Origin: an uncultured delta proteobacterium
Lineage (GTDB): Bacteria; Desulfobacterota; Binatia; UBA9968
Direction of reading: 5' to 3'
NCBI GenBank assembly: GCA_963804165.1
Contig: CAWDPO010000043.1
Coordinates: forward strand, 320,001-384,000
DNA: 64,000 nt
Shown: positions 1-64,000 of the stretch, in pieces
How positions within the stretch are numbered: the first letter of the stretch is position 1
How the letters are laid out: each line of letters starts with the position of its first letter
Program-made: the position numbers and the translations under genes
The notes under the pieces: model-generated
Told to the model about the DNA's origin: nothing
Database searches by the model: none
What the model saw: the letters and a program-made list of their open reading frames with translations, nothing else

Positions 1-772
1 AAACTTTGTTTTCAGGTATGTAACCGAGCAATATCGAGATGCGCGTTGCCGCCTTTCGCACGGCGACGCCCAGCTCTTCTTCTCTCTTCTTTGGGAAAAG
101 AACTTTTGGCAGACCCAGGCTCAGCGTTGCCTCGACCGTTCCATCGGGCCAGAAGATCGGAGCGGCTACGCTCTTTGCTCCAAGGAACGACTCCTCGTCG
201 TTGAAGGCGAAATTCTTGCGCCGGACTTCGCTTAGCTCTTTTTCCAGCTTTGCCAGCGTAGTCTTAGTTTTCGGCGTGGCCCTGCGGAAGCATCCCTCGC
301 GATTGAGCAGCTCCCGTTCATGCGGGCGCATAAAAGCCAAAAATACTTTTCCCGTCGCGGCGGCGTTGAGCGGGAGTCGAAGACCCACTGGGTGGCCGAT
401 TCGAAGAAAGTGTTGACTCTCAACCTTCTCAACCGCGACCGTTTCCCACCCTTCCCGGATCTTCAGATTGACGGTGCTTCGGGTGTTTCTGCTCAGCTCT
501 TCCATGATCGGTCTTGCCAATCTGCGCAGCTCGCCGTCGATGCGCACCAGGGCTGAAAAAGCGCGAAACGCCCGACCGAGTTGGTATTTGCCATTGACAA
601 CATTTCTCTGAATGAACCCATGGGCTTCAAAAGTCCTAAGGATGCGCGACACCTGGCCCTTATCCATTTGCGTCGTTTTCGCTAGGTCGGTCACTCCCCA
701 CTCCTGATGATCGACCGTGAAACATTCGATCAACTTGAGCGACTTGCTGAGCGACGTTACAAGATGTTGCAT
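1..772 (-). CDS. IclR-family transcriptional regulator (3' end runs off the window)
   Basis: Manual translation from ATG at 772: MQHLVTSLSKSLKLIECFTVDHQEWGVTDLAKTTQMDKGQVSRILRTF (HTH) ... GLRLPLNAAATGKVFLAF ... SVAAPIF. Absent from the ORF track because there is no stop in the window. Confidence 0.9.
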   Translation of the reverse strand, partial: MQHLVTSLSKSLKLIECFTVDHQEWGVTDLAKTTQMDKGQVSRILRTFEAHGFIQRNVVNGKYQLGRAFRAFSALVRIDGELRRLARPIMEELSRNTRSTVNLKIREGWETVAVEKVESQHFLRIGHPVGLRLPLNAAATGKVFLAFMRPHERELLNREGCFRRATPKTKTTLAKLEKELSEVRRKNFAFNDEESFLGAKSVAAPIFWPDGTVEATLSLGLPKVLFPKKREEELGVAVRKAATRISILLGYIPENKV

Positions 773-963
773 ATTAGACAACGACTATTTCCGTTGCGTG
801 GCTATGGTTCGCTTCATAGACTTTCGAAGCGGCTCACGTCAAGTGATTTGTGGCTAAATAATTGTTGATTATTAAGCAACATGGTTGCAATCCTGCTCCG
901 CAGAGTTACTCGACCATGCGCCGCGGATAAGAACAGAGAAGCGGATGATTTCTTACAGAAAGT

Positions 964-1788
964 TTACTGGTCGGCTTGGAGAAAGTCAGCGACCAAAGCG
1001 TTGAACCGGTCGGCGTGATCCCACTGCACCCAGTGGGCGCACTGGTCGAAAACATGCAGCTCGGCCTGCGGTATTTTTTGAAACAGCAGCAGCGCCTGAT
1101 CCAGCGAGGTGCCGTGATCGTTGCGGCCCCAGAGAATGAGAGTTTGGGATTTCAATTTTTCCAATTCCTCATCCAGCGTCTTCGACTTCGGCGCGCTGGC
1201 GCGCGCCATTTGGGCTTCGTAACGGTTTCCCGTGCTCATCTCGTAGCGCTCGCGCACCAGTTCTTCAGTCACCAGATCTTGCCGAAACAACGTCCCTTGA
1301 GTCATCTTCAGCATGTTCTCATAAGTCGGCGTGTATGCTCTCAGCTCCTCGGCGTGCTGCTTTGATTTCGCCTGCGACTCCGGCGAGCCTTTCGGCGCCA
1401 ACGTATTGCTCGACACCAGCACCAATCGTTTGGCGCGCGCATCCTCGAGCGCCAGACGCGCGGCGAGATAGGCGCCTATCGAATTGCCCATGACGTGATA
1501 GCTCTCGACCTTCATCGCAGCGACGAAGGCGCGCGCGTGCGCAAAACGAAAATCGAGAGAATAGTCGCTGGGATTTTCCGTAAGTCCGAACCCTGGTTGG
1601 TCGAAAGCGTAAACTGCAAACCCGGCGGCTGCGAGCGGTTCGAGGTTGAGCTTCCAGTTCACCGACGAACAAGTGCCCGGCGAGCCGCCGTGGCAAAGCA
1701 CCAGCGGCTGGCCTTCGCCGACCTTGATGTAGAAGGTCCGCAATCCCAAGACTTCCCGGTACTCACGATTTTGCGGGAGCTTCTGCAT
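964..1788 (-). CDS. alpha/beta hydrolase, meta-cleavage product hydrolase-like (MhpC/BphD type)
   Basis: HGGSPG, GNSIG nucleophile elbow, CAHWVQWD C-terminal motif. Confidence 0.8.
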   Translation of the reverse strand: MQKLPQNREYREVLGLRTFYIKVGEGQPLVLCHGGSPGTCSSVNWKLNLEPLAAAGFAVYAFDQPGFGLTENPSDYSLDFRFAHARAFVAAMKVESYHVMGNSIGAYLAARLALEDARAKRLVLVSSNTLAPKGSPESQAKSKQHAEELRAYTPTYENMLKMTQGTLFRQDLVTEELVRERYEMSTGNRYEAQMARASAPKSKTLDEELEKLKSQTLILWGRNDHGTSLDQALLLFQKIPQAELHVFDQCAHWVQWDHADRFNALVADFLQADQ

Positions 1789-2095
1789 ACCTCAGTACCT
1801 TACCGCCTTTTGGCGCGCGCGTCGGTCCGTAAGGCGTGCCCTTCTCGATAAAAATGCACGCTCCCGCGGCGTACGTAACCTCGCCGATCTCGATTTCGCC
1901 TTCCAGAACATAGAACATTTCGTGATAGGGATGGCTGTGCACCGGGATATCCGTGTCGGGCCCCCAGTGGCGTATCATCATCTCGGGCCCTGACTCGCCC
2001 TTGGCCACGTGAAGCCATTTCGTATAGCCCCGACCGCTCTTGGCCATCTCGACGTCATTTTCATTCACCGCGTGGATCCCCATAAGTTCTCCCAA
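1763..2095 (-). CDS. cupin domain protein
   Basis: PVHSHPYHEMFYVLEGE cupin motif. Confidence 0.85.
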   Translation of the reverse strand: MGELMGIHAVNENDVEMAKSGRGYTKWLHVAKGESGPEMMIRHWGPDTDIPVHSHPYHEMFYVLEGEIEIGEVTYAAGACIFIEKGTPYGPTRAPKGGKVLRYAEAPAKS

Positions 2096-2166
2096 TTAAG
2101 AAAAAGTTTCTTTGCGGCTGTCTCTCCCGGTTCGTTTTTACACCCGGAACGAGACTGTGTTGTAAT

Positions 2167-2250
2167 TGTCATTCTGAGGCGAAGCCGAAGAATCTCGTTT
2201 TCGCAAATCGCTGAAAAGACGAGATGCTTCGCGGAGTTTATCCTGAGTCT
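2167..2250. repeat. REP-like palindrome (GTCATTCTGAG...GAAGAATCTC family), partial copy
   Basis: Matches the complete copy at 3575-3659. Confidence 0.7.
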
Positions 2251-2277
2251 CTCCGGACACCAACGGCACTCTCGTTC

Positions 2278-3501
2278 TTATCCCACCGCCGCGGTCTTGC
2301 CAAGATTTCGTTCGCTCTCCGGCACCCATTTTTCATAGGCGGGAATCACGATCATCTTATTTTTGTCCGGATCCCGCACGACGCACTTGGGATCTTCGCC
2401 GCGTTTCACTTTATCGATCTCGCGCAGATACATCTGGCGCAGCTTGATAATGCCGTCGTCGATCGCCGGCCCCAAGTTTTCGTTCTCGCGATCGGCGATC
2501 GGCGGCATGCTGTCGACCACCATGCCGTCCTCGATGAAATGCAAAGGTGGAATCTCGTAACCCAAAACCGGATTGTCGGAATCCCGGTATTCCTTGTACG
2601 GCGCGATGAATTCCTGCGGCGGCTTCCAACGCCGGCTGAACGGGTCGCCTTCGTATTTGCCGGGATTGTCGGAAGGCTTAAAGCGCACGCGCATCAGCAC
2701 GGTATGCGTATCGTCGATCGGCACGCTCCAGCGCGCCGCCGACACCGGCGTGCCGGCTTTGCCGCCGGTGAGATAACGCCCGCCGCTGCCGCCGCAGCTG
2801 ATACCGGGCATCAGCAAATGATGCTCGCGATAATTGAGCATGCCGGGCTCTTTGGTCTTGCGATACGCCTTGTACACCATGCCCCATTCGGTTTCGTGAA
2901 AACCGAGCTCCGGCTCGGTGCTCATGATGTCGGGCCACGCGCCGCCATGGGTGAAACTCGGATGCACCGGATCCATGCCGTTCTCGACGCATTGCAGCCA
3001 GTTGCAGTTTTGAAAGCCCTGAATGGTGATATAGACATCGCCCTCGCCCACAAGAAAATTGTAGCGCGGCACCAGCGGCGCCGGCTGCTGACCGAAGTAG
3101 GCGAAGATCAAACCGCCCAACTCTTCGACGGCATACGACGGCAGGCGAATGTCTTGTTTTCTAAGCGGGCTATCGGCGGGCTCGCCGGGAATCTGCACGA
3201 CCTTGCCGCCCGTGTCATAGAGCCAGCCGTGATAGCGGCAGCGCACGCCGTCGCGCTCGATATCGCCGAGACACAAGTTGGCGCGCCGGTGCGCGCAGTA
3301 AGCGCCGATGACGCCGGCCTTGCCGGTGCCGTCGCGAAAAAGCACCAAATCTTCGCCGAACACGCGAATGAACGTCGGCTTTAATTTTAAATGCGCGGAA
3401 ATGCCGATCGGCCACCAGTAGCGGCGCAAAAACTCGCCCATCGGCGTGCCGCGGCCGGTACGGGTAAGAATCTCATTTTCTTCTTTGGTGGTTTTATACA
3501 T
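2278..3501 (-). CDS. Rieske [2Fe-2S] non-heme iron oxygenase alpha subunit (phthalate dioxygenase/LigX-like)
   Basis: CAHRRA...CRYHGW Rieske motif; ENGMDPVHPSFTH mononuclear iron motif. Confidence 0.92.
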   Translation of the reverse strand: MYKTTKEENEILTRTGRGTPMGEFLRRYWWPIGISAHLKLKPTFIRVFGEDLVLFRDGTGKAGVIGAYCAHRRANLCLGDIERDGVRCRYHGWLYDTGGKVVQIPGEPADSPLRKQDIRLPSYAVEELGGLIFAYFGQQPAPLVPRYNFLVGEGDVYITIQGFQNCNWLQCVENGMDPVHPSFTHGGAWPDIMSTEPELGFHETEWGMVYKAYRKTKEPGMLNYREHHLLMPGISCGGSGGRYLTGGKAGTPVSAARWSVPIDDTHTVLMRVRFKPSDNPGKYEGDPFSRRWKPPQEFIAPYKEYRDSDNPVLGYEIPPLHFIEDGMVVDSMPPIADRENENLGPAIDDGIIKLRQMYLREIDKVKRGEDPKCVVRDPDKNKMIVIPAYEKWVPESERNLGKTAAVG

Positions 3502-3574
3502 CGTTCTCCCTCAAGATCTTTTTTCACTATGAAAGGTTCGTTTCCTTCCTCCTCGCATCGAGAGCGTATCGCAA

Positions 3575-3659
3575 TGTCATCCTGAGGCGATAGCCGAAGG
3601 ATCTCGTCTTCGTAGGTGGAAGAAAATGCGAGATTCTTCGCTGACGCTCAGAATGACAT
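3575..3659. repeat. REP-like intergenic inverted repeat
   Basis: tgtcatcctgaggcgatagccgaaggatctcg ... cgagattcttcgctgacgctcagaatgaca. Confidence 0.8.
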
Positions 3660-3741
3660 CGAAGCGGCTTTCACGATTGACACACACTCTCATCGCGGCG
3701 GAAAAAAGCTTGGATGCGACCTTTTCGGTGGTCATCTGACT

Positions 3742-4773
3742 TTAATTCGCCAAAACTTTTTTCATCCGCTCGACGACGTCCGAAGGTTGGACGATCACTT
3801 TTTTCGCGATCGCTTCCAACTCCTGACCCGTCACCGGTTCCACTTCCCAATTTCTCTTTTGCGCTTCGGCTTTGAACTCAGGATCGCTGAGCGCTTTCAT
3901 CATTGCGTCGCGCAATAGGGTTAACCGGTCGGTAGGAAGGCCCGGCGGCGCGATCAACGGACGGCCGATGGAATCCGGAGACATCAACACCACGGCTAAA
4001 CGTCGGGTCACGTCCGACGCTTTTCGCTTGTCCAGGATCTCGTTGACGGTCGGCACATCGGGAATCCGCGGGTCACGCTTCGGACTGCCGTGCACCAGCA
4101 CGCGGGTAAACCCGCCCTTGGACCAACTCCGCGTCGGCTCGCTGCCAAAGTACCCCTCCAAGCTGCCGGCACGGCACTGCACTTCGCCCTTTTGCATGGC
4201 TAAATCGATTTCCGCCGCACCCGGATACCCGGTGACGATATTGAATTTAACACCCGCGACTTCTTCGATCAGCCTAGGGAAATAGTGACCGACCGTGCCG
4301 AGGGCGGTGGCGCCGCAACGGGGATGCTCAGACAAGTTGCGAATATCGTCGAGCGTTTTGTACGGCGTATCGGCGCGGCCATAGATAATCCGGACGGTTC
4401 GCTCCGGCGAGCCGATCCAACTGAACTTCGCCCAGTCGAACTTCACTTCCGTCAGGTCCGTGAGCTGGTTAAAGTAAAGACCCGGCGTGACAAAGCCGAT
4501 CGTCAAGCCGTCCGGTTTGGCGATATTGAAAATATAGTTGGCCGCCGTCAGCGATCCGGCGCCGGGCATGTTCTGCGCGATAATGGTCGGTTTGCCTGGA
4601 ATGTGCGGGCCCATGGCGCGCGCGAGTGCCCGCGCCCAGAGATCGCTGATGCCGCCGGGTGAAAACCCGAGAACTAACCGTATTGTCTTATCTTCGAAGA
4701 AGGAAGACTGTGCGCTCGCTTCATACGCGCGTGCAAGCAACAAAACAAAAACAATAACGGCTCGTTTCAACAA
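3742..4773 (-). CDS. Bug/TctC tripartite tricarboxylate transporter substrate-binding protein
   Basis: Signal peptide; GFSPGG, NMPGAGS, AKPDGLTIG motifs. Confidence 0.9.
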   Translation of the reverse strand: MLKRAVIVFVLLLARAYEASAQSSFFEDKTIRLVLGFSPGGISDLWARALARAMGPHIPGKPTIIAQNMPGAGSLTAANYIFNIAKPDGLTIGFVTPGLYFNQLTDLTEVKFDWAKFSWIGSPERTVRIIYGRADTPYKTLDDIRNLSEHPRCGATALGTVGHYFPRLIEEVAGVKFNIVTGYPGAAEIDLAMQKGEVQCRAGSLEGYFGSEPTRSWSKGGFTRVLVHGSPKRDPRIPDVPTVNEILDKRKASDVTRRLAVVLMSPDSIGRPLIAPPGLPTDRLTLLRDAMMKALSDPEFKAEAQKRNWEVEPVTGQELEAIAKKVIVQPSDVVERMKKVLAN

Positions 4774-4826
4774 ACATTCTCCTTCGCTACCGGCGATCGA
4801 ATCCGTCCCCTGTTATCGATGCGTTG

Positions 4827-4858
4827 CATTGGGCGCGATGAATCGCGCCCCTACAATG
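4827..4858. repeat. GTAGGGGCG-type REP palindrome
   Basis: cattgggcgcgatgaatcgcgcccctacaatg; related copies near 28170 and 47465. Confidence 0.65.
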
Positions 4859-4890
4859 TCCGACCTCCGCTCGCCGCGTTTTATGCCAAA

Positions 4891-5859
4891 TCATTCTTTG
4901 AAATCCATCCGCGGGTCCCACGAGCGCAGCATATCCAGTTCGTCGAGTACTTCTTTGAGATATTTGAAGTTGTAGTAATCGCTCACCGGTTTTTTGGGCA
5001 AGTTCCATTCGCTGGTGTAAAAATCCACCTTGCGCTGGTAGGCTTCGAGATCGAGCACCGGTCCCCATTCCTTGTGCACTTCCTCGTAGGCCAGACTCGC
5101 TAGCTCGCGGTTGATGAAGTGATTGTGGCGCAGAATCGAGTCGAGCGTTTCTTCCTTGCTATACTTGGCGATCATCACGCCGCGTAGGAGCGCCCGCACC
5201 ATCCCTTTGACGACGAACGGTTTCTCCGCGATTACGGCAGGCGAAGTCGAAAAGCCGGCTTCGGGAATCGAAAATAGATCACGGCACGACTGCAGCGCAT
5301 GACCGCCCATCTGCACCGCGATGTTCCAGTGTGGCGGATCGCAGCACACCGCATCGACTTCGCCTTTTTCGAACAACGCCAAACGGAAACGTTCCGTATT
5401 GGGCGGCTTGCCGCGGCTATCGATCCACGTAACGTCTTTCTCCGGATCGACGCCGAAGTGGCGCATCACCATCTTGGCGTCCATGCTCGAACCGCCTTTG
5501 AGATCACCGGCGATCTTTTTGCCTTTGAGATCCGGAACATCTTTGACGTAGGGCTTGGCGACGAAGACGTGCGCCGTGCGGTTGGCGATGGACACCACGT
5601 TTACCTCGCCGTCGATGTGATCGCGGTTTTCCAGCACCGAGCGAAACGGCGGCGAGCCTCCCGGAGATTGGAAAATAATCGACCCGTCTTTGCGCCACTG
5701 GTGGCGCGGGTGTTGGTTGTCGGGAATCCCCTGAACAGGACGTAAGTCGACGTCCAGCCCTTCCTCTTTAAAAAATCCTTTGTCGTGAGCAACCCACATG
5801 GGCGCCAAATTCATGGGCAATGCCGGGCCAAAGACGACGATCTTTTCCTTCGAGCTCAT
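4891..5859 (-). CDS. NMT1/SsuA/THI5-like binding-protein-fold protein without a signal peptide
   Basis: PMWVAHDKGFFKEEGLDV and DLKGKKIA motifs; no hydrophobic N-terminus. Confidence 0.8.
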   Translation of the reverse strand: MSSKEKIVVFGPALPMNLAPMWVAHDKGFFKEEGLDVDLRPVQGIPDNQHPRHQWRKDGSIIFQSPGGSPPFRSVLENRDHIDGEVNVVSIANRTAHVFVAKPYVKDVPDLKGKKIAGDLKGGSSMDAKMVMRHFGVDPEKDVTWIDSRGKPPNTERFRLALFEKGEVDAVCCDPPHWNIAVQMGGHALQSCRDLFSIPEAGFSTSPAVIAEKPFVVKGMVRALLRGVMIAKYSKEETLDSILRHNHFINRELASLAYEEVHKEWGPVLDLEAYQRKVDFYTSEWNLPKKPVSDYYNFKYLKEVLDELDMLRSWDPRMDFKE

Positions 5860-5898
5860 TCGGACTCTCCCTTGGTAAAAATCTTTGGGTGATTCACA

Positions 5899-5976
5899 TT
5901 TGGTCTGGCCAAACGATACTGGTTTTGGTATATAACAGGCAATTTCTTACTGTCAAGGAGATTTTGGCCTGACCAA
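5899..5976. promoter_or_regulatory. Two FadR/GntR-type operators in a divergent promoter
   Basis: TTTGGTCTGGCCAAA (5899-5913) and TTGGCCTGACCAA (5964-5976) fit TGGTCNGACCA; minus-strand TTGACA at 5951-5956. Confidence 0.7.
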
Positions 5977-6776
5977 TGATTCAATTTAACAGTCGAGTCG
6001 ACAGAATCGCCAAGGATCTGCAGGACCAGATTGTTCAAGGCAAACTAAAGCCGGGAGAGCGGCTGCCGTCGGAGCGGAGCTTGTGTTCTGTATTTGGCGT
6101 CGGCCGGACCACTATCAGGGAGGCGCTGAAGTCGTTGGGGGTGCGCGGTCTGGTGACCCGGTCGGCCCGCGGAGCGGTGGTCGCCGACGCCGAGTCCCGA
6201 CTGCTGCCGGGCGCGGATCTCGCCGGGCTCGCAGCCCAGACGTCGATCAAGCAACTTTTCGAGGTGCGCAAGCTCATGGAAGTGAGAGTCGCGGGCTGGG
6301 CCGCCTTGCGCGCAACGCCGGAGGATGTCGACGCGATGCAGCGGGCGATCGAGGCCGACATTGCGCGCAACACGGCGACGGGCAATCCCAGCCGCATGTT
6401 TCACGACGCGCTGGCCCAAGCCGCGCACAATCCCGCCCTGGTTCAAGTTTATGAATCTGGCAGAAGTCTTTTCTTTCGTCTGCCGTTTTACTGGAAGCTT
6501 TTCGACGACGCTAAAGTGAAGTCGGTCCGAGCGGCGCGCCATGAGCTCGCTCGGCGCTGGCATGAACAGATTTTTAAAGCGATTGCCGACCACGATGCCG
6601 CCGAAGCCGAGGGCGCCATGTTTCAGCACTTGGACATCATGGAAAAAGATCTTCTCAACCGCCTTCAACCAGCAGACGGCGACGCCAACAACCAAAAGCT
6701 TTACCTGCATCCAGTCCTGACCAGCTTAGAGTCGGAAGCCCCAGGGAGTGGAGAAATCATTCGCTCCGGCCGATGA
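5976..6776 (+). CDS. GntR/FadR-family transcriptional regulator
   Basis: LKPGERLPSERSLCSVFGVGRTTIREAL winged HTH plus FCD domain. Confidence 0.93.
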   Translation: MIQFNSRVDRIAKDLQDQIVQGKLKPGERLPSERSLCSVFGVGRTTIREALKSLGVRGLVTRSARGAVVADAESRLLPGADLAGLAAQTSIKQLFEVRKLMEVRVAGWAALRATPEDVDAMQRAIEADIARNTATGNPSRMFHDALAQAAHNPALVQVYESGRSLFFRLPFYWKLFDDAKVKSVRAARHELARRWHEQIFKAIADHDAAEAEGAMFQHLDIMEKDLLNRLQPADGDANNQKLYLHPVLTSLESEAPGSGEIIRSGR

Positions 6777-6792
6777 GCCGCGAAAGCCAACT

Positions 6793-7836
6793 ATGAAACC
6801 CATTTTCGCTCTTTTTGCCGCTATAGTTTTGTTGATTACGGAGGCGGCACACGCCGCCGACTCGAGACCCCGCGAGATGCTTAGATTGCGGCTTGGCCTT
6901 GGCTCGGCTCCGGCACCGCCGCTGCCCAATTCGGTGCTCTGGCTCGCCAAGGATTTGGGGTTCTACGCGCGCGAAGGACTGGATGTCGAATTGTTCGAGT
7001 TTCAGGGTACACCCCTGGCGATGGCGGCGATGATTTCTGGCGACGTGGATGTGGCCAATGTATCGACCTCGGAAGTCATTCGCATGAACGCGACCAAGGG
7101 CCAGCCGATGCGCGCTATACACTCGCCGGATGCTCGACTTTATTTTCTCATCGCAGCACGGGAGGAATTCAAGTCGGTCTCTGGCCTCCAAGGAAGAACT
7201 TTCGCAGTCTCGCGTATCGGCAGCGTCGATCACTCGCTTTCGACGATCGCGTTGAGAGCCCTTGGGCTTAATCCCGCGAGCTTGACTATGGTCGCCATGG
7301 GAATTCCGTCGACGCGTGCCCAGGCGCTGATCGCAGGGCGAGTCGATGCCACGTCGCTTTCCGTGGGCACATGGATTACGATTCAAAAAGACCCGGGCGT
7401 ACGCGTTTTGGTCGATCACAACACGTATTTCGAGAACGCCCCGGTAGTCGAAAAAGTGAATGCGGTCACGACGAAGACACTCGACGAAAAGCCTGAGCAA
7501 CTTCGACGTTTCACGAGCGCGATACTCAAGGCCAGCCGGCATTTCGCGGAAAATCAGGACGCCTGGGTGGCCGCCATAACTAAACGCCGCCCCGATGTCG
7601 ACCGCAACGACGTCGCTGGCCTCTGGACTGGATTTAAGAGCTCTTGGGCGGTAAATGGGTTGATGAATCTTGACGCGTACAAGAAAACCGCTGACTTTTT
7701 TTTTCAAGCGGGATTGTTGGATAAGGTTCCGAAAATCGAAGTCGCGGACTGGGCCGACACTCGAGTGGTCGACGGCGTGCTGAAGGAAATCGGCGCAAGT
7801 GCCAACGCCGACTCCATCGGCCGCGCGCTAAAATGA
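6793..7836 (+). CDS. NMT1/SsuA-type ABC substrate-binding protein
   Basis: Signal peptide from ATG 6793; LAKDLGFYAREGLDVEL motif. Confidence 0.88.
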   Translation: MKPIFALFAAIVLLITEAAHAADSRPREMLRLRLGLGSAPAPPLPNSVLWLAKDLGFYAREGLDVELFEFQGTPLAMAAMISGDVDVANVSTSEVIRMNATKGQPMRAIHSPDARLYFLIAAREEFKSVSGLQGRTFAVSRIGSVDHSLSTIALRALGLNPASLTMVAMGIPSTRAQALIAGRVDATSLSVGTWITIQKDPGVRVLVDHNTYFENAPVVEKVNAVTTKTLDEKPEQLRRFTSAILKASRHFAENQDAWVAAITKRRPDVDRNDVAGLWTGFKSSWAVNGLMNLDAYKKTADFFFQAGLLDKVPKIEVADWADTRVVDGVLKEIGASANADSIGRALK

Positions 7837-7903
7837 AGCGATATTGCACCAAACTTGAACAAAACTTTCGCTGTCTAAAACAAATCTTAGGGAGGGCAAA
7901 TTT

Positions 7904-8974
7904 ATGGCGATCGGATTATCTCATGGCGGCACGACGATCTATTCCTCACCGTCTTTCTCGAATGAAGTTTTGGTGGGAACTCGGGAAGGCGTCGTCACCC
8001 TTGCGCGCGACGGGTCGGATTGGAAAGTCATTCATCGCTCGATGACCGACAAGCATATCAGCGCAATCATCAAGGAACCGGAGAGCGGCTTGACCTTCGC
8101 CGGAGCTTTCCACGGCTCCGTGCACGCGAGCGCTGACGACGGCAAGAGCTGGGAATCGCGAGACAACGGCCTGACGCAAAGCGACGTGTATTCACTCGCC
8201 GCGCAGCGTATCAATGGCCGTGTGCGCCTATTTGCGGGAACGGAGCCGGCGCATCTTTTTATCAGCGACGATCTCGGCGCGAGCTGGACTGAGCTGCCGT
8301 CACTCCGATCCGTGCCGAGCGTGCCGAAGTGGAGTTTCCCCGCGCCGCCGCACATCGGACACGTGAAGCATATCAACTTCGATCCCGACCACCCGACTAC
8401 GATTTATGCATCCGTCGAGGTCGGCGGGTTGCTGCGCAGCACCGACGCGGGAGAGCACTGGGAAGAGTTCTCCGGGCTGTATGAAGACGTGCACCGGCTG
8501 ATGATCCATCCGCGCAATCCGAAATTTTTGTACGCCGTCACCGGGCGAGGACTGTACACCGGTCCGGACGCCGGGGCTCACTGGGACCAATGGACGCGCC
8601 GAGAGGATGAAATCGGCGGCTACCCGGACGGCTTCGTCTTTCGTCCCTCCGACCCAAAGGTCATGCTTATGACGGCGGCGCATGACGCCCCAGGGACCTG
8701 GCGCACGACTCATTTCGCCGGCGCGCGCATTTCGCGCAGCAAAGACGGCGGACGCACTTGGGAAATTTTGCGCAACGGTTTGCCCGACCGCTTGCAAGCC
8801 AGCATCGAGGCGTTTTGTCTTGAAGAAGCCGGCGAATCGGCTCAAGTATTTGCCGCAACCACTTCGGGCGACGTGTTTCGTTCCGAAGATATGGGCGATC
8901 ACTGGCAGAAAATCACCAGCGGTCTACCGGCGATCTCCAAGTCCGGTCACTACCGGAATCTCGTCGCCGCGTGA
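7904..8974 (+). CDS. BNR/Asp-box beta-propeller protein
   Basis: Repeated SxDxGxxW Asp-boxes (SADDGKSW, SDDLGASW, STDAGEHW, SKDGGRTW). Confidence 0.85.
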   Translation: MAIGLSHGGTTIYSSPSFSNEVLVGTREGVVTLARDGSDWKVIHRSMTDKHISAIIKEPESGLTFAGAFHGSVHASADDGKSWESRDNGLTQSDVYSLAAQRINGRVRLFAGTEPAHLFISDDLGASWTELPSLRSVPSVPKWSFPAPPHIGHVKHINFDPDHPTTIYASVEVGGLLRSTDAGEHWEEFSGLYEDVHRLMIHPRNPKFLYAVTGRGLYTGPDAGAHWDQWTRREDEIGGYPDGFVFRPSDPKVMLMTAAHDAPGTWRTTHFAGARISRSKDGGRTWEILRNGLPDRLQASIEAFCLEEAGESAQVFAATTSGDVFRSEDMGDHWQKITSGLPAISKSGHYRNLVAA

Positions 8975-9141
8975 CTTCCACCCCGGCTGCGTCGGGTGAT
9001 AAATCGCCCGACGCGGCCAATTTTCGTCGACGCAGCCCCACCCTCATTCGTCATACTGTTCGCGCGTTGCGCCAAATTCAACCACCCTCGGTCGAGGCCC
9101 GGCGGTTTTGAAATTGTCGTCTGGAAGTCGACTGCCGACTC

Positions 9142-9251
9142 CGTCATTCCGGCGCATGCCGGAATCCAGGCAATTTCTGAACTCACGCCGAGAATCAAAC
9201 TGGATGCCGGCCGGAGTTTATCCTGAGACTTTCGAAGGAAACCGCCATGAC
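9142..9251. repeat. REP-like repeat (GTCATTCCGGC..GCCGGAATCCAG family)
   Basis: cgtcattccggcgcatgccggaatccagg ... ctggatgccgg ... ccatgac, with an embedded gtttatcctgag motif also seen near 2236. Confidence 0.7.
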
Positions 9252-9377
9252 AAACTTTCGCTTCGACTGATGGCGAAGGATTTCAACCATCTCCGAGAGG
9301 GACATTTACCGCGCAACCCGTTAGAACACCGGCTGAGAATTGAAGCCCCAGAAATTTAGTGGTAGACGAAACCATCT

Positions 9378-11448
9378 ATGTCCAAGCACCGAGTTACCGT
9401 AGACACCGGGGGAACGTTTTCTGACTTTGTCTTTTTCAACGAAGACACGGGGGAAATCACGATTACAAAAGTCCCGTCGACACCGAAAGAACCGTTTCAG
9501 GCGGTGTTGAACGGCGTGAAAGAATTGATCGATCAAGGCGTGTCCGCCGGCGATATTTCGTTTTTTTGCCACGGCACGACCGTCGGCACCAACGCGCTCC
9601 TCGAAGAGAAAGGCGCCAGAACCGGACTCCTCGTCACCCAGGGTTTCCGCGGCATCTATGAAGTCATGGAGCAGACGCGCGGTTACGGCCCGGCGACTTA
9701 CGATCTTTTCTTCGAGAAGCCGCGCTTGCTCGCGCCGCCTTATCTCACCGAAGAGATTCCCGAGCGCGTCGATTTCCGCGGCAATGTGCTTAAACCGATC
9801 GACGTCGAAGCTGCGCGTGAAGCGGTTCGGCGCCTCAAGAAAAAAGGCGTGCAATCGGTGGCCGTCTGCTTTCTCTTTTCGTTTTTGAATCCGGCGCATG
9901 AGCTCAAGATCAAAGAGATCTTCGCGCGAGGAATTTCCCGAAGCGCGGCTGTCGCTTTCCTACGAAGTATTGCCGCAGATCCGCGAGTTCTATCGCCTGA
10001 GCACGACCGTCATCAACGCGTTACATCCAACCGGTCATGGCGAATTATCTAAGCCGTCTCGAAAGCCGCATGCGCGAGATCGGCGTGACCACGCCGAAGC
10101 TTTACATCATGCAATCCAACGGCGGCGTGTCGACGTTCAAAGGCTCCGGCGAAAAACCGGTTGCCACGGTTCTCTCCGGTCCCGCCGGCGGCGTCATCGC
10201 CTCCATGGGTACCTGCGAGCGGGTCGGCATCAACAACATCATCACCTTCGATATGGGCGGCACGAGCTGCGACGTTGCGCTGATCCATCAGGGCAATCCG
10301 GTGATCACCACCCAGGGCAAAATCAATATGCGTCCGATCGCGTTGCCGATGCTCGACATCCACACCGTCAGCGCCGGCGGCGGCACGATCGCGCGCATCG
10401 ACGCCGTCGGCGGATTGCAAGTCGGGCCCGACAGCGCCGGCGCAGATCCAGGGCCGGTTTCATACGACCGCGGCGGCGAAAACATCACGATCACCGACGC
10501 CAATATCGTCACCGGCGTTTTGGACCCGGATCATTTCCTCGGCGGCAGGATGAAGCTCAACAAGCCGAAAGCGGAAAAACTGCTCGAGGAAAAAATCGCC
10601 AAACCGCTCAAGCTCGACTTGCTCGAAGCCGCCGACGGCGTGCTGAAAATCATCAACGCCAAAATGGAGGAAGCGATCAAGGCGGTGTCATCGGCACGCG
10701 GCTACGATATCCGCGACTTCACGCTGGTCGCCTTCGGCGGCGGCGGACCGATGCACGCGGGACGAATGGCGCTCGACTTGGGGATTCCTTCCGTGCTGAT
10801 TCCGCTGACGCCGGGCGTTCATTCGGCGCTGGGCTTGTTAATGTCGGACGTCAAGCATGACTACGTGCGCTCGAAGCTCGTCGGTCTCGACGACCTGGAC
10901 TTAACTGACATCAATGATCTGTTCGATCAGCTGATCGAGCAGGCGAAAACCGAGTTGCATGACGAAGGTTTTAGCGACGACGAGATCAAGATCGAACCCT
11001 ATCTGGATCTGCGCTACGCCGGCCAGGGCTACGAGCTGACTGTTCCCTGCATCATGCCGCCGCTCAAAAAAGAAGATCTTAAAGTGATGCGCCGGCGCTT
11101 CGACACGATGCACGAGCAAAATTCCGGCCATAAAGCCGAAACCGAACCGGTCGAGCTTGTCAGTCTCCGGTTGATTTCCCTCGGGCTGGTGCCGCAGGCT
11201 AAACTTTCGCCGGGAAAAGTTACCGGCCGCAAAATCGAGCAGCCAAAACCGGCGAGCGCAAAGTTTTCTTCGGCAAAGAGCATGGCACGCTGACAACGCA
11301 GATTTACAATCGCGACCTCTTCGAACCAGGCCACAAGATCAGCGGTCCGGCGATCGTCGAACAATTGGACACGACCACGGTGATTCATCCCGAGCAGGAA
11401 GCGACCGTGGACGAATATCGAAATATCATCATTAAGGAGAAGGCATGA
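9378..11448 (+). CDS. hydantoinase A / 5-oxoprolinase ATP-dependent subunit (frameshifted)
   Basis: VDTGGTFSD, HGTTVGTNALLE, SGPAGGV, DMGGTSCD and GAADPGP-like motifs across ORFs 9378-10052, 9898- and 10037-11293; final frame stops at 11448. Confidence 0.92.
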
Positions 11449-11452
11449 AGCG

Positions 11453-11537
11453 TAGGCAACAGGCAACAGGAACAATTGGAACGTGATGCTCTGTTCCAAA
11501 ACTCCAGACTGTTGCCTGACGTGCCAATCGATGCCTG
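11453..11537. repeat. Inverted 7-nt tandem array (AGGCAAC)n ... (GTTGCCT)
   Basis: aggcaacaggcaacaggaaca ... ctgttcc ... ctgttgcctg. Confidence 0.6.
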
Positions 11538-11548
11538 AGGTTTATGCC

Positions 11549-13289
11549 ATGACAGTCGATCCCGTAACTCTACAAGTCATCCAAGCGCGTCTCGCCGGCA
11601 TCGTCCAGGAGATGCAGAACTCGCTGTTCCGCACCGGCTACTCGACGATCATCCGCGAGTCGCAGGACGCGAGCTGCGCGATTTTGAATCGCCAGGGCGA
11701 AGTCGTCGCCCAGCATGTCGTACTGCCGCTGCACATGGGCGCTTTCCCGGCTTGCGCCGCGGGTATTTTCAAAAATTACAGCGTCGACGAGGTGCACGAA
11801 GGCGACGCCTTCATCACCAATCATCCGTATCTCGGCGGCAGCCCGCACGCGCCGGACATGGCCGTGCTCTCGCCGATTTTTTTCCAAGGGGAATGGGTCG
11901 GCTTCGCCGCCAATCTGGCGCACAAGAGCGACATCGGCGGTCCGGTGCCGGGTAGTTGCTGGAGTCAGGCGCGGGAAATTTATCAGGAAGGTCTGCACGT
12001 GCCGCCGATCAAATACGTGCAGCGATATCAAACCAGTAAGGACATCGAAGCGCTGCTCGGCTGCAACAGCCGCACGCCGGAGCTCGTCGTCGGCGATCTG
12101 CGCGGCCAGGTCGGCGCAGCGCGCCTCGGCGAGAGACGCTTCCAGGAAATGATGGAGCGTTACGGCAAAGGAGACCATACTCAACTCATTCGACAGTTGT
12201 TCGCGTTGACCGAAGCCAAGGTGCGCACGGAGATCGCTTCTTGGCCCGACGGCGGCGGCGAAGGCGAACGCTTCGTCGACAGCGACGGCATCGATCTCGA
12301 CAAGCCGGTGCGCCTGCACGTGCGCATGGAGAAAAAAGGCGATCATCTGCTTTTCGATTTCACCGGCTGCGCCGATCAAACCAAAGGCCCGGCGAACATT
12401 CGTCCAACCATCGTGCGCGCGGCCTGCTGTTACCTGCTCACTTGCCTCGTCGATCCCGCGCTCGCGATCAATTACGGCTTGGCCAAGTGCATCGACATCA
12501 AGGTGCGCGAAGGCAGCGTGGTCAATCCGCGCTTTCCCGCGCCGGTGAATACCTACAACCCGACCGTGCACGCGCTGGTGGAATCGTTGCTCGAAGCATC
12601 GAGCCAAATCACGCCGCACAAGAAAGTCGGCGACGGCTGCAGCAGCCGCTCGATCATCATCGGCGGGCGCAGCAATAAGACCGGCAAGGGCTACGTGCAA
12701 TACGAGATCTTCGGCGGCGGCTCCGGCGGCACGGAGCGGCAAAGACGGCGTGTCGGGCACCAACGTGAATCAGTCCAATGCCAAGATCGCGCCGATCGAA
12801 ATCATCGAGTCGGAGTTTGCCACCCGCGTCAGGCGATTTGAGTTGATTGCCGACTCCGGCGGCCCTGGCCAGTTCCGCGGCGGCTTGGGCTTTGTGCGCG
12901 AGTACGAAGTCCTCGACAACGACGCGCGTTTTTCGCTGCGCTCGACCAAACACACGGTCGCGCCCAAAGGCATCGACGGCGGCATGGACGGCAAAACCGG
13001 CCACTGCACGTTAAATCCCGGCAAGCCCGAGGAACGAGTCATCCCGTCGCGCTTCTCCGATCACGTGCTTCATCCCGGCGAAGTTTTCAGCCTCGAAACT
13101 CCCGGCGGCGGCGGTTTGGGCGATGCGCTCGAGCGCGATCCCGAACGAGTCCTCAACGACGTGCGCAACGGCTACGTGACGCTGAAGAGAGCGCGCGAAG
13201 TCTACCGGGTCGCCATCGACGCGGTGGACGGCGATTTCGTGCTGAACGAAGCGCAGACGCGCGAATTGCGCACTCAAAGACAGGCATGA
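11549..13289 (+). CDS. hydantoinase B / oxoprolinase subunit, copy 1 (frameshift near 12730)
   Basis: DPVTLQVI, TGYSTIIRESQDAS, NHPYLGGSPHAPD, AHKSDIGG, DSGGPGQFRGGLG, TPGGGGLG. Confidence 0.92.
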
Positions 13290-13400
13290 GGCGCGAGGCT
13301 TGAGGCATGAGTAAGAATCGAGACCGGCTGCTGATCTTTTCTATACTGCTCGCCATATTCGTTGTATTTCCTCACGCCTCACGCCTGACGCCTCACGCCT
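13282..13400. repeat. Inverted 7-nt tandem array (GAGGCNT)n ... (CCTCACG)n
   Basis: aggcatgaggcgcgaggcttgaggcatgag ... cctcacgcctcacgcctgacgcctcacgcct. Confidence 0.75.
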
Positions 13401-13403
13401 TCC

Positions 13404-15166
13404 ATGTCCGTCGATCCCATCACCTTCAAGTCATCCAAGCCCGCCTGGCCGGTATCGTCCAGGAGATGCAAAACTCGCTCTTCCGCACGGGCTATTCGAC
13501 GATCATTCGAGAGTCGCAGGATGCCAGCTGCGCGATATCTGAATACCGACGGCGAAGTCGTCGCGCAGCACGTCGTGCTGCCGCTCCACATGGGCGCCTT
13601 TCCCGCCTGCGCCGCGGCGATACTCAAGAGCTTTCCGCCGAGTGAAATTCATGAAGGCGACGCCTTCATTATCAACCATCCTTATCTCGGCGGCAGCCCG
13701 CACGCGCCCGACATGGGCGTGCTGACGCCGATCTTTCTACCAGCGCGAATGGGTCGGCTTTGCCGCCAACATGGCGCACAAGAGCGATATCGGCGGCACT
13801 GTGCCGGGCAGCGGTTCCGGCAACGCGCGAGAAATTTACCAGGAAGGGCTCCATCTGCCGCCGGTCAAATTCATGTCCCGGCTGCCAGCCGGTAAAAGAA
13901 ATCGATGCGGTGATCACCGCCAATAGCCGCACGCCGGCGCTGGTGATCGGCGATCTGCGCGGCCAGGTCGGCGCCGCGCGCTTGGGCGAACGGCGAATTG
14001 CCGAGCTGATGGATCGCTACGGCAAGGCCACGGTGCTGGAATCCACTGAGCTATTGTCGGCTTACACCGAAAACCGCGTGCGTCAGGCGATCGCCTCCTG
14101 GCCCGACGGCGAATCCGAAGGCGAGAGCTTCGTCGATCACGACGGCATCGACCTGACGAGGCCGATTCGAATCCATGTAAAAGTTAAAAAACTCGGCGAC
14201 AAACTCCACTTCGATTTTAGCGCTAGCAGCGATCAAACCCAGGGACCGGCGAATATTCGCCCGCCGCTGGTGCGCGCCGCCTGCGCTTACTGCCTGGTCG
14301 CGCTGGTCGATCGCTTTCTGCCGATCAACCAAGGCCTCGCCCGCGATGATCGACGCCACTTTTCGCCAGGGCAGCGTCGTCGATCCGCGTTTCCCGGCGG
14401 CGGTAAATACCTATATGCCGACGGCGCTCACTGTCGCGGAAGCAGTCCTGAGGGCGCTCGCCCCGTTCGTTCCGGAAAAGCGTATCTCCGGCGGCTCGGG
14501 CAGCGCCGCATTGGTACTCGGCGGACGCGACGCCCGGAGCGACCGCGCTTTCGTGCACTACGAAATTTTCAGCGGCGGCACCGGCGCGCGATCCGGTAAA
14601 GACGGCGTCTCGGCGACCGCGTTCCATCTGAGTAATTGCAAGACCGCGCCGATAGAGATCATCGAGTCGGAATTTCCGGCGCGCGTCGAGCGCTTCGAAA
14701 TGATCCCGGACTCCGGCGGCGCCGGCGAATGGCGCGGCGGCTTGGGTTTCGCGCGGGATTATCGCATTCTCGCCGACGACGTGCGTTTTTCCTTGCGCAC
14801 CGACAAGCATGCCGTCGAGCCCTTCGGCAGCTGATCGATGGCCTGCCGGGCGGCAAAGGCGCATTGTATCATCAATCCCGGAAACCAAGGAGCAAAAACA
14901 CCTGCCGTCGCGTTTCGGCGACCACCGCCTGCGCGCGAACGACATCGTCCGCGTCGAGCGCCCCGGTGGCGGCGGGCTTGGCAATCCGCACGCGTGCGTC
15001 CGGTCGAGAGCGTGCTCGAGGACGTGCGCCAAGGCTATGTTTCCGCCGCGCGGGCGCGGTCCGATTACGGGGTCGCAGTCCGGGACGCTCGACGGCGGAA
15101 CCCGAGGTCGACGAGGCCGAAACTCAAGTTTTACGAGGAAAAAAGTTAAAAAAACGTTGGCAATAG
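13404..15166 (+). CDS. hydantoinase B / oxoprolinase subunit, copy 2 (multiple frameshifts)
   Basis: Same motifs as copy 1, spread over several overlapping ORFs. Confidence 0.88.
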
Positions 15167-15224
15167 ACTCGTGCCTCTGCTATACCGATACCTAAATAAT
15201 TTTATTCCTGAAGGAGGAAAACGA

Positions 15225-15497
15225 ATGGCAGCAGCAAAAAAGAAACGCAAACCGAATGCGGCGTTCATGAAACCGGTTCAGCCGGACACCGCGCTCAGCG
15301 CCGTGGTCGGTAACAAACCGATCCCGCGCACTGAGGTGACGAAAAAACTGTGGGCCTATATCAAAAAGAACAGCCTCCAGGACAAGAAAAAAAGAACCAA
15401 CATCAACGCCGATGACAAGCTGAAAGTCGTGTTCGGCGGCAAGAAAACCGTCACGATGTTCGAGATGACCAAGCTGGTCAGCAGACACGTAAAGTAA
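15225..15497 (+). CDS. stand-alone SWIB/MDM2 domain protein
   Basis: NAAFMKPVQPDTALSAVVG..PRTEVTKKLWAYIKKNSLQD..INADDKLK..MFEMTKLVSRH; GGAGG RBS upstream. Confidence 0.93.
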   Translation: MAAAKKKRKPNAAFMKPVQPDTALSAVVGNKPIPRTEVTKKLWAYIKKNSLQDKKKRTNINADDKLKVVFGGKKTVTMFEMTKLVSRHVK

Positions 15498-15673
15498 AAC
15501 TCGCCCCTCTAAACGATTTTCCAAGGCCAAGGGTACCGTGGCGCGGGTGCTCTTGGCCTTTGTGTTTTAAGCATGGCATCCCTGTGAGTAAAGCGCCGTT
15601 GACATGCAAACGAGCCTTCCACTACTGTCGTTTCGTCGGACATTTTGTGGCTCTCGGACGAGGACAACCACCG

Positions 15674-16534
15674 ATGAATGATATCGCGTACAAAGGATTC
15701 CGCCAGGACGAATTGGAGTATCAATACAACCCGCGCGTTTCCGTGCCCGAGTATCCCGAACATGCTAAGGTGAGAGCGGCGCAAGCGCGCAAAGTGCGCG
15801 AGAGCGCGAAGTCGTGGCTCAATGTCGCCTACGGCAGCTCACCCCGCGAGCTCCTCGATATTTACGCGGCGGATAAAGCGGGCGGGCCGGTGCTCGTCTA
15901 CATCCATGGCGGTTACTGGCGCAGCGGCACCAAGGAAGATAATTGCAATTTTGTGCCGACGTTCACCAAGCGCGGTGCCACCGTCGTGCTGGTCGAATAC
16001 GATCTCTGTCCCAAGGTCGCCGTCACCGACATAGTTCGTCAGACGCGTGCAGCCATCGGCTGGACGCATAGGAACATTATCCGCTACGGCGGTGACCCGT
16101 CGAAGTTGTTTGTCGCCGGCCATTCGGCCGGCGGCCATCTAACCGCCATGGCGCTGGCGCACGACTGGGAAAAGGACGGCTTACCGAGCCCTTTGATCAA
16201 AGGCGCGGTCGTTACTTCGGGCGTCTACGATCTCGAAATGGTCATGAAGATCAGCGTGCAGGAGCAGGTGCAGATGACGCCGGACATCGCGAGACAGAAT
16301 AGTCCATTGCTGCACCCGCCGCGCGTGAAGTGCCCGCTAGTTATCGCCGTCGGCGGCGCCGAACCCAAGGGCTGGCAACAGATGTCGGAAGATTATTTCC
16401 AGTTCTGCAGGCAGCACGACGTGAATGTCACCTATCTCGTCGAACCCGAAGCAAACCACTACACCATGACGGAGCGGTTACTCGACGCTAGCCGTCCGGT
16501 AACACAAGCCATCCTAAATCAACTGGGAATCTGA
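15674..16534 (+). CDS. arylformamidase-like alpha/beta hydrolase
   Basis: LEYQYNPR, YIHGGYW, GHSAGGHL, SGVYDL. Confidence 0.85.
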   Translation: MNDIAYKGFRQDELEYQYNPRVSVPEYPEHAKVRAAQARKVRESAKSWLNVAYGSSPRELLDIYAADKAGGPVLVYIHGGYWRSGTKEDNCNFVPTFTKRGATVVLVEYDLCPKVAVTDIVRQTRAAIGWTHRNIIRYGGDPSKLFVAGHSAGGHLTAMALAHDWEKDGLPSPLIKGAVVTSGVYDLEMVMKISVQEQVQMTPDIARQNSPLLHPPRVKCPLVIAVGGAEPKGWQQMSEDYFQFCRQHDVNVTYLVEPEANHYTMTERLLDASRPVTQAILNQLGI

Positions 16535-16542
16535 GGCGCTCC

Positions 16543-16579
16543 AAAAAAACAACGCCCACGGCAAGTCGCTGTGGGCGTT
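16543..16579 (-). terminator. Intrinsic terminator between convergent genes
   Basis: AACGCCCACGGC-AAGTC-GCTGTGGGCGTT stem preceded by an A-tract (U-tract on the minus strand). Confidence 0.75.
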
Positions 16580-16625
16580 ACGATGGACTTAACTGCCAAG
16601 TAATTTGCGTTATTCGAAAAATATC

Positions 16626-17318
16626 TTAGAACCGGTACGTGATCTTTGCTCGAACCACATGCGATGTGTCGTCGAAAGTCGTCGAAGAAGATGGAAAAAA
16701 AAGCGGGATGATCACTTGGGCCGGAAAACTTAGTTTTGTATCCCCAAAACTCATGTACAGATATTCTATTCCAGCGGTCAACTTACTAGCGACTCCATAC
16801 TCCATTCCACCGCCAACCGTCCAGCCAGCGTCGACTTCAGACTTTGATTTTGACCGACTCGCCACCCCGGGGCGCGTCTCCGCGAGCTTATGCTCTAAAT
16901 TCCCGTAGGCGAGACCTGCCGTGCCGTAGAACAAAAATTGATTAATGGCGAACCCGAAACGCGGTCGAAAAGTTCCCACCCAATTTTGTTCGACTTCGTG
17001 GGGCGCGAAATCGACGCCGTTCGCGAACGCAAACATCTTTTTTCTGGTACCGTGCCGCCACGCCATGTCGGCTTCAAGTCCAGCAAAGATGAAGTCGCTT
17101 TGGATTCCGTAGCCGAGGTGCCCACCGCCAATAAAACTGTCTGGATCAAAACCGTTAATCGTCGCCGCGCCGAGAGCGTAACGCGCACTCGTTTTGCCCC
17201 ACGATCCGCCCGCATTGAGACCGGCGCACGCTCCCGACCAATCATAGGTTTGCGCTCGTGACACGCCGAGCAGGCAAATCGCGATCAACGGCGCAACTAC
17301 GGTAACCGCGATTACCAA
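16626..17318 (-). CDS. Omp25/RopB-like outer-membrane beta-barrel protein
   Basis: YDWSG, GGHLGY, RPRFGFAINQFLFYGTAGLAYG, GWTVGGGMEY, terminal YRF. Confidence 0.85.
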   Translation of the reverse strand: MVIAVTVVAPLIAICLLGVSRAQTYDWSGACAGLNAGGSWGKTSARYALGAATINGFDPDSFIGGGHLGYGIQSDFIFAGLEADMAWRHGTRKKMFAFANGVDFAPHEVEQNWVGTFRPRFGFAINQFLFYGTAGLAYGNLEHKLAETRPGVASRSKSKSEVDAGWTVGGGMEYGVASKLTAGIEYLYMSFGDTKLSFPAQVIIPLFFPSSSTTFDDTSHVVRAKITYRF

Positions 17319-17616
17319 TTTGGTCTTATGTCAGAACCCTCGTTACTCTAATATTTCCAATCTTTGCTTGGCTTCCGTATTCCATTCCCAGAGCCCAAAA
17401 AGCGGGCGAGTTCGCGTAAAGACTCCAACACGAGCCATATTGTTACCAGAACCTCAACGACCTGTCTATAAAAAATGCCCCGGGATTCCGTGAATTTCGC
17501 TCACAGAGGAGGCCGATTGGAGGCGACACTCGGGCGGGCTATTCCGTGGCTGCTTGGAAGTTGAATAGGTTTATCGCCGTTTGATAGGAGTGCGTGATCG
17601 CGATTTGGAGCAAACT

Positions 17617-18462
17617 ATGCCGAACGTACATTCGCCCACGGGAGTCGATCTTTATTACGAAACTTATGGTTCCGGACAACCGCTGGTGCTGATCCCGTCG
17701 ACGGCTTTCTCCGCTGAAGTTTGGAAGCCCTATCAGGTGCCTGGATTGTCTAAAGCGTTGAATCTCATCCTTCATGACCCGCGCGGCACGGGACGATCGA
17801 CCGCAAGCCAACAGGTTTACACGATCAATCAAATGGCCAATGACGTGGTGGCGCTGCTCGATCATCTGCAGATCGCTTCGGCGCACGTGCTCGGCCACTC
17901 AATGGGTGGGCGCATCGCTCTGGAGATGGCGCTGAATTTTCCCGGGCGGGTAAAGAGCTTATCATGGCGGCAAGCGGCTCCGGCCGGCACCGAGGCCCGG
18001 ACCGGATTGCATTCCCGGCTTGCCCCACTGGTTGGTGCTCGGGCTGGTGGAAAAAGGATTCGAGAAATTTCTGCGCGACGAGTACTGCGAATCAGATACG
18101 TTCTTTACTCAAGATTTTCGCGCGCGGCATCCGGAGCGAATCGAAGAATTTTTCCAGGTAGCGATGGCGACGCACGCGCGCCTGCCCGAATACATTCACC
18201 TGAGCATCGCCCGCCACAATTGGGAGGCGACCCATCGCCTGGGCGACGTGCGCTGCCCGACGCTGGTGTTGATCGGCAACCAACGATCGCGCCCGCAGCA
18301 ATCACTTGCTCCAGGCCGAAACGCTCAAGAACGCATTCCCGGCGCGGAGATGAAAGTTCTAAAAGGCCAATCGCACGGTTTCTTCTGGCAAGCTCCCGAG
18401 GAAACGAACACATAATTCTTGATTGGGTAAAACGGCACGCCGTCGACAAAATGACTCGTTGA
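17617..18462 (+). CDS. alpha/beta hydrolase, enol-lactonase-like (frameshifted)
   Basis: LYYETYGSGQPLVLI, HDPRGTGRS, GHSMGG; C-terminal part in a shifted frame (18020-18415). Confidence 0.85.
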   Translation: MPNVHSPTGVDLYYETYGSGQPLVLIPSTAFSAEVWKPYQVPGLSKALNLILHDPRGTGRSTASQQVYTINQMANDVVALLDHLQIASAHVLGHSMGGRIALEMALNFPGRVKSLSWRQAAPAGTEARTGLHSRLAPLVGARAGGKRIREISARRVLRIRYVLYSRFSRAASGANRRIFPGSDGDARAPARIHSPEHRPPQLGGDPSPGRRALPDAGVDRQPTIAPAAITCSRPKRSRTHSRRGDESSKRPIARFLLASSRGNEHIILDWVKRHAVDKMTR

Positions 18463-18610
18463 TGCGCTCGCTGAAACAACGCGAATTTCACGTCGCGCAA
18501 CGTCGGACGAGAGATCATGCAGGTATCGTAGTAGCGGGAGATAACACAGGCGATCTTGGACCGATCCGAGGAGTAACGGAATCTTCGAAAAAGAATACTA
18601 GACAAAGAAA

Positions 18611-19492
18611 ATAAACGACAGAAACTTCGTAACCGGCATCGCCCTTCTGTTCGGGAGGAAAAAGATTCCACGACTCGATCCACTGGCGGGTGCGCTCGAA
18701 GGCCGCTTGCGGATAAGGCTCGAAGACAATGCGCTCGCCGGGGCCAAAGCGCCGAATGTCGACCAACGCGTGATATCGCTCGGGCAGCTCTCTCAGGAAA
18801 TAATGTTTGTAAGGTCCGGCTCCAGGTCGATGTCGTGCTGCGCCCGGCGCAACGCCTCGAAGTAGCGCTCGACTTGTTTGAAGTCGGCGTACTGCGTAAC
18901 CAGATGGCCGATCATGAAAGTCGTGTCGACGATCTTTTTGAAACCCAATTGTTCAGCGACATAAAACGGCGCGCCGAAAAGACTTACTGCCGGAACTTGG
19001 CAGTCGACGAGCAACGCTAAGCGGTCGAGCAGCAAACCGCCGAAGTGTAGCTTGATTTCGTCGCGCTTCAAAAAATCGCTCGAGACCCCTGCAACGTCGA
19101 AAAATGACTGCCGGAATGATAGCCGACCGTCACCGAAACGTTGGCGAGATCCTCCGGCTTTTGGATTCGCGACTCCGGCGCCACAAAAATTCCCGACGGC
19201 GAGACGGAGTAAGCGTGGCCCCACATCTTGCCGTGGCCCGCGGAAGCGGCCATGTTGACCGTCCAGTGACAAGCCGCGCTCAGGTTACAGCCGCGCCCGT
19301 CTTCGATCGATTCGAATGCACCGCGCTGGATGTCGCCCGGCGTCGACATCGACGGTCTCGACATCGGCGGACCACGTCACGATCGGCTTGACGAAGAAAT
19401 TCGTAGTCCAGTCCCGCGTCATTGAAATAGCCTTTTTCTTCGGCCACCCACTCTTGTAAGCGCCCATGCGACTGAATGCGGAATTTGCCCAT
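18611..19492 (-). CDS. NMT1-like binding-protein-fold protein without a signal peptide (multiple frameshifts; 3' end approximate)
   Basis: MGKFRIQSHGRLQEWVAEEKGYF.., PESRIQKPEDLANVSVTVGYHSGSHF.., RFGPGERIVFEPY across fragments. Confidence 0.7.
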
Positions 19493-19655
19493 GGTCCTCC
19501 CTCCTCACAATTTACCCTGAACCGAGATCGCGAAAACTGCGTCCCTTTTACTACTTGCGCGTCAGACAATCAAGGCGAAATTCGAGCCATCGCAATTTGC
19601 GACAGTGGACACAGGCTTTTCACTAGGCTAAAAGTTTCCTGGGAGAACGAGATAC

Positions 19656-20551
19656 ATGTCCTACTGTTATCCGCCTGATCCCAACACGCGAAAGCCCAAA
19701 ATCACGCCGCCGACAAAGGCCTGCGACACCCATTTCCATGTCTTCGGCCCGCCCGAACAATTTCCGTTATGTCTCGACCCATGAGTATACGCCGCCGGCG
19801 GCGCCGCTGGAACATTATCTAAAAATGATCGAAGTCGATCGGCATCGAGCGCGCCGTCGTCGTGCAACCAAGCGTGCATGGCCTCGACAATGCGGCGACG
19901 CTCGACGCGATCAAGAATTCGCAGGGTAAGTTTCGCGGAGTCGGTCGCATCGACGACAAGACACCGAAGGGCGAATTCGCAACGACTCCAAGAAGGCGGC
20001 ATCCGCGGCGTGCGTTTCAACCTGCTCGATCGCCCGCGCGGCAACGTGAGACTCGACGTGCTCGACCACTGCGTCGAGAACATCGTCGAACTCGGCTGGT
20101 CGGTGGACCTGCACATCGACATGAAAAATCTGCTCGCCCAGGAAAAACGCATTCGCGACATGCCGGTGCCCGTGGTCATCGATCACATCGCCCGCGTCAA
20201 ACCGGCCGAGGGGATGAGCCAGGCCGGATTTCAATTGCTGCTCGACTTGACTCAAGCTCAAGCACGTCTGGGTCAAAGTGAGCGGCGCGGACAAGATTTG
20301 CGATCCGCCGGTGCATGACTATTACGGGCTGCCGTTCGTCGATGTCATTCCCTATGCTCAAGCCGTCATCGCCGCCGCGCCGGACCGAGTCATCTGGGGC
20401 ACCGACTGGCCGCACTCGAATAATTTCGCGCCGGGCCATACGCCCAACGACGGCGACTTGGTCGATTTACTGGCGTTATTCGCGCCCGACGAGCGCGACG
20501 AGAACAAAAATTCTGGTCGACAATCCCGTCGCCTTGTACGGATTCGAATAG
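19656..20551 (+). CDS. amidohydrolase-2 family, LigI (2-pyrone-4,6-dicarboxylate lactonase)-like (frameshifted)
   Basis: ACDTHFHVFGP, VQPSVHGLDN, GIRGVRFN, VVIDHIAR, WGTDWPH. Confidence 0.85.
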
Positions 20552-20591
20552 ATGATAGAAGCTTAAAATCTGACTAACCGGAGAGCGCAAC

Positions 20592-21011
20592 ATGATCAAA
20601 TTCACCGACGACATGAAGACCGCATCGACAAGGCCTTCGAAGAAAAGAAATATTGCGTTTGGGTAACCACGTCCGACGAAGGTTATCCGGACGTGAGCTT
20701 TCGCGGCAGCACGTTCGTTTACGACGACGAGCATCATCGCCTTCTGGGACCGTTCCCTCGGCCAAAGCACGACCAACCTGGAAAAAAATCCCAACGTCTG
20801 CATGCTCTACTACGACGGCCCGGGCCGCGTCGGCTGGCGTTTCTACGGCAAGGCGACGGTCTACAAAGACGGCGAAATGCGCCAAAATATTCTGAAGCGC
20901 ACGGTCAAAGCCGAGCTCGATAAAGATCCCGAGCGCAAAGGTTACGGCGTGCTCGTGCGCATCGACAAGATCCGCGGCTACAGCGGCTTTACCGTCCTGC
21001 AGGAGCGTTAG
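20592..21011 (+). CDS. pyridoxamine 5'-phosphate oxidase-like FMN-binding protein (frameshifted)
   Basis: EGYPDVSFRGS, NLEKNPNV, GWRFYGKATV, DPERKGYGVLVRID. Confidence 0.75.
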
Positions 21012-21015
21012 ACGT

Positions 21016-21981
21016 TTGAAAACCATCATACACATCGTCATTATGATCGCCGCGGCGATCTTGCTCGGCGCGCCGGCGCAAGCGCTGGACCGGATTCGCA
21101 TCGCCGTGTCCAATCCGAATATGCCGAACTTGACCGCCGCGATGGCGCAAAAGAAAGGGTTTTTCAAAGACGAAAATCTCGACGCCGAGATCATTCGCAT
21201 GAATCCCAACGTCGCGATTACCGCCCTTGCGACCGGCGACGTCGACTACTGCCAGCTCTTCGGCGCCGTAGTCGGCGGCGCTATCGCCGGCCTGCCGGTG
21301 AGAATTGTCGCCGGCTATCTGGATAACTGGCCGATGACGTTGATCGCCCAGCCAGAGCTCAAGTCGCTCAAAGACCTCAAAGGCAAAACTCTGGGCATCA
21401 GCAGCTTCGGCGCGACGCCGGACGTCGCCGCGCGCATGATGATCAAGCAAGCCGGCATCGATCCGGAAAAAGAGATCAAGATGCTCGCCCTGGGCTCCGA
21501 CGCCGCGCGCCTTACGGCGCTCAAGCAGCGCGTCGTCGACGTGGTCGTCATTTCTCCGCCGGCCGATGCGCAGATGGAAAAGCAGGGCTATCGCATCCTC
21601 GCGCGCGCCTACGAATTGTTCAGTTTTCCCTATCTCGGTCTCGGCACGCACACGCGAAAAATCAAAGAAAAGCCCGACGAGATTCGCCGAGTGATCAAAG
21701 CGACCATCCGCGCCAACCGCTTCATCCGCGACAATCGCGACGAAGCCGTGCGCACGCTGATCGTCTGGGGCAAGGTCGAGCGGGAATTCGCCTACGCGTC
21801 CTATGACGCGCTGAGAAATTTATTCAACGCCGACGGCGCCGTGCCCGAAGACGGCTTGAAGCTCGTCATCGATCAAGCCCGGCGCAGCACCAAAGTCACG
21901 CGTGAAGTCATGCCGAACGAAGTCGTTGATCTGAGGTTTCTCCGGCGAGCGCAGGCGGAGTTAGGCATCAAGGTGCGCTAA
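21016..21981 (+). CDS. NMT1/SsuA-type ABC substrate-binding protein
   Basis: Signal peptide; KGFFKDENLDAE, DLKGKTLGISSFG. Confidence 0.9.
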   Translation: MKTIIHIVIMIAAAILLGAPAQALDRIRIAVSNPNMPNLTAAMAQKKGFFKDENLDAEIIRMNPNVAITALATGDVDYCQLFGAVVGGAIAGLPVRIVAGYLDNWPMTLIAQPELKSLKDLKGKTLGISSFGATPDVAARMMIKQAGIDPEKEIKMLALGSDAARLTALKQRVVDVVVISPPADAQMEKQGYRILARAYELFSFPYLGLGTHTRKIKEKPDEIRRVIKATIRANRFIRDNRDEAVRTLIVWGKVEREFAYASYDALRNLFNADGAVPEDGLKLVIDQARRSTKVTREVMPNEVVDLRFLRRAQAELGIKVR

Positions 21982-22013
21982 TTCGATGATGATCCCGCGA
22001 AAGGAGTAGTCAA

Positions 22014-22943
22014 ATGATTATCGACTGGCATGCCCACGTCTACCCGCCCGAACTGGCCAAGGAACGCCGCTGGGGCGGCACGACGCCACTGACGATTGAA
22101 AATCTACTGGAAGCACACGAGAAGGCCGGCATCGACCTTTGTGTCGTCAGCAACACGATTCATTATCTCAAAGACAAGACCCATGACGAGTCGCTGGCCT
22201 TTTTACGGCGCTGGAACGAGTACGCCGCGGAGATTCAGCAGAAATATAAAGACCGCATCGTCGTCTTCACCAGCACGCTGCCCTGCGGCGGTGAACCGTT
22301 CGTCAAAGAACTGGAGCGCGCCATCGTCGAATACGGCCTGCACGGCGTGCTGATCAACTCGAGCCATCAGCACGCCTATCCGGACGACGATGAGGCCAAG
22401 CCTTTTTTTGAATTGGTCACCAGTCTGCGCATTCCCGTCATGATGCACGCGCCGTCGGTCGGTTTCGGCGAGGAGCGCATGCGCGACTATCGCCTCGCTT
22501 CCAGCGTCGGCCGGCCCGTTCGACGAATGCTTGAGCATCGCCCGGCTGATCGTGCGCGGCGTCTTCGAGCGGCATCAAAATATTAAATTCGTCGGCTGCC
22601 ATCTCGGCGGCGGCATTTGCGACGTCATCGGCCGCATGGATTACGCCTACGAGCTTGGCGACCTCGCTTCCGGCTTGGGCTCCTACGAACCCATGCTGAT
22701 CACCAAGCGGCCGAGCGAGTATCTGAAAAATCTCTTTATGGACACCGTCGCCTATCATCCGCCGGCGGTCATGTGCGCCTATCAGACCGTCGGCGCCAAG
22801 CAACTGCTCTTTGGCAGCGATGCGCCGCCGCTCCTGCCGCTGCTGCCGCGCGCCAAGAAAATCATTGAAGAGTTGCCGATCACCGAAGCCGAACGCAGGA
22901 CATCTTCGGCCAAAATGCCCTGAAATTGCTTCAGCGCCAGTGA
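22014..22943 (+). CDS. amidohydrolase-2 family, ACMSD-like decarboxylase/hydratase (frameshifted)
   Basis: MIIDWHAH, PVMMHA, CHLGGG, LLFGSDAP. Confidence 0.85.
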
Positions 22944-23014
22944 CGCCGCGCCCTGCCGCATTTGCGAATAGCGGGTAAAGTGTATTAAATTCAGTGTTCA
23001 GAAAGGACTTGAGT

Positions 23015-23288
23015 ATGCCGCTGTTCATACGACGACCTGATCGAACCTGCGATTGTCAAACAAGTGTCCAAAAGCGTCGCTTACTGCCGCTGCACGCGCA
23101 GTAAAAATTTGCCGTTTTGCGACGGCTCGCACGCGGTGACGAACATCCAGCCGTTCGTCCTAGAGCTCGAACAACCGGAAACCATCGCCATCTGCCGCTG
23201 CTGGAGATCAAAAGATCACCCCTACTGCGACGGCACCCACGGCCGCCTGGTAAAACCCAAGGAAAGACCCCCGAGCAACCATGACTGA
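23015..23288 (+). CDS. double CDGSH iron-sulfur domain protein (start uncertain)
   Basis: CRCTRSKNLPFCDGSH and CRCWRSKDHPYCDGTH. Confidence 0.9.
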
Positions 23289-23300
23289 ATCCGGCGTGAA

Positions 23301-23374
23301 CTTTGAACCTTGAATCTTGAACGATTTGCTGTTTAGACGACTTGAACGATTGAACGGCTTGAACGTTTTGAACC
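23301..23374. repeat. Short-period (TTGAAC-N1-3)n tandem array
   Basis: ttgaaccttgaatcttgaacg ... ttgaacgattgaacggcttgaacgttttgaacc. Confidence 0.7.
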
Positions 23375-23398
23375 AGATTAATTTAGAGGAGGTACCCA

Positions 23399-23785
23399 AT
23401 GGTCGAGATGAAAAATCCTATTAAGGAAGCCGACGCGAACCCGGGCGTCAATCACCTGAGCATGTGGAGAACTGATCTTGCATATTATTGGGTGATCAAT
23501 TGCAAAGGGCGGCTTCAGGACGACATGCACTACCATGATAACGATGATCACATCTTCATGTTGCTCGAAGGCGAGTGCACCATTCGCACTCCGCACAAAG
23601 AGTTCGTCCTGAAACAGTTCGATACAGTGCTGCTCCAGTCCGGCGAGCCTTACCAGCTATGCAATACCGGCAACGGGAGAATGTTGCTTCTCGGCGCCGG
23701 CAATTCCGGCGTTGACGGCAAACCGAGAACCCGTGTGCCGAAGATTCCGAGTCACATACCGGTCACAGATCCGATTGTTGCGTGA
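23399..23785 (+). CDS. cupin domain protein
   Basis: MHYHDNDDHIFMLLEGE ... PYQLCNTG. Confidence 0.85.
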   Translation: MVEMKNPIKEADANPGVNHLSMWRTDLAYYWVINCKGRLQDDMHYHDNDDHIFMLLEGECTIRTPHKEFVLKQFDTVLLQSGEPYQLCNTGNGRMLLLGAGNSGVDGKPRTRVPKIPSHIPVTDPIVA

Positions 23786-25029
23786 CGGCGCTAAGATCTG
23801 CGCGCTGACGCGCTAATTCAGCTCGGTATCTACGGCTGACGATCATCAATATGATCGCGGCGATCGCGCAGACCGCGCCGCAAAGGGCGAAGGTCCAATC
23901 CATGCCGATCACGGCGCCCGAGGCGCCGATGATCATGCTGCCCAAGGACCACAGGCCGCGGTCCATGAAAAATAGGCTGAGCACGCGTCCCAGCAGATTG
24001 TCCGGCGTCGCGGTTTGAATCGCGGTGTTGGAGAGAGCGCGCCCGGCGATTTGGCAAAAGCCGATCATCGCCAGAAAGAGGAACGACAAAACAAAGTTGT
24101 GAGAAAAAGCAAACAAGGCGATCGACACGGCAAATCCCAAGGCGCAGAAGCAGATCGAACGGATACCGACGCGAAGCTTGTTCACCGAGGCGAGCACCAG
24201 CGCCGCCACTGTGGCGCCGACACCCGGCGCGGACATCAGTAAACCGAAACCGGACGCGCCGACGTGCAGCACATTGGTGGCGAAGATCGGCACGAATCGG
24301 TTGTACGGCGCGCAGAACGTCGCGATAACGTAAGAAAGCCCGACGATGTAGAGTAGCCGGCGATTGCCGAGCAAATAGAAAAACCCTTCCTTCACGTCGC
24401 CCCAGATACTTTCTCGTCCGCGCGCTTTTCCCAGGGCGGCAACTCCATCTGGTGAAGATTGAAAAGCAGAAACACGAAGCTGATCGCGTTGACCAGAAAA
24501 CAACCGGCGATGCCGACATACGCGATAATCAAGCCTCCCGCCGCCGGTCCGAAAATCTTCGAGAAGTTGAACACCGAAGATTGCAGGCCGATGGCGTTCA
24601 GCAGCTCGTCCTTCGGCACCAGGCTGTTGACCAGCGATTGGCGCGCCGTTTGATTGATCGTATTCACGACCCCAGAAAAAAAGCCAAGACCGCAATGTGC
24701 CAGAGCTCGATGACGTCAAACTGCACCGCGAACCAGTAGATGATCGCCTGGACCATCGCCGCCGTCTGGGTGATCATCAGCACGCGTCTTCGGTCGAATC
24801 GGTCGGCGATGGCGCCGCCGAGCGCGCCGACCAGAAGCCGCGGCAAGGTATCAAAAAACGCCACGACGCCGATGGCGACGGGCGAGCGCGAGACGTGCCA
24901 CACCAGCCAACTCTGCGCCACGTTCTGCATGAAGTCGCCCGAACTGGAGATCAGCGCGCCTTCCATCAAGAGACGAAAGTTTCGATGTCTGAGGGAACGC
25001 AGGGTGCGAAGATTCCGTAGGCTTTGCAT
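23763..25029 (-). CDS. MFS transporter, MFS_3/DUF894-like (frameshift near 24665)
   Basis: SLRHRNFRL, VAQSWLVW, GAIADRFDRRR, TARQSLVNSLVP, LLGRVLS. Confidence 0.88.
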
Positions 25030-25124
25030 GTTCGAGTTGACGACGCGGTTGTTACTTTTTATCTTACGCGACCCGCGTTGCGTTTGAAACCGGCCAGCGC
25101 AAGCACGGCAGCACAGAAGCAAAC

Positions 25125-26366
25125 ATGATCGAATCCAAATGGTACAGCGAGATCACGCCCTACCAGTGGCGCGTGCTGATTTGCGCGTGCCTCGGCTGGG
25201 CCCTCGACATCATGGACGGCTATCTCTATGCAATCATCTTGTTTCCCGCCATGAGCGATTTGCTCGGCACCAGCGAGAGCGCGCAAATCGGACTCTACGG
25301 CGGCGTCGTACTCAGCATCTTCATGATCGGTTGGGCGCTCGGCGGCCTTATCTTCGGTCCCATCGCCGATCGTTACGGCCGCGCCAGGACCATGGCAATT
25401 ACGATCCTGATCTATGCTTCGTTCACTGGCCTCTGCGGCATCGCCGGGAGCTGGCAGGAATTGGCGGTCTACCGTTTCTTGACAGGCATAGGCATCGGCG
25501 GCGAGTGGGCCGCCGGCGCGGCATTGATCGCCGAAAGCTGGCCGGCGAAATCGCGCGCAAAAGCCGCCGGCATCATGCAAGCTTCCGGCGGGATCGGCTT
25601 TTTTCTCGCCACCGCGCTGTATCTTTTTATCGGCCCTTACGGTTGGCGCTGGGTCTTTGCGCTCGGCGTGCTGCCGGCCATCGTCGCCTTCTACATTCGC
25701 TGGTCTCTCGAAGAGCCCGAGCGTTGGACCAAAGCAAGAGCAAGCCAAAACCCTCTTCCTCTCCTTTTCAAAAAGCCGGTGCGGCGCGACGTCCTGATCG
25801 GCACCGGGCTCGCAGTGGTCGCGACGTTCGGCTACCAGGGCGCCATTCAATGGGTGCCGAGTTGGATCGCCGCCATGCTGCACGCGCAAGGCACAAGAGA
25901 AGTGATTCCCCAGGTGAGCCTCGTCACCACCACGCTGACCACGGGTGGAATCATCGGCTGTCTCTGCCTGCCCTTCATTGCCGACCGTTGGGGGAGAAAA
26001 CACGCGCTGCTGATTTATTTTCTCGGCGCCCTGCTCTCAGTGCCGACAACGTTCTTGCTCGCGCGGGAACTGAGCCACGCGGTTTTCGCCGCGCCGATCA
26101 TGGGTTTCTTCGCCGCGGGAGTGACTACCGGTTTCGCTATTTATTTTCCTGAATTGTTTCCCACGGCGATCCGCGCCACGGCGCAAGGTTTTTGTTTCAA
26201 CTTCGCCCGCTTCTTTTCGGCCGCGGGCCCGCTGCTCGCCGGTGTGCTCACTTCCGCGCATGGCGCCTTCGCACCGGCAATCGCGACCATCGGCTCCATT
26301 TACTTCTTTGGCTTGATCATTCTAATCTTTGCCCGCGAAACCAAAGGCCAGGCGCTGCCGGACTAG
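25125..26366 (+). CDS. MFS transporter (organic/aromatic acid:H+ symporter-like)
   Basis: LGWALDIMD, ADRYGRAR, GIGGEWAAG, ELFPTAIRATAQG, ETKG. Confidence 0.92.
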   Translation: MIESKWYSEITPYQWRVLICACLGWALDIMDGYLYAIILFPAMSDLLGTSESAQIGLYGGVVLSIFMIGWALGGLIFGPIADRYGRARTMAITILIYASFTGLCGIAGSWQELAVYRFLTGIGIGGEWAAGAALIAESWPAKSRAKAAGIMQASGGIGFFLATALYLFIGPYGWRWVFALGVLPAIVAFYIRWSLEEPERWTKARASQNPLPLLFKKPVRRDVLIGTGLAVVATFGYQGAIQWVPSWIAAMLHAQGTREVIPQVSLVTTTLTTGGIIGCLCLPFIADRWGRKHALLIYFLGALLSVPTTFLLARELSHAVFAAPIMGFFAAGVTTGFAIYFPELFPTAIRATAQGFCFNFARFFSAAGPLLAGVLTSAHGAFAPAIATIGSIYFFGLIILIFARETKGQALPD

Positions 26367-26380
26367 GGAGATGGAAAAAG

Positions 26381-26459
26381 TTGGAGTGATAGAGTAATGG
26401 AGTGCTGGAGTGTTGGTAAAAGACGGATGCCCAATACTCCAGCACTCCATTACTCCAAT
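26381..26459. repeat. Inverted 8-nt tandem array (TGGAGTNN)n ... (ACTCCA)n
   Basis: ttggagtgatagagtaatggagtgctggagtgttgg ... ccaatactccagcactccattactccaa. Confidence 0.75.
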
Positions 26460-26480
26460 TCTCTCTTCAAGGAGCCACCA

Positions 26481-26999
26481 ATGTTTTCCATGCCCATCGT
26501 TCGTTTGCTCGATGAAGGCCGCAAACTCGCGGAGACCGGCCGGCGGGTAAGTGTGCTATGGCAGCATGCCGACACGTTGGTTTTTCTCGCGCGCGGGCGC
26601 GAGTACCGCAGCGAGTTTCATATCAACCCGAGCGATGAGACCATGCATATGATCAAGGGCGAGATGCGCCTGCACTACCGCACGCCGGAAGGAAAGGAAG
26701 AAGTAGCGCCAATTCAGGAAGGCGCGATCATCTACACGCCCGCCGGCACGCCTCACTCGCCGCGCTTTCCCGAGGACGCGTTTGCGCTGATCTCCGAGAG
26801 AAAAAGACGAGCCGGCGAGATCGACCGATTTCAATGGTTTTGCTTAAAGTGCGACACCCTCTTGCACGAAGAGAGCTTCGTCGTGGAGGACTACGCGCTG
26901 GACCCTGTCTCGAAAGCCTACAAACGCTTTTTCGACAGTAAGGAGTTTCGCACGTGCAAAAACTGCGGTGAGATCATGCCGGCGCCGGACTCGCTTTGA
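26481..26999 (+). CDS. 3-hydroxyanthranilate 3,4-dioxygenase-like cupin (divergent)
   Basis: RSEFHINPSDE, HSP, ISERKR, and a rubredoxin-like CLKC...CKNC site. Confidence 0.85.
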   Translation: MFSMPIVRLLDEGRKLAETGRRVSVLWQHADTLVFLARGREYRSEFHINPSDETMHMIKGEMRLHYRTPEGKEEVAPIQEGAIIYTPAGTPHSPRFPEDAFALISERKRRAGEIDRFQWFCLKCDTLLHEESFVVEDYALDPVSKAYKRFFDSKEFRTCKNCGEIMPAPDSL

Positions 27000-27057
27000 C
27001 GCGCGAACCGTGATCCGTGTTCGTGAATTCGTGCCTGGACGCAGGTCGTAATCATAC

Positions 27058-27145
27058 CTTTGAACGTTTGAACCTTGAACCTTTGAACAGTCAGATCCTT
27101 CGAAACGACTGGAACGTTTGGAACTTCTGGAACGAGTGGAACTGT
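27058..27145. repeat. Short-period (TTGAAC/TGGAAC)n tandem array
   Basis: ttgaacgtttgaaccttgaacctttgaac ... ctggaacgtttggaacttctggaacgagtggaac. Confidence 0.7.
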
Positions 27146-27147
27146 CT

Positions 27148-28137
27148 TTAAATATTCAGCTCCTTCGACCGATCATAATCATGCCGCGTGCCGGCCACCG
27201 CCCCTTCCCTGGGAAATATCTTGGCGATGGCAGCCAATTCTTCCGGAGTGAGACGAATATCCGCGGCAGCGGCGTTGCTCTCCAGATGCGCGATCTTATA
27301 GGTGCCGGGGATCGGCACAAAAAAATCGCCTTGATGGAGAATCCAGGCAAGCGCAAGCTGGGCCACGGTGCATCTTCTAGAATCCGCAACCGATTGAAGT
27401 TGATTCAGCAAATTCGCATTTTGTTGAAAATTGCTTTCGTGGAAACGCGGGCCGCGCCGCTTCGCTTCTTTTTCTCCCAATTGGGAAAACTCTTTAAAAG
27501 CGCCGCCTAGAAAGCCGCGGCCCAGCGCATAGTAAGCGACATATCCGATGCCCAGCTCGCGCGCGGCGGGAATCGTGTTGGCTTCGTAGTCGCGCATCCA
27601 GAGTGAATACTCGCTCTGGACCGCAGTGATCGGGTGCACCGTATTGGCGCGACGCAGTGTTTGCGGTCCGGCTTCGCTCAGACCGATGTGGCGGACTTTT
27701 CCCTGCTCCACGAGCCGCGCCATCGCGCCTACGGTATCTTCGATCGGCACCTTCGGATCGACGCGATGCAAGTAATAAAGATCGATGTATTCGCATTCGA
27801 GCCGGCGCAATGAATTCTCACAAGCCCACGATACATACTCCGGCTTGCCTTCAACCTCTCGCCCGTCCGCCCAGGGCTGGCCGCGCAAGTTGCCAAACTT
27901 GCTGGTCAGCACCACGTCGCCACGCTTGCCTTTGAGCGCTTTGGCCAGAATCTCTTCGTTGTTACCGTTGTTATGATCCGCGGTGTCGATGAAGTTGACA
28001 CCGATATCGATGGCGCGGTGCAGCACGGCCATGGCCTGCTTTTCATTTGCGTCGCTCAACTTCCCTTGGAACGGCGGGCAGCCGTAGCCGATAGCGGAAA
28101 CTTTCAAGCGCGCCTTGCCGAGAAAACGGTATTGCAT
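27148..28137 (-). CDS. aldo/keto reductase
   Basis: VSAIGYGC, FIDTAD, IDLYYLHRVD, GKVRHIGLSE, QSEYSL, PIPGT. Confidence 0.95.
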   Translation of the reverse strand: MQYRFLGKARLKVSAIGYGCPPFQGKLSDANEKQAMAVLHRAIDIGVNFIDTADHNNGNNEEILAKALKGKRGDVVLTSKFGNLRGQPWADGREVEGKPEYVSWACENSLRRLECEYIDLYYLHRVDPKVPIEDTVGAMARLVEQGKVRHIGLSEAGPQTLRRANTVHPITAVQSEYSLWMRDYEANTIPAARELGIGYVAYYALGRGFLGGAFKEFSQLGEKEAKRRGPRFHESNFQQNANLLNQLQSVADSRRCTVAQLALAWILHQGDFFVPIPGTYKIAHLESNAAAADIRLTPEELAAIAKIFPREGAVAGTRHDYDRSKELNI

Positions 28138-28169
28138 GGAAATGGGTTCTTGCTGCCGCCCAGTAACGT

Positions 28170-28199
28170 GTAGGGGCGCAGCTGCTGCGGCGCCCCTAC
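28170..28199. repeat. GTAGGGGCG REP palindrome
   Basis: gtaggggcgcagctgctgcggcgcccctac. Confidence 0.65.
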
Positions 28200-28242
28200 T
28201 TTTTGCGCCTTTGCGTTCTCTGCGGTTAATTCTTCTTGATTT

Positions 28243-29709
28243 CTACTTCAACAGGTAGCCGAACTTTTCCCGCGCTTTGCGCACGATTTCCTGGCTCGGC
28301 GCGTTGACCTTGGGAAACTTGTCGCGCCATTCATAAGGCCGCGTGGCGTCGATCACCATGCGCGAGTTGGTGAAGTCGCGCATCTTGCGCTGCTCGGGAG
28401 TAAGCCGCGGATCGGCCGGCGTGCTGCGCATGCGCCGGAGAATATCCACGGAGGTCGCCGGATCGTAGCGCGACAGCATCGCCCACATGAGCTGATCGAG
28501 ATTCGACACGTCGACGTCGTCGTCGACGACAATCACCATCTTGCAGCCGTACACGCTCGCGCCGCAGCTCGCCGCGAGCACGCCGACTTGCTTGGCATGA
28601 CCGGCATAACGCTGCTTGATCGCGAGCGCGATCAGCATGCGCGAGGCGCCGATCTCGTGCGACCAAACTTGCGTCACGTCCGGGACGCCGGCGCTTTGCA
28701 ATTGCTGCTTGAGCATCGCCGAGCGCATGATCGCGCGATAACGCGCCATCTCGTCGGAGCCGCCGCCGATCGGCGGCACGCCGAGAATGACCGGGTCGTT
28801 GCGATGATAAATCGCTTCGATTTCTAGAACCGGCTGGGCGCTCTCGTCGGAAGCGTAGTAACCGGTCCACTCGCCGAATGGACCTTCGAATTTCCGATTA
28901 TCGTTGTTCAAGAATCCTTCGAAGACGATCTCGGCGTTGGCGGGAAAAGGCAGGCCGGTGATCTTTCCGCGCACGCATTCGACCGCCTTCCGGCGCATAC
29001 CGCCGACGATGTCGTATTCACACAAGCCGTAAGGTTGCTCGGTCCCGGCCATGAAGAAAAACAGCGGGTCGCTGCCGATCACCAGCGCCAGTGGCATTTT
29101 CTCGCCGCGTTTGAAGTATTTTTCCCGATGCATATAGCCGTGCTTGCCGGGAACCATGAGCAGGCTCACACTTTTTTTGTCCTGGATCATGGCGCGATAG
29201 CAGCCGGCGTTGATCCATTTTTCGTCCGGATCCATCGTCACCGAAAAGCAGCCGGTGCCGATATAGCGGCCACCGTCGTTCACGTGCCACATCGGCGTCG
29301 GAAATTTCAGAATATCGATATCGTCGCCCTTGAGTACATTTTCGAAGATCGGCCCGTCGTCGACGAACACCGGTGGAATATGTTTGGGATCTTTTTGATA
29401 GTGCGTAAAATAGGCGTCGCTCAATTCTTGTTTGGTGAGACCTTGAGGAAAACCGAGGGTCATCGCGCGCCGCTTGCCGGCGAAACAATTGATCAACAGA
29501 CGAAATCCCTTCGGGCAGCCCGGCACCTCGTCGAATAACACCGCCGGCCCATCGTCGGGCGGAACCACAACATCCGTCGCCAAGCCGATATCCTCCTGCC
29601 AGGACGCGCCGAGAACGGTTTTCAGCTCGCCGAGCTTCTCCGCTTCGGCCATCCACTCACGCAAATCAGTAAACGAAATATGGGGTTGGATCTGTGAACT
29701 ATCGAACAT
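28243..29709 (-). CDS. UbiD-family prFMN-dependent (de)carboxylase
   Basis: DLREW, DGGRYIGT, EGPFGEWTGYY, VVDDDVD, IDATRP. Confidence 0.95.
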   Translation of the reverse strand: MFDSSQIQPHISFTDLREWMAEAEKLGELKTVLGASWQEDIGLATDVVVPPDDGPAVLFDEVPGCPKGFRLLINCFAGKRRAMTLGFPQGLTKQELSDAYFTHYQKDPKHIPPVFVDDGPIFENVLKGDDIDILKFPTPMWHVNDGGRYIGTGCFSVTMDPDEKWINAGCYRAMIQDKKSVSLLMVPGKHGYMHREKYFKRGEKMPLALVIGSDPLFFFMAGTEQPYGLCEYDIVGGMRRKAVECVRGKITGLPFPANAEIVFEGFLNNDNRKFEGPFGEWTGYYASDESAQPVLEIEAIYHRNDPVILGVPPIGGGSDEMARYRAIMRSAMLKQQLQSAGVPDVTQVWSHEIGASRMLIALAIKQRYAGHAKQVGVLAASCGASVYGCKMVIVVDDDVDVSNLDQLMWAMLSRYDPATSVDILRRMRSTPADPRLTPEQRKMRDFTNSRMVIDATRPYEWRDKFPKVNAPSQEIVRKAREKFGYLLK

Positions 29710-29913
29710 GGCCTCTCCTTATCCTCGTGTCTGGGCGTCAAGCCTACCACAAAGGGCAGGCCCAGGAAAATTCACATATCGCCGGGAAATATAGAGCCAA
29801 ACACAATAGTACAACCTCTTAAAATCCGCCACGATCACTGATACTGTAACCCGGTTGAAGAAAGAGTCATCAGCAAAATGAAGCATCACGAGAACACACT
29901 TGGAGGTAAGTCT

Positions 29914-30978
29914 ATGCGGTTCAGGGCCAAATCGTTGGCGATCATCACACTCACGATTGGATTCAGTTGCGCGGTGGGCTTTCCAAATGCGGTGTTTTCC
30001 CAGGCACCCTATTACCAAGGCAAAACGATCACGATTATTCGCGGCGGAGAGCCCGGCGGCTCTGGAGATATGCAAGCAAGAGCGCTCATTCCGCTCTTGA
30101 AAAAATACATTGCGGGCAATCCAACGATTATCATTGAAAACATGCCCGGCGCCGCCGGCATGAAAGCGGTCAACCACATCTACGCGACGGCAAAGCCCGA
30201 TGGCCTCAGTATCACCGCTGTCGGGTCGGGCTTGGCCTCGGGGGCAATCCTCGGCTTGACAGGAGCAAGATACGATATCGATAAGCTGATCTACTTGGGC
30301 TCCACCGAGCATGGCGATCCCTACGTATTTTTGAGCCGCAAAGGGGCGGGCTTCGATACCTTGGAAAAATTGCGCGCCGCCTCAGGAGTAAAAATAGCCG
30401 CCCAGACTGTCGGCCACGCGGTTTATGTCAGCGGGCGCATATTCACTTATCTCTTGGGCCTCAAAGATCCCAAGATCATCGTCGGTTTTGGCGGTGTGGA
30501 AATGGACGCGGCATTGGCTCGAGGTGAGATCGATGCCCGCGCCAACAGCGCCGATACGGTGGTCCGCCGAAACGCGGACGCGCTCGCTAAAGGCGAGCTC
30601 AATATTCACGCCACCCTGACAATTCCCAAGGGCAAATTTCATCCACGCTTCGCCAACGTTCCTGACGCGGACTCCCTGGCAAAGAATGACAAGGAGCGCC
30701 AGTTGATCAGTTTGTTCCGTGAATTCATGTATCCGCGCTGGCCCTATGTTCTTCCCCCGGCTACGCCGCCGGAGATCGTCAAGACCCTCCGCGAAGCGAT
30801 GAGCAAGTCGTTTAAGGATCCGGCCTTCGCCCAGGAATTCAAGAAACTGATGGGCGGCGAGCCCTCGCCTCTCACCGGAGAAGAGGTCGAGGCATCGATC
30901 CGCCAACTCCCGCGCGACCCCGAAGTGGTCGGACTGTACAAGAAGATAGCCGAACATGGCCCCCTGCCGCCTCGTTAA
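29914..30978 (+). CDS. Bug/TctC-like substrate-binding protein
   Basis: Signal peptide; YQGKTITII, ENMPGAAG, AKPDGL. Confidence 0.85.
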   Translation: MRFRAKSLAIITLTIGFSCAVGFPNAVFSQAPYYQGKTITIIRGGEPGGSGDMQARALIPLLKKYIAGNPTIIIENMPGAAGMKAVNHIYATAKPDGLSITAVGSGLASGAILGLTGARYDIDKLIYLGSTEHGDPYVFLSRKGAGFDTLEKLRAASGVKIAAQTVGHAVYVSGRIFTYLLGLKDPKIIVGFGGVEMDAALARGEIDARANSADTVVRRNADALAKGELNIHATLTIPKGKFHPRFANVPDADSLAKNDKERQLISLFREFMYPRWPYVLPPATPPEIVKTLREAMSKSFKDPAFAQEFKKLMGGEPSPLTGEEVEASIRQLPRDPEVVGLYKKIAEHGPLPPR

Positions 30979-31082
30979 GTGTTCGCCGGCTGCGACAGGT
31001 TATGCGCTTGATCCACTAAGGCGCTCGCGTACAATGAATCGTGCTGTTAACCGTGCCGATAATCTGGAAAGAGGATTGAATT

Positions 31083-32150
31083 ATGATCGTTGACGCCGAT
31101 GCCCACGTTGTTGAATCCGAGCACACGTGGGACTTTTTGGACGCCTCCGAGAAAAAATTCCGCCCGCAGCTTTTCAGCTCCACCGACAATCCCAACATGC
31201 AGTATTGGTTCGTCGAGGGAAAATCCATCGGTTTCCGCCCGCCGACGTTGACCGAACAGGAACTGATCGCCCTTTCCAAGCAAACCGGACGCGAGCTCCA
31301 AACCGCGCCCGAGGCGCGCGAGCTGCGCGACGTCGAGTTGCGCTTGCAGCACATGAACAAGCTCGGCATCGACGTGCAGATCCTTTTCAACACCATGTGG
31401 ATCGCGCGCGTCGCCGACAAAGCCGACGCGGAAATCGCGCTGTGCAAGTCGTGGAACCGCTGGATGGCGGAAGTGTGGAAGCAAGGCAACAATCGGTTAC
31501 GCTGGTCGTGCGTCGTGCCGGCGATGACGCTGAGCGAAGCGATCGAGCAAATGCGCTACGCCAAGGAGAACGGCGCAGTGGCGGTGAGCCTGCGTCCGTT
31601 CGAAGATGACAGGCACCTGGTCGATCCTTACTTCTACCCGATTTACGAAGAAGCGACGCGGTTGAATCTCGCCGTGGCCGTGCACATCGCCAACGGCAGT
31701 CCGCAACTCATGGACCAGTTCAAGCCGCGCTACGATCGCATGGGCGGCTTCGCGCAGTTTCGCATCCCGACCGTCATCACCTGTCTGTCCCTCATGATGA
31801 GCGACGTGCCGCAGACCTTTCCCAAACTCCGTTGGGCCTTCGTCGAAGCTTCCGCTCAGTGGGTGCCGTGGGTGGTCAAGGAAGCGATCCGCCGCACCGG
31901 AACCAAAGGCTTTCCCAAACTGCCGTTCAAAGAGTTCAATATTTACGTCACGACGGAAACCAACGACGACTTCGAATACGTGCTGCGCTACGCCGGCGAA
32001 GATAACGTCGTCATCGGCACCGACTATGGCCATACCGACGCGTCGAGCGAAATCGACGCCATCGACATCTTCCGCGCCAACAAGGAAGTCACCGATCCGA
32101 TCAAGAAAAAAATCCTGGACGACAACCCGCGGCGGCTGTACGCGTTATGA
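31083..32150 (+). CDS. amidohydrolase-2 family protein
   Basis: MIVDADAHVVE, VAVH, FVEAS, GTDYGHTD. Confidence 0.92.
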   Translation: MIVDADAHVVESEHTWDFLDASEKKFRPQLFSSTDNPNMQYWFVEGKSIGFRPPTLTEQELIALSKQTGRELQTAPEARELRDVELRLQHMNKLGIDVQILFNTMWIARVADKADAEIALCKSWNRWMAEVWKQGNNRLRWSCVVPAMTLSEAIEQMRYAKENGAVAVSLRPFEDDRHLVDPYFYPIYEEATRLNLAVAVHIANGSPQLMDQFKPRYDRMGGFAQFRIPTVITCLSLMMSDVPQTFPKLRWAFVEASAQWVPWVVKEAIRRTGTKGFPKLPFKEFNIYVTTETNDDFEYVLRYAGEDNVVIGTDYGHTDASSEIDAIDIFRANKEVTDPIKKKILDDNPRRLYAL

Positions 32151-32235
32151 ATTTAGTCGTCCTGGGGCAATTCTCCTGACTCCGAGGTTCCTTCTGGTTG
32201 TGCGAGGATCAAGCTTTGGAGCGGTAGCTGCTGCT

Positions 32236-34182
32236 TTAAACTTTGGAATTTTTCTGCTGTTCCTCCAGAAGCCGCTGCGCCTCTTCCTCGGACAGTGATT
32301 CCAATTCCTTCAATAGTGTCGTCAAGTCTTGGGCGTCCAAAGTCTTTCCCTGATGTGCCGTGATCATTGATGCCATTTCCGCAACGGTCGGAGATTCAAA
32401 TAGTGATCGCAGTGGTATCTCTAACTGAAACTGATTGACGACTCGCGACACAACCCGGGTCGCTGTCAGAGAGTGACCTCCAAGGTCCAAGAAATCGTCG
32501 TAGATACCAATGGGACGAACATCAAGCAGATCCTCCCAGATCTGGACCAAACTCTTTTCTATCTCATTTCGCGGCGCAGTATATAACGCGTCAAGTTTCG
32601 GTCGCGCACGATCCGGTTTTGGTAAGGCGCGACGATCCAACTTTCCGTTCGTTAGCGGCAGCGATTCCAAAAACACAAAAGTCGACGGGACCATGTAATC
32701 TGGCAGTTTATTCCTGATAAATTTTTTGAGATCGCTCACATTGAGAACGGAGTTTTGACGCGGGATGACATAACCGACCAGATACTCTTCTCCGAGCTCA
32801 CGGTCCCATGCAGCGACTCCGGCGTCTTTGACCTGAGGATGCGCCAACAATGCTCTCTCAATCTCGCCCAGCTCCACACGGTAGCCACGAATCTTCACCA
32901 TGAGATCTTTTCGTCCCAGGTGGATCACAAATCCGTTGGGCAACATCCGGCCGAGATCGCCGGTCGGATAAATTGAATCGGCTGCGCCCTGTGAGTTCCA
33001 GGTTGTCGAGGATGGACGGTGGAACGGCAGATTAAGGTATCGACTGCGGACGGTGATTTCTCCCGTTTGCCCGGGTTGCGCTATATTTCCATCCTCGTCA
33101 ACTATAAGGACTTCTCTTCCAGGCCGGGGATATCCGACGGGAACGCCCTGTTCCGGGAGCTTGAAGTCTTGATCGATCAGAAACGAAGCGAATGTATGGG
33201 TTTCCGTCGCGCCAATAGAAATTTCGAAGGTCGTCGTGGCTGGGAAATGCATCCTATAGAGTGCGATTTCCACTTTGGATACTGGCGCTCCCGACAAATT
33301 AATCAAACGTAATGCGGGAAATTCTATCCTATGCGAGAGCGATTCCACGAACTGGCGAAAGACTACCGGAGTTGAATGAAAGCAAGTGATTTGCTCGTCA
33401 CGCAACCATGACGGGATCCGATTGATTCCTTCCAAGCTAATGTCGAACGGATGAATCGATGCTCCGTTCAGCAAGGACTGATAAAGGTTTATGTGAGACG
33501 AACCAAAAGCAATAGAATGAAATAGGGTGAGCTTGTCGTCTACGCCAATATTATTTATCTGGCCGTGAACAACGCCGTTAAACACGATATTCTTATGAGG
33601 ACAAACGATACCCTTGGGTTTTCCTGTCGATCCCGAAGTGTATAAAAGGCATGCGGGCTCCTCCGCTCCGACCGAAAGTTCGGGGTTCTCAGAGGCGGTT
33701 GAGTGATCGAGTTGGTCGACATTCAGCAATAGCTTCGAATTTCGAATGTGCGGATTGATAAGCCCCTCACCGCGACTATTCGACAGAAGTAAGCTAGCGC
33801 CAGAGTCCTCCAACATTCGAACTTGTCTTTCCTCGGGAAACGATGGGTCTAAACCCAGGTAGAATTTACCTGCCTTCAATACTCCCAAAATTGCTGGAAG
33901 CATGTCGATTCCATGCTCGAATAACAGGGGTATGGGCTCGCTTGAGGCCCCTCGCTTCGCCAAAACGGCGTGAGCGATCCGATTAGCCGCGCGGTTGAGT
34001 TGATCGTAGGTCAGCGCTCGGTCCCTGTCCTTGACTGCCAATCGCTCCGGATACATGTGCACGATCTTCTCAAACCGCGCCGGGATCGATGTCTCAACGT
34101 CCTCCATGGGTCACTCAACGAACATTCCCCATGGAAGAAAGCACTTGGCCCGTATTGATTGTTGGTCATGCGGCAACTTCAT
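32236..34182 (-). CDS. stand-alone NRPS-like adenylation + carrier (A-PCP) protein; in-frame TGA at 34111-34113
   Basis: YTSGSTGKPKG, GATET, TGDLG, KIRGYRVELGEIE, DFLDLGGHSL. The RBS-preceded ATG at 34182 is in frame with ORF 32236..34107. Confidence 0.9.
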
Positions 34183-34483
34183 AGCACTCCCCTACCTTTC
34201 CCCGATTTGCTCTTCCGCGCATCTTTCTCCTGGTCCTGGGAAGGATTGTAGACGAGTGCATTGCTATACGACAAGACTAGAGGTTAGAGGAAGTCTTATG
34301 GTCTTAACAGAGGGGAACTTAATGGCACATGCGGTAAAGAATAGTCCCATAAACATCGGCGCAGTTGGCAGCGAGAACTCGGTTTACATTAAAAAATACA
34401 ATCGCGCACAGAGTGAGCAAGAACTCTAGATTGAAAATTTCGCTCACAACTTTTCGAAGGCAGTTTACCCAGTTTCGACGCAG

Positions 34484-34549
34484 GATTGAACTAAACGACG
34501 CTTCTGACGAATCTCGTGAGATTCGTTTGAAGGAGAATTCAGTTCAATT
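34484..34549. repeat. dif-like site pair A+B
   Basis: GATTGAACTAAA-CGACGC-TTCTGACGAATC tcgtga GATTCGTTTGAA-GGAGAA-TTCAGTTCAATT. Confidence 0.85.
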
Positions 34550-34554
34550 CCATG

Positions 34555-34647
34555 GTTAAACGTTCGCGTTGAGCGGCACGCCCGCACGGGAGCCCATTGG
34601 CGAGCCACCGCCGCTTCCGGCGCGTCCGCTCCAACGCGGGGTTAGCT
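34555..34647 (-). other. integron attC site
   Basis: Minus strand AGCTAAC-cccgcgttggagcggac ... gccgctcaacgcgaac-GTTTAAC, ~20 bp after the stop of 34667..35182. Confidence 0.85.
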
Positions 34648-34666
34648 GGCACCAGAGCGCCATCGC

Positions 34667-35182
34667 CTATTTTGCGCGTCGAAGGACCAAGTGGACGATT
34701 CCTCCGCCGACAGCCGAAACAGGGCTTATGATCTTTAACTTATCACCCGAGATTTCGATGAGCCGAGACTGATCCTCGCCGTTCCAGTTTGGGTAGGTAC
34801 TCCCATCGTAGTGCAGATTTATCTTCCGTTCTTTCTCGTCGATAGAATACCTGCCGAAATAGGCGATGCTTCCTTGTACGATTGCTTTGTTCTCCTCTGC
34901 AGTCCCCGCCATGCGATTGTTTGAAGCAAACTTCGGCAACGTCCCACGTTGAAGCACCAGGATAAAGCGTCCGTTTGCATCGTATACGACCATGCCTTTT
35001 GGATTAGAGCCGAATGGTTCCAATTTCTTTCCGTCTTGGTCTACGTATTGCGCTACTGCCATCCAAGTACCTACGATTTGCTTGCCTAGCGATTGGGCAG
35101 TCGCCGACACACACAAAAATGTGCTTAGCATAGCCAGTGCAACTGACAAGGTTCCGCGCAAACGGCATTGATACGCCTTCAT
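34667..35182 (-). CDS. lipocalin-like domain secreted protein (gene cassette)
   Basis: Signal peptide; IVGTW, FGSNPKG, SIAYFGRY, STYPNWNG. Confidence 0.85.
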   Translation of the reverse strand: MKAYQCRLRGTLSVALAMLSTFLCVSATAQSLGKQIVGTWMAVAQYVDQDGKKLEPFGSNPKGMVVYDANGRFILVLQRGTLPKFASNNRMAGTAEENKAIVQGSIAYFGRYSIDEKERKINLHYDGSTYPNWNGEDQSRLIEISGDKLKIISPVSAVGGGIVHLVLRRAK

Positions 35183-35228
35183 AGTGCCTCCCTGTTGTTA
35201 AGTAACGACCGTATGACGCCTCCGAGCC

Positions 35229-35272
35229 AGCTAACTATTAAGTGAACTGCCGGCTCTTGCGGCGGGTTATCC
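35229..35272 (-). other. truncated attC / cassette 5' core site
   Basis: Minus strand GGATAAC-ccgccgcaagagccg..cacttaata-GTTAGCT; GTTAGCTGGC is the exact complement of GCCAGCTAAC at the cassette 3' end. Confidence 0.7.
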
Positions 35273-35427
35273 GGGAACCCGAAATCTGAGAAGAGCAAAA
35301 TGAACTGAATATCCGTCAACAAGCCGTGCTTTGTCAATGGTTTCACCCGACAAACGCTGCCCGCGGAGCGGTATATCCAGATATCAGCCCGCGGTGTATC
35401 TTGGCGGATCAACCGAAATCGCCGTAG

Positions 35428-35457
35428 GATTGAACTGAACGACGCTTCAATTCGATC
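35428..35457. repeat. dif-like site A
   Basis: GATTGAACTGAA-CGACGC-TTCAATTCGATC. Confidence 0.85.
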
Positions 35458-35503
35458 TCCATTATCCGTCTTAATCAAAGATGAAAAAGTGAAACCAGCG
35501 ACA

Positions 35504-35560
35504 CGCCTGGAGTCCATCCAGGAGAGGGCCGGGCAGCACGGACCGTGGCGCTCTAAGTGA
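35504..35560. repeat. structured ~57-bp motif, copy 1
   Basis: cgCCTGGAgtccaTCCAGGagagggc...gaccgtggcgctc; homologous to 36461-36519. Confidence 0.75.
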
Positions 35561-35700
35561 CACGGAATTGAGTTGCTAGAGAAGCGGCACAAAGACACTT
35601 TGGCTCAATTAGCGCCGTCCACCACGATTGTTTGGACGGTGCAGGGATCTCGTGAGCAAGTCCGTCCGAGATGGTCTGTCGGTAAAGATTCATCCAGACG

Positions 35701-35886
35701 CTATCGCGATGGATCACTCGGACCGCGCGGATTCCCCGCCGATCCTCTGTCAGCAGGAGAGCTTTTCGAAATCTTCTGCAATTCATCAGCCTTCCTTGTT
35801 GGATCAGCATCATTGCCTCGACAGCTCCCAAGAACAACCGTGGCGCATAGTAGGATGGCGACCGCGAGAAGCGTCTGTTTATGCAT
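35701..35886 (-). CDS. small putative lipoprotein
   Basis: MHKQTLLAVAILLCATVVLGS-C lipobox; GGGGAGG RBS upstream. Confidence 0.7.
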   Translation of the reverse strand: MHKQTLLAVAILLCATVVLGSCRGNDADPTRKADELQKISKSSPADRGSAGNPRGPSDPSR

Positions 35887-36138
35887 AATCTGCCTCCCCT
35901 GTCGAATGATCGATATCGTCCAATTCCGAAACTGAGTTGCCGTTGAGAGAGCTGAGGATAAAACGAGCCTCGCAAATTCAGGAGCTCATCTCATGATGCA
36001 GACCTACGCATGAGAAAGCTTGGGACAACTGCGGCAAGCACTAGTTAACGTGACGAGAATTGTCAAGATGCTGAAAAGACATTTTGTCTTGGACGCGCGG
36101 CCTCTGACGGACAACATCCTCACTGAGATGCTGAGAGG

Positions 36139-36168
36139 GATTGAACTTTAACGAATCTAATTTCAATC
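36139..36168. repeat. dif-like site, variant spacer
   Basis: GATTGAACTTTA-ACGAAT-CTAATTTCAATC. Confidence 0.65.
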
Positions 36169-36206
36169 GTTCACAAACGGCGCGTTTACGCCGTAGGGTC
36201 CTGGCC

Positions 36207-36418
36207 ATGAAAAAAGGATATCAAGGCGACGAACTCTGGAGCGCTGTAAATCCGGCGAGCGGTAAACAAGAATTGGTTGACCCCGAGGGCGAATTCATCC
36301 CGGTGAAACAATCATCAAGCTGTACTATTGGAAACGGCTTGACGGCTATGTGACCGTCCCTGGGGATTCGATGTTCAAAGTCGCGGCCGATGGCTACACG
36401 CTCGAAGCTGTTAGATGA
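36207..36418 (+). CDS. small hypothetical protein (probable frameshift near 36305)
   Basis: MKKGYQGDELWSAVNPASGKQELVDPEGEFIP.. continues as IIKLYYWKRLDGYVTVPGDSMFKVAADGYTLEAVR* in another frame. Confidence 0.4.
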
Positions 36419-36460
36419 GACTTAGCACCAGCAGCCAAACCATCAACAAAGACATCGTTG

Positions 36461-36519
36461 CGCCTGAAGTCCATTCAGGAGAGGGCGGTGTGAATCCGAC
36501 CGTGGCGCTCCAAAGTTGA
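36461..36519. repeat. structured ~57-bp motif, copy 2
   Basis: cgCCTGAAgtccaTTCAGGagagggc...gaccgtggcgctc. Confidence 0.75.
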
Positions 36520-36539
36520 TTCAGCGCTAGATACCGAAG

Positions 36540-37520
36540 CTACTGGAACCGTAAGAGACCAGCCTTTGCGCATTCGTCTGCAACGGTCAAATACCGCTTT
36601 ATGCTGTCAGTTCCAACAACATACGGATGCCGATCCTCGGCTTTTCGTTTTGATAACGCTGGCAGCTTCACCTTGCTCCCGTCGTAGATGGTATGGTTGG
36701 AAAGAAGAACATCGGCACCCGCTTTTTCCACAATCTCCCCTAAGCGGCGGGCGGAGTTGCTGTAGGTTTCAAACCAAAAACTATTCGGCTTGCCTCGATA
36801 TTCCGCTCCGCCTCTTAGCCAATTGAACGCAGTACCTCCAACCTCAACAGCGAGGTGACGCTTTCCTCCGTCCTTTACCGGGATAAGAGTTGAGATCGTG
36901 CCTAGCGTATGTCCAGGGGTCTTGTACATCGTCAGTGTCGTGTCGCCAAGCGTGAGCTTCTGTCCGTCAACAGCGACCATATCGCGCTTGGGCTTTGGCC
37001 ATGGCTGCGTATTGCGGCTCATTGCGTCCCAGTCTTCTTCGGCAAGAATGACCCGCGCACCGAAACGATCCTGGAGATACTTTGCTCCACCCGCGTGATC
37101 GATGTGACCATGACTGACAATCACATACTTGATCGAAACCAGATCAAAGCCGAGCTTTTTCAATCCGGCGACGATCTCATCCTCCACTGAGTAGTCAAAT
37201 AAGGCATCCACGATGATGATGCCTTCTGAGGTAGTCACGGCCCAGGCCGAGTGCTCCGCCTGTCCGACAAAGTAAAGATTATCGAAAACTTTTACCGGTT
37301 CGGCGTACCAACTCGAACGATTTGGAGGCCCGGATGGCGGGCGAGCCGTCGTAGCCGGCGTGCACACCGTCTTGAATAAAGCGAGATACTCCTGACCAGC
37401 AGCCTCTCGCGCTTTAGCTACATGAGCATCAGCTGTATCGGAAAACTGAGCAGCAGAGTTGACTGAGACACAATACACCGTAAGACCCAGAGCCAGAACG
37501 ACTATAATCCAAAATCGCAT
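36540..37520 (-). CDS. secreted metallo-beta-lactamase-fold hydrolase, subclass B3-like
   Basis: Signal peptide; PVKVFDNLYFVG, SHGHIDHAGG, TPGHTLG, LSNH. Confidence 0.85.
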   Translation of the reverse strand: MRFWIIVVLALGLTVYCVSVNSAAQFSDTADAHVAKAREAAGQEYLALFKTVCTPATTARPPSGPPNRSSWYAEPVKVFDNLYFVGQAEHSAWAVTTSEGIIIVDALFDYSVEDEIVAGLKKLGFDLVSIKYVIVSHGHIDHAGGAKYLQDRFGARVILAEEDWDAMSRNTQPWPKPKRDMVAVDGQKLTLGDTTLTMYKTPGHTLGTISTLIPVKDGGKRHLAVEVGGTAFNWLRGGAEYRGKPNSFWFETYSNSARRLGEIVEKAGADVLLSNHTIYDGSKVKLPALSKRKAEDRHPYVVGTDSIKRYLTVADECAKAGLLRFQ

Positions 37521-37651
37521 CGGCGTTCTCCTTTTGCTCTCAGACGTGTGAAGAAATCAAATCCTAATGGTTGGGTGTCTGACCAACGAACTCGCGGCTC
37601 CGGACGGTTTACCTTCGTGATGAATGGCTTGTCAATATGTCCACGCCCTCA

Positions 37652-37719
37652 GATTGAACTTAACGACGCCTCGGTTCGATGAGTTCCAAGATTGGCTCGT
37701 AGGAGAATTCAGTTCAATC
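37652..37719. repeat. dif-like site pair A+B
   Basis: GATTGAACTTAA-CGACGC-CTCGGTTCGATG agttccaa GATTGGCTCGTA-GGAGAA-TTCAGTTCAATC. Confidence 0.85.
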
Positions 37720-37774
37720 CTGGTTGTTTTCACGTCTGAAACCGATCTGAAAAATCGCCTCGATAAGAACGAAT

Positions 37775-38773
37775 CTACTTGATCACCCTATCCGCCCGCG
37801 CGAGCACGTTCGGTGGAATCGTCACGCCGATCTGCTTGGCAGTCTTCAGATTAATTATCAGCTCAAACTTCGTCGGTTGTTCGACCGGCAAGTCGGCTGG
37901 CTTCGTTCCCTTGAGAATCTTGTCGACGTACGTGGCAGCGCGACGGAGCAGGTCGGCAAAGTTCGGTCCATAGGCCATGAGTCCCCCAGCCTTCTCCGCA
38001 TGCTCTCTTGTGTCATAAACCAGCGGCAGCCGGTTTTTTGCCGCGAAGTCTGCGATTTGTCTTCCGTAGGTAAGGACCGTTGGGTTTGGCACCATAAGAG
38101 CGCCCGGCCGTTCCCGAATCGCGGCCTCGAAAGCACTCGCTAGCTCTGTGGGATTTCGGACCTCCAGGGATTGAAGGGTAATCGCCAATGCCTGGGCCGC
38201 ACTCTGCACCTCTTTGAATCTGATTCTGTTGGCCGAATTAGCCGGATCCCAGATGAAGGCTACTCGTGTGACGTTCGGCAATATTTCTTTGAGCAGTTCC
38301 AATCGTTTTCCATCTAAGTCAGGGGACAGAGTGGTCAACCCCGTAATATTCCCACCTGGCCGTGCGAAGCTAGCGACGAGTCCGACGGCAACCGGATCTG
38401 CTACCTCTGCCATGACAATGGGGATAGTGCTGGTCGTGTTCTTAACGGCCTGGATCGCTGGTGTAGTTCCCGTAACGATCACGTCAACTTTAAGCTGGAG
38501 CAGCTCGGACGCGAGCACGGGCAACCGATCGCTTTTTCCCTCAGTGTAGCGATACTCAATGATGATGTTCTGTCCCTCAACATAGCCAAGTTCCCGCAGA
38601 CCTTGCCGGAATGCCTCGATACGGGCTGAGTAAGAGGAAGGGGAGCCGGGAACTAGAAAACCTACGAGCGGGACTTTCTTCGGCTGCTGCGCCTCGGCTA
38701 TGACCGCAACAGCAAGCAGCACCACTACAAACAGGATTGATAAGATCCAAGCTTTCCTCATTGCACACATCAT
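37775..38773 (-). CDS. ABC_sub_bind-type substrate-binding protein, paralog 1
   Basis: AEAQQP, GLRELGYVEGQNI, DPVAVGLVASFARPGGNITG, DLPVEQPTKFEL, LARADRVIK. Confidence 0.92.
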   Translation of the reverse strand: MMCAMRKAWILSILFVVVLLAVAVIAEAQQPKKVPLVGFLVPGSPSSYSARIEAFRQGLRELGYVEGQNIIIEYRYTEGKSDRLPVLASELLQLKVDVIVTGTTPAIQAVKNTTSTIPIVMAEVADPVAVGLVASFARPGGNITGLTTLSPDLDGKRLELLKEILPNVTRVAFIWDPANSANRIRFKEVQSAAQALAITLQSLEVRNPTELASAFEAAIRERPGALMVPNPTVLTYGRQIADFAAKNRLPLVYDTREHAEKAGGLMAYGPNFADLLRRAATYVDKILKGTKPADLPVEQPTKFELIINLKTAKQIGVTIPPNVLARADRVIK

Positions 38774-38873
38774 TTGTTATGTATCACGCGGGCGGTAGTA
38801 GAAAAAGGTAAGATTTACGACGGAAGACGACAGGTATTCGTCGAGCGGAAACACAAATTTTTAGCGTAAGTAA

Positions 38874-38939
38874 GATTGAACTGAACGACGCGTCAGACAA
38901 ACCTTGCGAGATTGAGTCGTAGGAGAATTCAGTTCAATC
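38874..38939. repeat. dif-like site pair A+B
   Basis: GATTGAACTGAA-CGACGC-GTCAGACAAACC ttgcga GATTGAGTCGTA-GGAGAA-TTCAGTTCAATC. Confidence 0.85.
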
Positions 38940-38966
38940 CTAGCATCGCCGCTTCTCTTTCTTTGC

Positions 38967-39974
38967 TCACTTGATCACTTTGTCCGCTCTCGCCAGCACA
39001 TTCGGCGGAATCGTCAGGCCGATTTGCTTAGCGGTTTTCAGGTTGACGATGAACTCAAATTTCTTTGGCTGCTCGACGGGAAGATCGGAGGGTTTGGCGC
39101 CCTTAAGGATCTTGTCCACAAGAACGGCGGCGCGTCTGTAGGGTTCGATCCGGTCTGTTCCGTAGGACATGAAGCCGCCGAGCTCCACAAAATCTGCCAG
39201 ACCGGCTATTGCCGGTAGGCGATTTTTTATCGCCAGGCTTATGATTTGGTTTTGATTATTAGCGATCAACCCGCCTCCCGTCACGAAGAGAGCGCCGCTC
39301 CGTGCCTTCACTGCATCTCTGAACCCGCTCTCGATATCGTTGGCGCTGCTTACCGCCATGGAATGAAGTTGTAGACTGAGTTCCTTTGCTGGCGGTTGGC
39401 TTTCTTTCCATACTTGCGTCGAGCCCGGATTCTGCGAATGCCACAGCACTGCAACGCGGGAGAGCTTGGGAATAGTCTCCTTGAGTAACTCCAGCAGTTT
39501 GCCCGCTAACACCCCGCCAATCGAAGTGAAGCCTGTGATATTGCCCCCAGGCGACGCCAAGCTGTCAACCAACCCAAGCGAAACGGGATCGGATACCGTT
39601 CCCAGAAAGACGATGGGAATCGTCCTAGTAGCGTTTTTCGCGGCTCGGGTGTCATTTGCCCCCGGCGTGACGATCACGTCAACCTTGAGCCGAACCAACT
39701 CAGCAGCAAGGGACCGAAGACGGTCGAGATTGTGCTCTGCGTATCGGAACTCGAAAGCTATATTCTTGCCTTCGACATAGCCGAGTTTGAGAAACTCTCG
39801 CCGAAATGATTCGAGCCTAGCCGAAGGGGAACTGGCTCCTCCGAGAATTCCAATTATCGGTATTTTCGCCGGCTGCTGCGCCTCGGCGACGACTGCAGCG
39901 GCGAGCAGGAACACTACAAGCAGGATTGAAAAGACCGGTTTCCTCATTGCACACATGCATTCGCTATGTATCAC
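38967..39974 (-). CDS. ABC_sub_bind-type substrate-binding protein, paralog 2 (start uncertain)
   Basis: Same motifs as paralog 1. Confidence 0.92.
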   Translation of the reverse strand: MIHSECMCAMRKPVFSILLVVFLLAAAVVAEAQQPAKIPIIGILGGASSPSARLESFRREFLKLGYVEGKNIAFEFRYAEHNLDRLRSLAAELVRLKVDVIVTPGANDTRAAKNATRTIPIVFLGTVSDPVSLGLVDSLASPGGNITGFTSIGGVLAGKLLELLKETIPKLSRVAVLWHSQNPGSTQVWKESQPPAKELSLQLHSMAVSSANDIESGFRDAVKARSGALFVTGGGLIANNQNQIISLAIKNRLPAIAGLADFVELGGFMSYGTDRIEPYRRAAVLVDKILKGAKPSDLPVEQPKKFEFIVNLKTAKQIGLTIPPNVLARADKVIK

Positions 39975-40054
39975 GGGGGCGGTAGAAGAGAAAAGTGAGA
40001 TTTACGTAGAAAGGCGGCAAGGATTCGTTGAATAGGAAACCCGAATCAGCCTGA

Positions 40055-40084
40055 GATTGAACTGAACGACGCTTCAGTTCGATC
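40055..40084. repeat. dif-like site A (near-perfect palindrome)
   Basis: GATTGAACTGAA-CGACGC-TTCAGTTCGATC. Confidence 0.85.
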
Positions 40085-40264
40085 AATCTGCTAGGGCTTG
40101 AGTATTTATTAGTAATTGGAGTCAGATGGGCCACCGTAATATAGAAAATCTATATCTTCAGTTTTTGCACGAACCAAACAGCCCCAAGGGTGAGGACCAA
40201 CACGTTTCCGTTTCGGACAGATGAAGGCGGATAGTTCTGGCAAAGTTGTGACAAAGTAAGTCGA

Positions 40265-40645
40265 TTACCCATCAACTTTAGCGATTAATCGTTCTACTTC
40301 CCCGAGAAATTCTTTCAGGTTGAGCGGCTTGGTCTGATAACCGTCGAATCCTTCCGCCAACATCGTTTGTCTGTTGTGTGTCATCGCCGATGCCGTGATG
40401 GCGACAATCGGTATGCGGTTAGTTTTCGGCGCAGCCTTGAGCTGCTTCATCGCCGTGATGCCGTCCATACCAAGGAGCTGGATGTCCATCAGGATCAGAG
40501 CGGGAGTTTTTTCCTCTGCGAGCTTTAGGCCGTCCTCGGCGGTCTCGGTGTCGATAGTTTGATAGCCCTTGACCTGAAGTAAGTCACGAATGAGCTTACG
40601 ATTTTTCTCATTGTCCTCAATGATCAGTATTAGTTCGTTGGCCAT
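40265..40645 (-). CDS. single-domain response regulator (DivK/CheY-like)
   Basis: ILIIEDN, LILMDIQL, AITASA, GFDGYQTKP. Confidence 0.93.
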   Translation of the reverse strand: MANELILIIEDNEKNRKLIRDLLQVKGYQTIDTETAEDGLKLAEEKTPALILMDIQLLGMDGITAMKQLKAAPKTNRIPIVAITASAMTHNRQTMLAEGFDGYQTKPLNLKEFLGEVERLIAKVDG

Positions 40646-43600
40646 CAAATTTCTCTTGGTTGAGCGGCAGAGTAAAAGTGAATGTACTGCCCTTGCCGAC
40701 TGCGCTTTCCACCCAAATCTTCCCGCCATGCAGTTCGACAAACTTCCGAGTGAGGGTTAATCCGAGTCCCGTCCCTTCGCGTTTTTTGGAATAATCGGTG
40801 CCCACCTGACGAAACTCTTCAAAGATCGTCTCTTGGTTTTCCGGGGCGATGCCGCTCCCCGTGTCGCTCACGGAGATCTCTACCGCTCCGTTGGTGAGCG
40901 CGGCATCGACGTCGATACGTCCACCTTCCTCAGTAAACTTGACTGCATTCGATAAGAGATTCAAAAGAATTTGCTTGAACTTTCTCTCGTCACCGATGAC
41001 CTCGCCCAACCGCTCGTCTACGGTATGCCGTAGCATGACACCGTGCCGTGTCGCCCGTTCTCGTATGAGAATCAGCGCGTTGTCGATCGCAGTTGGTATG
41101 TCAAACTTCGTCAGATCCAATTCCATCCGCCCCGCCTCGACTTTGGACAGATCCAGAATATCGTTGATCAGCGAAAGAAGATGGCGCCCTGAGGAGACGA
41201 TATCGTCCATATACTCGTTCTGCTTGTCGTTCAGTTCGCCGAACAGCTTCTCCGAGAGCACTTCCGAGAATCCGATGATAGCGGTCAATGGCGTGCGCAG
41301 CTCGTGGGACATGTTGGCAAGAAATTCTGATTTATGCCGGTTAGCCGTCTCAATCTCACGGCTTTTGTCCTCGATCTCACGAAACAACCGGGCATTTTGG
41401 ATCGCGAGGGCGGACTGAGTCGCAAACGTCTGAAGCAGATTCACAATTTCCGGTTCGAAGTTTCCAGCCTGCTTCCGCCAAACGGTTAGACCTCCCATGA
41501 TTTGCTGTTCGCGGAAAAGCGGGATCGACAGAAGAGATCGATATCCCAGCCGCGTAAGCATCGGCCGCACTCTCGTCCCGGTGTATTCACGCTGATCTAA
41601 GATATCCGGGACCTGGACTGGCGCGCGTGTCGTTACCGCTTGTCCTGTAACACCTTCACCCAAGCGTATCGGCGCTGCCCGAAGCGCATCGACCACTTCT
41701 TCTTCCATCCGGTGGCTCGCTCTCAGATGAAACTCTTGAGTTGATTCATCGTATTCGTAAATGACGCCGCAATCGGTTCCGGAAAGTTGGACGGCGTGAG
41801 CAACAATAGTGGCGAGAACCGTTTCGAGATCCAGAGTGGAGCTGACCGCTTGACCGACTTCGCCTAAGGCTTTGAATTCCCCAACGGATCGAGCCAACTC
41901 GCTTGTCCGCTCTTCGAGTTCTTGAAACAGCCGACGTTCTCGATGGCGATCACCGCTTGGTCGGCGAAGGTTTCGAGCAGCTTGATCTGCGCCGCGGTGA
42001 AGGGGCGTACCTCGGTGCGACGTGCGATCAGTAGCCCCAATGAGTTCCCCTTGCTGGCGAAGGGGAACGCCTAAAAGGTGCGCCAGTTCGCTGACGGAAC
42101 CCAACTATTGGGATAATCGTTCTGCTGCGCGGCAGGTCGGGAATGTGCAGCGTCCCATGCTCGCGCATCCAGCGGATGACTGTCGGCTCATCGATACTGA
42201 TCTCGACCCGCCCAGCTGGGTATGGATATCGGACCAAAATGAGCCCGCGAAACCAGTAGCGTTTCCCTCGCGGAGCCGCAGTCACCACGTCATCAATCCC
42301 ACAAACCCGGGCGGCGCTCTCGACGATGGCGTCGAGCACCGGCTGCACGTCCGTGGGCGAGCGGCTGATGATGCCGAGCACCTCGGCTGGTTGCGGTCTG
42401 ATGCTCCAGCGCTTCGCGCAACTCGCGTTGCGCTCTTGCAGTTCCTTGAAACAGCCGCACGTTCTCGATGGCGATCACGGCTTGAGTCGGCAAAGGTTTC
42501 AAGAAGCTTGATCTGCTCGTCTGTGAAAGGACGAACTTCCAGCCGGCGGATCGTTGATCACTCCGATAGGCACTCCCTCGCGCAAGAGCGGTGCGGCCAA
42601 TATCGTTCGAATGCCTGGCGCTCCGTGAAGCTCACACGCTCAGGAAAATCTTTTGCGACCACTGCGGCTAGATCCTCAATGTGAATCATCCGTCGCTCGA
42701 GCAACCGCAGCGACCAATGACTGACTGCCATCGATGCTGAAATCAACGCAGCTTCCACGGCTGATGGCAGCCGTAATGCGCCGCGTGTCTGAAAGCATCA
42801 TCTCCTTCGACGTAGTCGAATCGTTGCGTCCTCCGCGTCACACACCCGCGCGGCGTTTTCCGCGACCACATCCAGCACCGGATGGATATCCGTCGGCGAG
42901 CTGGCGATGACACCCAGGATCTCAGCTCGTCGCCGTCTTGCTGCTCCAACGATTCCTTGAGTTCTTTGAACAGACCGCACGTTCTCGATGGCGATCACCG
43001 CCTGGTCGGCGAAGGTTTCGAGAAGTTTGATCTGCGCCGGAGTGAAGGGGCGCACCTCGATGCGTCGCGCTTCCAGATTCGTCCAATGAATTCCTCTTGC
43101 TGAACGAAGCGGAGTGGACAAGTAACGTGCGAAACCCGCTGACCAGCACCCAATCTCGGGAAATCGTTCTGCGCAGCACGGACATCGGTGAACGTGGAGC
43201 GTGCCATGCTCGCGTATCCAGCGAAACCATGGCCCATCAATACTGATCGTCGACCCGCCCAGCAGGTATGGATATCGGACCAAAATGAGCCCGGGCGACC
43301 ATACTTTCTCCCTCCCGGAGTCGCAGCATTACATCATCAATTCCGCAAACCCGTGCTGCACTCTCGACGATGGCGTCGAGGACCGGCTGCACGTCGGTCG
43401 GCGAGCGGCTGATGATCCCGAGCACCTCGGACGTCGCGGTCTGATGCTCCAGGGCTTCGCGCAATTCCGCATTGCGCTCGCCGAGCTCTTTGAACAACCG
43501 CACGTTCTCGATGGCGATCACGGCTTGATCCGCGAAGGTCTTCGAGCAGGGCGACCTGCTTGTCGTGCAAACGGTCGTACCTCTGTCCGGCGGATCATGA

Positions 43601-45686
43601 TGGCGCCGACGGGGAATCCCTCTCGCAATAGCGGAACCGCCAGCAACGTCCGAATACGCCAGCCGCTCGTCGGTGCGCCTGACCTCGGCGTAGTCCTCGT
43701 CTAGCACGGCCAGGCTGTCGTGGATGTGGACGGGCTCGCGCTGGAGAATGGCTCGGCCAATCAGCCAGCTGCGATCGATCGGGCGAGTCTCGCCGACCGC
43801 AAGTATTGGGGAGACCACCCCATAGCTTGCTACCTTCCGCAGGTTGTCGCCCTCAACCCGATAAATCTGCGCGTCACTCGAATCACATAATCGGGCCGCA
43901 TTTTCGGCCACAGTGTCGAGTACCGGCTGGATATCGGTCGGCGAGCTAGCGATGACGCCCAGGATCTCACTGGTCGCAGTCTGTTGCTCCAACGCCTCCT
44001 GTGGAGTTCTTGGAACAACCGCACGTTCTCGATGGCGATCACGGATTGGGAAGCGAACGTTTCGAGAAGCTTGATCTGCTTCTCTGTGAACGGGCGAACC
44101 TCTTTACGGCGGATATGAATCGTCCCGATAGGAATTCCCTCGCGCATCAACGGCGTGGAAAGCATTGTCCTGACACCGAGACTTCTAGCGTACGTTGCTG
44201 GAAAGTCATTCTCTGCCAATGCTGCCAAGTCATGAATATGAAGAGTTCGCAGATCTATCACGGTTCGGCCGGGTACGGAGTCGCGATCCATTGGCACGAG
44301 CCGACCCTCACCCCGCCGTGTCGGCAGCGACCCGTAGTTGGCCACCGATAGAAGCTTGTCGCCATCAATGCGATGAATCACGGCGTCGGTTGCGTCGCAC
44401 AGTCGCGCTGCATTCTCCGCCACTATATCCAGCACTGGCTGTACGTCGGTCGGTGAGCTGGCGATCACGCCCAAGATTTCACTGGTAGCCGTCTGCTGTT
44501 CCAACGCCTCTTTAAGTTCTTGGAACAGCCGAACGTTTTCGATAGCAATCACCGCCTGATCAGCGAAAGTCTCCAGCAACTTGATCTGCACGGGGGTGAA
44601 GGGGCGCACCTCAATGCGACGCGCGTTCATCGTTCCAATGAGTTCTCCATGTTGGCGAAGTGGGACGATCAGGAAAGTACGTGACCGAGCGCCGGCTGAG
44701 GAACCCAGTGTGGGAAAGTCGGTTTGCTGCGCGCGGATATCGGGTATATGGAGCGTGCCATGCTCGCGAATCCAGCCAAAATGCACCTCATCAAGACTGA
44801 TTTTCAGCCGGCCAGGGGCTATTGCCACAGGACCAAAATGAGCCCGTGCAACCATCGCGTTCATTTCAATCAGTCGGAGGACCACGTCATCAACCCCACA
44901 AACCCGCGCAGCACTCTCGACGATTGCGTTCAGCACCGGTTGCACATCCGTCGGCGAGCGGCTGATGATACGGAGCACCTCGGACGTCGCAGTCTGATGC
45001 TCCAGAGCCTCGCGAAGTTCCGAATTAGATGATTCCAGCTCAGTGGTCTTTTGTGTGAGTTCTTGAAATAGCCGAGAATTCTCGATCGCGATCACCGCCT
45101 GGTCAGCAAAGATTTCCAATAGTTTGATTTGTCGTTCTGAGAAAGGACGAACTTCCGGACGGCGGATGAGGATCGCTCCGATGGGAACACCCTGTCTAAG
45201 CAACGGTGTTGCGAGTGCAGTCCTATTGCCGTGGCGCTGAGCAAGTTCCCGTGCCCGTGGATACTCTGATACTGGGGTATTGAAGATGTCATGAATATGG
45301 ATCGTTTGTCTGTCCAGCATCGATCGTCCCGCGAGTGTGCCCCGGTCAAGCGGGACATGCTCCTGGCGGGGATTGACAGAAACGGGACCGTAGGATGCGA
45401 TAACCCCCTGCCCGTCGTCATGAAGACGGAGTATTTGCGCGTCGATAGAATCGCACAACCGCGCTGCACGCTCGGCAATCGCGTCGAGTAAAGACTGAAG
45501 ATCCGCTGGTGCCTTGGCAATCATCCGCAGGATGTCGCTGGTGGCTGTCTCCCGTTCGAGTAACTCGTCGCGCTCGCGCCGCAATGACTGAATATTTTCC
45601 GCTTGTTTCGGCTGAGACTTTTTCACCACAGACCGGCGCGGTTTTGCCTTTTTACTTTTAGAGCCCTTTTGGGTCGTGGTTGCCAT
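40617..45686 (-). CDS. cytoplasmic sensor histidine kinase with about 8 GAF domains (frameshifts 41.9-44.0 kb)
   Basis: Repeated [19 protein letters not shown]; [14 protein letters not shown]-box, [16 protein letters not shown]. Confidence 0.92.
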
Positions 45687-45826
45687 AAACGAAGACCGAA
45701 ACGGAGATGCTGGTCGGGGAGAATCTGGAAAAATGTCAGGATTACGCTGCAGCAACACGCTCCCCCAGCGCCTGAAGCTGACTTTTACTTCAGGTGGCTG
45801 GTGGCGTCAACGAAGAAGGTCAAGTT

Positions 45827-45853
45827 TGCGGCTTGGTAGGAGAAGATTCAATC
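45827..45853. repeat. degenerate dif-like site B
   Basis: TGCGGCTTGGTA-GGAGAA-gaTTCAATC (right arm 3 nt short). Confidence 0.45.
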
Positions 45854-45892
45854 CGAAATCCGTCGCTGACGCAAAGACACAAAAATCGCCAG

Positions 45893-45922
45893 GATTGAAC
45901 TGAACGACGCCTCTGGGCAACG
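45893..45922. repeat. dif-like site A at the right boundary of the island
   Basis: GATTGAACTGAA-CGACGC-CTCTGGGCAACG. Confidence 0.85.
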
Positions 45923-46064
45923 CCACTGAGCTCGATTAAATGCAAGCGCGACTGTCAGCGCGCATCTAGGAAGCGTTGCTGACGTAACCGAAAACATCTC
46001 GAACCTAGAAAACGCCCGGCTCTGCTATCAAGTTGACATCATTGACACCGTCAGATAGTCAACG

Positions 46065-47468
46065 ATGGCAAAGCTGAAGGAGCCGGTCGTAACGATGCCC
46101 AAAGACCTCCGCAGTTTCATCGCCCAACTCGAATCCAAATATCCCGAAGAAGTCGCCCGGGTGAGGAAACCGATCTCGCCCCGTTACGAGATCACGGCTT
46201 TGCTAACTCAGTTGGAAAAAGCAAGCGTTTTCCGCTGCTGTTCTGTGAGAACGTCGAAGGCAGCGATGCGCCGGTCGTCATCAATGTGCAAGCGAGCCGA
46301 AAGCTCATGGCGTTGGCACTGGAGTGTAAGCCTGAAGAATTCGCCGCCAAGTTCGCCGAACGCCAGAGTAAACCGATCGCGCCGGTGGAAGTGACCGATG
46401 GGCCGGTCCAGGAAATCGTCAATCTCGGCGATGATGTGGATCTGACAAAAGTGCCGCTGCTCACGCACTACGACGTCAACGCCGCGCCCTTATATCACGG
46501 CGGGCATCGTCGTCGCTGCCGATCCCGACAGCGGCGTCAGAAACACCAGCTATAACCGACTGATGATGGCGCGCAAACGCGAGCTGCGCATTTTCATGGC
46601 CATCGGCCGCCATCTCTGGACGCTGCACAACAAAATGGAGCGGCGCAGCGAGCCGCTCCCCATCGCTATCGTCGTCGGCGTGCATCCATTGTTCTCACTC
46701 GGCGCCCAAGCGTTTACGCCGTCGACGGACGACGAGTACGCCGTCATCGGCGGCATGATGGGCGAAGCCTTGCGCGTGGTGCAAGCGAAGACAGTACCGA
46801 TTTTGGTTCCTGCCGACGCGGAGATGATGATCGAAGGCAAGATCCTGCCCAACGTCCGGCGCGAGGAGGGACCGTTCGGCGAATTCACCGGCCACGCGGT
46901 AGCCAAAGACGATCGCCAGGTCATCGAAGTCACCGCGATCACGCACCGGAAAAACTATATTTTCCAAGACGTCCACGCGGGCTACACCGAGCATAAGCTG
47001 ATGGGCGCAGTGCCGCGCGAAGCCGCGCTGATCAAAGCCGTGCGCCAAACCGTGCCGACGGTGAAAAATGTCTGCATGCCGGTGTCGGGCAACTGCCGCT
47101 TTCATGCCTATATTTCGATTGCCAAGCGCACGCCGGGTCAGGCCAAGAACGCCATCTGCGCCGCCTTCGCCTCCGACATGCTGCTGAAGCACGTGATCAT
47201 CGTCGACGACGACATCGACGTCTTCGATGAAGAACAGGTGCTCTGGGCGGTATCGAACCGCTTTCAAGCCGATCAAGGCTTGGTCGTAATTGCCAATGCG
47301 CAAGGAAGCGAGCTGGATCCCTCCGCCGGCCCCGGCGGCGTCAACGCCAAGATGGGCCTGGATGCGACCAAACCGCTCACAGGTTTTGCTCCTGAGCTGA
47401 GAGTGCCCGAAGAAGTAATGAGGAAGATTCGACTCGAAGATTTCTTACCGAAATTCGCTAAAAAGTAG
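46065..47468 (+). CDS. UbiD-family decarboxylase (frameshifted)
   Basis: KDLRSFI, VDLTKVP, EEGPFGEFTG, VDDDIDVFD, GLDATKP. Confidence 0.92.
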
Positions 47469-47520
47469 GGGCGACCGGCGGTCGCCCGCAAGTTCAACTG
47501 CCGCGACAGAGCGCAGCAAA

Positions 47521-48496
47521 TTATTCCAACGAAAAGTTTGTGCCGACTTTTCGCTCCAACGCCCAGCGATAAGCCCAAGCGGTTGCTGTCGTGTCCCAGA
47601 TCGACATACCGACGGACTCGAAGACGATCGTCTGGTCAGCTTCGTTCGCGCGGGAATTTTCCCCAGACATCACGTCGCCCAGTTCGCCCGCGATTTGCGC
47701 GGCCGACCAAGTGCCATCAGCGATCATCGCCACGTAGGGCTGGCGCGGCGCTTCGCCGCCGAGCACTTCTTCTTTCCAAGACACAATCACGCGCGAGTTC
47801 GCGACCGTCTCGCGCGGCAGCTGCCCACTGGTGATCGAAACGACCAGCGCGCCCGGCGCGATCCATGCCGGCTCGATCACTGTCGAACGCGAACTGGTCG
47901 CCAGGCTGACGATCGGAGCGTTTTCCACGGCCGCCGTGGATCCGTCGACGGCTTCGACATCGATGCTCGAGCCAATCGCTCATCTCCTTGGCGAAACACT
48001 CGCGATGTTCTTCCGTCGGGCTGAAAACTTTTACCTTCTTCAACGAACTGGCAGCGCCCGGCGGATGGCGAGAATCTGGCCGCGCGCTTGGCGGCCGCTG
48101 CCGATCAGTCCGAGCGTATCCGCTCCTTTAGGCGCGAGGTATTTGCTCGCCACGCCGGCCGGCGCGCCGGTGCGCCAGACATTCAGCGCAGCGCCGGCGA
48201 CCAGCGCCAGCAAATCGCCGCGCTCGCCGTCGAAAGAGAAGATAAAATAGGCGTCCTTGGCGCCGCGAAACAGCGCGCTGATGCGCATGCCCTGCCCTGC
48301 CCGCGGCACGGCGGAAGTCGTGATGCGATATTTTTTCTGACGATCGATCAGACTGGTTTCCAGGCGCACCTGGCCGGCGACCGCGTCGCTGTTAAACGCG
48401 CGCATCGAGTCTTCGATGCGGTCGAGTAGACCGTCCATTGCCACCGGGTCGCTGTACAGCGGCGCTAGGTCTTTTTCGCTGAGCAATGAGCGGCAT
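47521..48496 (-). CDS. ornithine cyclodeaminase / mu-crystallin family protein (frameshifted)
   Basis: WRTGAPAGVA, GLIGSGRQA, FESVGMSIWD. Confidence 0.85.
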
Positions 48497-48814
48497 AGAT
48501 TCTCTTGCGCTTAGTAGTCGATTTCATAGACCGCATGAATTTTACCGATTCGTCCATATTTGAGCAACGTGCGCCTTAATACGATTTACCGGAGTCTACT
48601 TCACTGTTGACACTCGTCTGGCTTACTGACGCAACCCGTCCGACGCCGCACGACAGGGCAAATCGCTATGCTTGACTTCCGTTGTGTGAGCTTGTCGAAG
48701 CATATGCATCGAAGCAGTTATCGCCCTTTTTCATTTCGGATTGCGCATGGGGGTCGACATAATGTAACATCATTGAATCTTTTTCTAGATTATTATTTTA
48801 TTTAGAAGTTCCAG

Positions 48815-49832
48815 ATGGGCATCCAGTCTAGTAGAGAAACCAAGGCCCAGCTGCTGCGCGGCGTCGGTCCAGGACAATATCGACGTCGTCCAGAGGCGTG
48901 CAGCGTCAAACGGGCCAACGTGCAGGCACGCCGGTTACAGCTTCTGGCTATCCGGCGGCGCTGGTCGCCGCGGCGATCGCGTTTATCTGACGGTCCCGTC
49001 GAATCTCGTTACAGAGGCACGCGCCACTTCAGAGCGCAGCGCCGATCAGCCGGCACGCCGGCGATGAATATCGACGCAGACTCCGGAATCGGCCGCGCCC
49101 CTGTCCCATCCCCGTCCGATCGACCGCGGAGCCATGCCGCTGTCGATCAAGAGAATCGTCATCGACCCGGGCCATGGCGGCGAGCCCGGCGCGACTTCGC
49201 GAATCCGGGTCACGGAAAAAGAGATCACCTTGGATGTGGCGCTGCGCCTGCGCCGGCTCTTGGAGAATGAGCCCTTGATGTCCTGCTGACGCGCGAAACC
49301 GACCAGCGCGTCTCCCTCGACAAACGAGTGGCTTTCGCCAACGAAAACAAAGCCGATCTGTTCCTTTCGATCCACGTAAACTGGATGGAGCCGCACACTA
49401 TCCGCGCCTTGGAAACCTATTACGTCGGCCCCACCGACGACCCGGCCACGCTCAAGCTGGCCAGCAGGGAAAACAAGGACTCGGGCTATTCGCTGTCGGA
49501 CTACAAAAAAATCCTCGAAAAAATTTACGTCGACGCCCGGCACGACGAATCGCGCGCCTTCGCCAAACCATCCAAACCCAACTCTTTCATTCACTGAAAC
49601 CGAGCCAATCCCTGAACTGGAGAATCGCGGCGTCAAGACCGCGCCTTTCGTCGTGCTGATCGGCACGCAGATGCCGGCCATCTTGGTTGAGATCGCCAGC
49701 TCTGTCCAACGACGAAGAGGTCAAGTTGTTGACAAAAGAGGATTATCGCGAAAATATCGCCCTTGGCGCTGGCGCAAGGGATTCGACAGCTACGCCACGA
49801 GTTCAACATCACCCGACAGGAAAGGCAGTTAA
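48815..49832 (+). CDS. N-acetylmuramoyl-L-alanine amidase, Amidase_3 (frameshifted)
   Basis: RIVIDPGHGG, EKEITLDVA, ADLFLSIHVN, NRGVKTAPFVVLIGTQMPAILVE across frames. Confidence 0.88.
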
Positions 49833-49835
49833 TTC

Positions 49836-50870
49836 ATGGAAGAAAGCAATGAAGCACTCTGCGTGGGAATCGATCTTGGCACTTCGCGCAGCTCGATTTC
49901 GGCGTCCAACGGCGAGCGCCATGTGATCGACAGCTACGTCGGCTGGCCGCTCGATATGGTCGCGCGCAAACTGGTGAAAAAAGCCGATCTTGTCGGCCGG
50001 GAGGCCCTCGATAACCGCCCGATGCTCGACCTGCGCCGGCCGCTCGAACGAGGGCATCATGAAGGAAGGCTCGGAGAAAGATCAAGAGGCGGTGCAAGAA
50101 ATCCTCCGACATCTAATTTCCCTCGCCGGAATCAAGCAAAAAGGTAAAAACAAATCGAAAGTGCGCGCCGTGGTCGGCGTCCCCGCCGAGGCGTTCCGCG
50201 TGAGCCGGCAAAACTTGCGCAACACCATGGAAGGAATCGCCGACAGCGTCATGCTGGTCTCTGAGCCGTTCGCCGTGGCCTATGGCTTGGAGGCGTTGTT
50301 GCACGCCTTGGTCATCGACATCGGCGCCGGCACGGCCGATTTTTGCGTCATGCAAGGGCGTTATCCCACCGAAGACGATCAAAGAACTCTGCCCAACGCC
50401 GGCGATTCCATCGACGAGCAGTTGAACAAACTGGTCCGCGAACGCCACCCCGACGCGCAGTTTTCCATCCATATGATCCGCGAATGGAAGGAGAAATGGA
50501 GTTTTGTCGGTGAACCAAAAGATCGCGTCGTGGTCACCGTACCGATCAAAGGCAAGGCCAGTGAACTCGATATCACCCAGGAAATGCGCACGCGCCTGCG
50601 AAAGCATTCTGCCGCCCATCTGCGAGACCATGACGACTTGCTGACGAAAGTGGAGCCGGAATTTCAGGACAAAGTCCGCAATAACGTCGATCCTTGCCGG
50701 GCGGGACATCGCTGATCGTCGGGCTTACCGACGCGATCAACAAGGCTTTGAACGAGTTCGGCGGGGGGCGCGCCACGGTAGTCACAGATCCGGTTTTTGC
50801 CGGGTCCGACGGCAGCCTGGCCATCGCACGCGATGCCTCGAGCGCCGACTGGGAGAGGCTTTCGCTTTAG
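49836..50870 (+). CDS. MamK-like actin ATPase (frameshifted)
   Basis: GIDLGTS, VGWPLD, VVGVPA, VSEPFAVAYGL, IDIGAGTADFC, KEKWSFVG, EPEFQ, DPVFAGSDG, DW near the C-terminus. Confidence 0.88.
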
Positions 50871-51286
50871 ATGGAGCGACCGGCGGCGACGTTCCTAGCG
50901 CCGCCGCGATCAGCAATCGCCAATCGAACGGAGACGCAGATGGCGACTGGATTTCCGAGCTGCTGCTCTTTTCCGCCGGCATTACCGGCGGCATTTTATC
51001 GCATGCATCAAGCCCTATCTCCATGCCGCCAAAAAAACGCCGTACCGAGCTGGTAAGGGCGCGGGCGCGCATCTTCGCCGGTATGAAAGAGAAGCACGAC
51101 GAAGAAATTCTCGACGAAGCATTCCAAGCCACCGAAGCGATACGCGGCGAGCTCAACAAATCGCTGCAAACTTTACGAAAAACGTTAACCCCGTTCTGGT
51201 TCCCGCCGGCCGCTCAACGCCCCACCGAACAGACGCCGACTACCCCGCACGCCGACACGATCGATCGAAATCGCTACACATCGTAG
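50871..51286 (+). CDS. small hypothetical protein with a hydrophobic segment and charged helix (frameshifted)
   Basis: DWISELLLFSAGITGGIL followed by KKRRTELVRARARIFAGMKEKHDEEILDEAF; abuts the actin stop codon. Confidence 0.55.
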
Positions 51287-51401
51287 CCGCATCTAGCTTT
51301 TTTCCGGGTCGCTTAAAAATTTCTACCTTCGTCTTGCGCTTCGGGATTAATTTGACAAGTAACACTCTCAAGTGACAAATAGTCGTGCGGAGGTATCCGG
51401 G

Positions 51402-52385
51402 ATGAAACTAATAAAGGGGGTATTGGCAGTTGCGTTGGCGCTGCTGCCGATCAAAGCTATGGCTGAAGACACCATCAATATCGGTCTGTTCAATCGCGAC
51501 GCGGCGATCATGCCGCCGAACGCAAAAACTTTCTCAAGCAGGAAAATATTCGCGTCGAGATCAACACGGTCACCGACTCGCCGACGCTGCTGCGCAATCT
51601 GATCAGCGGCAAGTACGGTCTCATCCTCAATAATGCGGACAACGTCATCGCTTGGGCCGAGGGCCAAGGCGAAGACCCGCAGAAAAACGACTTCGTGATT
51701 TTTCTCGGCGGCAGCCAGGGCGTCGATCAGAAACTCGTTGTCGCCCCCGGGATCAATGACTTTCGCGACCTCAAAGGAAAGCTTTTGGCCGCCGACGCGG
51801 TCACCACGGGCTATGCGGTTGTCGCCATGGCCATCTTGAAAAAGCATGGCCTCGAGTGGAAGCGAGACTATGAGGTGAAGTCTTTCGGCAACACCGCCGC
51901 GCGCGCCGATGCCATGAGCCGAGGCGACGCCTCCGGCGCGATGATGAGCATGCCGGACGAAGAGATCCAAAAACGCGGATTCAAAGTGCTCGCCCAAGCG
52001 GAAGATTACGTCAAACACTACGCCCGCGGGCTCGGCGCCACGCGCAGGGTGTGGGCCAATGCTAACGAAGATCTGGTCGTGCGCTTTACTCGCGCGATGA
52101 TCCGCGCCACGGATTGGCTGCAGGATGCCAAAAACAAGGATGAAGTCGATCCAGCTGTTGCTCGGCGAAACCAAGAACAATAAGGCCCGCGCCGAAGCTA
52201 TGTACGCGGCGACGCTAAGTCCGGCCATGGGCCTGACACCGCGCAGCCGCATCGATATGGAAGGCATCCGCACGGTGCTCGAATTGCGCGAAGTCGCCGG
52301 GCTGATGAAGCCACCCGTGCCAAAGCCGGAAAAATACGTCGACGACAGATTCTACAAAAAGGCGTTGGCGACTTTGGACAAGTAA
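51402..52385 (+). CDS. NMT1/SsuA-type substrate-binding protein (frameshifted)
   Basis: Signal peptide; DLKGKLLAADAVTTGYA; KYVDDRFY. Confidence 0.82.
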
Positions 52386-52435
52386 GTTAGTTCCGTGGCT
52401 GGAAACCTCCGCGGAGATACCGCTCCGGGCCAGGG

Positions 52436-53086
52436 ATGGAGAAAATGAAACGCGCTTTTCTTCCTTTTCAAATGACGATCCTGCTCGCGCTGACCGCGGG
52501 CATCGGGCAACTCCCACCGGTGCAAGCGCAAGCGCCCCAGGGCAAACCCGTGACGATACGTGGCAAGATTGCCGCGGTTGAGAAAGGCGCGCTTAAGGTG
52601 ACCACTGCGGCGGGCGACGTCATGGTCAAGTTCGCCGACAATGTCCGCATCGGCGGGGTGGAAGCCGCCAAGTTTTCCGACATCGGCGCGGGAAACTACG
52701 TCGGCACCACCGCGGTCAAACAGGCGGACGGCACACTCAAAGCCCTCGAGATCCACATTTTTCCGGAAAGCTCGCGGGGCACCGGCGAAGGCCATCGGCC
52801 GTGGGATCTCCAACCCGGCTCGACGATGACCAACGCCAACGTCGAAAAGGTGGAGCAAGTCGCCGTGGAGAAAGTTCAAGGACAATTGCTGACTTTGAAA
52901 TATAAAGACGGCGAGCAAAAAATCTTTGTACCGCCCGGAACACCGATCGTAAAGAATGTGGCGGGCGATCAGTCCCTGCTGAAACCGGGCGCCGGCGTCT
53001 ATATTCCGGCGGTGCGCGGCGAAGACGGCACCCTTACCGCGACGCGCATCACCGCCGGAGTCGGCGCAACGATGCCGCCCATGTAA
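52436..53086 (+). CDS. exported hypothetical protein (DUF5666-like OB-fold repeats)
   Basis: Signal peptide; ALEIHIFPE..RGTGEGHRPWDLQPGSTMTNA. Confidence 0.75.
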   Translation: MEKMKRAFLPFQMTILLALTAGIGQLPPVQAQAPQGKPVTIRGKIAAVEKGALKVTTAAGDVMVKFADNVRIGGVEAAKFSDIGAGNYVGTTAVKQADGTLKALEIHIFPESSRGTGEGHRPWDLQPGSTMTNANVEKVEQVAVEKVQGQLLTLKYKDGEQKIFVPPGTPIVKNVAGDQSLLKPGAGVYIPAVRGEDGTLTATRITAGVGATMPPM

Positions 53087-53119
53087 CCCCATGCGCATCG
53101 CAAGAATCCGCAGCCAAAA

Positions 53120-54175
53120 GTGAAAGTCTTCTCGCGATTATTCTGGCGGAGCTTTGGAGCGCTCGCGCTGCTGCTGGCGTTAGATCCGGTCAAGCTTGAG
53201 GCAAATCCGTACCTCGCCAAGCCGGGTGAGCCCGTCGTACCGATTCGTGTTGCCGCCTGCGCCATCAGCGGCGGTTTCATGCATCTCTACACGGCGCTGG
53301 ATCATCATCTGTTCGACAAATACGGACTCAAAGTCGAGTTCCTGCTCGTCCGCGGCGCCGGAGTATCCGTGGCGGCGCTTACCGCCAACGAGTTGCAATT
53401 TCTCTATTGCACCGCTGATGCGATCATTCCGAGCCTGGCCGCCGGCGCCGAAGCCAAGATGATCGCGTCGCCGCTCGTCGGCTTGCCGTGGGTGATCATC
53501 GCGCGCAAGGAACTCAAACGAGTCGAGGACCTGAAGGGCAAGACTTTCATCGCGACCCGGCCTGGCGGAACGCCGGACACGCTCATTCGGGTCTTGATGA
53601 AGAAACTCAACTTCGGCGCCGATGATGTAAAAATCCGCCACATCGGCGGCGCCGGTCAAACCGAAGTCTATACCGCTTTGCAGCAAGATCTCGGACACGC
53701 AACCATGGTGACTCCGCCCCTCGACGCGCGCGCGAAACGGGATGGTCTCAATACCATTTATCATCTTGATGATCTGAACTTGCCCGCCATTTACAGCAGT
53801 TTTTTTACCAACGAGCGGATGCTCAAAGAACGTCCCTGGATCGTCCAAAAATTTGTCGCCGCTTTGGCGGAAACCGTTTATTTCGTCGAGAAAAATCCCG
53901 ACAAAGCAAAACAGTCCGTCAGTAGAGCTTTGGCCCTCAAAGACGCGGACTCCGCGCAATCCGCCTACGATGTCTACGCCAAGCGGCTGGTCAACCGGCG
54001 GGTCAACGTTCCAGCGTCGCGCGTCGCCGAGGCGATCGAAAACTTGCGTCAGTCCGGCGCCAACGTGCGGCGCAAACCCGCCGAGACTTACGATAACAGC
54101 TTCGCGCAAAATCTGCGGCAGAGCGGCTATCTGATGGAGCTATGGGGCGGAGAAGCGCCGGGAAAAAAGTGGTGA
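53120..54175 (+). CDS. NMT1/SsuA-type substrate-binding protein
   Basis: Signal peptide; LFDKYGLKVE, EDLKGKT. Confidence 0.88.
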   Translation: MKVFSRLFWRSFGALALLLALDPVKLEANPYLAKPGEPVVPIRVAACAISGGFMHLYTALDHHLFDKYGLKVEFLLVRGAGVSVAALTANELQFLYCTADAIIPSLAAGAEAKMIASPLVGLPWVIIARKELKRVEDLKGKTFIATRPGGTPDTLIRVLMKKLNFGADDVKIRHIGGAGQTEVYTALQQDLGHATMVTPPLDARAKRDGLNTIYHLDDLNLPAIYSSFFTNERMLKERPWIVQKFVAALAETVYFVEKNPDKAKQSVSRALALKDADSAQSAYDVYAKRLVNRRVNVPASRVAEAIENLRQSGANVRRKPAETYDNSFAQNLRQSGYLMELWGGEAPGKKW

Positions 54176-54235
54176 GTCGGTGCAGCCGATGGGATGTAAG
54201 ATCTTGCTAAGCTTGATTTAAGTAGGGAAAGGACG

Positions 54236-54634
54236 ATGCCCATGGCGCAAATCAAACACATCGCGATCCGCACCCATGACGTGGAAAAAACCGCGGCCTT
54301 TTACAAGGAAGCCTTCGGCCTCGAACAAGTCGGCGTCGGCCAGAGCGGCATTTATTTGACCGACGGCTATTTGAATATCGCGATCTTGAACTTTCGCGCG
54401 GTCGTCGAGGGTGAAACCATGAAGCTCGGCGTCGATCACATCGGCTTTCAAGTCGACGACGTCGACGCGGCGGTGGCGCGCATTAAAGGCCTTGGCGGCA
54501 AATCGTTAAACGACCGGCACGAGTCCGCGCCGAAAGAACCCGCCCAGCCGCAATCATACTTCGAAGTGAAGTGCATCGGTCCGGAAGATCAGGTCATCGA
54601 CGTCTCCAACGCGGGCTGGGTCGGCGCCAAGTGA
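54236..54634 (+). CDS. VOC/glyoxalase family protein
   Basis: IKHIAIRT, FYKEAFGL, DHIGFQVDD. Confidence 0.9.
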   Translation: MPMAQIKHIAIRTHDVEKTAAFYKEAFGLEQVGVGQSGIYLTDGYLNIAILNFRAVVEGETMKLGVDHIGFQVDDVDAAVARIKGLGGKSLNDRHESAPKEPAQPQSYFEVKCIGPEDQVIDVSNAGWVGAK

Positions 54635-54638
54635 CGCC

Positions 54639-54794
54639 GCAGGCTGCTGAAAACGACTCATATGCAAACGCCGATTGCCCTGAGCTTCGCCGAAGGGTAC
54701 GCTCAATCGTCTCGCGTCAACGTACTGCCGATGTACGCCTCCGCTCGCCGATTTCTCGCGCACCTCGCCTCTGAGATCTTTTTGAGCAGCCTGC
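54639..54794. mobile_element. MITE-like element with terminal inverted repeats
   Basis: GCAGGCTGCTGAAAA ... TTTTGAGCAGCCTGC, no credible ORF inside. Confidence 0.7.
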
Positions 54795-54846
54795 AATCCA
54801 GGTTTCAGCAACCTGCTAGTGAGGTGGTCCAGAAGTTCGCTGAATA

Positions 54847-54932
54847 AAATCTCCCCTTCCCCTCTTTTTCAAAGAGGGGTCTAAAGGATTTTGATAACAA
54901 TCCCCCTTTGAAAAGGGGGATAGAGGGGATTT
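54847..54932. repeat. CCCCCTTT..AAAGGGGG REP-like palindromes
   Basis: cccctctttttcaaagagggg and tccccctttgaaaaggggga within aaatc...gattt. Confidence 0.7.
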
Positions 54933-55021
54933 GAGTTCAGCTGCACCCGCAACCGCTCGCCCTGAGCATTGTCGAAGGGCTCCGATCGCATCCGCAATTC
55001 TAACCAAGCCTCCCCACATCC

Positions 55022-56314
55022 GTGAGCACGAACACCCTGCGCAACCGCCTTTCCGGCCTCTACTACGGCTGGCGCATGATCGGTCTTGTTTCCGCGTTGC
55101 GCGTGCTCGGCGGCGGCTTGCATCAATACGGTTTTACGGTTTTCTTTCTGCCCGTCACCCAAGACCTCGGTCTCACCCGCGCCTCCACTTCTTTGGCGTT
55201 TTCCTTGGCGCGCGCCGAAGGCTCGCTCGCTGCGCCCATCGTCGGCTACCTGATCGACCGCTACGGCCCTAGACCGATGATGTTCACGGCCGCGCTGCTC
55301 GCCGGCATCGGCTACATCCTGTTTTCTTTCGTGAACAGCTACGCGACCTTTCTCATCGTTTATCTCGGCGTCATCTCGCTCGCCTTCACCGCCGGTTTCG
55401 TTCACGCGCCCACGGTTATCGCCAACAGTTGGTTCATTCGTCTGCGCGCCCGCGCGATGACCGTCGTCAGCGCCGCAGTGCCGGTCGGCGGCGCGCTGAT
55501 CACACCGCTTCTAGGGATCGCAGTCCATACATTCGGGTGGCGCTGGGCGGCGTTTTTCGCCGGTGTGCTGTTTCTGGTAGCCGGCCTGCCGCTGTGCATC
55601 GGAATAAAGCGATCTCCGGAAAGCATCGGCATGGCGGCCGACGGCGTGCCGCTCCGAAATGAGAGGATCGAAGGTGCAGAGGAAAAAACTTCGACCAATC
55701 AAGAGCCCGAAATCACGGCGCGCGAAGCATTTCGCTCGCCGATCTTCTGGAATCTGATCTGCTCAATGACCTGCCGCTCGGTCGCGTTCACGACGGTCAC
55801 GACTCATTTCATTCCGATGATGGTTTGGAAAGGCGTAAGCCAGACCGAAGCGTCGGTGCTGCTCGCCGGATTTGCGCTCATCAATTTGCCGATTCACTTT
55901 CTACTCGGCTGGATCGCTGATTTCGTTAACAAGCCCAAGCTGGTCACCATCTGCCTGTTCTTAGGTGTCGTCGCCGTCTTACCGATGTTATGGAGCAACT
56001 CCCTTTGGGCGTTGTGGTTCTTTACCGGACTCTACAGCGTGCTCGATGCATCGATCCCGGTTTTTTGGGCTTCGGTAGGAGACTTCTTCGGCCGCAAATC
56101 CTTCGGCGCGATCCGCGGCAACATGAATTTATTCTACACCTGGGGAGCCATCTTGGGTCCGTTTGTCGCCGGCGCGATTTACGATCAGACCCAAAGCTAC
56201 GCACTAGTGTTCAGCGGCATTACCGTATCGCTCCTCATCTCCACCGCCATGACGGCGCTCTTGATCAAGCCGTGGGCGAAGCTTGGAACGATCGCTCAGA
56301 CGCCAATCCACTAA
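55022..56314 (+). CDS. MFS transporter (OFA/YhjX-like)
   Basis: LYYGWRMI, IDRYGPR, NSWFIRLRARA, GDFFGRKSFGAIRG. Confidence 0.92.
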   Translation: MSTNTLRNRLSGLYYGWRMIGLVSALRVLGGGLHQYGFTVFFLPVTQDLGLTRASTSLAFSLARAEGSLAAPIVGYLIDRYGPRPMMFTAALLAGIGYILFSFVNSYATFLIVYLGVISLAFTAGFVHAPTVIANSWFIRLRARAMTVVSAAVPVGGALITPLLGIAVHTFGWRWAAFFAGVLFLVAGLPLCIGIKRSPESIGMAADGVPLRNERIEGAEEKTSTNQEPEITAREAFRSPIFWNLICSMTCRSVAFTTVTTHFIPMMVWKGVSQTEASVLLAGFALINLPIHFLLGWIADFVNKPKLVTICLFLGVVAVLPMLWSNSLWALWFFTGLYSVLDASIPVFWASVGDFFGRKSFGAIRGNMNLFYTWGAILGPFVAGAIYDQTQSYALVFSGITVSLLISTAMTALLIKPWAKLGTIAQTPIH

Positions 56315-56384
56315 AGCCATTCGCTAGATTGATAAGGTTCTTATATTAGACCCTGACAGCGATTAAGGGTTACGGTCAAGTCTT

Positions 56385-56484
56385 TATACGCTATCGCGTG
56401 TAGAATACGTTTATACGCTATACAGGATAACTAATATAATACGCTATAAAGTATATTGACAAAATATACGCCATAAAGTATATC
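56385..56484 (+). promoter_or_regulatory. hipBA promoter with four HipB-type operators
   Basis: TATAC-N8-GTATA-like sites at 56385, 56412, 56438 and 56465; TTGACA(56456)-17bp-TATATC. Confidence 0.85.
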
Positions 56485-56504
56485 TAAATCAGGAGTCAAT
56501 CTTT

Positions 56505-56753
56505 ATGGAGCAGATCGCTAGAACCTCAAAGCAGATCGGAGCCGCTATTCGCCGGTGTCGCCGTGCCGCTGGTCTGTCTCAAGCCCAGCTTGGAGCCAAA
56601 ACCAATTTGCGCCAAGCAACAATATCAGCCCTTGAGCACGGCGAGCCGGGCACCGAGCTGCGAACCCTCACGGATGCGATGACTGCGCTCGGCCTTGAAA
56701 TGGTCGTCCGCGAGCGTTCGAAAGCACCAGCTGCCATCGAGGATCTGTTCTGA
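56505..56753 (+). CDS. hipB: HipB-like XRE antitoxin
   Basis: GLSQAQLGAKTNLRQATISALEHG HTH; overlaps the hipA start. Confidence 0.92.
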   Translation: MEQIARTSKQIGAAIRRCRRAAGLSQAQLGAKTNLRQATISALEHGEPGTELRTLTDAMTALGLEMVVRERSKAPAAIEDLF

Positions 56754-58078
56754 TGGCCCGTCGGCGAACCCGCATTCCTCTGAACGTCTATTTGAACTCG
56801 CGCCTCGTGGGGCAGCTGCGACGCCAGGCAAGCGGTGCGATTGAATTCCAGTACGACCCAAGCTGGCTGTCGTGGGAGAACGCCTTTCCGATTTCGCTCT
56901 CCCTGCCGATGCGAGAGGATCGATACACAGGCGATCCGGTGATCGCCGTCTTTGAGAATCTTCTTCCTGACAGCGACGCCATACGGCGCCGTCTGGCTGA
57001 GCGGGTCCACGCAGACAGCTCCGATGCTTATGGACTTCTTGCCAAGATCGGCCGCGACTGCGTCGGCGCGCTCCAGCTCCTACCCGATAGCGTTGAGCCC
57101 GGACCTGCAGGAACGGTAGCAGGTCGGCTTGTCGACGAGGAATATGTCGCCCGCAAGATCGGCGATCTCACCGCCACGCCTCTCGGCGTCGACGAAGATG
57201 AGGAATTCAGAATTTCTCTAGCGGGTGCGCAGGAGAAAACCGCCTTCCTGTTCTGGAAAAACAAGTGGCATGTGCCGCACGGCACAACACCAACTACGCA
57301 TATCTTAAAGCCCCAGATCGGCATGTTACCGAACGGCATCGATCTCACACACAGCGTCGCGAATGAATATCTCTGCCTGAAGCTCACAGAGGCATTCGGT
57401 CTGCACAGCGCAAAGATTGCGATTGCGGATTTCAAAGACAACCATGTTCTTGTCGTTGAGCGCTTCGACCGGCGCTGGACAGCGGACAACCGCCTGCTGC
57501 GATTGCCGCAGGAAGATTGTTGCCAATCTCTTTCGGTGCCGCCGACCCGTAAATATGAGCCAGACGGCGGTCCCGGAATGGGCGCAATTTTGGAATTGCT
57601 CAAGGGAAGTGACGACCCGGAAGCGGACCAGCGATTTTTTCTAAAAGCGCAAATCGTGTTCTGGCTCCTGGGCGCGACTGACGGCCACGCGAAAAACTTC
57701 AGCGTCTTCCTTCAACCTGGCGGTCGCTTTCGTCTTACGCCGCTCTACGATGTAATGTCACTCCAGCCCGCCGTTGATGCGGGCCAGCTCCGGAGAAACC
57801 AGATGAAGTTTGCCCTCGCGGTCGGCGACAACCGACATTATGTGATCCAGGAAATCATGCCGCGGCACTTCGTCCAGACGGCGGCAAAGAATGGCATTCC
57901 CGCATCCGTCGTTCAGACGATCTTCGACGAACTTCTCCAAGCTGAGGAGGCCGCCATAAGCAAAGTCATGAGCGATCTGCCGGCCGGATTTCCAGAGGAC
58001 CTTGTTCGGAGCATCGAGAGAGGCATTCGCACGCGCTTGCGGTTAGCGGAAGGCACCCATGCAATCGCCTCACGGTAG
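56753..58078 (+). CDS. hipA: HipA serine/threonine kinase toxin
   Basis: FENLLPD, GRDCVGA, SLAGAQEK, PTTHILKP, QEDCCQ, DGHAKNFS, PLYD. Confidence 0.96.
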   Translation: MARRRTRIPLNVYLNSRLVGQLRRQASGAIEFQYDPSWLSWENAFPISLSLPMREDRYTGDPVIAVFENLLPDSDAIRRRLAERVHADSSDAYGLLAKIGRDCVGALQLLPDSVEPGPAGTVAGRLVDEEYVARKIGDLTATPLGVDEDEEFRISLAGAQEKTAFLFWKNKWHVPHGTTPTTHILKPQIGMLPNGIDLTHSVANEYLCLKLTEAFGLHSAKIAIADFKDNHVLVVERFDRRWTADNRLLRLPQEDCCQSLSVPPTRKYEPDGGPGMGAILELLKGSDDPEADQRFFLKAQIVFWLLGATDGHAKNFSVFLQPGGRFRLTPLYDVMSLQPAVDAGQLRRNQMKFALAVGDNRHYVIQEIMPRHFVQTAAKNGIPASVVQTIFDELLQAEEAAISKVMSDLPAGFPEDLVRSIERGIRTRLRLAEGTHAIASR

Positions 58079-58136
58079 CGCCTACCCTCCACTTGCAAGT
58101 ATCACCGGATGCTCAGGCGAATCTGGTTATTGGTTG

Positions 58137-58249
58137 TCGATCCCGGTTTTTTGGGCTTCGGTTGGAGACTTCTTCGGCCGCAAATCCTTCGGCACGATCC
58201 GCGGCAACATGAATCTCTTCTACACCTGGGGCGCGATCCTTGGTCCGTT
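58137..58249 (+). repeat. diverged duplicate of MFS gene segment 56051-56163
   Basis: SIPVFWASVGDFFGRKSFG(A/T)IRGNMNLFYTWGAILGPF in both copies. Confidence 0.9.
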
Positions 58250-58297
58250 CGCTTTGAATCTCGAACTGACTCTTTGATTTTCTTCCTAGATCTCGCG

Positions 58298-58732
58298 TCA
58301 ATAGCTAAAAGCGGACTTGACCCCCCTTTCTGCTGCCCTTGGGAACCGCTCCGGGATGACAGTTTGGCGCGTTACGCGGCTGAGTGGCGCGACCAAACCG
58401 TCGAGCACTGCGAGAATTACGATGTGCCAGAATGCTACGAGCTTGGTTGCGACAAGACATCCATACGACAAGGCCAGCACTCCCTGGAAAAGGTATACGC
58501 CGATCAGGACTCTCTTACGATCGACGCGATCAGCAACAGCGCCAAATATCGGCGCCAATAGAACCCGTGAAGGCCCCTTGCAAAACGCCACCAATCCCAA
58601 GAGAAACGGCGAGCCGGTCATGACAAACACAAGCCAATCCTCCGCCACCTCTTGCATGTCTTCGCCAAGGCGGGTGACCATAGATCCGGTGAAGAACACA
58701 CGGTAGTCGCGATGTGTTAGCGCGTTGCTCAT
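58298..58732 (-). pseudogene. truncated MFS_3-like transporter (N-terminal third only)
   Basis: ALTHRDYRVF, AEDWLVF, GAVADRVDRKR; ends after about 144 aa. Confidence 0.75.
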
Positions 58733-59203
58733 CGGTGATGAGGAGTCAAGTTTGTCAGGCCCGGTCGAAGCTGAGGCGTGAACCTGCCCCGAAAGGTCGA
58801 GTTGACGCCGCGAAACGGTTTGTACGTTATCGTCGCCTTGCTAAAGGATCAAGCCGATCGCGGCATGACCGTGACAGGTCAGAAGCGGGAGGAAGTGAGC
58901 TCAGGGAAGCGGCAGCGAAGGGCAGTGCACCCCCAAATCTGCACGCGGTTCTGCGCACGGCAGGAAAAATCGTGAAGGACCGACGAGTAAATTTTAAGAA
59001 TCAAAAGTCCTGACCCGCACCGTGACCCCAAAGGTCACTTCCATAAACAAATAAACAAAGCTGACACCTGCGCAGTGCTCACCTGCGCTGTGCTATCAAG
59101 ACAGTCTACAGTGAAAACCCCCATTGATGACCCTCGTTGATGACCCCGCCGCGCGAGTTTGCGCATTTTCGAAAATAAACGTTTAATCGAAACGTCTAAC
59201 TAA

Positions 59204-60949
59204 TTGCCCGAGTTTATGAAGAAGTGGAAAGCTTACGGCGCTTGGATCGCGTGGACGGTGATGATTATTTGTTATCCTCTCGGAAGCATTCACATTGGTT
59301 TAGCCAGTATAGATTTGAAGGGCGCGGATTGGGATCCCGCGGTGACAAGGTTCTTGAGATCAACGTTTGGTCGTCAACAGGAGAATTTCTTTTGGGGAGT
59401 CGCCTTAATTGCTCTCGCTATTCTTGCACAGATCATCGAGCGGTTTTTAAAACCCCTACCCGAAGACAACCTGGCCTTCGACCCGCGCGGAGGAGGAGTT
59501 CAAAAAGGAACACTAGAAGACTTTCTTCAAGAAGTAACCCACTCTGCAAACGAAATAGTTAGAGAAGCAACGGACCATTTTGAAGTTGCTTTAAACGAGC
59601 TATCTACGGGTGATTTCAAGAATGCAGCAAGGGATTTCTCTCGTTCAGTGACAATTGTTCCTACTATGTCCGCTTATTTGAATCTCGGTGCCTCTCTATA
59701 TTTCTGCTCGGAGTGGCTCGAAGCCAAAACTTCCTTTGGCTCGGGATTGGAGATCGCTCGTAGGCTGAAAGACGAACTCTTTGAGGCAAGATTCATTAAC
59801 AACTTGGGCTTACTCGAATTACATATGCGCAATCTGGCCGAGGCAGGTCGACACTTTGAACGAGCCGGTCAGTTGTTTAGGCAGTATGGAAACATGGAAG
59901 GGGTCGCCGCCACCTTGGGAAATTTGGGAGACATCGCATATTTGATTGGCCACTACGGAGAAGCTCACGACTTACAGATGAAAGCGAGAAACAGTTTTAG
60001 AAAGATAAACCACCGAACGGGAGAGGCATACGCACAAATAGGTTTAGGCACCGTGTTGGCAGCCCAAGGCAAATTGGTCGAGGCACAGTCCTGTTATGAT
60101 GCGGCTTACAGAATTTTTAAGGCTAGCAATAACCTTATCGGTGTGGCTCACGCCTTGGGCAATCAAGCAAGTAATTGGGCAAAAACTGGCGACTTTAGCA
60201 AGGCACTAGCGTTACATTATGAGGCATTGAAGTTAGATCGTGATAACGGGGATCGCGTGGGAGAGGCATTTAATCTACAAAACATTGGATCTGTTAAGTT
60301 TCAAACTGGTCAGATAGAAGAAGCTGTAGAACATTACACTACCGCTTTAAAGATCAACAAGGAGGTAAAAAATCGCTCCGGGGAAGCCGAATGCTTGGGT
60401 AATCTGAGCAATATTTACATGGGGCCAGGCAAGTTCAGAGATTTAATAAAGGCCGAAGAACTACTCCAGAAAACACATGAAATTTATCTCGGAATGGATT
60501 ATACGGACGCGGCAGCTACAGTCAAGATTAACCTGGGAAACTTGTACTATATGAAAGGCGACCTCGAGGAAGCGCGACAAGTCTTAAGAGAAGCACTGGC
60601 GCATCAGAAAAAGGTCGGGAACCTAGACGGTCAAGCTTCTGCTCTTGTCAATTTGGGTCTCGTAGACGCCGCCGAAGGGAGATACGACTCAGCACTAACT
60701 CACTACAACGATGCCCTAAAAATTCAAGACACCATTAAAAACAATCTCGGAAAGGCTATCGTCCTTGGAAATATTGGCAATGTGTTTGCTCGTAAAGGTA
60801 ATCGAGATGCTGCTTTAAGTTATTTGCGAGCCTCCCTTTCGTTGTATAGTCAAATGGGAGTGAATGACGAAGGTGTAAAAACAGTCAATCAACTCCTTGC
60901 ACAGTTGACCAACGAGGCGGATCAAAAACTTCCCAAAAGAGAGTCCTAA
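59204..60949 (+). CDS. membrane-anchored tetratricopeptide-repeat protein (low GC)
   Basis: Two N-terminal hydrophobic helices, then ~40-aa repeats of the GEAxxLxNLG type. Confidence 0.9.
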   Translation: MPEFMKKWKAYGAWIAWTVMIICYPLGSIHIGLASIDLKGADWDPAVTRFLRSTFGRQQENFFWGVALIALAILAQIIERFLKPLPEDNLAFDPRGGGVQKGTLEDFLQEVTHSANEIVREATDHFEVALNELSTGDFKNAARDFSRSVTIVPTMSAYLNLGASLYFCSEWLEAKTSFGSGLEIARRLKDELFEARFINNLGLLELHMRNLAEAGRHFERAGQLFRQYGNMEGVAATLGNLGDIAYLIGHYGEAHDLQMKARNSFRKINHRTGEAYAQIGLGTVLAAQGKLVEAQSCYDAAYRIFKASNNLIGVAHALGNQASNWAKTGDFSKALALHYEALKLDRDNGDRVGEAFNLQNIGSVKFQTGQIEEAVEHYTTALKINKEVKNRSGEAECLGNLSNIYMGPGKFRDLIKAEELLQKTHEIYLGMDYTDAAATVKINLGNLYYMKGDLEEARQVLREALAHQKKVGNLDGQASALVNLGLVDAAEGRYDSALTHYNDALKIQDTIKNNLGKAIVLGNIGNVFARKGNRDAALSYLRASLSLYSQMGVNDEGVKTVNQLLAQLTNEADQKLPKRES

Positions 60950-61043
60950 GCACGCTCAAGAAATCGTACAGCCCTTTCTCCAGCGAGAGTGGACCTACAA
61001 TAGACAAGAACCAAGAGTCCTAACCCCGTCCTCTGTGCTGCAC

Positions 61044-61155
61044 CTCAAGTACGGTGCTGGCTACGTTGATCAAGAAGAATGAAGAACGTTACCGTGACCG
61101 GCTCTTGCGAAACCTAAAGCGGCGTGCGGCCGAACTCGGCTTCCAGGTCAAGGCC
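61044..61155 (+). mobile_element. IS110-family transposase C-terminal remnant
   Basis: LKYGAGYVDQ..EERYRDRLLRNLKRRAAELGFQV. Confidence 0.7.
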
Positions 61156-61197
61156 GCTCGGGGTCAGGCCTGAATCTGGATTCTAAATTTGGACATC

Positions 61198-61360
61198 TTA
61201 GGAAAGCACTTTCCCGAGCACCCTCATCATGTTGCCGCCCAGGATTTTGCCGATGCTTTCGTCCGAATAGTTTCGTCCGCTGAGCTCGACATGCAAGTTT
61301 TCCCTGTCGAGGAGTTTGGCGCCGATACCGTCGCGCCGGTAGATTCGATCCTCGCTCCAG
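61198..61360 (-). pseudogene. 3' fragment of a membrane-dipeptidase-like gene, copy 1
   Basis: WSEDRIYRRDGIGAK..ELSGRNYSDESIGKILGGNMMRVL. Confidence 0.65.
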
Positions 61361-61663
61361 TTAAACATCGGACGCTGCGTGCAAGCGGAGGCCGAGCACG
61401 CGCACAACCTTGAGTACCGTGGAGAACTCCGGGTTGCCGTCCGGTGATAGCGCTTTGTAAAGGCTCTCTCGGCCCAGACCCGTTTCGCGGGCAATCTGGC
61501 TCATACCCTTGGCACGCGCGATGTCGCCCAGTGCCGCGGCGATGAGTGCAGGGTCACCGTCTTCGAGAGCGGCTTCCAAGTACGCCGCCATGTCGCCTTC
61601 CGTGGTCAAATGCTCGGCTGGGTCCCACGGTCGAGTTTTTATCTTTGCAGTCTTCCTTTTCAT
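61361..61663 (-). CDS. addiction-module antidote (HigA/HI1420-like HTH)
   Basis: WDPAEHL, ALGDIARAKGMSQIARETGLGRESLYKALSPDGNPEF. Confidence 0.93.
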   Translation of the reverse strand: MKRKTAKIKTRPWDPAEHLTTEGDMAAYLEAALEDGDPALIAAALGDIARAKGMSQIARETGLGRESLYKALSPDGNPEFSTVLKVVRVLGLRLHAASDV

Positions 61664-61671
61664 AACAACCT

Positions 61672-61910
61672 CTACTGTTCTCGTGCTAATTCCAAAGCTT
61701 TCTTTATGTCCCGATCCTGCGTTCGCTTGTCACCGCCGGCAAGCAAGATGATCAGCATCGGACCGCGTTGCACAAAATAATTGGTCTTACATCCCCCGGA
61801 TTACCAAGCGACAATCGATGGATACGCACATCGATTCGCGCCCGCGCTTTCCGATCACGCAAACTGTCGAACCAGTCGGCGTAAGTTTCGGTTTGGCGGA
61901 TTTCGATCAC
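61672..61910 (-). pseudogene. addiction-module killer (RelE/HigB, HI1419-like) with internal deletion and frameshift
   Basis: VIEIRQTETYADWFDSLRDRKARARIDVRIHRLSLGNPGDVRP // YFVQRGPMLIILLAGGDKRTQDRDIKKALELA. Confidence 0.85.
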
Positions 61911-62007
61911 TGAGGCAGAGTGTATTTTATAAGATACAATCAGTCAAGCGCCGGCTAAATAGCCAACGGGGAGAAAACTTTTCCACAGTTAATTGAGGAA
62001 ACTCGAT

Positions 62008-62230
62008 CTAGCGAAGCACTCTCCCGAGCACACGCATCATGTTGCCGCCGAGTATTTTACCCATGCTCTCTTCCGAGTAATTCCGTCCACTGAGCTCAGC
62101 CGCCAGATTTTCCCGGGCGAGTAGCTTGGCGCCGATGCCGTCGCGTCGGTAGATGCGATCCTCGCTCCAGTCGCGCTTCTCGAATTCGGCGGCGAACGAC
62201 GGCAAGTACGGAGCGATGCGCTTGGTGTCT
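62008..62230 (-). pseudogene. 3' fragment of a membrane-dipeptidase-like gene, copy 2
   Basis: WSEDRIYRRDGIGAKLLARENLAAELSGRNYSEESMGKILGGNMMRVLGRVLR. Confidence 0.65.
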
Positions 62231-62365
62231 TTGTACGAGCGGCGTCAGATCAATGATGCGCAGGATCGAGAAACGGTGCTGTCCGATCGCTCACGTAGAA
62301 GATCACGACGCACAAGGGTTCGCTGCTGACGCCCACGCGCACCGCCATGCCCACCAGTGCCCATG

Positions 62366-62710
62366 TTATGTCCTCTTGCGCCCGAGCTGATTTCGGCCGT
62401 TACGATCTGCATCGTCAACACGCCTCAGCGAGCAGACACCCTTATTGATACCCATCTCGATGATCGTTTTAACTTCGGCCGGCGAGTTTTTCGCGCAGTA
62501 ATACCCGCTTAAAATTCTTCCGTCTTTGGCAATCATTCGTATTGGCATGCCGTCGTATCTCTCGGCGTAGACCCTGCACCTGGTAGCGTTGGGCAAGCCT
62601 TGCCGAGTTAAAATTTTGAGATTCTCACAGACTGCACCGGATTTACTGAAACAACAGGCGCCGCATCGATTACACTCGCCGGTTAACAGAGCAACGACGG
62701 GGTTAGGCAT
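62366..62710 (-). CDS. CxxCxxCC cysteine-cluster (YkgJ-like) protein
   Basis: GECNRCGACC..C..L..CRVYAER. Confidence 0.75.
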   Translation of the reverse strand: MPNPVVALLTGECNRCGACCFSKSGAVCENLKILTRQGLPNATRCRVYAERYDGMPIRMIAKDGRILSGYYCAKNSPAEVKTIIEMGINKGVCSLRRVDDADRNGRNQLGRKRT

Positions 62711-62826
62711 GAGTCTGGATTCTAAGATTGGTCACCTTCGGAAAGCACTTCCTAACGGGATGCCGTGGAATCGCGGCCTGCTCTTTCAGGACCTCTGCGG
62801 AGACGAGTCTGGTGAAACGGAAATTC

Positions 62827-64000
62827 TTACGGCGTGCCGACTTTTCGCCTGAGATATTGCCCCGGCGAGGCATCCGTGACCTTGGCGCGAGGAGCGCCCT
62901 CGGGCCATTCCATGACGATCTGGCCGCGGACGACGGTCATGACCGGCCAACCCGTGACATCCCAGCCCTCGTAAACTGACCAAGGGGTTACAGTGTGTAG
63001 AAGCTCTTTGGTGATCGTTGCGCGCCGTTTTAGATCGACGACGATCAAATCGGCGTCGGCGCCGGGAAGAATCGCGCCCTTTTTTGGATAAAGGCCGAAG
63101 ATGCGCGCGGGGTTTTCACTTGCGACTTGGGCCAACCGTTGGATCGAGATTCGTCCTTTGTTCACACCCTCGCTCAACATCATCGGCAGCATGCCTTCGA
63201 CGCGCGATGGAAAACCGCTGATTGTGGTAAAGACGTTCCCCGTTTCCATGGACTCGCGGGTTCTTGTATGCGCGACGTGATCGCTGCCGATGCAATCGAT
63301 GGCGCCCGACGAAAGCGCATTCCATAGCGCTTCATGCGTGGAGCGGTCGCGCAGCGGCACGTTGATCTTCCAAGCATCTTTGTGCAGGACGAGATAGTGA
63401 GTGCCGATTTCGCTGTAGACCGTCAAGCCTTCGGCTTTGGCTTTCTCGATTTCCGTAACGGTATCCGTCGTCGTGCAGTGCACTATGTAAATCGGACAGC
63501 GGGCGATGCGGGCGTAGTAAAGGTATGTTCGGGCGTGGCCGACCTCGGTGAAAGCCGGCGAGCGATCGTCCCACGCGCCCATATCGGTGCGGCCCGCCTC
63601 CATGAGCTGTTTCTGCAGCACTTGGGCGATTTCCCAGTTCTCGCAGTGAAGCAGCGCGATGGCGGGCGCGCCTAGCTTGGCGACTGCCTGGAAGACCGAG
63701 TAAATACTGCCGTCGTCGAAAAAGTAAGCCGGCCATGAAGACTTCCACGGACCTTGCATCTGCAAATGGAGCTTAAAGGAGCTGATGCCGTGCTCTCTCG
63801 CCAGATAAGGAATTTCCGTGACTTGCTCGTCAGTGCTGACGATCGGCGTGAGGAAAAAATCGATGGCCGCGGTTTTCGACGCCTTGTAGAAAATCGGCAT
63901 CGCCGTGGTGAAATTTGGAATATCCGCCGGTCCCTTCACTTTCTCAGCGCCGCCGGTGATCGCGAGGCTGACAAGCTGCAAGCCCCATGTCGTCACACCG
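62827..64000 (-). CDS. cyclic amidohydrolase (dihydropyrimidinase/allantoinase/dihydroorotase family), 5' end off the window
   Basis: GISSFK, LHCEN, YIVHCT, KINVPLR, IGSDH, NPARIFGLYPKKGAILPGADADL. Confidence 0.92.
   Translation of the reverse strand, partial: GVTTWGLQLVSLAITGGAEKVKGPADIPNFTTAMPIFYKASKTAAIDFFLTPIVSTDEQVTEIPYLAREHGISSFKLHLQMQGPWKSSWPAYFFDDGSIYSVFQAVAKLGAPAIALLHCENWEIAQVLQKQLMEAGRTDMGAWDDRSPAFTEVGHARTYLYYARIARCPIYIVHCTTTDTVTEIEKAKAEGLTVYSEIGTHYLVLHKDAWKINVPLRDRSTHEALWNALSSGAIDCIGSDHVAHTRTRESMETGNVFTTISGFPSRVEGMLPMMLSEGVNKGRISIQRLAQVASENPARIFGLYPKKGAILPGADADLIVVDLKRRATITKELLHTVTPWSVYEGWDVTGWPVMTVVRGQIVMEWPEGAPRAKVTDASPGQYLRRKVGTP

Follow-up and report, generated by a model that had tools for sequence, protein, structure and literature searches.

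The window analysed here, a stretch of 64,000 nucleotides from the genome of an uncultured member of the Binatia, carries an array of short palindromic elements set between genes of diverse function. The halves of these elements have the anatomy of the core sites of tyrosine recombinases, namely 12-bp inverted arms about a 6-bp spacer that is nearly invariant in sequence within its class. We propose, with a confidence that is evenly balanced, that the elements could be tyrosine-recombinase core sites that bound mobile gene modules; as such they would resemble both the attC sites of integrons and the dif modules of Acinetobacter, but would belong to neither family.

Anatomy and folding of the composite element

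An earlier note on this DNA had distinguished two classes of 30-bp dif-like sites, A and B, and both are real: all six class A sites (34484, 35428, 37652, 38874, 40055 and 45893) match GATTGAACTNAACGACGC exactly on the + strand (0.02 expected), and all three class B sites match GGAGAATTCAGTTCAATY exactly at 34532, 37702 and 38922 (0 expected), the 30-bp B sites themselves beginning at 34520, 37690 and 38910. The treatment of the two classes as separate sites has to be revised: where B lies 36-38 bp after A, they are the two halves of a single hairpin-capable palindrome (66-76 bits with the covariance model R1, with which the window copies were scored), which measures 64-70 bp in general and 66-68 bp in the window. 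Read from its left end, this composite element consists of arm1 (GATTGAACTGAA), the spacer CGACGC, a variable arm2, a loop of 5-10 nt, arm3, the spacer GGAGAA and arm4 (TTCAGTTCAATC), each half comprising a 12-bp arm, a 6-bp spacer and a second 12-bp arm. The outer arms form a conserved inverted repeat, whereas the inner arms are variable yet complementary to each other. It is the conserved arms that face the genes, as the note had described, and the variable arms that face the loop. Sites that stand alone are short forms of 30 bp, from which precisely one of the two halves is missing. Both arms of these short sites have the same sequence in inverted repeat; what had been taken for a variable arm in two solitary A sites, 35428 and 40055, proves to be a near-consensus arm, making these sites true 12-6-12 palindromes. 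The elements of the window and the genes between them are as follows:

34484..34549, + strand: full composite element (A 34484 and B 34520; R1 75.7 bits, E 1e-18)
34667..35182, - strand: lipocalin-like cargo gene, 171 aa (PF13924, E 9e-23)
35428..35457, + strand: short C-type site, arm-CGACGC-arm, 12-6-12 (R1 32.3 bits, E 3e-6)
35553..35975, - strand: cargo ORF, 140 aa, no Pfam family, possibly not a real gene
36139..36168, + strand: degenerate variant of the short site (R1 16.7 bits, E 0.07)
36540..37520, - strand: metallo-beta-lactamase-fold cargo gene, 326 aa (PF00753, E 8e-19)
37652..37719, + strand: full composite element (A 37652 and B 37690; R1 66.3 bits)
37775..38773, - strand: PF04392 ABC-type substrate-binding cargo gene, 332 aa (PF04392, E 3e-52)
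38874..38939, + strand: full composite element (A 38874 and B 38910; R1 69.3 bits)
38967..39974, - strand: second PF04392 paralogue, cargo, 335 aa (PF04392, E 3e-49)
40055..40084, + strand: short C-type site, perfect 12-6-12 palindrome (R1 32.3 bits)
40617..45758, - strand: block of signalling genes without internal sites (no R1 match in 40087-45890)
40617-42104, - strand: GAF histidine kinase of the signalling block
42798-43283, - strand: GAF fragment of the signalling block
43830-45758, - strand: GAF/DUF3369 protein of the signalling block
45827..45850, + strand: doubtful B-like remnant, GGAGAA followed by a shortened arm (no R1 match at E<=1)
45893..45945, + strand: terminal half element at the right edge of the island (R1 16.3 bits, E 0.1)

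This arrangement bears out the layout in which a B site, a gene and an A site follow one another, as had been described for the lipocalin-like gene and both PF04392 genes, the first of which (37775..38773) is one among 123 paralogues genome-wide. The copies reported at 36139 and 45893 were recovered, if weakly (E ~0.07-0.1), while the degenerate copy reported at 45827 finds no counterpart with the covariance model.

All 33 pairs of arms spaced 64-70 bp apart in the source genome carry both spacers. Among 63 distinct full copies CGACGC is present in 53 and GGAGAA in 58, figures that are inflated since copies were found partly through arm1 and CGACGC; within its class each spacer is nearly invariant. 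At the flanks of the element the palindrome is extended by 2-3 nt, with no direct repetition.

Either strand of the element could form a hairpin whose 6x6 centre is left unpaired. The proposed hairpin has 27 pairs and 79.4% of its cells pair, a value that falls to 19-49% when the partners are slid out of register. Cells changed on both sides number 106, compared to 69.6 +/- 6.5 in shuffles (none of 500 shuffles reaches 106), in a test that is inflated by kinship among the copies. RNAalifold predicted no consensus structure for the element copies, and the proposed two-stem fold is the minimum-free-energy fold in two of the three full window copies. As single-stranded DNA the copy at 34484..34549 is predicted to form an outer stem, an internal loop and an inner stem (z of -3.4 and -4.4 for the + and - strands, respectively); the fold of 38874..38939 has z of -4.2 and -3.5, and the hairpin of the short site at 40055..40084 has -8.2 kcal/mol (z -3.8). 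The predicted fold of 37652..37719 is weak (z -1.3 and -1.5), and 45893..45945, in which arm1 and CGACGC are intact and the remainder is degenerate, has no stable fold (z -0.07). Asymmetry between the strands is contradictory: G.T pairs of the inner stem favour the CGACGC-first strand, whereas one position of the outer stem favours the opposite strand in 23 of 63 copies.

Distribution, polarity and cargo of the elements

The claim that the sites occur only in this island holds for the window, where they are confined to 34.4-46 kb, and fails for the genome. A genome-wide scan returned 49 copies (33 full and 16 short) on 16 contigs, and some of the small contigs could represent variant strains or errors of assembly because the source genome is a metagenome-assembled one of 81% completeness and 5% contamination. 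The array in the window is thus not unique, and the copies are clustered, with 35 of the 49 having another copy within 5 kb as against 6% expected at random. The arrays are chromosomal, on contigs that reach 1.97 Mb in length. Two other records, L064 and L076, have a Y1-like ORF about 270 bp from a short site. The element was detected in 9 of 18 congeners, among them G018 with 20 elements, and in none of 149 genomes sampled elsewhere in the phylum.

The array belongs to a strain-specific island of 13.9 kb (32155..46094) that is absent from the closest congener, G018, in which the two island-flanking genes lie about 110 bp apart and the flanking proteins are 93-94% identical. Congener G014 has kept of the island only the gene for the adenylation-carrier protein (32236-34107), and no elements were seen at this locus in the five congeners examined. 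Of the words sampled from window positions 34300-40300, at most 27% were present in any one public sequencing run. If the elements are the boundaries of mobile single-gene modules, this island may be one such array, inserted between the adenylation-carrier protein gene and ubiD and devoid of a recombinase of its own; as the note had stated, no recombinase gene is present in the 64-kb window.

The elements show a strong polarity with respect to their neighbors. Of the flanking ORFs, 72 of 89 in the source genome and 71 of 91 in other records (~80%) run counter to the CGACGC-first orientation, and the element commonly starts 7-30 nt past a stop codon. The cargo is diverse, including genes for lipocalin-like, MBL-fold, MgtC, SnoaL-like and TENA proteins, PF04392 binding proteins, a methyltransferase and a serpin. 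This intergenic, co-oriented placement, the stable hairpins with z down to -4.4 and the frequent adjacency of PF04392 genes together with their conserved leader would all fit a cis-acting signal for gene expression that plays no part in DNA rearrangement, be it the operator of a dimeric regulator, a stabilizing or terminating RNA hairpin, or a leader element of the PF04392 genes. However, neither strand shows a T-run after the hairpin within the 70-nt flanks read for 33 copies, the element has no Rfam match at E<=1 (the sole match in a search of 30-48 kb at this threshold was an unrelated sucC, with 23.5 bits against a gathering score of 50), and the large operon-like arrays of PF04392 genes on contigs C6 and C38 lack the element altogether. 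The functions of the cargo are unrelated, and neither short forms lacking one half nor the block ends and insertion sequences (IS) at the arm|spacer edge described below are expected of such a signal, which we consider a very improbable explanation.

The element could also be a selfish or structural palindromic repeat (REP/REPIN or MITE) spread by an HUH enzyme (Y1, or Y2 of the IS91 family) acting on DNA hairpins, its cassette-like appearance being a by-product of intergenic insertion in accessory islands. Like REP and REPIN sequences, the elements are lineage-specific, intergenic, hairpin-capable palindromes that occur as singlets and doublets, in this case with about 50 copies in the genome and the phyletic restriction noted above, and the genome has 18 matches to Y1_Tnp (PF01797) and about ten copies of IS91-family elements. 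Unlike in REP/REPIN-RAYT systems, there is no flanking Y1 gene: the nearest element is 1.7 kb from one, and 14 of the 18 matches share no contig with an element. Moreover, the copies are clustered rather than dispersed, their orientation tracks that of the genes in about 80% of cases, and the differing spacers prevent the halves from being mirror images as in a REPIN doublet. The inner parts are distinct in 62 of the 63 full copies while the ends and spacers are fixed, the opposite of what might be expected of a recently copied MITE, whose copies should be alike throughout and bear target-site duplications. We therefore regard spread as a repeat family as unlikely.

Junctions at the arm-spacer edge and candidate recombinases

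Four duplicated blocks have eight ends between them, and six of these coincide with an element. The block C23:255309-256829 equals C21:11469-9954 at 99.4% identity, which ends exactly after arm1, with CGACGC following in one copy and GGAGAA in the other. In G018 a TENA module of 914 bp is present twice, in separate arrays on two long contigs, at 98.4% identity; the right end of the module is at arm|TTCTCC. The remaining two ends are away from elements, one inside a PF04392 gene and the other 72 bp past a short site. As all copies have the same arms and spacers, breakpoints are placed no finer than ~6-18 bp, for which reason recombination or template switching at short identical palindromes may also have produced these ends.

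The same edge is marked by insertion sequences. Wherever its position could be assessed, an integrase-carrying IS of the IS91 family is inserted precisely between spacer and arm: in this subfamily, which combines the integrase with an IS91 transposase, an element spacer precedes the IS in 5 of 5 assessable left junctions and TTCAGTTCAATC follows it in 5 of 5 assessable right junctions, whichever the spacer. The linked IS, which lies outside the window, has a Y2 HUH transposase (NF033538, 430.6 bits where the cut-off is 125; matches to PF04986 and PF14319 as well). IS91 targets the tetranucleotide (G/A)TTC, and the IS junction is also readable as insertion beside (G/A)TTC; block ends at GCGTC|GTTC would likewise fit rolling-circle initiation or termination, both of which speak for spread by an HUH enzyme. 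Against such spread, the ends of the integrase-bearing IS resemble the element at no more than ~6-7 of 12 positions, as read by eye.

The IntI/Xer-like integrases borne by these IS are the sole recombinases physically linked to elements. The IS-borne integrase obtains 156 bits on the integron-integrase model with the full protein and lacks model positions 182-240; a whole-genome search with TIGR02249 gave 30 matches, the best with 104.9 bits against a cut-off of 265, which cover only positions 4-181 and 237-315. Integrase-bearing IS occur in 3 of the 9 element-bearing congeners (E<=1e-50). No IS-borne integrase of that kind was found in G018, despite its elements, and of its 12 PF00589 matches the one within an array is a 205-aa stump.

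This persistence of elements in congeners devoid of the IS-borne integrase is consistent with the 30-bp sites being dif-like sites for the host XerC/XerD, as in the Acinetobacter dif modules; the gene modules would then count as 'D-type', with conserved arms on either side, and the loops of 6-8 bp as minimal modules between variable arms. The host has XerD (357 bits, above the cut-off) and an XerC-like gene, which fits action in trans, and the near-invariant spacers and the conserved arms facing the genes point the same way. However, the arms are 12 bp rather than 11 bp, the identical inverted arms of the short sites leave no distinct XerC-type and XerD-type arm, and the inner arms co-vary, which independent sites would not need. 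The junctions of arm1 with GGAGAA and the IS at either spacer further indicate that spacer identity is not required. The resemblance to dif on which the note had drawn is weak for the host itself: the candidate true dif lies elsewhere (contig C15 at ~118.1 kb, on the peak of cumulative GC skew, located with a dif search motif), has a different spacer and agrees with the element in only 6 of 11 positions of the XerD-side arm. Use of the sites by host XerCD thus appears distinctly unlikely to us.

The core-site anatomy, the single-gene modules of fixed polarity, the absence of the island from the closest congener and the block ends and IS at arm|spacer junctions together favor in part the view of a Xer-type array put forward in the note, with the amendments that A and B are halves of one element and that this array is one of many. 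Under our preferred reading as tyrosine-recombinase core sites, a Xer/IntI-like recombinase provided in trans would make its cut directly 3' of GATTGAACTGAA, in either strand, and the sequence beyond would be exchanged. The sequences directly show the anatomy, clustering, polarity and cargo of the elements, the missing island in congeners and the block ends and IS at the junctions; from this comparative evidence we infer that a recombinase acts here and of which kind it may be, and its substrate may be either double-stranded DNA or a folded single strand.

Comparison with integrons, dif modules and phage CTX

Like attC, the element is an imperfect palindrome of ~60-70 bp: its outer boxes are conserved, the spacer at its centre stays unpaired, and a further stem ends in a tip that varies. 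As in integrons, it lies just downstream of single, co-oriented and diverse accessory ORFs in arrays, and there are arrays that, like the attC clusters without an integrase known as CALINs, have no integrase next to them. The IS1111-attC group targets attC sites, and an IS likewise targets the element sites. The attC outer core has the consensus RYYYAAC/GTTRRRY; the outer boxes of the element are instead 12 bp long, with ATTGAAC and GTTCAAT each agreeing in 6 of 7 positions with the consensus and their mismatched fourth positions being complementary to each other. The element further differs from attC in the sequence conservation of its 6-nt spacers, in having short 30-bp derivatives and in its junctions, which are at the arm|spacer edge on either strand, whereas those of attC are inside the box on one strand. 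Neither an attI/Pc platform nor an IntI was found: every TIGR02249 match falls short of the cut-off, and the segment specific to IntI is lacking. The element-linked recombinases are of an IntI-like subgroup; according to the preprint 10.1101/542381, recombinases borne by IS91 are the nearest relatives of IntI that do not have its insertion.

With the dif modules of Acinetobacter the elements share accessory-gene modules bounded by inversely oriented arm-6-bp spacer-arm sites, a more conserved arm that faces the module, an alternation from one module to the next in which arm faces it and the lack of an adjoining dedicated recombinase. Insertion sequences target the sites in both, those of the IS1202 family being directed to dif (pdif) sites according to PMC10132070. 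PMC13141974 describes dif modules as unique to Acinetobacter and tied to Rep_3/OrfX plasmids, whereas the arrays reported here are chromosomal and in Binatia. The dif sites are 28-bp sequences of 11-6-11 structure with distinct XerC and XerD arms; those reported here have a 12-6-12 structure in which both arms are the same, a pair of them is joined head to head through inner arms that complement each other, and the resemblance to the candidate host dif is weak (6/11).

A further parallel is the attachment site of phage CTX, in which two inverted dif-like half sites pair within one strand. The unpaired centre of that folded site would permit one-strand exchange without spacer homology; the site is present once per phage genome and is used by the host XerCD at dif. 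The elements similarly have inverted half sites able to pair in one strand around an unpaired centre; in contrast to phage CTX, they number about 50 chromosomal copies that bound genes, none of them at dif.

More tentatively, and as a possibility that we do not consider the probable one, the elements could represent a third bacterial gene-cassette system besides integrons and the Acinetobacter dif modules, in which cassettes are bounded by a double core site with two fixed spacers and an IntI/Xer-like recombinase that lacks the IntI insertion carries out the exchange where arm and spacer meet. The two different fixed spacers would let modules keep their polarity on excision, insertion or swapping. 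The integrase of the IS91 subgroup would steer the IS into elements and may drive the movement of cassettes, which would explain why this subgroup of the IS91 family carries an integrase.

Should the element prove to be a REP-like repeat or an expression signal, it would still be a well-defined lineage marker, of ordinary interest. The element is short and sharply defined, and it is easy to assay. If the sites do serve recombination, gene-cassette platforms would not be limited to integrons and one group of Acinetobacter plasmids, and the unexplained integrase of one IS91 subgroup would gain a testable job. It would also mean that a soil lineage with, to our knowledge, no cultured members has its own means of assembling accessory genes.

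Anatomy and distribution of the composite element

The class A sites, with the spacer CGACGC (six exact matches in the window vs 0.02 expected), and the class B sites, with the spacer GGAGAA (three exact matches vs 0 expected), which the earlier note took for separate sites, both occur far above chance. Their separateness does not hold: wherever the sequence shows a B after an A, the pair makes up one composite unit with the order GATTGAACTGAA, CGACGC, arm2, a loop of 5-10 nt, arm3, GGAGAA, TTCAGTTCAATC. The outer arms of this unit, arm1 and arm4, are inverted repeats of one another. At 35428 and 40055, where the A site stands alone, the sequence is a 30-bp palindrome with an arm on each side of CGACGC. 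In a motif scan of the genome under study (G000), all 33 arm pairs spaced at 64-70 bp also contain both spacers. With a covariance model derived from 63 distinct copies, scores are 66-76 bits for the three full copies in the window, 32 bits for the two short ones and only ~16 bits for each of the weak copies at 36139 and 45893; the copy at 45827 is not recovered by this model. Across the 63 aligned copies CGACGC is present in 53 and GGAGAA in 58, and the interiors are distinct in 62, counts that are partly ascertained via arm1 plus CGACGC.

The sites had been thought to occur only in the island of the window. Motif scans of the G000 assembly (7.5 Mb in 46 contigs, 81% complete), whose contig C43 contains the window at 320001-384000, instead locate 49 copies across 16 contigs, 33 of them full and 16 short, and the covariance model recovers a similar set. 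The short copies are of two kinds, one with CGACGC and the other with GGAGAA as spacer. Copies tend to cluster, with 35 of the 49 having a neighbour within 5 kb, vs 6% expected at random. Nine of the 18 congeners also have the element (1-20 copies each), as does 1 of 12 further genomes of the same order; it is found in none of 149 genomes sampled across the phylum. An exact 18-mer scan of the sequence collection yields at least 88 stretches, some in records titled Pyrinomonadaceae, Blastocatellia or Verrucomicrobiia; single 18-mer matches (e.g. in Pseudomonas and Enterobacter) were disregarded because ~35 chance matches are expected for an 18-mer of such degeneracy, by our own arithmetic from the collection size. 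Spread of the element across phyla was rejected as a reading: the other-phylum records are short contigs of soil metagenome-assembled genomes, and in the order to which one of them is assigned, 0/80 other genomes have the element. These records are probably mis-binned contigs, which is the simpler reading.

At the window locus, the interval from the amidohydrolase gene to ubiD spans 13.9 kb in G000 vs ~110 bp in the congener G018, with flanking proteins that are 93-94% identical. The corresponding gap measures 1.2-3.2 kb in three other congeners, and another, G014, retains only the adenylation-carrier protein gene of the island. None of the five congeners compared has the element at this locus. 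The adenylation-carrier gene (32236-34107; 623 aa, AMP-binding plus PP-binding) is a stand-alone gene at the island's left edge, conserved in G014 (78% nucleotide identity) and absent from G018.

Junctions of duplicated blocks and insertion sequences

Four duplicated blocks bear on where exchange may occur:
Block (a): C23:255309-256829 = C21:11469-9954, 99.4% identity
Block (b): C21:6241-7718 = C23:248455-246976, 98.4% identity; right end at arm plus TTCTCC
Block (c): C5:21532-22722 = C8:29433-28239, 96.7% identity; left end within arm1 of a short site
Block (d): 914-bp TENA module in two G018 arrays on two long contigs, 98.4% identity

Six of the eight ends lie at an element: the left end of block (d) and five others, which fall within a GATTGAACTGAA-type arm or at its 3' edge. 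The identity of block (a) begins at arm1 of one element and ends exactly after arm1 of the next, the following bases being CGACGC in one copy and GGAGAA in the other. Block (d) starts at the outer arm edge of a short site and ends at arm|TTCTCC, past which the interiors differ. The remaining ends fall inside a PF04392 gene (left end of block (b)) and 72 bp beyond a short site (right end of block (c)). Accidental rearrangement at palindromes is weakened as a rival account. A separate 1.1-kb block (C5:6798-7914 and C31:9431-10544, 98.8% identical) encodes a 331-aa ORF without a Pfam family, and its C5 copy interrupts a PF04392 gene, leaving two fragments; the block is possibly a further small mobile element.

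Near the G000 arrays, every tyrosine recombinase gene belongs to an insertion sequence (IS) of two genes, in which it comes first, ahead of that for an IS91-family Y2 transposase. One subfamily of this IS is inserted in elements:
C23:251687-254215, element-inserted IS
C23:259578-262106, element-inserted IS
C18, C30, two further database records (L032, L126) and the congener G014, other members of the subfamily

An element spacer precedes the left junction in 5/5 assessable cases (GGAGAA twice; GCGTCG, GCGTC and GCGTCA once each), and TTCAGTTCAATC comes next at the right junction in 5/5. Thus, this IS inserted where spacer meets arm (spacer|arm), in one half of the element or the other, which is the same position as that of the block ends. 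Members of a second subfamily (C5, C37, C10, C41 and genomes G015 and G012) have different flanks and are not inserted in elements.

For window positions 34300-40300, at most 27% of the words sampled occur in any one public sequencing run, and all runs are represented by Logan contigs of soil metagenomes. Apparent joints in them (35445>37702 and similar) were rejected as excision products, as 11-30 other letters intervene and mark them as other element copies. The PF04392 gene at 37805-38698 is found at ≥99% identity in Logan contigs from four soil metagenome runs of four studies; a lack of cover outside this gene does not count as evidence. Contig pieces of the neighbouring gene for an MBL-fold protein (~36.9-37.3 kb) in two runs are only ~90% alike.

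Predicted fold and candidate enzymes

The hairpin that we propose would have an outer stem (arm1 with arm4), an inner stem (arm2 with arm3) and both spacers unpaired. With this structure supplied by hand, 79.4% of cells pair in the 63-copy alignment, and double changes occupy 106 cells vs 69.6 +/- 6.5 in shuffled alignments (0/500 shuffles as high), counts that are inflated by kinship among copies and lean towards the supplied structure. Sliding the hairpin partners lowers pairing to 19-49%. RNAalifold predicts no structure for the same alignment, and a search of Rfam gives nothing relevant to the element. For two of the three full copies in the window, folding of the single-stranded DNA is predicted to give the proposed hairpin (z -3.4 to -4.4), and the third folds weakly. 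Fold energy was dropped as a guide to the folded strand, as the two strands differ by at most 0.9 kcal/mol. G.T pairs in the inner stem are enriched on the CGACGC-first strand, but one outer-stem position favours the opposite strand in 23/63 copies; hence the pairing evidence on a possible folded strand points both ways.

The sites had also been likened to dif. G000 encodes XerD at C15:102514-103380, and a candidate chromosomal dif (C15:118,080-118,111) coincides exactly with the peak of the cumulative GC skew, at a distance of 15 kb from xerD; the element arms match its XerD-side arm at just 6/11 positions and the spacers differ, a weak likeness. The skew of the window contig is negative in 42/43 bins, and there is thus no GC-skew switch on it. 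The match to a xerC-like gene (C10:164004-164892) is split in two, as a frameshift might cause.

The IS-borne integrase is a short Xer/IntI-like enzyme that scores 181 bits with a XerA/integron-integrase model and 156 bits with an integron-integrase model, both below cut-off; among solved structures, it is best related to a XerC-like protein and IntI4. A passage of a preprint (10.1101/542381) places IS91-borne recombinases next to IntI, without the IntI insertion, and IS91 goes unmentioned in passages of the published version (PMC8138268). The integrase was found in 3/9 element-bearing congeners vs 1/9 element-free ones, a weak link; the lone integrase-positive element-free genome is G005, which carries an unpublished flag and is counted in both tallies (9/18 for the element and 4/18 for the integrase). 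It was not found in G018, which has 20 elements. Its presence in only three of the nine element-bearing congeners, and its absence from G018, speak against a required role.

Cleavage by a tyrosine recombinase would fall 3' of the conserved arm. The invariant spacers suggest classical double-strand sites. The complementary inner arms, together with junctions blind to the spacer, suggest by analogy folded single-strand sites with exchange of one strand. Both attC and the CTX site are folded single-strand sites of this kind, with one-strand exchange. The acting enzyme could possibly be the IS-borne integrase, host XerCD or another protein.

Genes of the transposase family Y1_Tnp (IS200/RAYT-type) occur at 18 places in G000, mostly as open frames of ~200-325 aa (e.g. 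C15:112517-112879, C12:56332-56658 and C34:158490-158819). In two other database records (L064 and L076) a Y1-like ORF lies ~270 bp from a short site. None of the 18 G000 genes adjoins an element, and the alternative of a REP-like repeat that an HUH enzyme mobilises is weakened.

Cargo, polarity and relation to known systems

The window cargo comprises a lipocalin-like protein, an MBL-fold protein and two PF04392 binding proteins, followed by a signalling block without internal sites; that of G018 includes MgtC, SnoaL-like proteins, TENA, a methyltransferase and a serpin. Flanking ORFs mostly run opposite to the CGACGC-first strand (72/89 in G000 and 71/91 in other records), and the element often starts 7-30 nt past a stop codon. 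A pure expression signal is likewise a weakened explanation.

PF04392 (ABC_sub_bind) genes are over-represented beside elements. The family shows a very large expansion in G000, with 123 paralogues (ORFs of at least 150 aa), most of them in tight element-free arrays, so that the element is no trait of the PF04392 family. Such arrays (C6:670-33415, C38:1746-30179, C37:128-150 kb and C16:155-173 kb) are mostly same-strand tandems with gaps of 0-120 nt. A conserved leader of ~70-100 nt separates the element from PF04392 start codons in the window (38774-38873 and 39975-40054) and precedes many element-linked PF04392 genes elsewhere in G000; it may be a promoter or 5' UTR signal.

A full-text literature search with the motif sequences returned one unrelated primer match only, and a non-exhaustive survey of titles and abstract openings (IS91 plus integrase, integron-like cassettes, Binatia repeats), found none describing the element.

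The anatomy of the elements, their polarity and clustering, the strain-specific islands and the places where junctions fall, all of it comparative evidence, would be explained most simply by a family of recombination sites bounding mobile gene modules. They differ from integrons in the defining features: there is no IntI, the boxes are non-canonical and no attI platform was found. They also differ from the dif modules of Acinetobacter, as they are not 11-6-11, bear a weak likeness to the candidate dif and do not lie on Acinetobacter plasmids; the abstract of PMC13141974 describes the dif-module system as unique to Acinetobacter. In its presumed working, the element would nonetheless resemble both integrons and dif modules.

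Follow-up and report, generated by a model that had tools for sequence, protein, structure and literature searches.

Modules bounded by pdif (XerC/XerD) sites, known as dif modules, are described in Acinetobacter Rep_3 plasmids (PMC13141974). In the CTX phage, attP(+) consists of two Xer-type sites about 90 nt apart, which form a 150-nt hairpin on the single strand of this filamentous phage and are used by host XerCD (PMC3089051). A cassette system such as the one reported here could not be found described in the literature.

Analysis of the window (the whole stretch of DNA under study, 64,000 nt) revealed three A+B doublets at the places given in the initial annotation. When the halves were read as 30-mers they lay 6, 8 and 6 nt apart, giving doublets of 66, 68 and 66 nt (annotated as 66–68 nt), and GGAGAA stood opposite CGACGC in all three, as annotated for the one at 34484. 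Each half is a 12-6-12 imperfect palindrome. The A site is laid out as a conserved arm, the spacer CGACGC and a degenerate arm, while B is its mirror, with the degenerate arm first, the spacer GGAGAA and the conserved arm last; the conserved 12-bp arm is GATTGAACTGAA or its complement in both. The A core GATTGAACTNAACGACGC was present in six copies, all on the + strand (starting at 34484, 35428, 37652, 38874, 40055 and 45893), where 0.04 were expected from shuffles, and the B core GGAGAATTCAGTTCAATC in three (34532, 37702 and 38922; 0.07 expected). All six A sites fall inside 11.4 kb, the remaining 52 kb of the window having none. Profiles built from 101 A and 90 B sites demonstrated that the consensus of the A degenerate arm is that of the B conserved arm, TTCAGTTCAATC, and that the B degenerate arm is similar to the A conserved arm.

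The left edge of the array is formed by A1 (34484–34513, +; conserved arm GATTGAACTAAA, spacer CGACGC, degenerate arm TTCTGACGAATC), which together with B1, 6 nt further on (34520–34549, +; degenerate arm GATTCGTTTGAA, spacer GGAGAA, conserved arm TTCAGTTCAATT), makes up the first doublet (34484–34549). The B-to-A slot that follows carries a lipocalin-like cargo gene (34667–35182, minus strand, 171 aa, PF13924) and is closed by A2 (35428–35457, +). The slot past A2 contains a small minus-strand ORF, a decayed A-like site (36139–36169, +, read by eye without a statistic) and two copies of a conserved motif. A gene of the metallo-beta-lactamase fold (36540–37520, minus strand, 326 aa) occupies the cargo-gene place left of A3 (37652–37681, +); by our own reading, the B expected just below it (about 36512–36540) has probably decayed to a V'-like remnant. 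A3 and B2 (37690–37719, +), 8 nt past it, form the second doublet (37652–37719), followed by the cargo gene of an ABC_sub_bind substrate-binding protein (37775–38773, minus strand, 332 aa, PF04392). The third doublet (38874–38939), composed of A4 (38874–38903, +) and, 6 nt past it, B3 (38910–38939, +), separates this gene from that of a second ABC_sub_bind protein, its paralogue (38967–39974, minus strand, 335 aa). Next stands A5 (40055–40084, +), the best palindrome among the sites, and the slot past it holds a response regulator gene and a fragmented GAF histidine kinase gene, both on the minus strand. A decayed B-like site (45827–45854, +), in which GGAGAA precedes a shortened conserved arm, could be read by eye about 36–38 nt before A6 (45893–45922, +), the right edge of the array, where conserved arm and spacer are exact and the right arm is off consensus. 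The sixth A, the decayed B lying about 36 nt ahead of it and the decayed A at 36139–36169 had been overlooked initially. The near-palindromes at 35428 and 40055, annotated as single sites of a possible partner form, are A sites followed by long slots (about 1 kb and 5.7 kb, respectively) whose B partners have decayed.

One genome scan located the same sites in 31 other assemblies (59 loci in 60 rows of output), 19 of which contained both A and B. The arrays lie on long contigs of chromosomal DNA from uncultured soil bacteria, and one assembly, CAVUVW, carries 8 non-overlapping loci on 6 contigs, a count that leaves out 8 overlapping loci. Among 142 distinct transitions between neighbouring sites, 61 were B-to-A, 53 A-to-B, 17 B-to-B and 11 A-to-A; decayed sites are hidden in some of the 28 that do not alternate. 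The B-to-A slots hold one gene in most cases. Of the 45 slots of 400–1700 bp, 38 had their longest ORF on the strand opposite to A, 6 had it on the strand of A and 1 had none. PF04392 was the commonest cargo family (58 ORFs in 15 assemblies, the window included), and further cargo comprised TENA/THI-4, SnoaL-like, DOPA dioxygenase, methyltransferase, cupin, MgtC and serpin genes. The A-to-B slot measured 3–10 bp in 42 of the 53 distinct transitions, exactly 6 or 8 bp in 29 with differing sequences, and 137–2856 bp in 11, where the fills included a tyrosine recombinase gene, a serpin gene and non-coding DNA. The spacers were nearly invariant, in 83 of 90 B sites and in 93 of 101 A sites, the latter count being biased because the scan pattern itself contained the A spacer.

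The tyrosine recombinase gene was found in the A-to-B slot in four copies from three assemblies (L003, two in L028, and a frameshifted one at L052/L053), and in all four its stop codon lies inside the degenerate arm of A. Domain analysis revealed PF00589 together with a SAM-like N-terminal domain. The best NCBIfam matches were XerC, XerD and XerA, with 180–205 bits, all under the curated cut-offs, and the closest solved structure was XerD (1a0p, 1.5e-37), colinear over residues 11–295 against 6–285. The integron integrase model TIGR02249 was matched over about 60 C-terminal residues only (65 bits against a cut-off of 265), and no match was obtained to the part of that model that would hold the extra domain. 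PF00589 was detected in none of the 71 window ORFs scanned, and tblastn of the window for the array recombinase returned nothing; since the gene also lies within 10 kb of sites in only 3 of the 31 assemblies, action in trans is assumed. Plasmid records contained neither the doublet nor any protein closely related to the recombinase (34% identity at best).

Crossover points were derived from sequence comparisons. Near-identical segments begin or stop at sites, and A alone and B alone each mark such junctions. In the best case, two loci, L027 and L032, share 5772 bp at 99.4% identity starting inside B, while the DNA to the left is unrelated; extra spacer and arm differences at this junction are unexplained by simple exchange. 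Two within-genome duplications (98.3% over 917 bp and 96.9% over 1241 bp) are identical from the spacer of B onward, and one left flank with its conserved arm and CGACGC is continued by five different right arms. At the array edges the outward arm is poor: the halves of A to the left of the first B have decayed, and the right arms of last A sites are off consensus. Edges of this kind would be expected from insertion into chromosomal pseudo-sites. Circular or empty-site forms were not observed in the sequences compared.

Based on these comparisons, the doublets are probably (about 65%) junctions in a mobile gene-module array on which a site-specific tyrosine recombinase acts. Each of A and B would be a core-type site for recombination, about 30 bp long, with a 12-bp conserved arm, a fixed 6-bp spacer and a 12-bp degenerate arm, mutually inverted and alternating along the array. 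Cargo genes sit between conserved arms (B to A), and the slot between degenerate arms (A to B), mostly 3–10 bp and then seen as a doublet, may hold DNA, including the Xer-like recombinase gene. This recombinase, presumably supplied in trans to the window, may join A with A and B with B, which would excise, insert and reshuffle units of one cargo gene and one doublet, and the distinct spacers may stop A from recombining with B. The best reading of a doublet is thus two inverted core sites around an empty slot, as in dif modules; among the initial proposals, that of empty intervening modules is the best supported, as other genomes fill the same slot. A merely empty slot should drift in length, so the recurrence of 6 or 8 bp despite differing sequence hints at selection on the doublet as a unit.

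In a second, tentative explanation, the doublet is one compound site used as folded single-stranded DNA, like attC or the CTX phage attP(+). The + strand would fold so that the conserved arms pair, the degenerate arms pair and the spacers open as a bubble, mimicking one core site; an A or B site in double-stranded form would then exchange one strand with it, and replication would complete the process. This is compatible with the array reading, from which it differs in the substrate alone. Against it, junctions are also marked by A without B and by B without A, the slot can hold long DNA and the enzyme is Xer-like rather than an integron integrase. Any two inverted sites placed side by side will have the potential to form a hairpin. 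The annotated hairpin with a 6x6 bubble showed good inner pairing at 34484 (10 Watson-Crick and 1 G-T of 12; −13.9 kcal/mol, z −3.7, 0/200 shuffles as good), which was missing from the other two doublets. The partial inner pairing claimed for these amounted to 5 Watson-Crick and 3 G-T of 12 at 37652, where the fold was no better than shuffles (z −1.7, 12/200), and to 4 and 1 of 12 at 38874, no higher than the mean of 5.3 obtained with shuffled partners. The bubble structure does not account for the z of −3.4 at 38874, which came from another pairing, of ACGAC in the A spacer region with GTCGT in the B inner arm.

The initial annotation had named a lack of inner-arm covariation and a widely variable A–B spacing in a larger set as refuting its proposal; in the larger set the spacing was narrow in most copies, not in all, and the covariation signal was weak. 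The outer 12-bp stem was paired in 89.1% of cells and the inner in 73.7% counting G-T (17–50% with partners slid by 1–3 columns). Cells changed on both sides numbered 56 against 29.2 ± 4.4 in shuffles (0/500 as high) and inner Watson-Crick cells 255/516 against 231 ± 7 with shuffled partners (1/2000 as high), but sequences related to one another may outscore every shuffle even when no structure exists. The more robust measures were not significant (pairs changed on both sides, 11 against 9.1, 54/500; further pair types, 36 against 32.6, 40/500), the mean was just 5.9 inner Watson-Crick pairs of 12, and real doublets gained a marginal 0.6 kcal/mol over chimeras (−9.61 against −8.98, p = 0.054). 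An excess of G-T over A-C cells (109 against 20) reflects column composition and not partner choice, as shuffled partners gave 110 and 23. Distinct inner-arm subfamilies stay paired through changes on both sides (for example ACAAATC with GATTTGT against TGTG with TGCG), and tight doublets pair slightly better than long-slot pairs counting G-T (8.4/12, n = 41, against 6.9/12, n = 11). The two spacers are conserved without being complementary to each other, in the manner of a central spacer left unpaired; gaps are most often 6 or 8 nt long, and an A remnant is nearly always kept beside array-left B sites. Of the two strands, the + strand, antisense to the cargo, was the better-folding one in 32 of 43 doublets, and the attC bottom strand follows the same logic (PMC8946536).

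The near-invariance of both 6-mers led to rejection of the proposal that the spacers are non-homologous coupling sequences of the Tn916 type, since they fail to vary between insertions. An ordinary integron remnant, that is, an attC cluster without integrase served by a classical integrase elsewhere in the genome, would account for single-gene cassettes in a shared orientation, each with a palindromic site downstream, and an imperfect palindrome of two simple sites around an unpaired spacer is the attC plan (PMC8946536). It is nonetheless very improbable, because the window yielded no integron integrase, the sole recombinase recurrently embedded in arrays is Xer-like, one genome can hold multiple separate arrays (CAVUVW) and A or B alone marks junctions. 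A different tyrosine recombinase at L009 partially matches the integron integrase model (168 bits against 265), but it adjoins IS91-type transposase genes and is 32% identical to the array recombinase. The best reading is that the doublet is not an integron attC. A role without recombination, as REP/REPIN-like palindromes or as RNA hairpins (terminators or mRNA stabilisers) 3' of minus-strand genes, is equally remote. Hairpin-forming REP doublets are a known class, the doublets lie 28–118 nt downstream of minus-strand stop codons and the 12-bp stem is perfect; yet none of five terminator-like sites in the scan fell at a doublet, no T run was present, no Rfam match was obtained at E up to 1, and the sites are confined to cargo-bracketing arrays instead of being scattered, end near-identical segments and carry a tyrosine recombinase gene at a fixed position. 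REPINs are dispersed and cargo-free and go with RAYT transposases. The doublets resemble them as two short inverted palindromic units able to form a hairpin, whereas the units here flank genes within arrays, show two different conserved spacers and are accompanied by an Xer-type tyrosine recombinase.

The preferred reading of paired core sites in a module array can be set beside described systems. As in CTX attP(+), opposite Xer-type sites on one strand can fold back on each other to form a hairpin that presents a recombination site, and the enzyme is of the Xer family, with the single strand exchange finished by the host in CTX; unlike CTX, the sites here are 3–10 nt apart in chromosomal arrays with their own recombinase, and no phage genes were seen (PMC3089051). 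Integrons share the mostly single-gene cassettes in one orientation with an imperfect palindrome after each, and attC shares two inverted box pairs with an unpaired spacer, outer boxes better conserved than inner ones, and a better-folding strand antisense to the cargo (PMC8946536, PMC4792948). The arms here, however, measure 12 bp and have a conserved sequence, hardly any central variable part is left (3–10 nt), the Xer-like recombinase fails the integron integrase model, no attI-plus-intI platform was seen, several arrays occur per genome and half-sites mark junctions alone. With pdif the sites share two recombinase-binding arms, one conserved and one variable, around a 6-bp spacer; as in dif modules (PMC13141974), they are inverted and alternating, which gives two module kinds by inward arm type, two-module units between direct same-spacer sites are excisable and some modules lack an ORF. 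Unlike in pdif, one consensus serves both arms, which suggests a single recombinase. The arrays further differ from plasmid dif modules in having their own Xer-like recombinase gene in a module, so that the host XerC/XerD pair would be unneeded, in two fixed spacers tied to orientation, in degenerate-arm modules of mostly 3–10 bp, in a strongly biased cargo orientation and in their place on chromosomal contigs of uncultured soil bacteria.

The A core (GATTGAACTNAACGACGC) was found in six copies in the window, at 34484, 35428, 37652, 38874, 40055 and 45893, all on the forward strand, compared with an expected 0.04, and the B core (GGAGAATTCAGTTCAATC) was present in three copies, at 34532, 37702 and 38922, compared with 0.07 expected. 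The A site consisted of a conserved arm GATTGAACTGAA, the spacer CGACGC and a weak arm with the consensus TTCAGTTCAATC (101 sites); the B site consisted of a weak arm (consensus GATTGGGTTGAT, 90 sites), the spacer GGAGAA and the conserved arm TTCAGTTCAATC. This 12-6-12 plan was present in 101 A and 90 B sites, B sites having been called at up to three mismatches to an 18-mer that includes the spacer GGAGAA. Since the A half and the B half each form a 12-6-12 imperfect palindrome on their own, the doublet amounts to a pair of core-type sites in inverse orientation whose weak arms face each other. The spacing and size of the window doublets described in the initial annotation could be confirmed, the halves at 34484, 37652 and 38874 lying 6, 8 and 6 nt apart within doublets of 66, 68 and 66 nt. 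The A sites at 35428 and 40055, which had been proposed as a separate partner or product form, proved to be ordinary copies with the weak arm nearest to the consensus; the site at 40055 folds alone at -7.2 kcal/mol (z -3.2).

Three degenerate sites were read by eye, namely a decayed A (36139-36169), a decayed B (45827-45854) and, near 36512-36540, a V'-like remnant; with these counted, the region 34484-45922 reads as a single array. Its order reads as A, B, a lipocalin-like gene (34667-35182), A, approximately 1 kb, the decayed B position, a metallo-beta-lactamase-fold gene (36540-37520), A, B, a PF04392 substrate-binding protein gene (37775-38773), A, B, the paralogous PF04392 substrate-binding protein gene (38967-39974) and A, continuing into a response regulator and a fragmented GAF histidine kinase (40265-45758). 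The right part reads as A, the regulator and kinase over 5.7 kb, a B' site, 38 bp and a last A. Genes between the window sites were on the minus strand throughout. A tyrosine-recombinase domain (PF00589) was not detected in the 71 ORFs scanned across the window, and searching the array flanks against the loci of the genome scan did not yield an empty-site allele.

Direct repeats of about 520 bp between 41900 and 45000 were the GAF-domain repeats of the histidine-kinase gene, which is broken into ORFs at 40617-42104, 42798-43283, 43237-43992 and 43830-45758. GAF kinases recurred as slot content in other loci, forming a cluster of 23 ORFs in 8 assemblies with the window counted. Further split genes were located at 11483-14599, 23763-25122, 46065-47468 and 47521-48486, with hydantoinase B in four adjacent ORFs and the MFS transporter, UbiD and ornithine cyclodeaminase genes in two adjacent ORFs each; several locus genes, recombinase copies included, were split likewise. 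These are either assembly frameshift errors or widespread pseudogenes. A promoter-like site (TTGACA, 18 nt, GATATT) at 35337-35308 on the minus strand precedes the lipocalin gene within its cargo slot. A cargo gene may bring its own promoter; the indication is weak, such sites being fewer in the scan than in shuffles. A conserved motif of about 50 nt (…CCTGGAGTCCATCCAGG…GGCAGCACGGACCGTGGCGC…), always on the plus strand, was present at 35504-35556 and 36461-36513 and in the scanned loci L002, L006/L012, L027, L046 and L051, four times in a row in the last. It mostly lies 35-62 nt past an A or 46-79 nt ahead of a B; about 1 kb separates the second window copy from the closest called site. The motif had no Rfam match, and its candidate roles are those of an accessory site, of a small RNA or of a further, third junction type. 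Outside the array, the window carried a HipA-type kinase toxin gene (56753-58075) and a separate PF21716 gene ('probable addiction module antidote protein', 61361-61663).

A scan of genome contigs with the pattern GATTGAACTNAACGACGCNTC and 10-kb flanks returned 60 rows, corresponding to 59 loci in 31 assemblies; it takes in loci with an exact A, so different A cores, B-only arrays and recombinase loci lacking a nearby exact A fall outside, as does a recombinase gene beyond 10 kb. Both A and B were present in 19 of the 31 assemblies. By our own estimate, about four chance matches to the 19 specified bases are expected in the scanned collection, and a few isolated A-only matches in G+C-rich contigs, such as L021 and L047, are probably of this kind. 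Hosts were labelled as uncultured soil bacteria, mostly 'uncultured delta proteobacterium' or Candidatus Binatia, with some Pyrinomonadaceae, Blastocatellia, Verrucomicrobiia and Syntrophobacteraceae. All array loci had a G+C content of 51-58%, and the contigs with labels of other phyla were mostly short, the majority measuring 2-8 kb and the longest about 27 kb. The apparent cross-phylum spread is not to be trusted, because L027, labelled Pyrinomonadaceae, was 99.4% identical over 5772 bp to L032, labelled Candidatus Binatia, for which mis-binning is more likely than a very recent transfer. The doublet was absent from the plasmid collection.

Array order was analyzed over distinct contexts, with eight overlapping loci (L010, L013, L036, L048, L049, L053, L056 and L059) left out of the map. 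Neighbouring sites alternated in 114 of 142 transitions (B-to-A 61, A-to-B 53, B-to-B 17, A-to-A 11), and some of the exceptions conceal decayed sites. Of the 53 A-to-B gaps, 42 measured 3-10 bp, with 18 at 8 bp and 11 at 6 bp, and the other 11 measured 137-2856 bp; B-to-A slots spanned 608-6693 bp, most often close to 1.1 kb. ORF orientation was compared in 45 B-to-A slots measuring 400-1700 bp: the longest ORF was opposite to the strand of A in 38 and on the same strand in 6, with none in 1. The commonest cargo was PF04392, a cluster of 58 ORFs in 15 assemblies with the window counted, which includes both window genes. Pfam analysis of 42 further slot ORFs revealed TENA/THI-4, SnoaL-like, DOPA dioxygenase, methyltransferase, cupin, MgtC, serpin and other families, leaving 12 without assignment. 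In L058 (14242-15500, oriented), A and B are 1187 bp apart and enclose a gene for a 311-aa protein of no known family; the weak arms are almost fully complementary (10 Watson-Crick pairs and 1 G-T of 12), and it looks as if the gene had been put into the loop of a once-tight doublet. Another locus, L050, contained a SAM riboswitch (RF00162, 17798-17910, 77.9 bits) unconnected with the sites.

One cluster of slot ORFs could be identified as a tyrosine recombinase with PF00589 and a SAM-like N-terminal domain using Pfam. Four copies lie between A and B, one in L003, two in L028 and one, frameshifted, in L052/L053. The stop codon of the gene falls within the weak arm of A and B lies just upstream of its start, which places the gene in the A-to-B slot that measures only 6-8 bp in the window. 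The recombinases, 301-307 aa in length, were 80% identical between L003 and L028, and their nearest NCBIfam models were XerC, XerD and XerA at 180-205 bits, every one under its curated cut-off. The integron-integrase model TIGR02249 matched about 60 C-terminal residues only (65-67 bits, cut-off 265). The closest solved structure was XerD (1a0p, 1.5e-37), colinear over query residues 11-295 against 6-285, compared with 5.8e-6 for the IntI4 structure. The array recombinases have NH where the tyrosine-recombinase motif pattern demands GH; a strict regular expression gave no match, and Pfam then detected them. In a large protein set, relatives at 65-96% identity formed over 100 clusters, typically of 301 aa, which were named only XerC or XerD and came mostly from contigs 1-5 kb long. 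Since the family is common in metagenome protein sets, the system is probably widespread and overlooked; the plasmid collection contained no relative above 34% identity.

A fifth member of the cluster, in L009, was a different protein (32% identity) adjoining IS91-type transposase genes. It belongs to an IS91-type element in an array slot (14067-16366, oriented), with a Y2 transposase and zinc-binding domain split in two ORFs and its own tyrosine recombinase, which had a partial integron-integrase-like N-terminal match (168 bits, cut-off 265). Just ahead of the start of the array recombinase, an inverted repeat (CTCCTCTCCC…AGAGGGAGGAG) was present in L003 (about 5216-5290), L028 and L052 (oriented). 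In the mRNA it would hide the ribosome-binding site, a hint that the recombinase may be controlled at translation. In L031, a B without a recombinase gene is preceded by a similar remnant.

Near-identical segments changed identity at the sites. The 99.4% identity between L027 and L032 begins inside B, and the DNA on the left is unrelated. In CAVUVW, one scanned assembly with several loci, a 917-bp segment (98.3%) is perfectly identical from the spacer of B on, with differing weak arms and loop before it, and a 1241-bp segment (96.9%) begins where the weak arm of B ends. One A flank class (…CGCGGACCCGTAG, conserved arm, CGACGC) leads into five different weak arms. This mapping used pairs at least 96.9% identical; diverged binding-protein modules (65-87% identity) were uninformative because the conserved sites align regardless. 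At the array edges the outward-facing arm is poor: the first B sites mostly have a decayed A half before them, and the right arms of the last A sites have little beyond TCA in common with the consensus. Such edges would be expected if units inserted into chromosomal pseudo-sites via crossover at the spacer of A. The putative crossovers are deduced from comparison of segments, not from observed reactions.

As in attC and the CTX attP(+) hairpin, the folded plus strand may also, or mainly, be a candidate recombination substrate. Folding was evaluated on 43 doublets, which remained from 45 distinct ones after removal of two with 5 mismatches in B; their inner length was 27-38 nt (32 nt in 19, 30 nt in 12). 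The hairpin with a spacer bubble proposed in the initial annotation was recovered at 34484 (-13.9 kcal/mol, z -3.7, 0/200 shuffles as good) but not at the other two doublets: 37652 folded no better than shuffles (z -1.7, 12/200), and 38874 reached z -3.4, yet with GTCGT from the inner arm of B base-paired to ACGAC from around the A spacer. In the proposed register, the inner arms of 34484, 37652 and 38874 formed 10, 5 and 4 Watson-Crick pairs with 1, 3 and 1 G-T pairs of 12, respectively. Over the whole set, pairing counting G-T reached 73.7% of cells in the inner helix and 89.1% in the outer, compared with 17-50% when partners were slid. Watson-Crick inner cells numbered 255/516 against 231 +/- 7 with partners shuffled (1/2000), although this amounts to a mean of 5.9 of 12 pairs per doublet, and the excess of G-T (109 cells) over A-C (20) persisted with shuffled partners (110 and 23). 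The plus strand, antisense to cargo, was more stable in 32/43 doublets, but doublets beat chimeras by just 0.6 kcal/mol (p = 0.054 for DNA, plus strand; 0.11 for the minus strand), and A/B pairs from long slots were little worse than tight doublets (6.9 vs 8.4 of 12 counting G-T, n=11 and 41). The suggested inner-arm covariation and regular spacing thus held in part: most gaps were 3-10 bp and cells with changes on both sides exceeded shuffles (56 vs 29.2 +/- 4.4, 0/500), but measures resistant to relatedness were not significant (11 vs 9.1 pairs, 54/500; 36 vs 32.6 types, 40/500). The conserved arms of a doublet did not covary with each other (10.04 vs 10.07 of 12), nor did the arms on either side of one cargo (10.04 vs 10.05) or the arms within A (7.03 vs 6.98); within B the result was borderline (7.13 vs 6.98, 52/2000).

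Other readings concern the spacers and the repeats. Coupling sequences of the Tn916 type are 6-bp end sequences that differ between insertions and derive from the previous flank. The spacers, for which this origin had also been considered, were nearly constant, with CGACGC in 93/101 A sites, a count biased by the spacer being part of the scan pattern, and GGAGAA, outside that pattern, in 83/90 B sites; the coupling-sequence reading is rejected. REP/REPIN sequences with RAYT are dispersed extragenic palindromes plus a Y1 transposase. A reading as REP or terminator is unlikely in view of the clustering of sites around cargo, the junctions at sites and the lack of a terminator call, the terminator and promoter scan having made no call at the doublets; Y1 transposase was not detected by Pfam or NCBIfam in 116 ORFs scanned out of about 2800 locus ORFs. 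Searched against Rfam with E up to 1, window 33500-47000 showed nothing but a weak sucC match within the lipocalin gene; seven loci showed nothing but a SAM riboswitch unrelated to the sites.

Gene-cassette systems based on tyrosine recombinases are a main route by which bacterial accessory genes are collected and reshuffled, and two are well described, integrons and dif modules. The present analysis established a site plan and its recurrence, the A/B alternation, the cargo pattern, the fixed place of the Xer-like recombinase gene and the junctions at sites. The recombinase would recombine A with A and B with B, the differing spacers would block A x B inversion, and the moved unit would be one cargo plus one doublet; the window array may be served in trans or be idle at present. 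At a probability of roughly 0.3, the arrays are a third gene-cassette platform beside integrons and dif modules, with one Xer-like recombinase and a compact hairpin used as folded single-stranded DNA. The recombinase would then ride as an array module and move one-gene cassettes, the attachment site of each cassette being a pair of core sites in inverse orientation, separated by 3-10 nt, whose conserved spacers form an unpaired bubble, and the platform would have spread among soil bacteria and multiplied substrate-binding-protein genes there. If this is true, the arrays would offer a Xer-based analogue of attC of independent origin, or a present-day view of an intermediate on the way from Xer sites to attC.

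A cassette system that brings its own small Xer-like recombinase and uses a strictly conserved pair of 30-bp sites would add a non-clinical platform, could account for the multiplication of orphan binding-protein genes in these soil genomes and would supply a simple new recombinase/site pair to test as a tool. The transition from double-strand Xer sites to folded single-strand sites would become open to direct testing, since a single element presents both options. At the level of titles and abstract openings, the literature on integron-like or Xer cassettes, dif modules outside Acinetobacter and attC-like hairpin arrays revealed no such system; reports linking Binatia with integrons were not found, and the arm 12-mers matched one chance primer.

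Among known systems, the integron is closest in array look and site plan, and membership fails on the integrase. Integron recombination prefers the bottom strand of attC; for the doublets, signs of a strand preference are only indirect, namely the more stable plus strand in 32/43 and the 109 G-T against 20 A-C cells. Doublets share with attC the plan of two box pairs and the conserved unpaired 6x6 spacer, but differ in a terminal loop of 3-10 nt, sequence-conserved arms of 12 bp and an inner stem only 73.7% paired counting G-T, with defined extrahelical bases not evident. PMC8946536 describes attC as an imperfectly palindromic site (R''-L''...L'-R') whose folded form leaves a central spacer unpaired, has extrahelical bases and ends in a variable structure, the folded single strand being the recombination substrate. 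Integron integrases possess a specific extra domain and, according to PMC4792948, retain double-strand, Xer-like activity; an element with both options is interesting for this reason. The CTX attP(+) likewise uses the hairpin of a folded single strand as substrate, as outlined in PMC3089051; in this IMEX type, two Xer-type sites of opposite orientation anneal on a single-stranded replicon to give the attachment site. The arrays have an inverted site pair that can fold, and the window and locus ORFs scanned showed no single-stranded replicon or phage gene. Compared with dif modules, the arrays have one consensus for both arms and a single dedicated recombinase gene within arrays instead of distinct XerC and XerD arms served by the XerC/XerD pair of the host, and unlike the dif modules of Acinetobacter Rep_3/OrfX plasmids they gave no plasmid matches and belong, by label, to uncultured soil bacteria. 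The dif modules nevertheless represent the closest working model. In PMC13141974 they comprise sites of inverse orientation that alternate along the DNA and so delimit modules of two types, and each site has two recombinase-binding arms around a 6-bp spacer. The arrays share with them this two-arm plan, as 12-6-12, and the alternation of inversely oriented sites. Rearrangements of dif modules centre on sites whose spacers are identical or nearly so; for the arrays, the observations on this point are the comparisons in which three near-identical segments start at B and flank classes switch at A, together with the nearly invariant spacers.

Follow-up and report, generated by a model that had tools for sequence, protein, structure and literature searches.

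A probable chromosomal integron remnant with a single lipocalin-like gene cassette, bracketed by ends of a tyrosine-recombinase element in a Binatia-type genome

How does a single gene followed by an attC-like palindrome come to stand on a chromosome where no integron integrase gene accompanies it, and what ties it to a repeat of a different kind that lies a few nucleotides away? The question is raised by a 64-kb stretch of DNA (C43:320001-384000; hereafter the window) from a 7.5-Mb MAG (G000; 46 contigs, 80.9% complete, 5% contamination). The locus is a chromosomal integron remnant, of a kind common in the Binatia-type lineage, with a putative attI, a candidate cassette promoter (Pc), one cassette and its attC, the integrase being absent. 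Read along the minus strand, an 18-nt putative vestige of the integrase gene intI is followed by an attI-type element with a promoter-like site, a single cassette in first position, and the attC (Table 1). That a true cassette stands at an attI-type junction, that the integrase has been lost, and that the unit lies between the ends, here called A and B, of a second element, is a joint reading that we regard as highly probable. The cassette and its attC are of an ordinary, thoroughly known kind; the bracketing by A and B ends looks new, and its mechanism is one that we infer. Below, G numbers other than G000 denote genomes of relatives and L numbers public loci; tallies over the genomes of the order and family take in four unpublished genomes (G052, G055, G074 and G093), from which none of the loci described in detail is drawn.

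Table 1. Features of the bracketed unit in the window and of a second such unit on contig C23 of the same genome (a slash marks the crossover point).
Feature	Position	Strand	Description
Miniature A.B element	34483..34551	plus	69 nt; A core ~34484-34513, short loop, B core ~34520-34549
attC	34555..34647	minus (top strand on window minus strand)	93 nt; covariance models, stem and homology to L026
Gene cassette	34561..35234	minus	674 nt, from TTAGCTGGC... through the G of R'; bounds from the L026 alignment
ORF, Lipocalin_5	34667..35182	minus	171 aa; Pfam PF13924, E 9.1e-23
attI-type element	35235..35408	minus	~175 nt; crossover G at 35235 (AATAG/TT); recurrent across the family
Candidate Pc	35308..35337	minus	TTGACA-18 nt-GATATT, directed into the cassette; consensus score 10/12
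Putative intI 3' vestige	35409..35426	minus	Last few codons and stop; 18 nt aligned with the intI ends of relatives
Lone A site	35427..35457	plus	Outer arm, CGACGC, inner arm; abuts the intI vestige; no B partner
C23 unit: B	256830
C23 unit: attC	256852-256932
C23 unit: attI	259328-259500
C23 unit: intI vestige			Follows the attI
C23 unit: A	259524

The first-pass annotation, made from the letters of the window, had taken the 93 bp behind the lipocalin-like gene for an attC. Set against the anatomy given in Nivina et al. 2016 (PMC5027507), in which R and L boxes, the triplets AAC...GTT and an extrahelical base near L'' mark such a site, the minus strand carries an R'' box AGCTAAC (34641-34647) and an R' box GTTTAAC (34555-34561), each one base off the consensus RYYYAAC/GTTRRRY, with the AAC and GTT triplets present. 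The L boxes pair over 12-13 bp, leaving a single base bulged out of the L'' arm; the extrahelical base of the bottom strand is, on our reading, a C, and in folding the bottom strand is more stable than the top strand by 1.4 kcal/mol. The stretch is G+C-rich, and the free energy of the hairpin does not differ significantly from that of shuffled sequences (z -1.47 and -0.79). Because free energy alone does not show an attC, covariance models were built from other genomes: R1 from nine attCs in three genomes (two of them MAGs to which homologues of the gene had led, the third an intI-bearing genome of the same genus), and R2 from 40 attCs found by R1 in 15 loci of other genomes, one of the 40 being the reverse strand of a near-palindromic site. 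Both are home-built models, distinct from that of IntegronFinder, and their E-values are rough. Two home-made palindrome scanners were dropped in their favour, as these missed known sites and returned mostly chance matches genome-wide.

Run against the 64-kb window, R1 gave a sole match at E<=10, which covers 34555-34646 on the minus strand at full length (33.2 bits, E 2.1e-5 for a 256-kb search). Over the whole 7.5-Mb genome, with 150 of several thousand candidates scored, the site was recovered at E 6e-4 by R1 and at 37.5 bits and E 1e-4 by R2; a further R2 search placed it at E 5e-6 and added one weak match in the window (46847-46880; 15.1 bits, E 0.98). The plus strand at this position gave no match to R1 or R2, so that the attC lies on the strand of the gene. 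The annotated attC thus held up, with a covariance-model match on the gene strand, R'' and R' boxes, and paired L boxes bearing an extrahelical base, its support coming from the models and from homology rather than from hairpin energy. An Rfam scan of the whole window returned nothing at gathering thresholds, a result of little weight since Rfam apparently has no attC family.

Upstream of the Lipocalin_5 ORF lies a ribosome-binding site of the AGGGAGG type, and the N-terminus of the encoded protein is a predicted Sec signal peptide, which suggests that the product is probably secreted; no solved structure has a sequence relative of it at E<=0.01. The gene is flanked by exact inverted 10-mers, GTTAGCTGGC (34641-34650) and GCCAGCTAAC (35226-35235), as had been pointed out from the letters alone: on the minus strand, GTTAGCTGGC, 52 nt before the ATG, is the exact complement of the first ten bases of the palindrome. 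Shuffling produced an inverted repeat of such length 22 times in 5000, and random placement 46 times in 3000, which by itself is modest evidence; what is decisive is where homology begins and ends at L026.

Relatives of the lipocalin-like protein are encoded at 19 loci in public genomes, the closest at L026 (83% amino acid identity), on a contig labelled Gammaproteobacteria. The L026 and window cassettes are 84% identical in DNA across 5' leader, ORF, 3' leader and attC; the shared sequence runs from G/TTAGCTGGC as far as the R' box of the attC, the flanks outside these points being unrelated, and the L026 copy sits between two attCs. Each of the homologues at L036 (62% amino acid identity) and L029 (73%) shares its contig with an intI gene (469 and 475 bits, respectively) at a distance of 3-4 kb, and the attCs between homologue and intI are co-oriented; attC arrays are likewise found at L030 and L042, two further loci with homologues of the gene. 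The two observations that the first-pass annotation had named as fatal to its reading were not made: the attC model does match, and homologues of the gene do occur with attCs (L026, L036, L029). A discrete unit with homology bounded at G/TT recurs elsewhere and has relatives in arrays near intI; gene and attC are a true mobile integron cassette, recurring in another genome. Compared with known cassettes and their attCs, the cassette of the window is alike in its boxes, its L'' bulge, its more stable bottom strand and its promoterless ORF facing the attC, as well as in a start complementary to R'' and in recurrence in a different context; nothing essential differs, the one-base departures of the R boxes included. 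Cassette and attC document integron activity and an apparent cross-phylum sharing of cassettes in an uncultured soil lineage of Binatia type, where the contigs labelled with other phyla are themselves MAG contigs that may be mis-binned.

A truncated second attC had been suspected upstream of the gene, at 35226-35272, and this part of the first-pass annotation has to be given up. R2, run with its filters off over C43:352940-356980, gave no further attC at E<=1, and the 47-nt stretch folds no better than shuffled sequences (z 0.31 and -0.97); it is instead the recombination core of the attI-type element. With five candidates scored per genome, window positions 35230-35400 are matched in at least about 33 of 89 other family genomes at 69-90% identity, whereas the part with gene and attC has no DNA match in any of the 89. 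The genome itself holds two further copies of the element (98% and 94% identity). When 11 copies are aligned, about 175 nt are conserved as far as AATAG/TT and then diverge completely, each copy continuing with a different TTRRRY start (TTAGCT, TTGGGC, TTATCC, TTAGGC, TTAGCC, TTGGAC and TTAGAG among them). A co-oriented attC follows 0.5-1.1 kb downstream in seven of eight such junction loci (six of seven without the window), the remaining locus having none.

What lies on the other side of the element points to an integrase gene. In G039 an intact intI, encoded on the same strand, ends about 30 nt ahead of the element, and in G053 an intI remnant of 26 residues precedes it. Comparison alone thus yields a conserved sequence next to intI that ends at G/TT and after which the cassettes differ, as an attI would. 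The core adjoins intI in only one of the 12 intI loci examined, most copies standing without recognisable intI, and therefore the 175-nt element is a candidate attI of one integron subclass at best, in which intI, attI and cassettes would be co-directional. Within it, TTGACA-18 nt-GATATT is the sole promoter-like site of a 1.1-kb region (shuffle average 0.7), and the 11-copy alignment shows conservation of its two hexamers; from its sequence it is a candidate sigma-70-like Pc.

Integrons with such an 'inverted integrase', whose intI is co-directional with the cassettes, occur for example in Treponema denticola. G039 is like that group in carrying intI, attI and cassettes in this order on one strand, and G083 and G047 are like it in that the attC top strands run with intI. 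To our knowledge, the attI is unknown for most integrons; the present locus provides one subclass, that with co-directional intI and cassettes, with a candidate attI and promoter.

The absence of intI from the window, stated from the start, was borne out and extends to the genome as assembled. A TIGR02249 profile search of the 80.9%-complete assembly found nothing over the 265-bit cut-off (best 104.9 bits), and every match skips model positions 182-240; at the locus itself, no intI stands beside the cassette. A short alignment of about 18 nt suggests that 35409-35426 may be what is left of one. Integrons are a feature of the lineage all the same: across the order, 33 of 123 genomes have an IntI above the cut-off, and within the genus a match at E<=1e-40 exists in 15 of 30 genomes. 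The genome retains two co-oriented cassette arrays, one on C15 comprising five to six attCs and one of ten or more on C34, and just upstream of the latter an intI remnant of 39 residues (C34:24299-24415) that is 79% identical to the IntI of a relative.

A CALIN, as defined by Cury et al. 2016 (PMC4889954), is an attC array that lacks an integron integrase, with two or more attCs inside about 4 kb. The window unit resembles a CALIN in having no intI nearby and a platform that has probably decayed, but it falls outside the definition with its one attC (R2, filters off), and it differs from most CALINs in retaining an attI-type element and a promoter-like site: it is better called an 'integron minus integrase' than a stray array. 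A platform that kept these two while losing its integrase is a form of decay related to the CALIN. The arrays on C15 and C34 are true CALINs in the same genome.

The unit is bounded on both sides by sites of another system. In A and B sites alike, two 12-nt arms, inverted relative to each other, enclose a 6-nt spacer, the A core reading outer arm, spacer CGACGC and inner arm, and the B core inner arm, spacer GGAGAA and outer arm; the genome holds 60 A and 54 B copies (up to two mismatches), from which the consensus was drawn. The miniature A.B element beside the attC folds far better than shuffled sequences (z -3.4 and -3.7). Of 90 family genomes, 61 carry the B motif, the control giving zero matches, and the exact B 19-mer is found in 58 stretches of a public genome collection, where about four would be expected by chance; the named contigs with the same A/B repeat bear, for the most part, the label of a Candidatus Binatia or 'delta proteobacterium' MAG, and the Planococcus matches to the 19-mer may be chance matches.

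In five of 90 family genomes, the gene for a 307-aa tyrosine recombinase (PF00589 and PF02899) replaces the 30-nt centre of the repeat, exactly between the two spacers. Because in five of the seven recombinase loci the start codon comes about 50 nt after a B end and the stop codon 8-10 nt ahead of an A end, A and B are the ends of a recombinase-encoding element of about 1.1 kb, of which the 69-nt copies are miniature derivatives. The 80.9%-complete assembly holds no close copy of the recombinase (best 29-40% identity).

Two other identities for the 70-nt repeat were considered and rejected. As the attC of a sedentary integron it gave no model match on any copy, and its 13-bp stem with a conserved 6x6 internal loop departs from attC anatomy, as does the replacement of its centre by recombinase genes. 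As a REP or terminator element, or as coding sequence, it had been suggested by conserved flanks, which are the leader and the 3' end of paralogous substrate-binding-protein genes.

The closeness of attC and B that the first-pass annotation had remarked on is real: between the R' 7-mer (34555-34561) and the miniature element, the distance is 3 nt to the end of the outer arm (34551) and 6 nt to the conserved GTTCAAT (34548). It is also recurrent. A B end lies 5-6 nt after R' at six of the genome's nine solitary attCs (a count that leaves out the two weakest matches, E 0.26 and E 0.98) and at none of the 11 array attCs examined, so that the lone attCs of this genome mostly have an end of the second tyrosine-recombinase element at a fixed distance. 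Of five autonomous copies in relatives that possess both ends, two are preceded by an attC, supported by the model, whose end lies 5-6 nt before B, and in G047 a degenerate B-like site, seen by eye, follows the first cassette behind intI. Given the six of nine against none of 11, together with the two autonomous copies in relatives, the link between integron sites and A/B sites is systematic and not a one-off. A constraint-fold scan beside B sites gave useful attC candidates, yet also false ones within substrate-binding-protein genes.

On the far side of the unit, the junction of the lone A site with the vestige is found again at C23:259524 (98% identity) and at C30:~154990 (94%). At C23 it belongs to a second bracketed unit, the cargo of which is a gene for a 252-aa trypsin-like peptidase (PF13365) and a 472-aa ORF on the other strand that separates the attI from the cassette. 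In the two units the A site, vestige and attI are 98% identical and the cargo differs, and both share the post-crossover bases next to B, TT(T)AACCATGGA. An exact pattern search for an empty scaffold, with the attI joined directly to B, found it in none of 90 genomes, and no target-site duplication was seen at the bracketed unit.

These observations suggest a history in which IntI would have inserted the lipocalin cassette at attI by attI x attC recombination, after which the promoter in attI would transcribe it to give a secreted lipocalin-like protein. The integrase gene was probably lost where the A end of the second element abuts the vestige. Since the assembly holds no intI, the cassette could now move only with IntI supplied in trans, encoded either in the 19% of the genome missing from the assembly or by another cell. 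The bracketed platform may have been copied as a block and its cassettes later exchanged by an integrase, two steps that we infer with less certainty than the core reading. As to the order of events, either a module system captured integron cargo or A/B-ended elements inserted into an integron and truncated it. The first-pass annotation had proposed the former, with the cassette as cargo. A true cassette, bounds set by A and B, and a link between the two kinds of site are upheld; what lies between the bounds, however, is more than a cassette, namely a platform remnant with its attI-type element, promoter-like site and putative vestige.

Put together, the A/B element may represent an undescribed family of small tyrosine-recombinase elements with abundant miniatures, which homes 5-6 nt beyond R', and the bracketed attI-cassette-attC segments may be integrase-less 'integron mobilisation units', copied as blocks and with cassettes exchanged by IntI in trans; this combined proposal is tentative, and we think it somewhat unlikely to hold in full. 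Were it true, the different 6-nt spacers of the two ends would mean that pairs of sites could support a natural recombinase-mediated cassette exchange. The preferred history overlaps in part with a different explanation, the first-pass reading taken literally, according to which A and B form an active cassette-exchange system: the 307-aa recombinase would pair A with A and B with B, and so swap or copy the interior, the integron fragment being captured cargo. A and B do read as complete core sites with different 6-nt spacers, the sites stand in co-oriented arrays with about 1.15-kb spacing around substrate-binding-protein genes, two units of the genome share scaffold ends around different interiors, and the recombinase genes replace the 30-nt centre precisely between both spacers. 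Nevertheless, neither a recombination product nor an empty site (0/90) nor a circular form came to light, inner arms are missing from the autonomous copies, so that 'complete core site' describes the miniatures only, the cognate recombinase is absent from the assembly, and turnover of cassettes by IntI explains the differing interiors equally well; we consider an active exchange system possible but doubtful.

Three further explanations are all improbable. One is that an integrase put a lone cassette into a secondary genomic site, the sequence upstream being ordinary chromosome: integrases have been reported to insert cassettes outside att sites (bioRxiv 10.1101/2022.09.11.507474), and the window has a single attC and no intI. 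That account is nonetheless improbable, for the 175 nt upstream are conserved and end exactly at G/TT in at least eight loci with different cassettes, and G039 has the element behind an intact intI. It is very improbable that the contig is chimaeric or mis-binned, with a foreign integron cassette co-assembled into the MAG. The 5% contamination, the nearest relative of the cassette on a contig labelled Gammaproteobacteria, and the lack of a DNA match to gene or attC in the other family genomes (five candidates scored per genome) would suit such an origin, yet the cassette lies within a 436-kb contig, between unbroken lineage-specific flanks on both sides (the attI element and the A/B sites), and both junctions fall precisely at integron crossover points. 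Lastly, there is next to no likelihood that a terminator or a G+C-rich hairpin formed by chance, and not a recombination site, accounts for the 93-nt palindrome, for although its folding energy is unexceptional, the covariance-model matches are strand-specific, L026 has a homologous attC at whose R' the homology ends, and the hairpin has no T-run behind it and was not called as a terminator.

The preferred reading, an integron remnant bracketed by A and B ends, recalls the MITE-integron-MITE structures and the integron mobilization unit (IMU) reviewed by Domingues et al. 2012 (PMC3575428). Both comprise a defective integron bracketed by short, non-autonomous inverted-repeat copies whose enzyme is not encoded in the genome. 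The known cases, however, involve class 1 integrons, transposase-type MITEs and target-site duplications (PMC3575428), whereas the window has ends of a tyrosine-recombinase element, no duplication was seen, and one of the brackets is half an element; moreover, the element stands at a fixed 5-6 nt from the R' box of the attC. If it mobilises the bracketed unit, integron platforms, and not only cassettes, could spread without transposons of the Tn402/Tn7 type.

Mobile elements that seek out attCs provide a second comparison. IS1111-attC insertion sequences and group IIC-attC introns insert inside the attC, by means of a DEDD transposase or a retro-homing ribozyme. Both are described as specific to integron attCs (PMC3001079). 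The A/B element differs in sitting just outside R', 5-6 nt away, and in encoding a PF00589 tyrosine recombinase; Rfam detected no intron in the window, and the features that define either kind of element are lacking there. Literature searches, with subscription journals outside their coverage, found no report of Binatia with an integron or attC, one unrelated primer match for the A/B motifs, and no description of an element of the A/B kind.

The genome's own tyrosine recombinases of 278-310 aa were also considered as the enzymes acting on A and B and were set aside, being only about 30% identical to the A/B-flanked recombinase and of a different family. At least three of them, each with an adjacent ORF of 391-396 aa (one of which was checked against Pfam), lie beside IS91-type Y2 transposase genes.

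In a complete integron of a relative (L045; G047:C23:68000-86508), in which intI and the top strands of the attC sites share one strand, the A/B-ended recombinase element is inserted between cassettes as two copies with 86% identity, one of them directly preceded by a short attC. Within the source genome, two further contigs hold co-oriented cassette arrays with model-supported attC sites (Table), and a 39-residue intI remnant immediately precedes the start of the array on C34. The second unit, on C23, additionally contains a 472-aa open reading frame, which may be an insertion sequence.

On C23 and C24 of the source genome, A or B sites are themselves interrupted by elements encoding a 296-299-aa tyrosine recombinase and a 396-aa IS91-type transposase (Y2_Tnp plus Zn_Tnp_IS91), which in every case break the outer arm at one identical position, leaving hybrid sites whose second arm type reads GGACTAAACC.... 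Among the loci with a perfect match to the 19-nt B motif (L065-L122) are contigs from metagenome-assembled genomes labelled Acidobacteriota, Verrucomicrobiota, Actinomycetota, Bacteroidota, SAR324 and Syntrophobacteraceae, a distribution that could represent horizontal spread or mis-binning; matches in two Planococcus isolates are probably due to chance.

Miniature A.B elements accompany two paralogous ABC substrate-binding-protein genes in the window (37650-40085), which have a conserved leader of ~100 nt in common; in relatives, similar units form long co-oriented arrays with ~1.15-kb spacing (for example, on contig C50 of genome G049). The window also contains a tandem array of ~520-bp and ~1040-bp units at 60-84% identity, resembling a series of small paralogous genes that have diverged, and a tandem duplication of a ~1.86-kb segment (72-88% identity), probably a paralogous gene pair.

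Table. Positions of features in the window and on other contigs of the source genome (G000)
Feature	Location	Strand or remark
Elements interrupting A or B sites	C23:251628-252700; C23:259524-260560; C24:~174640-174660	
472-aa ORF	C23:257849-259267	opposite to cassette; between attI and cassette of second unit
Substrate-binding-protein gene 1	window 37775-38773	minus
Substrate-binding-protein gene 2	window ~38960-39950	minus
A.B elements	window 37652-37721; 38874-38941	between and after the two substrate-binding-protein genes
A-only site	window 40055	near the same genes
Repeat families D1-D4, D9, D10, D14, D16	window 41890-45600	~520-bp and 1040-bp units
Repeat families D5, D8, D11, D13, D15, D18	window 11570-14830	~1.86-kb duplication
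Cassette array	C34:24299-36600	co-oriented; at least 10 attCs
Cassette array	C15:27146-30834	co-oriented; 5-6 attCs
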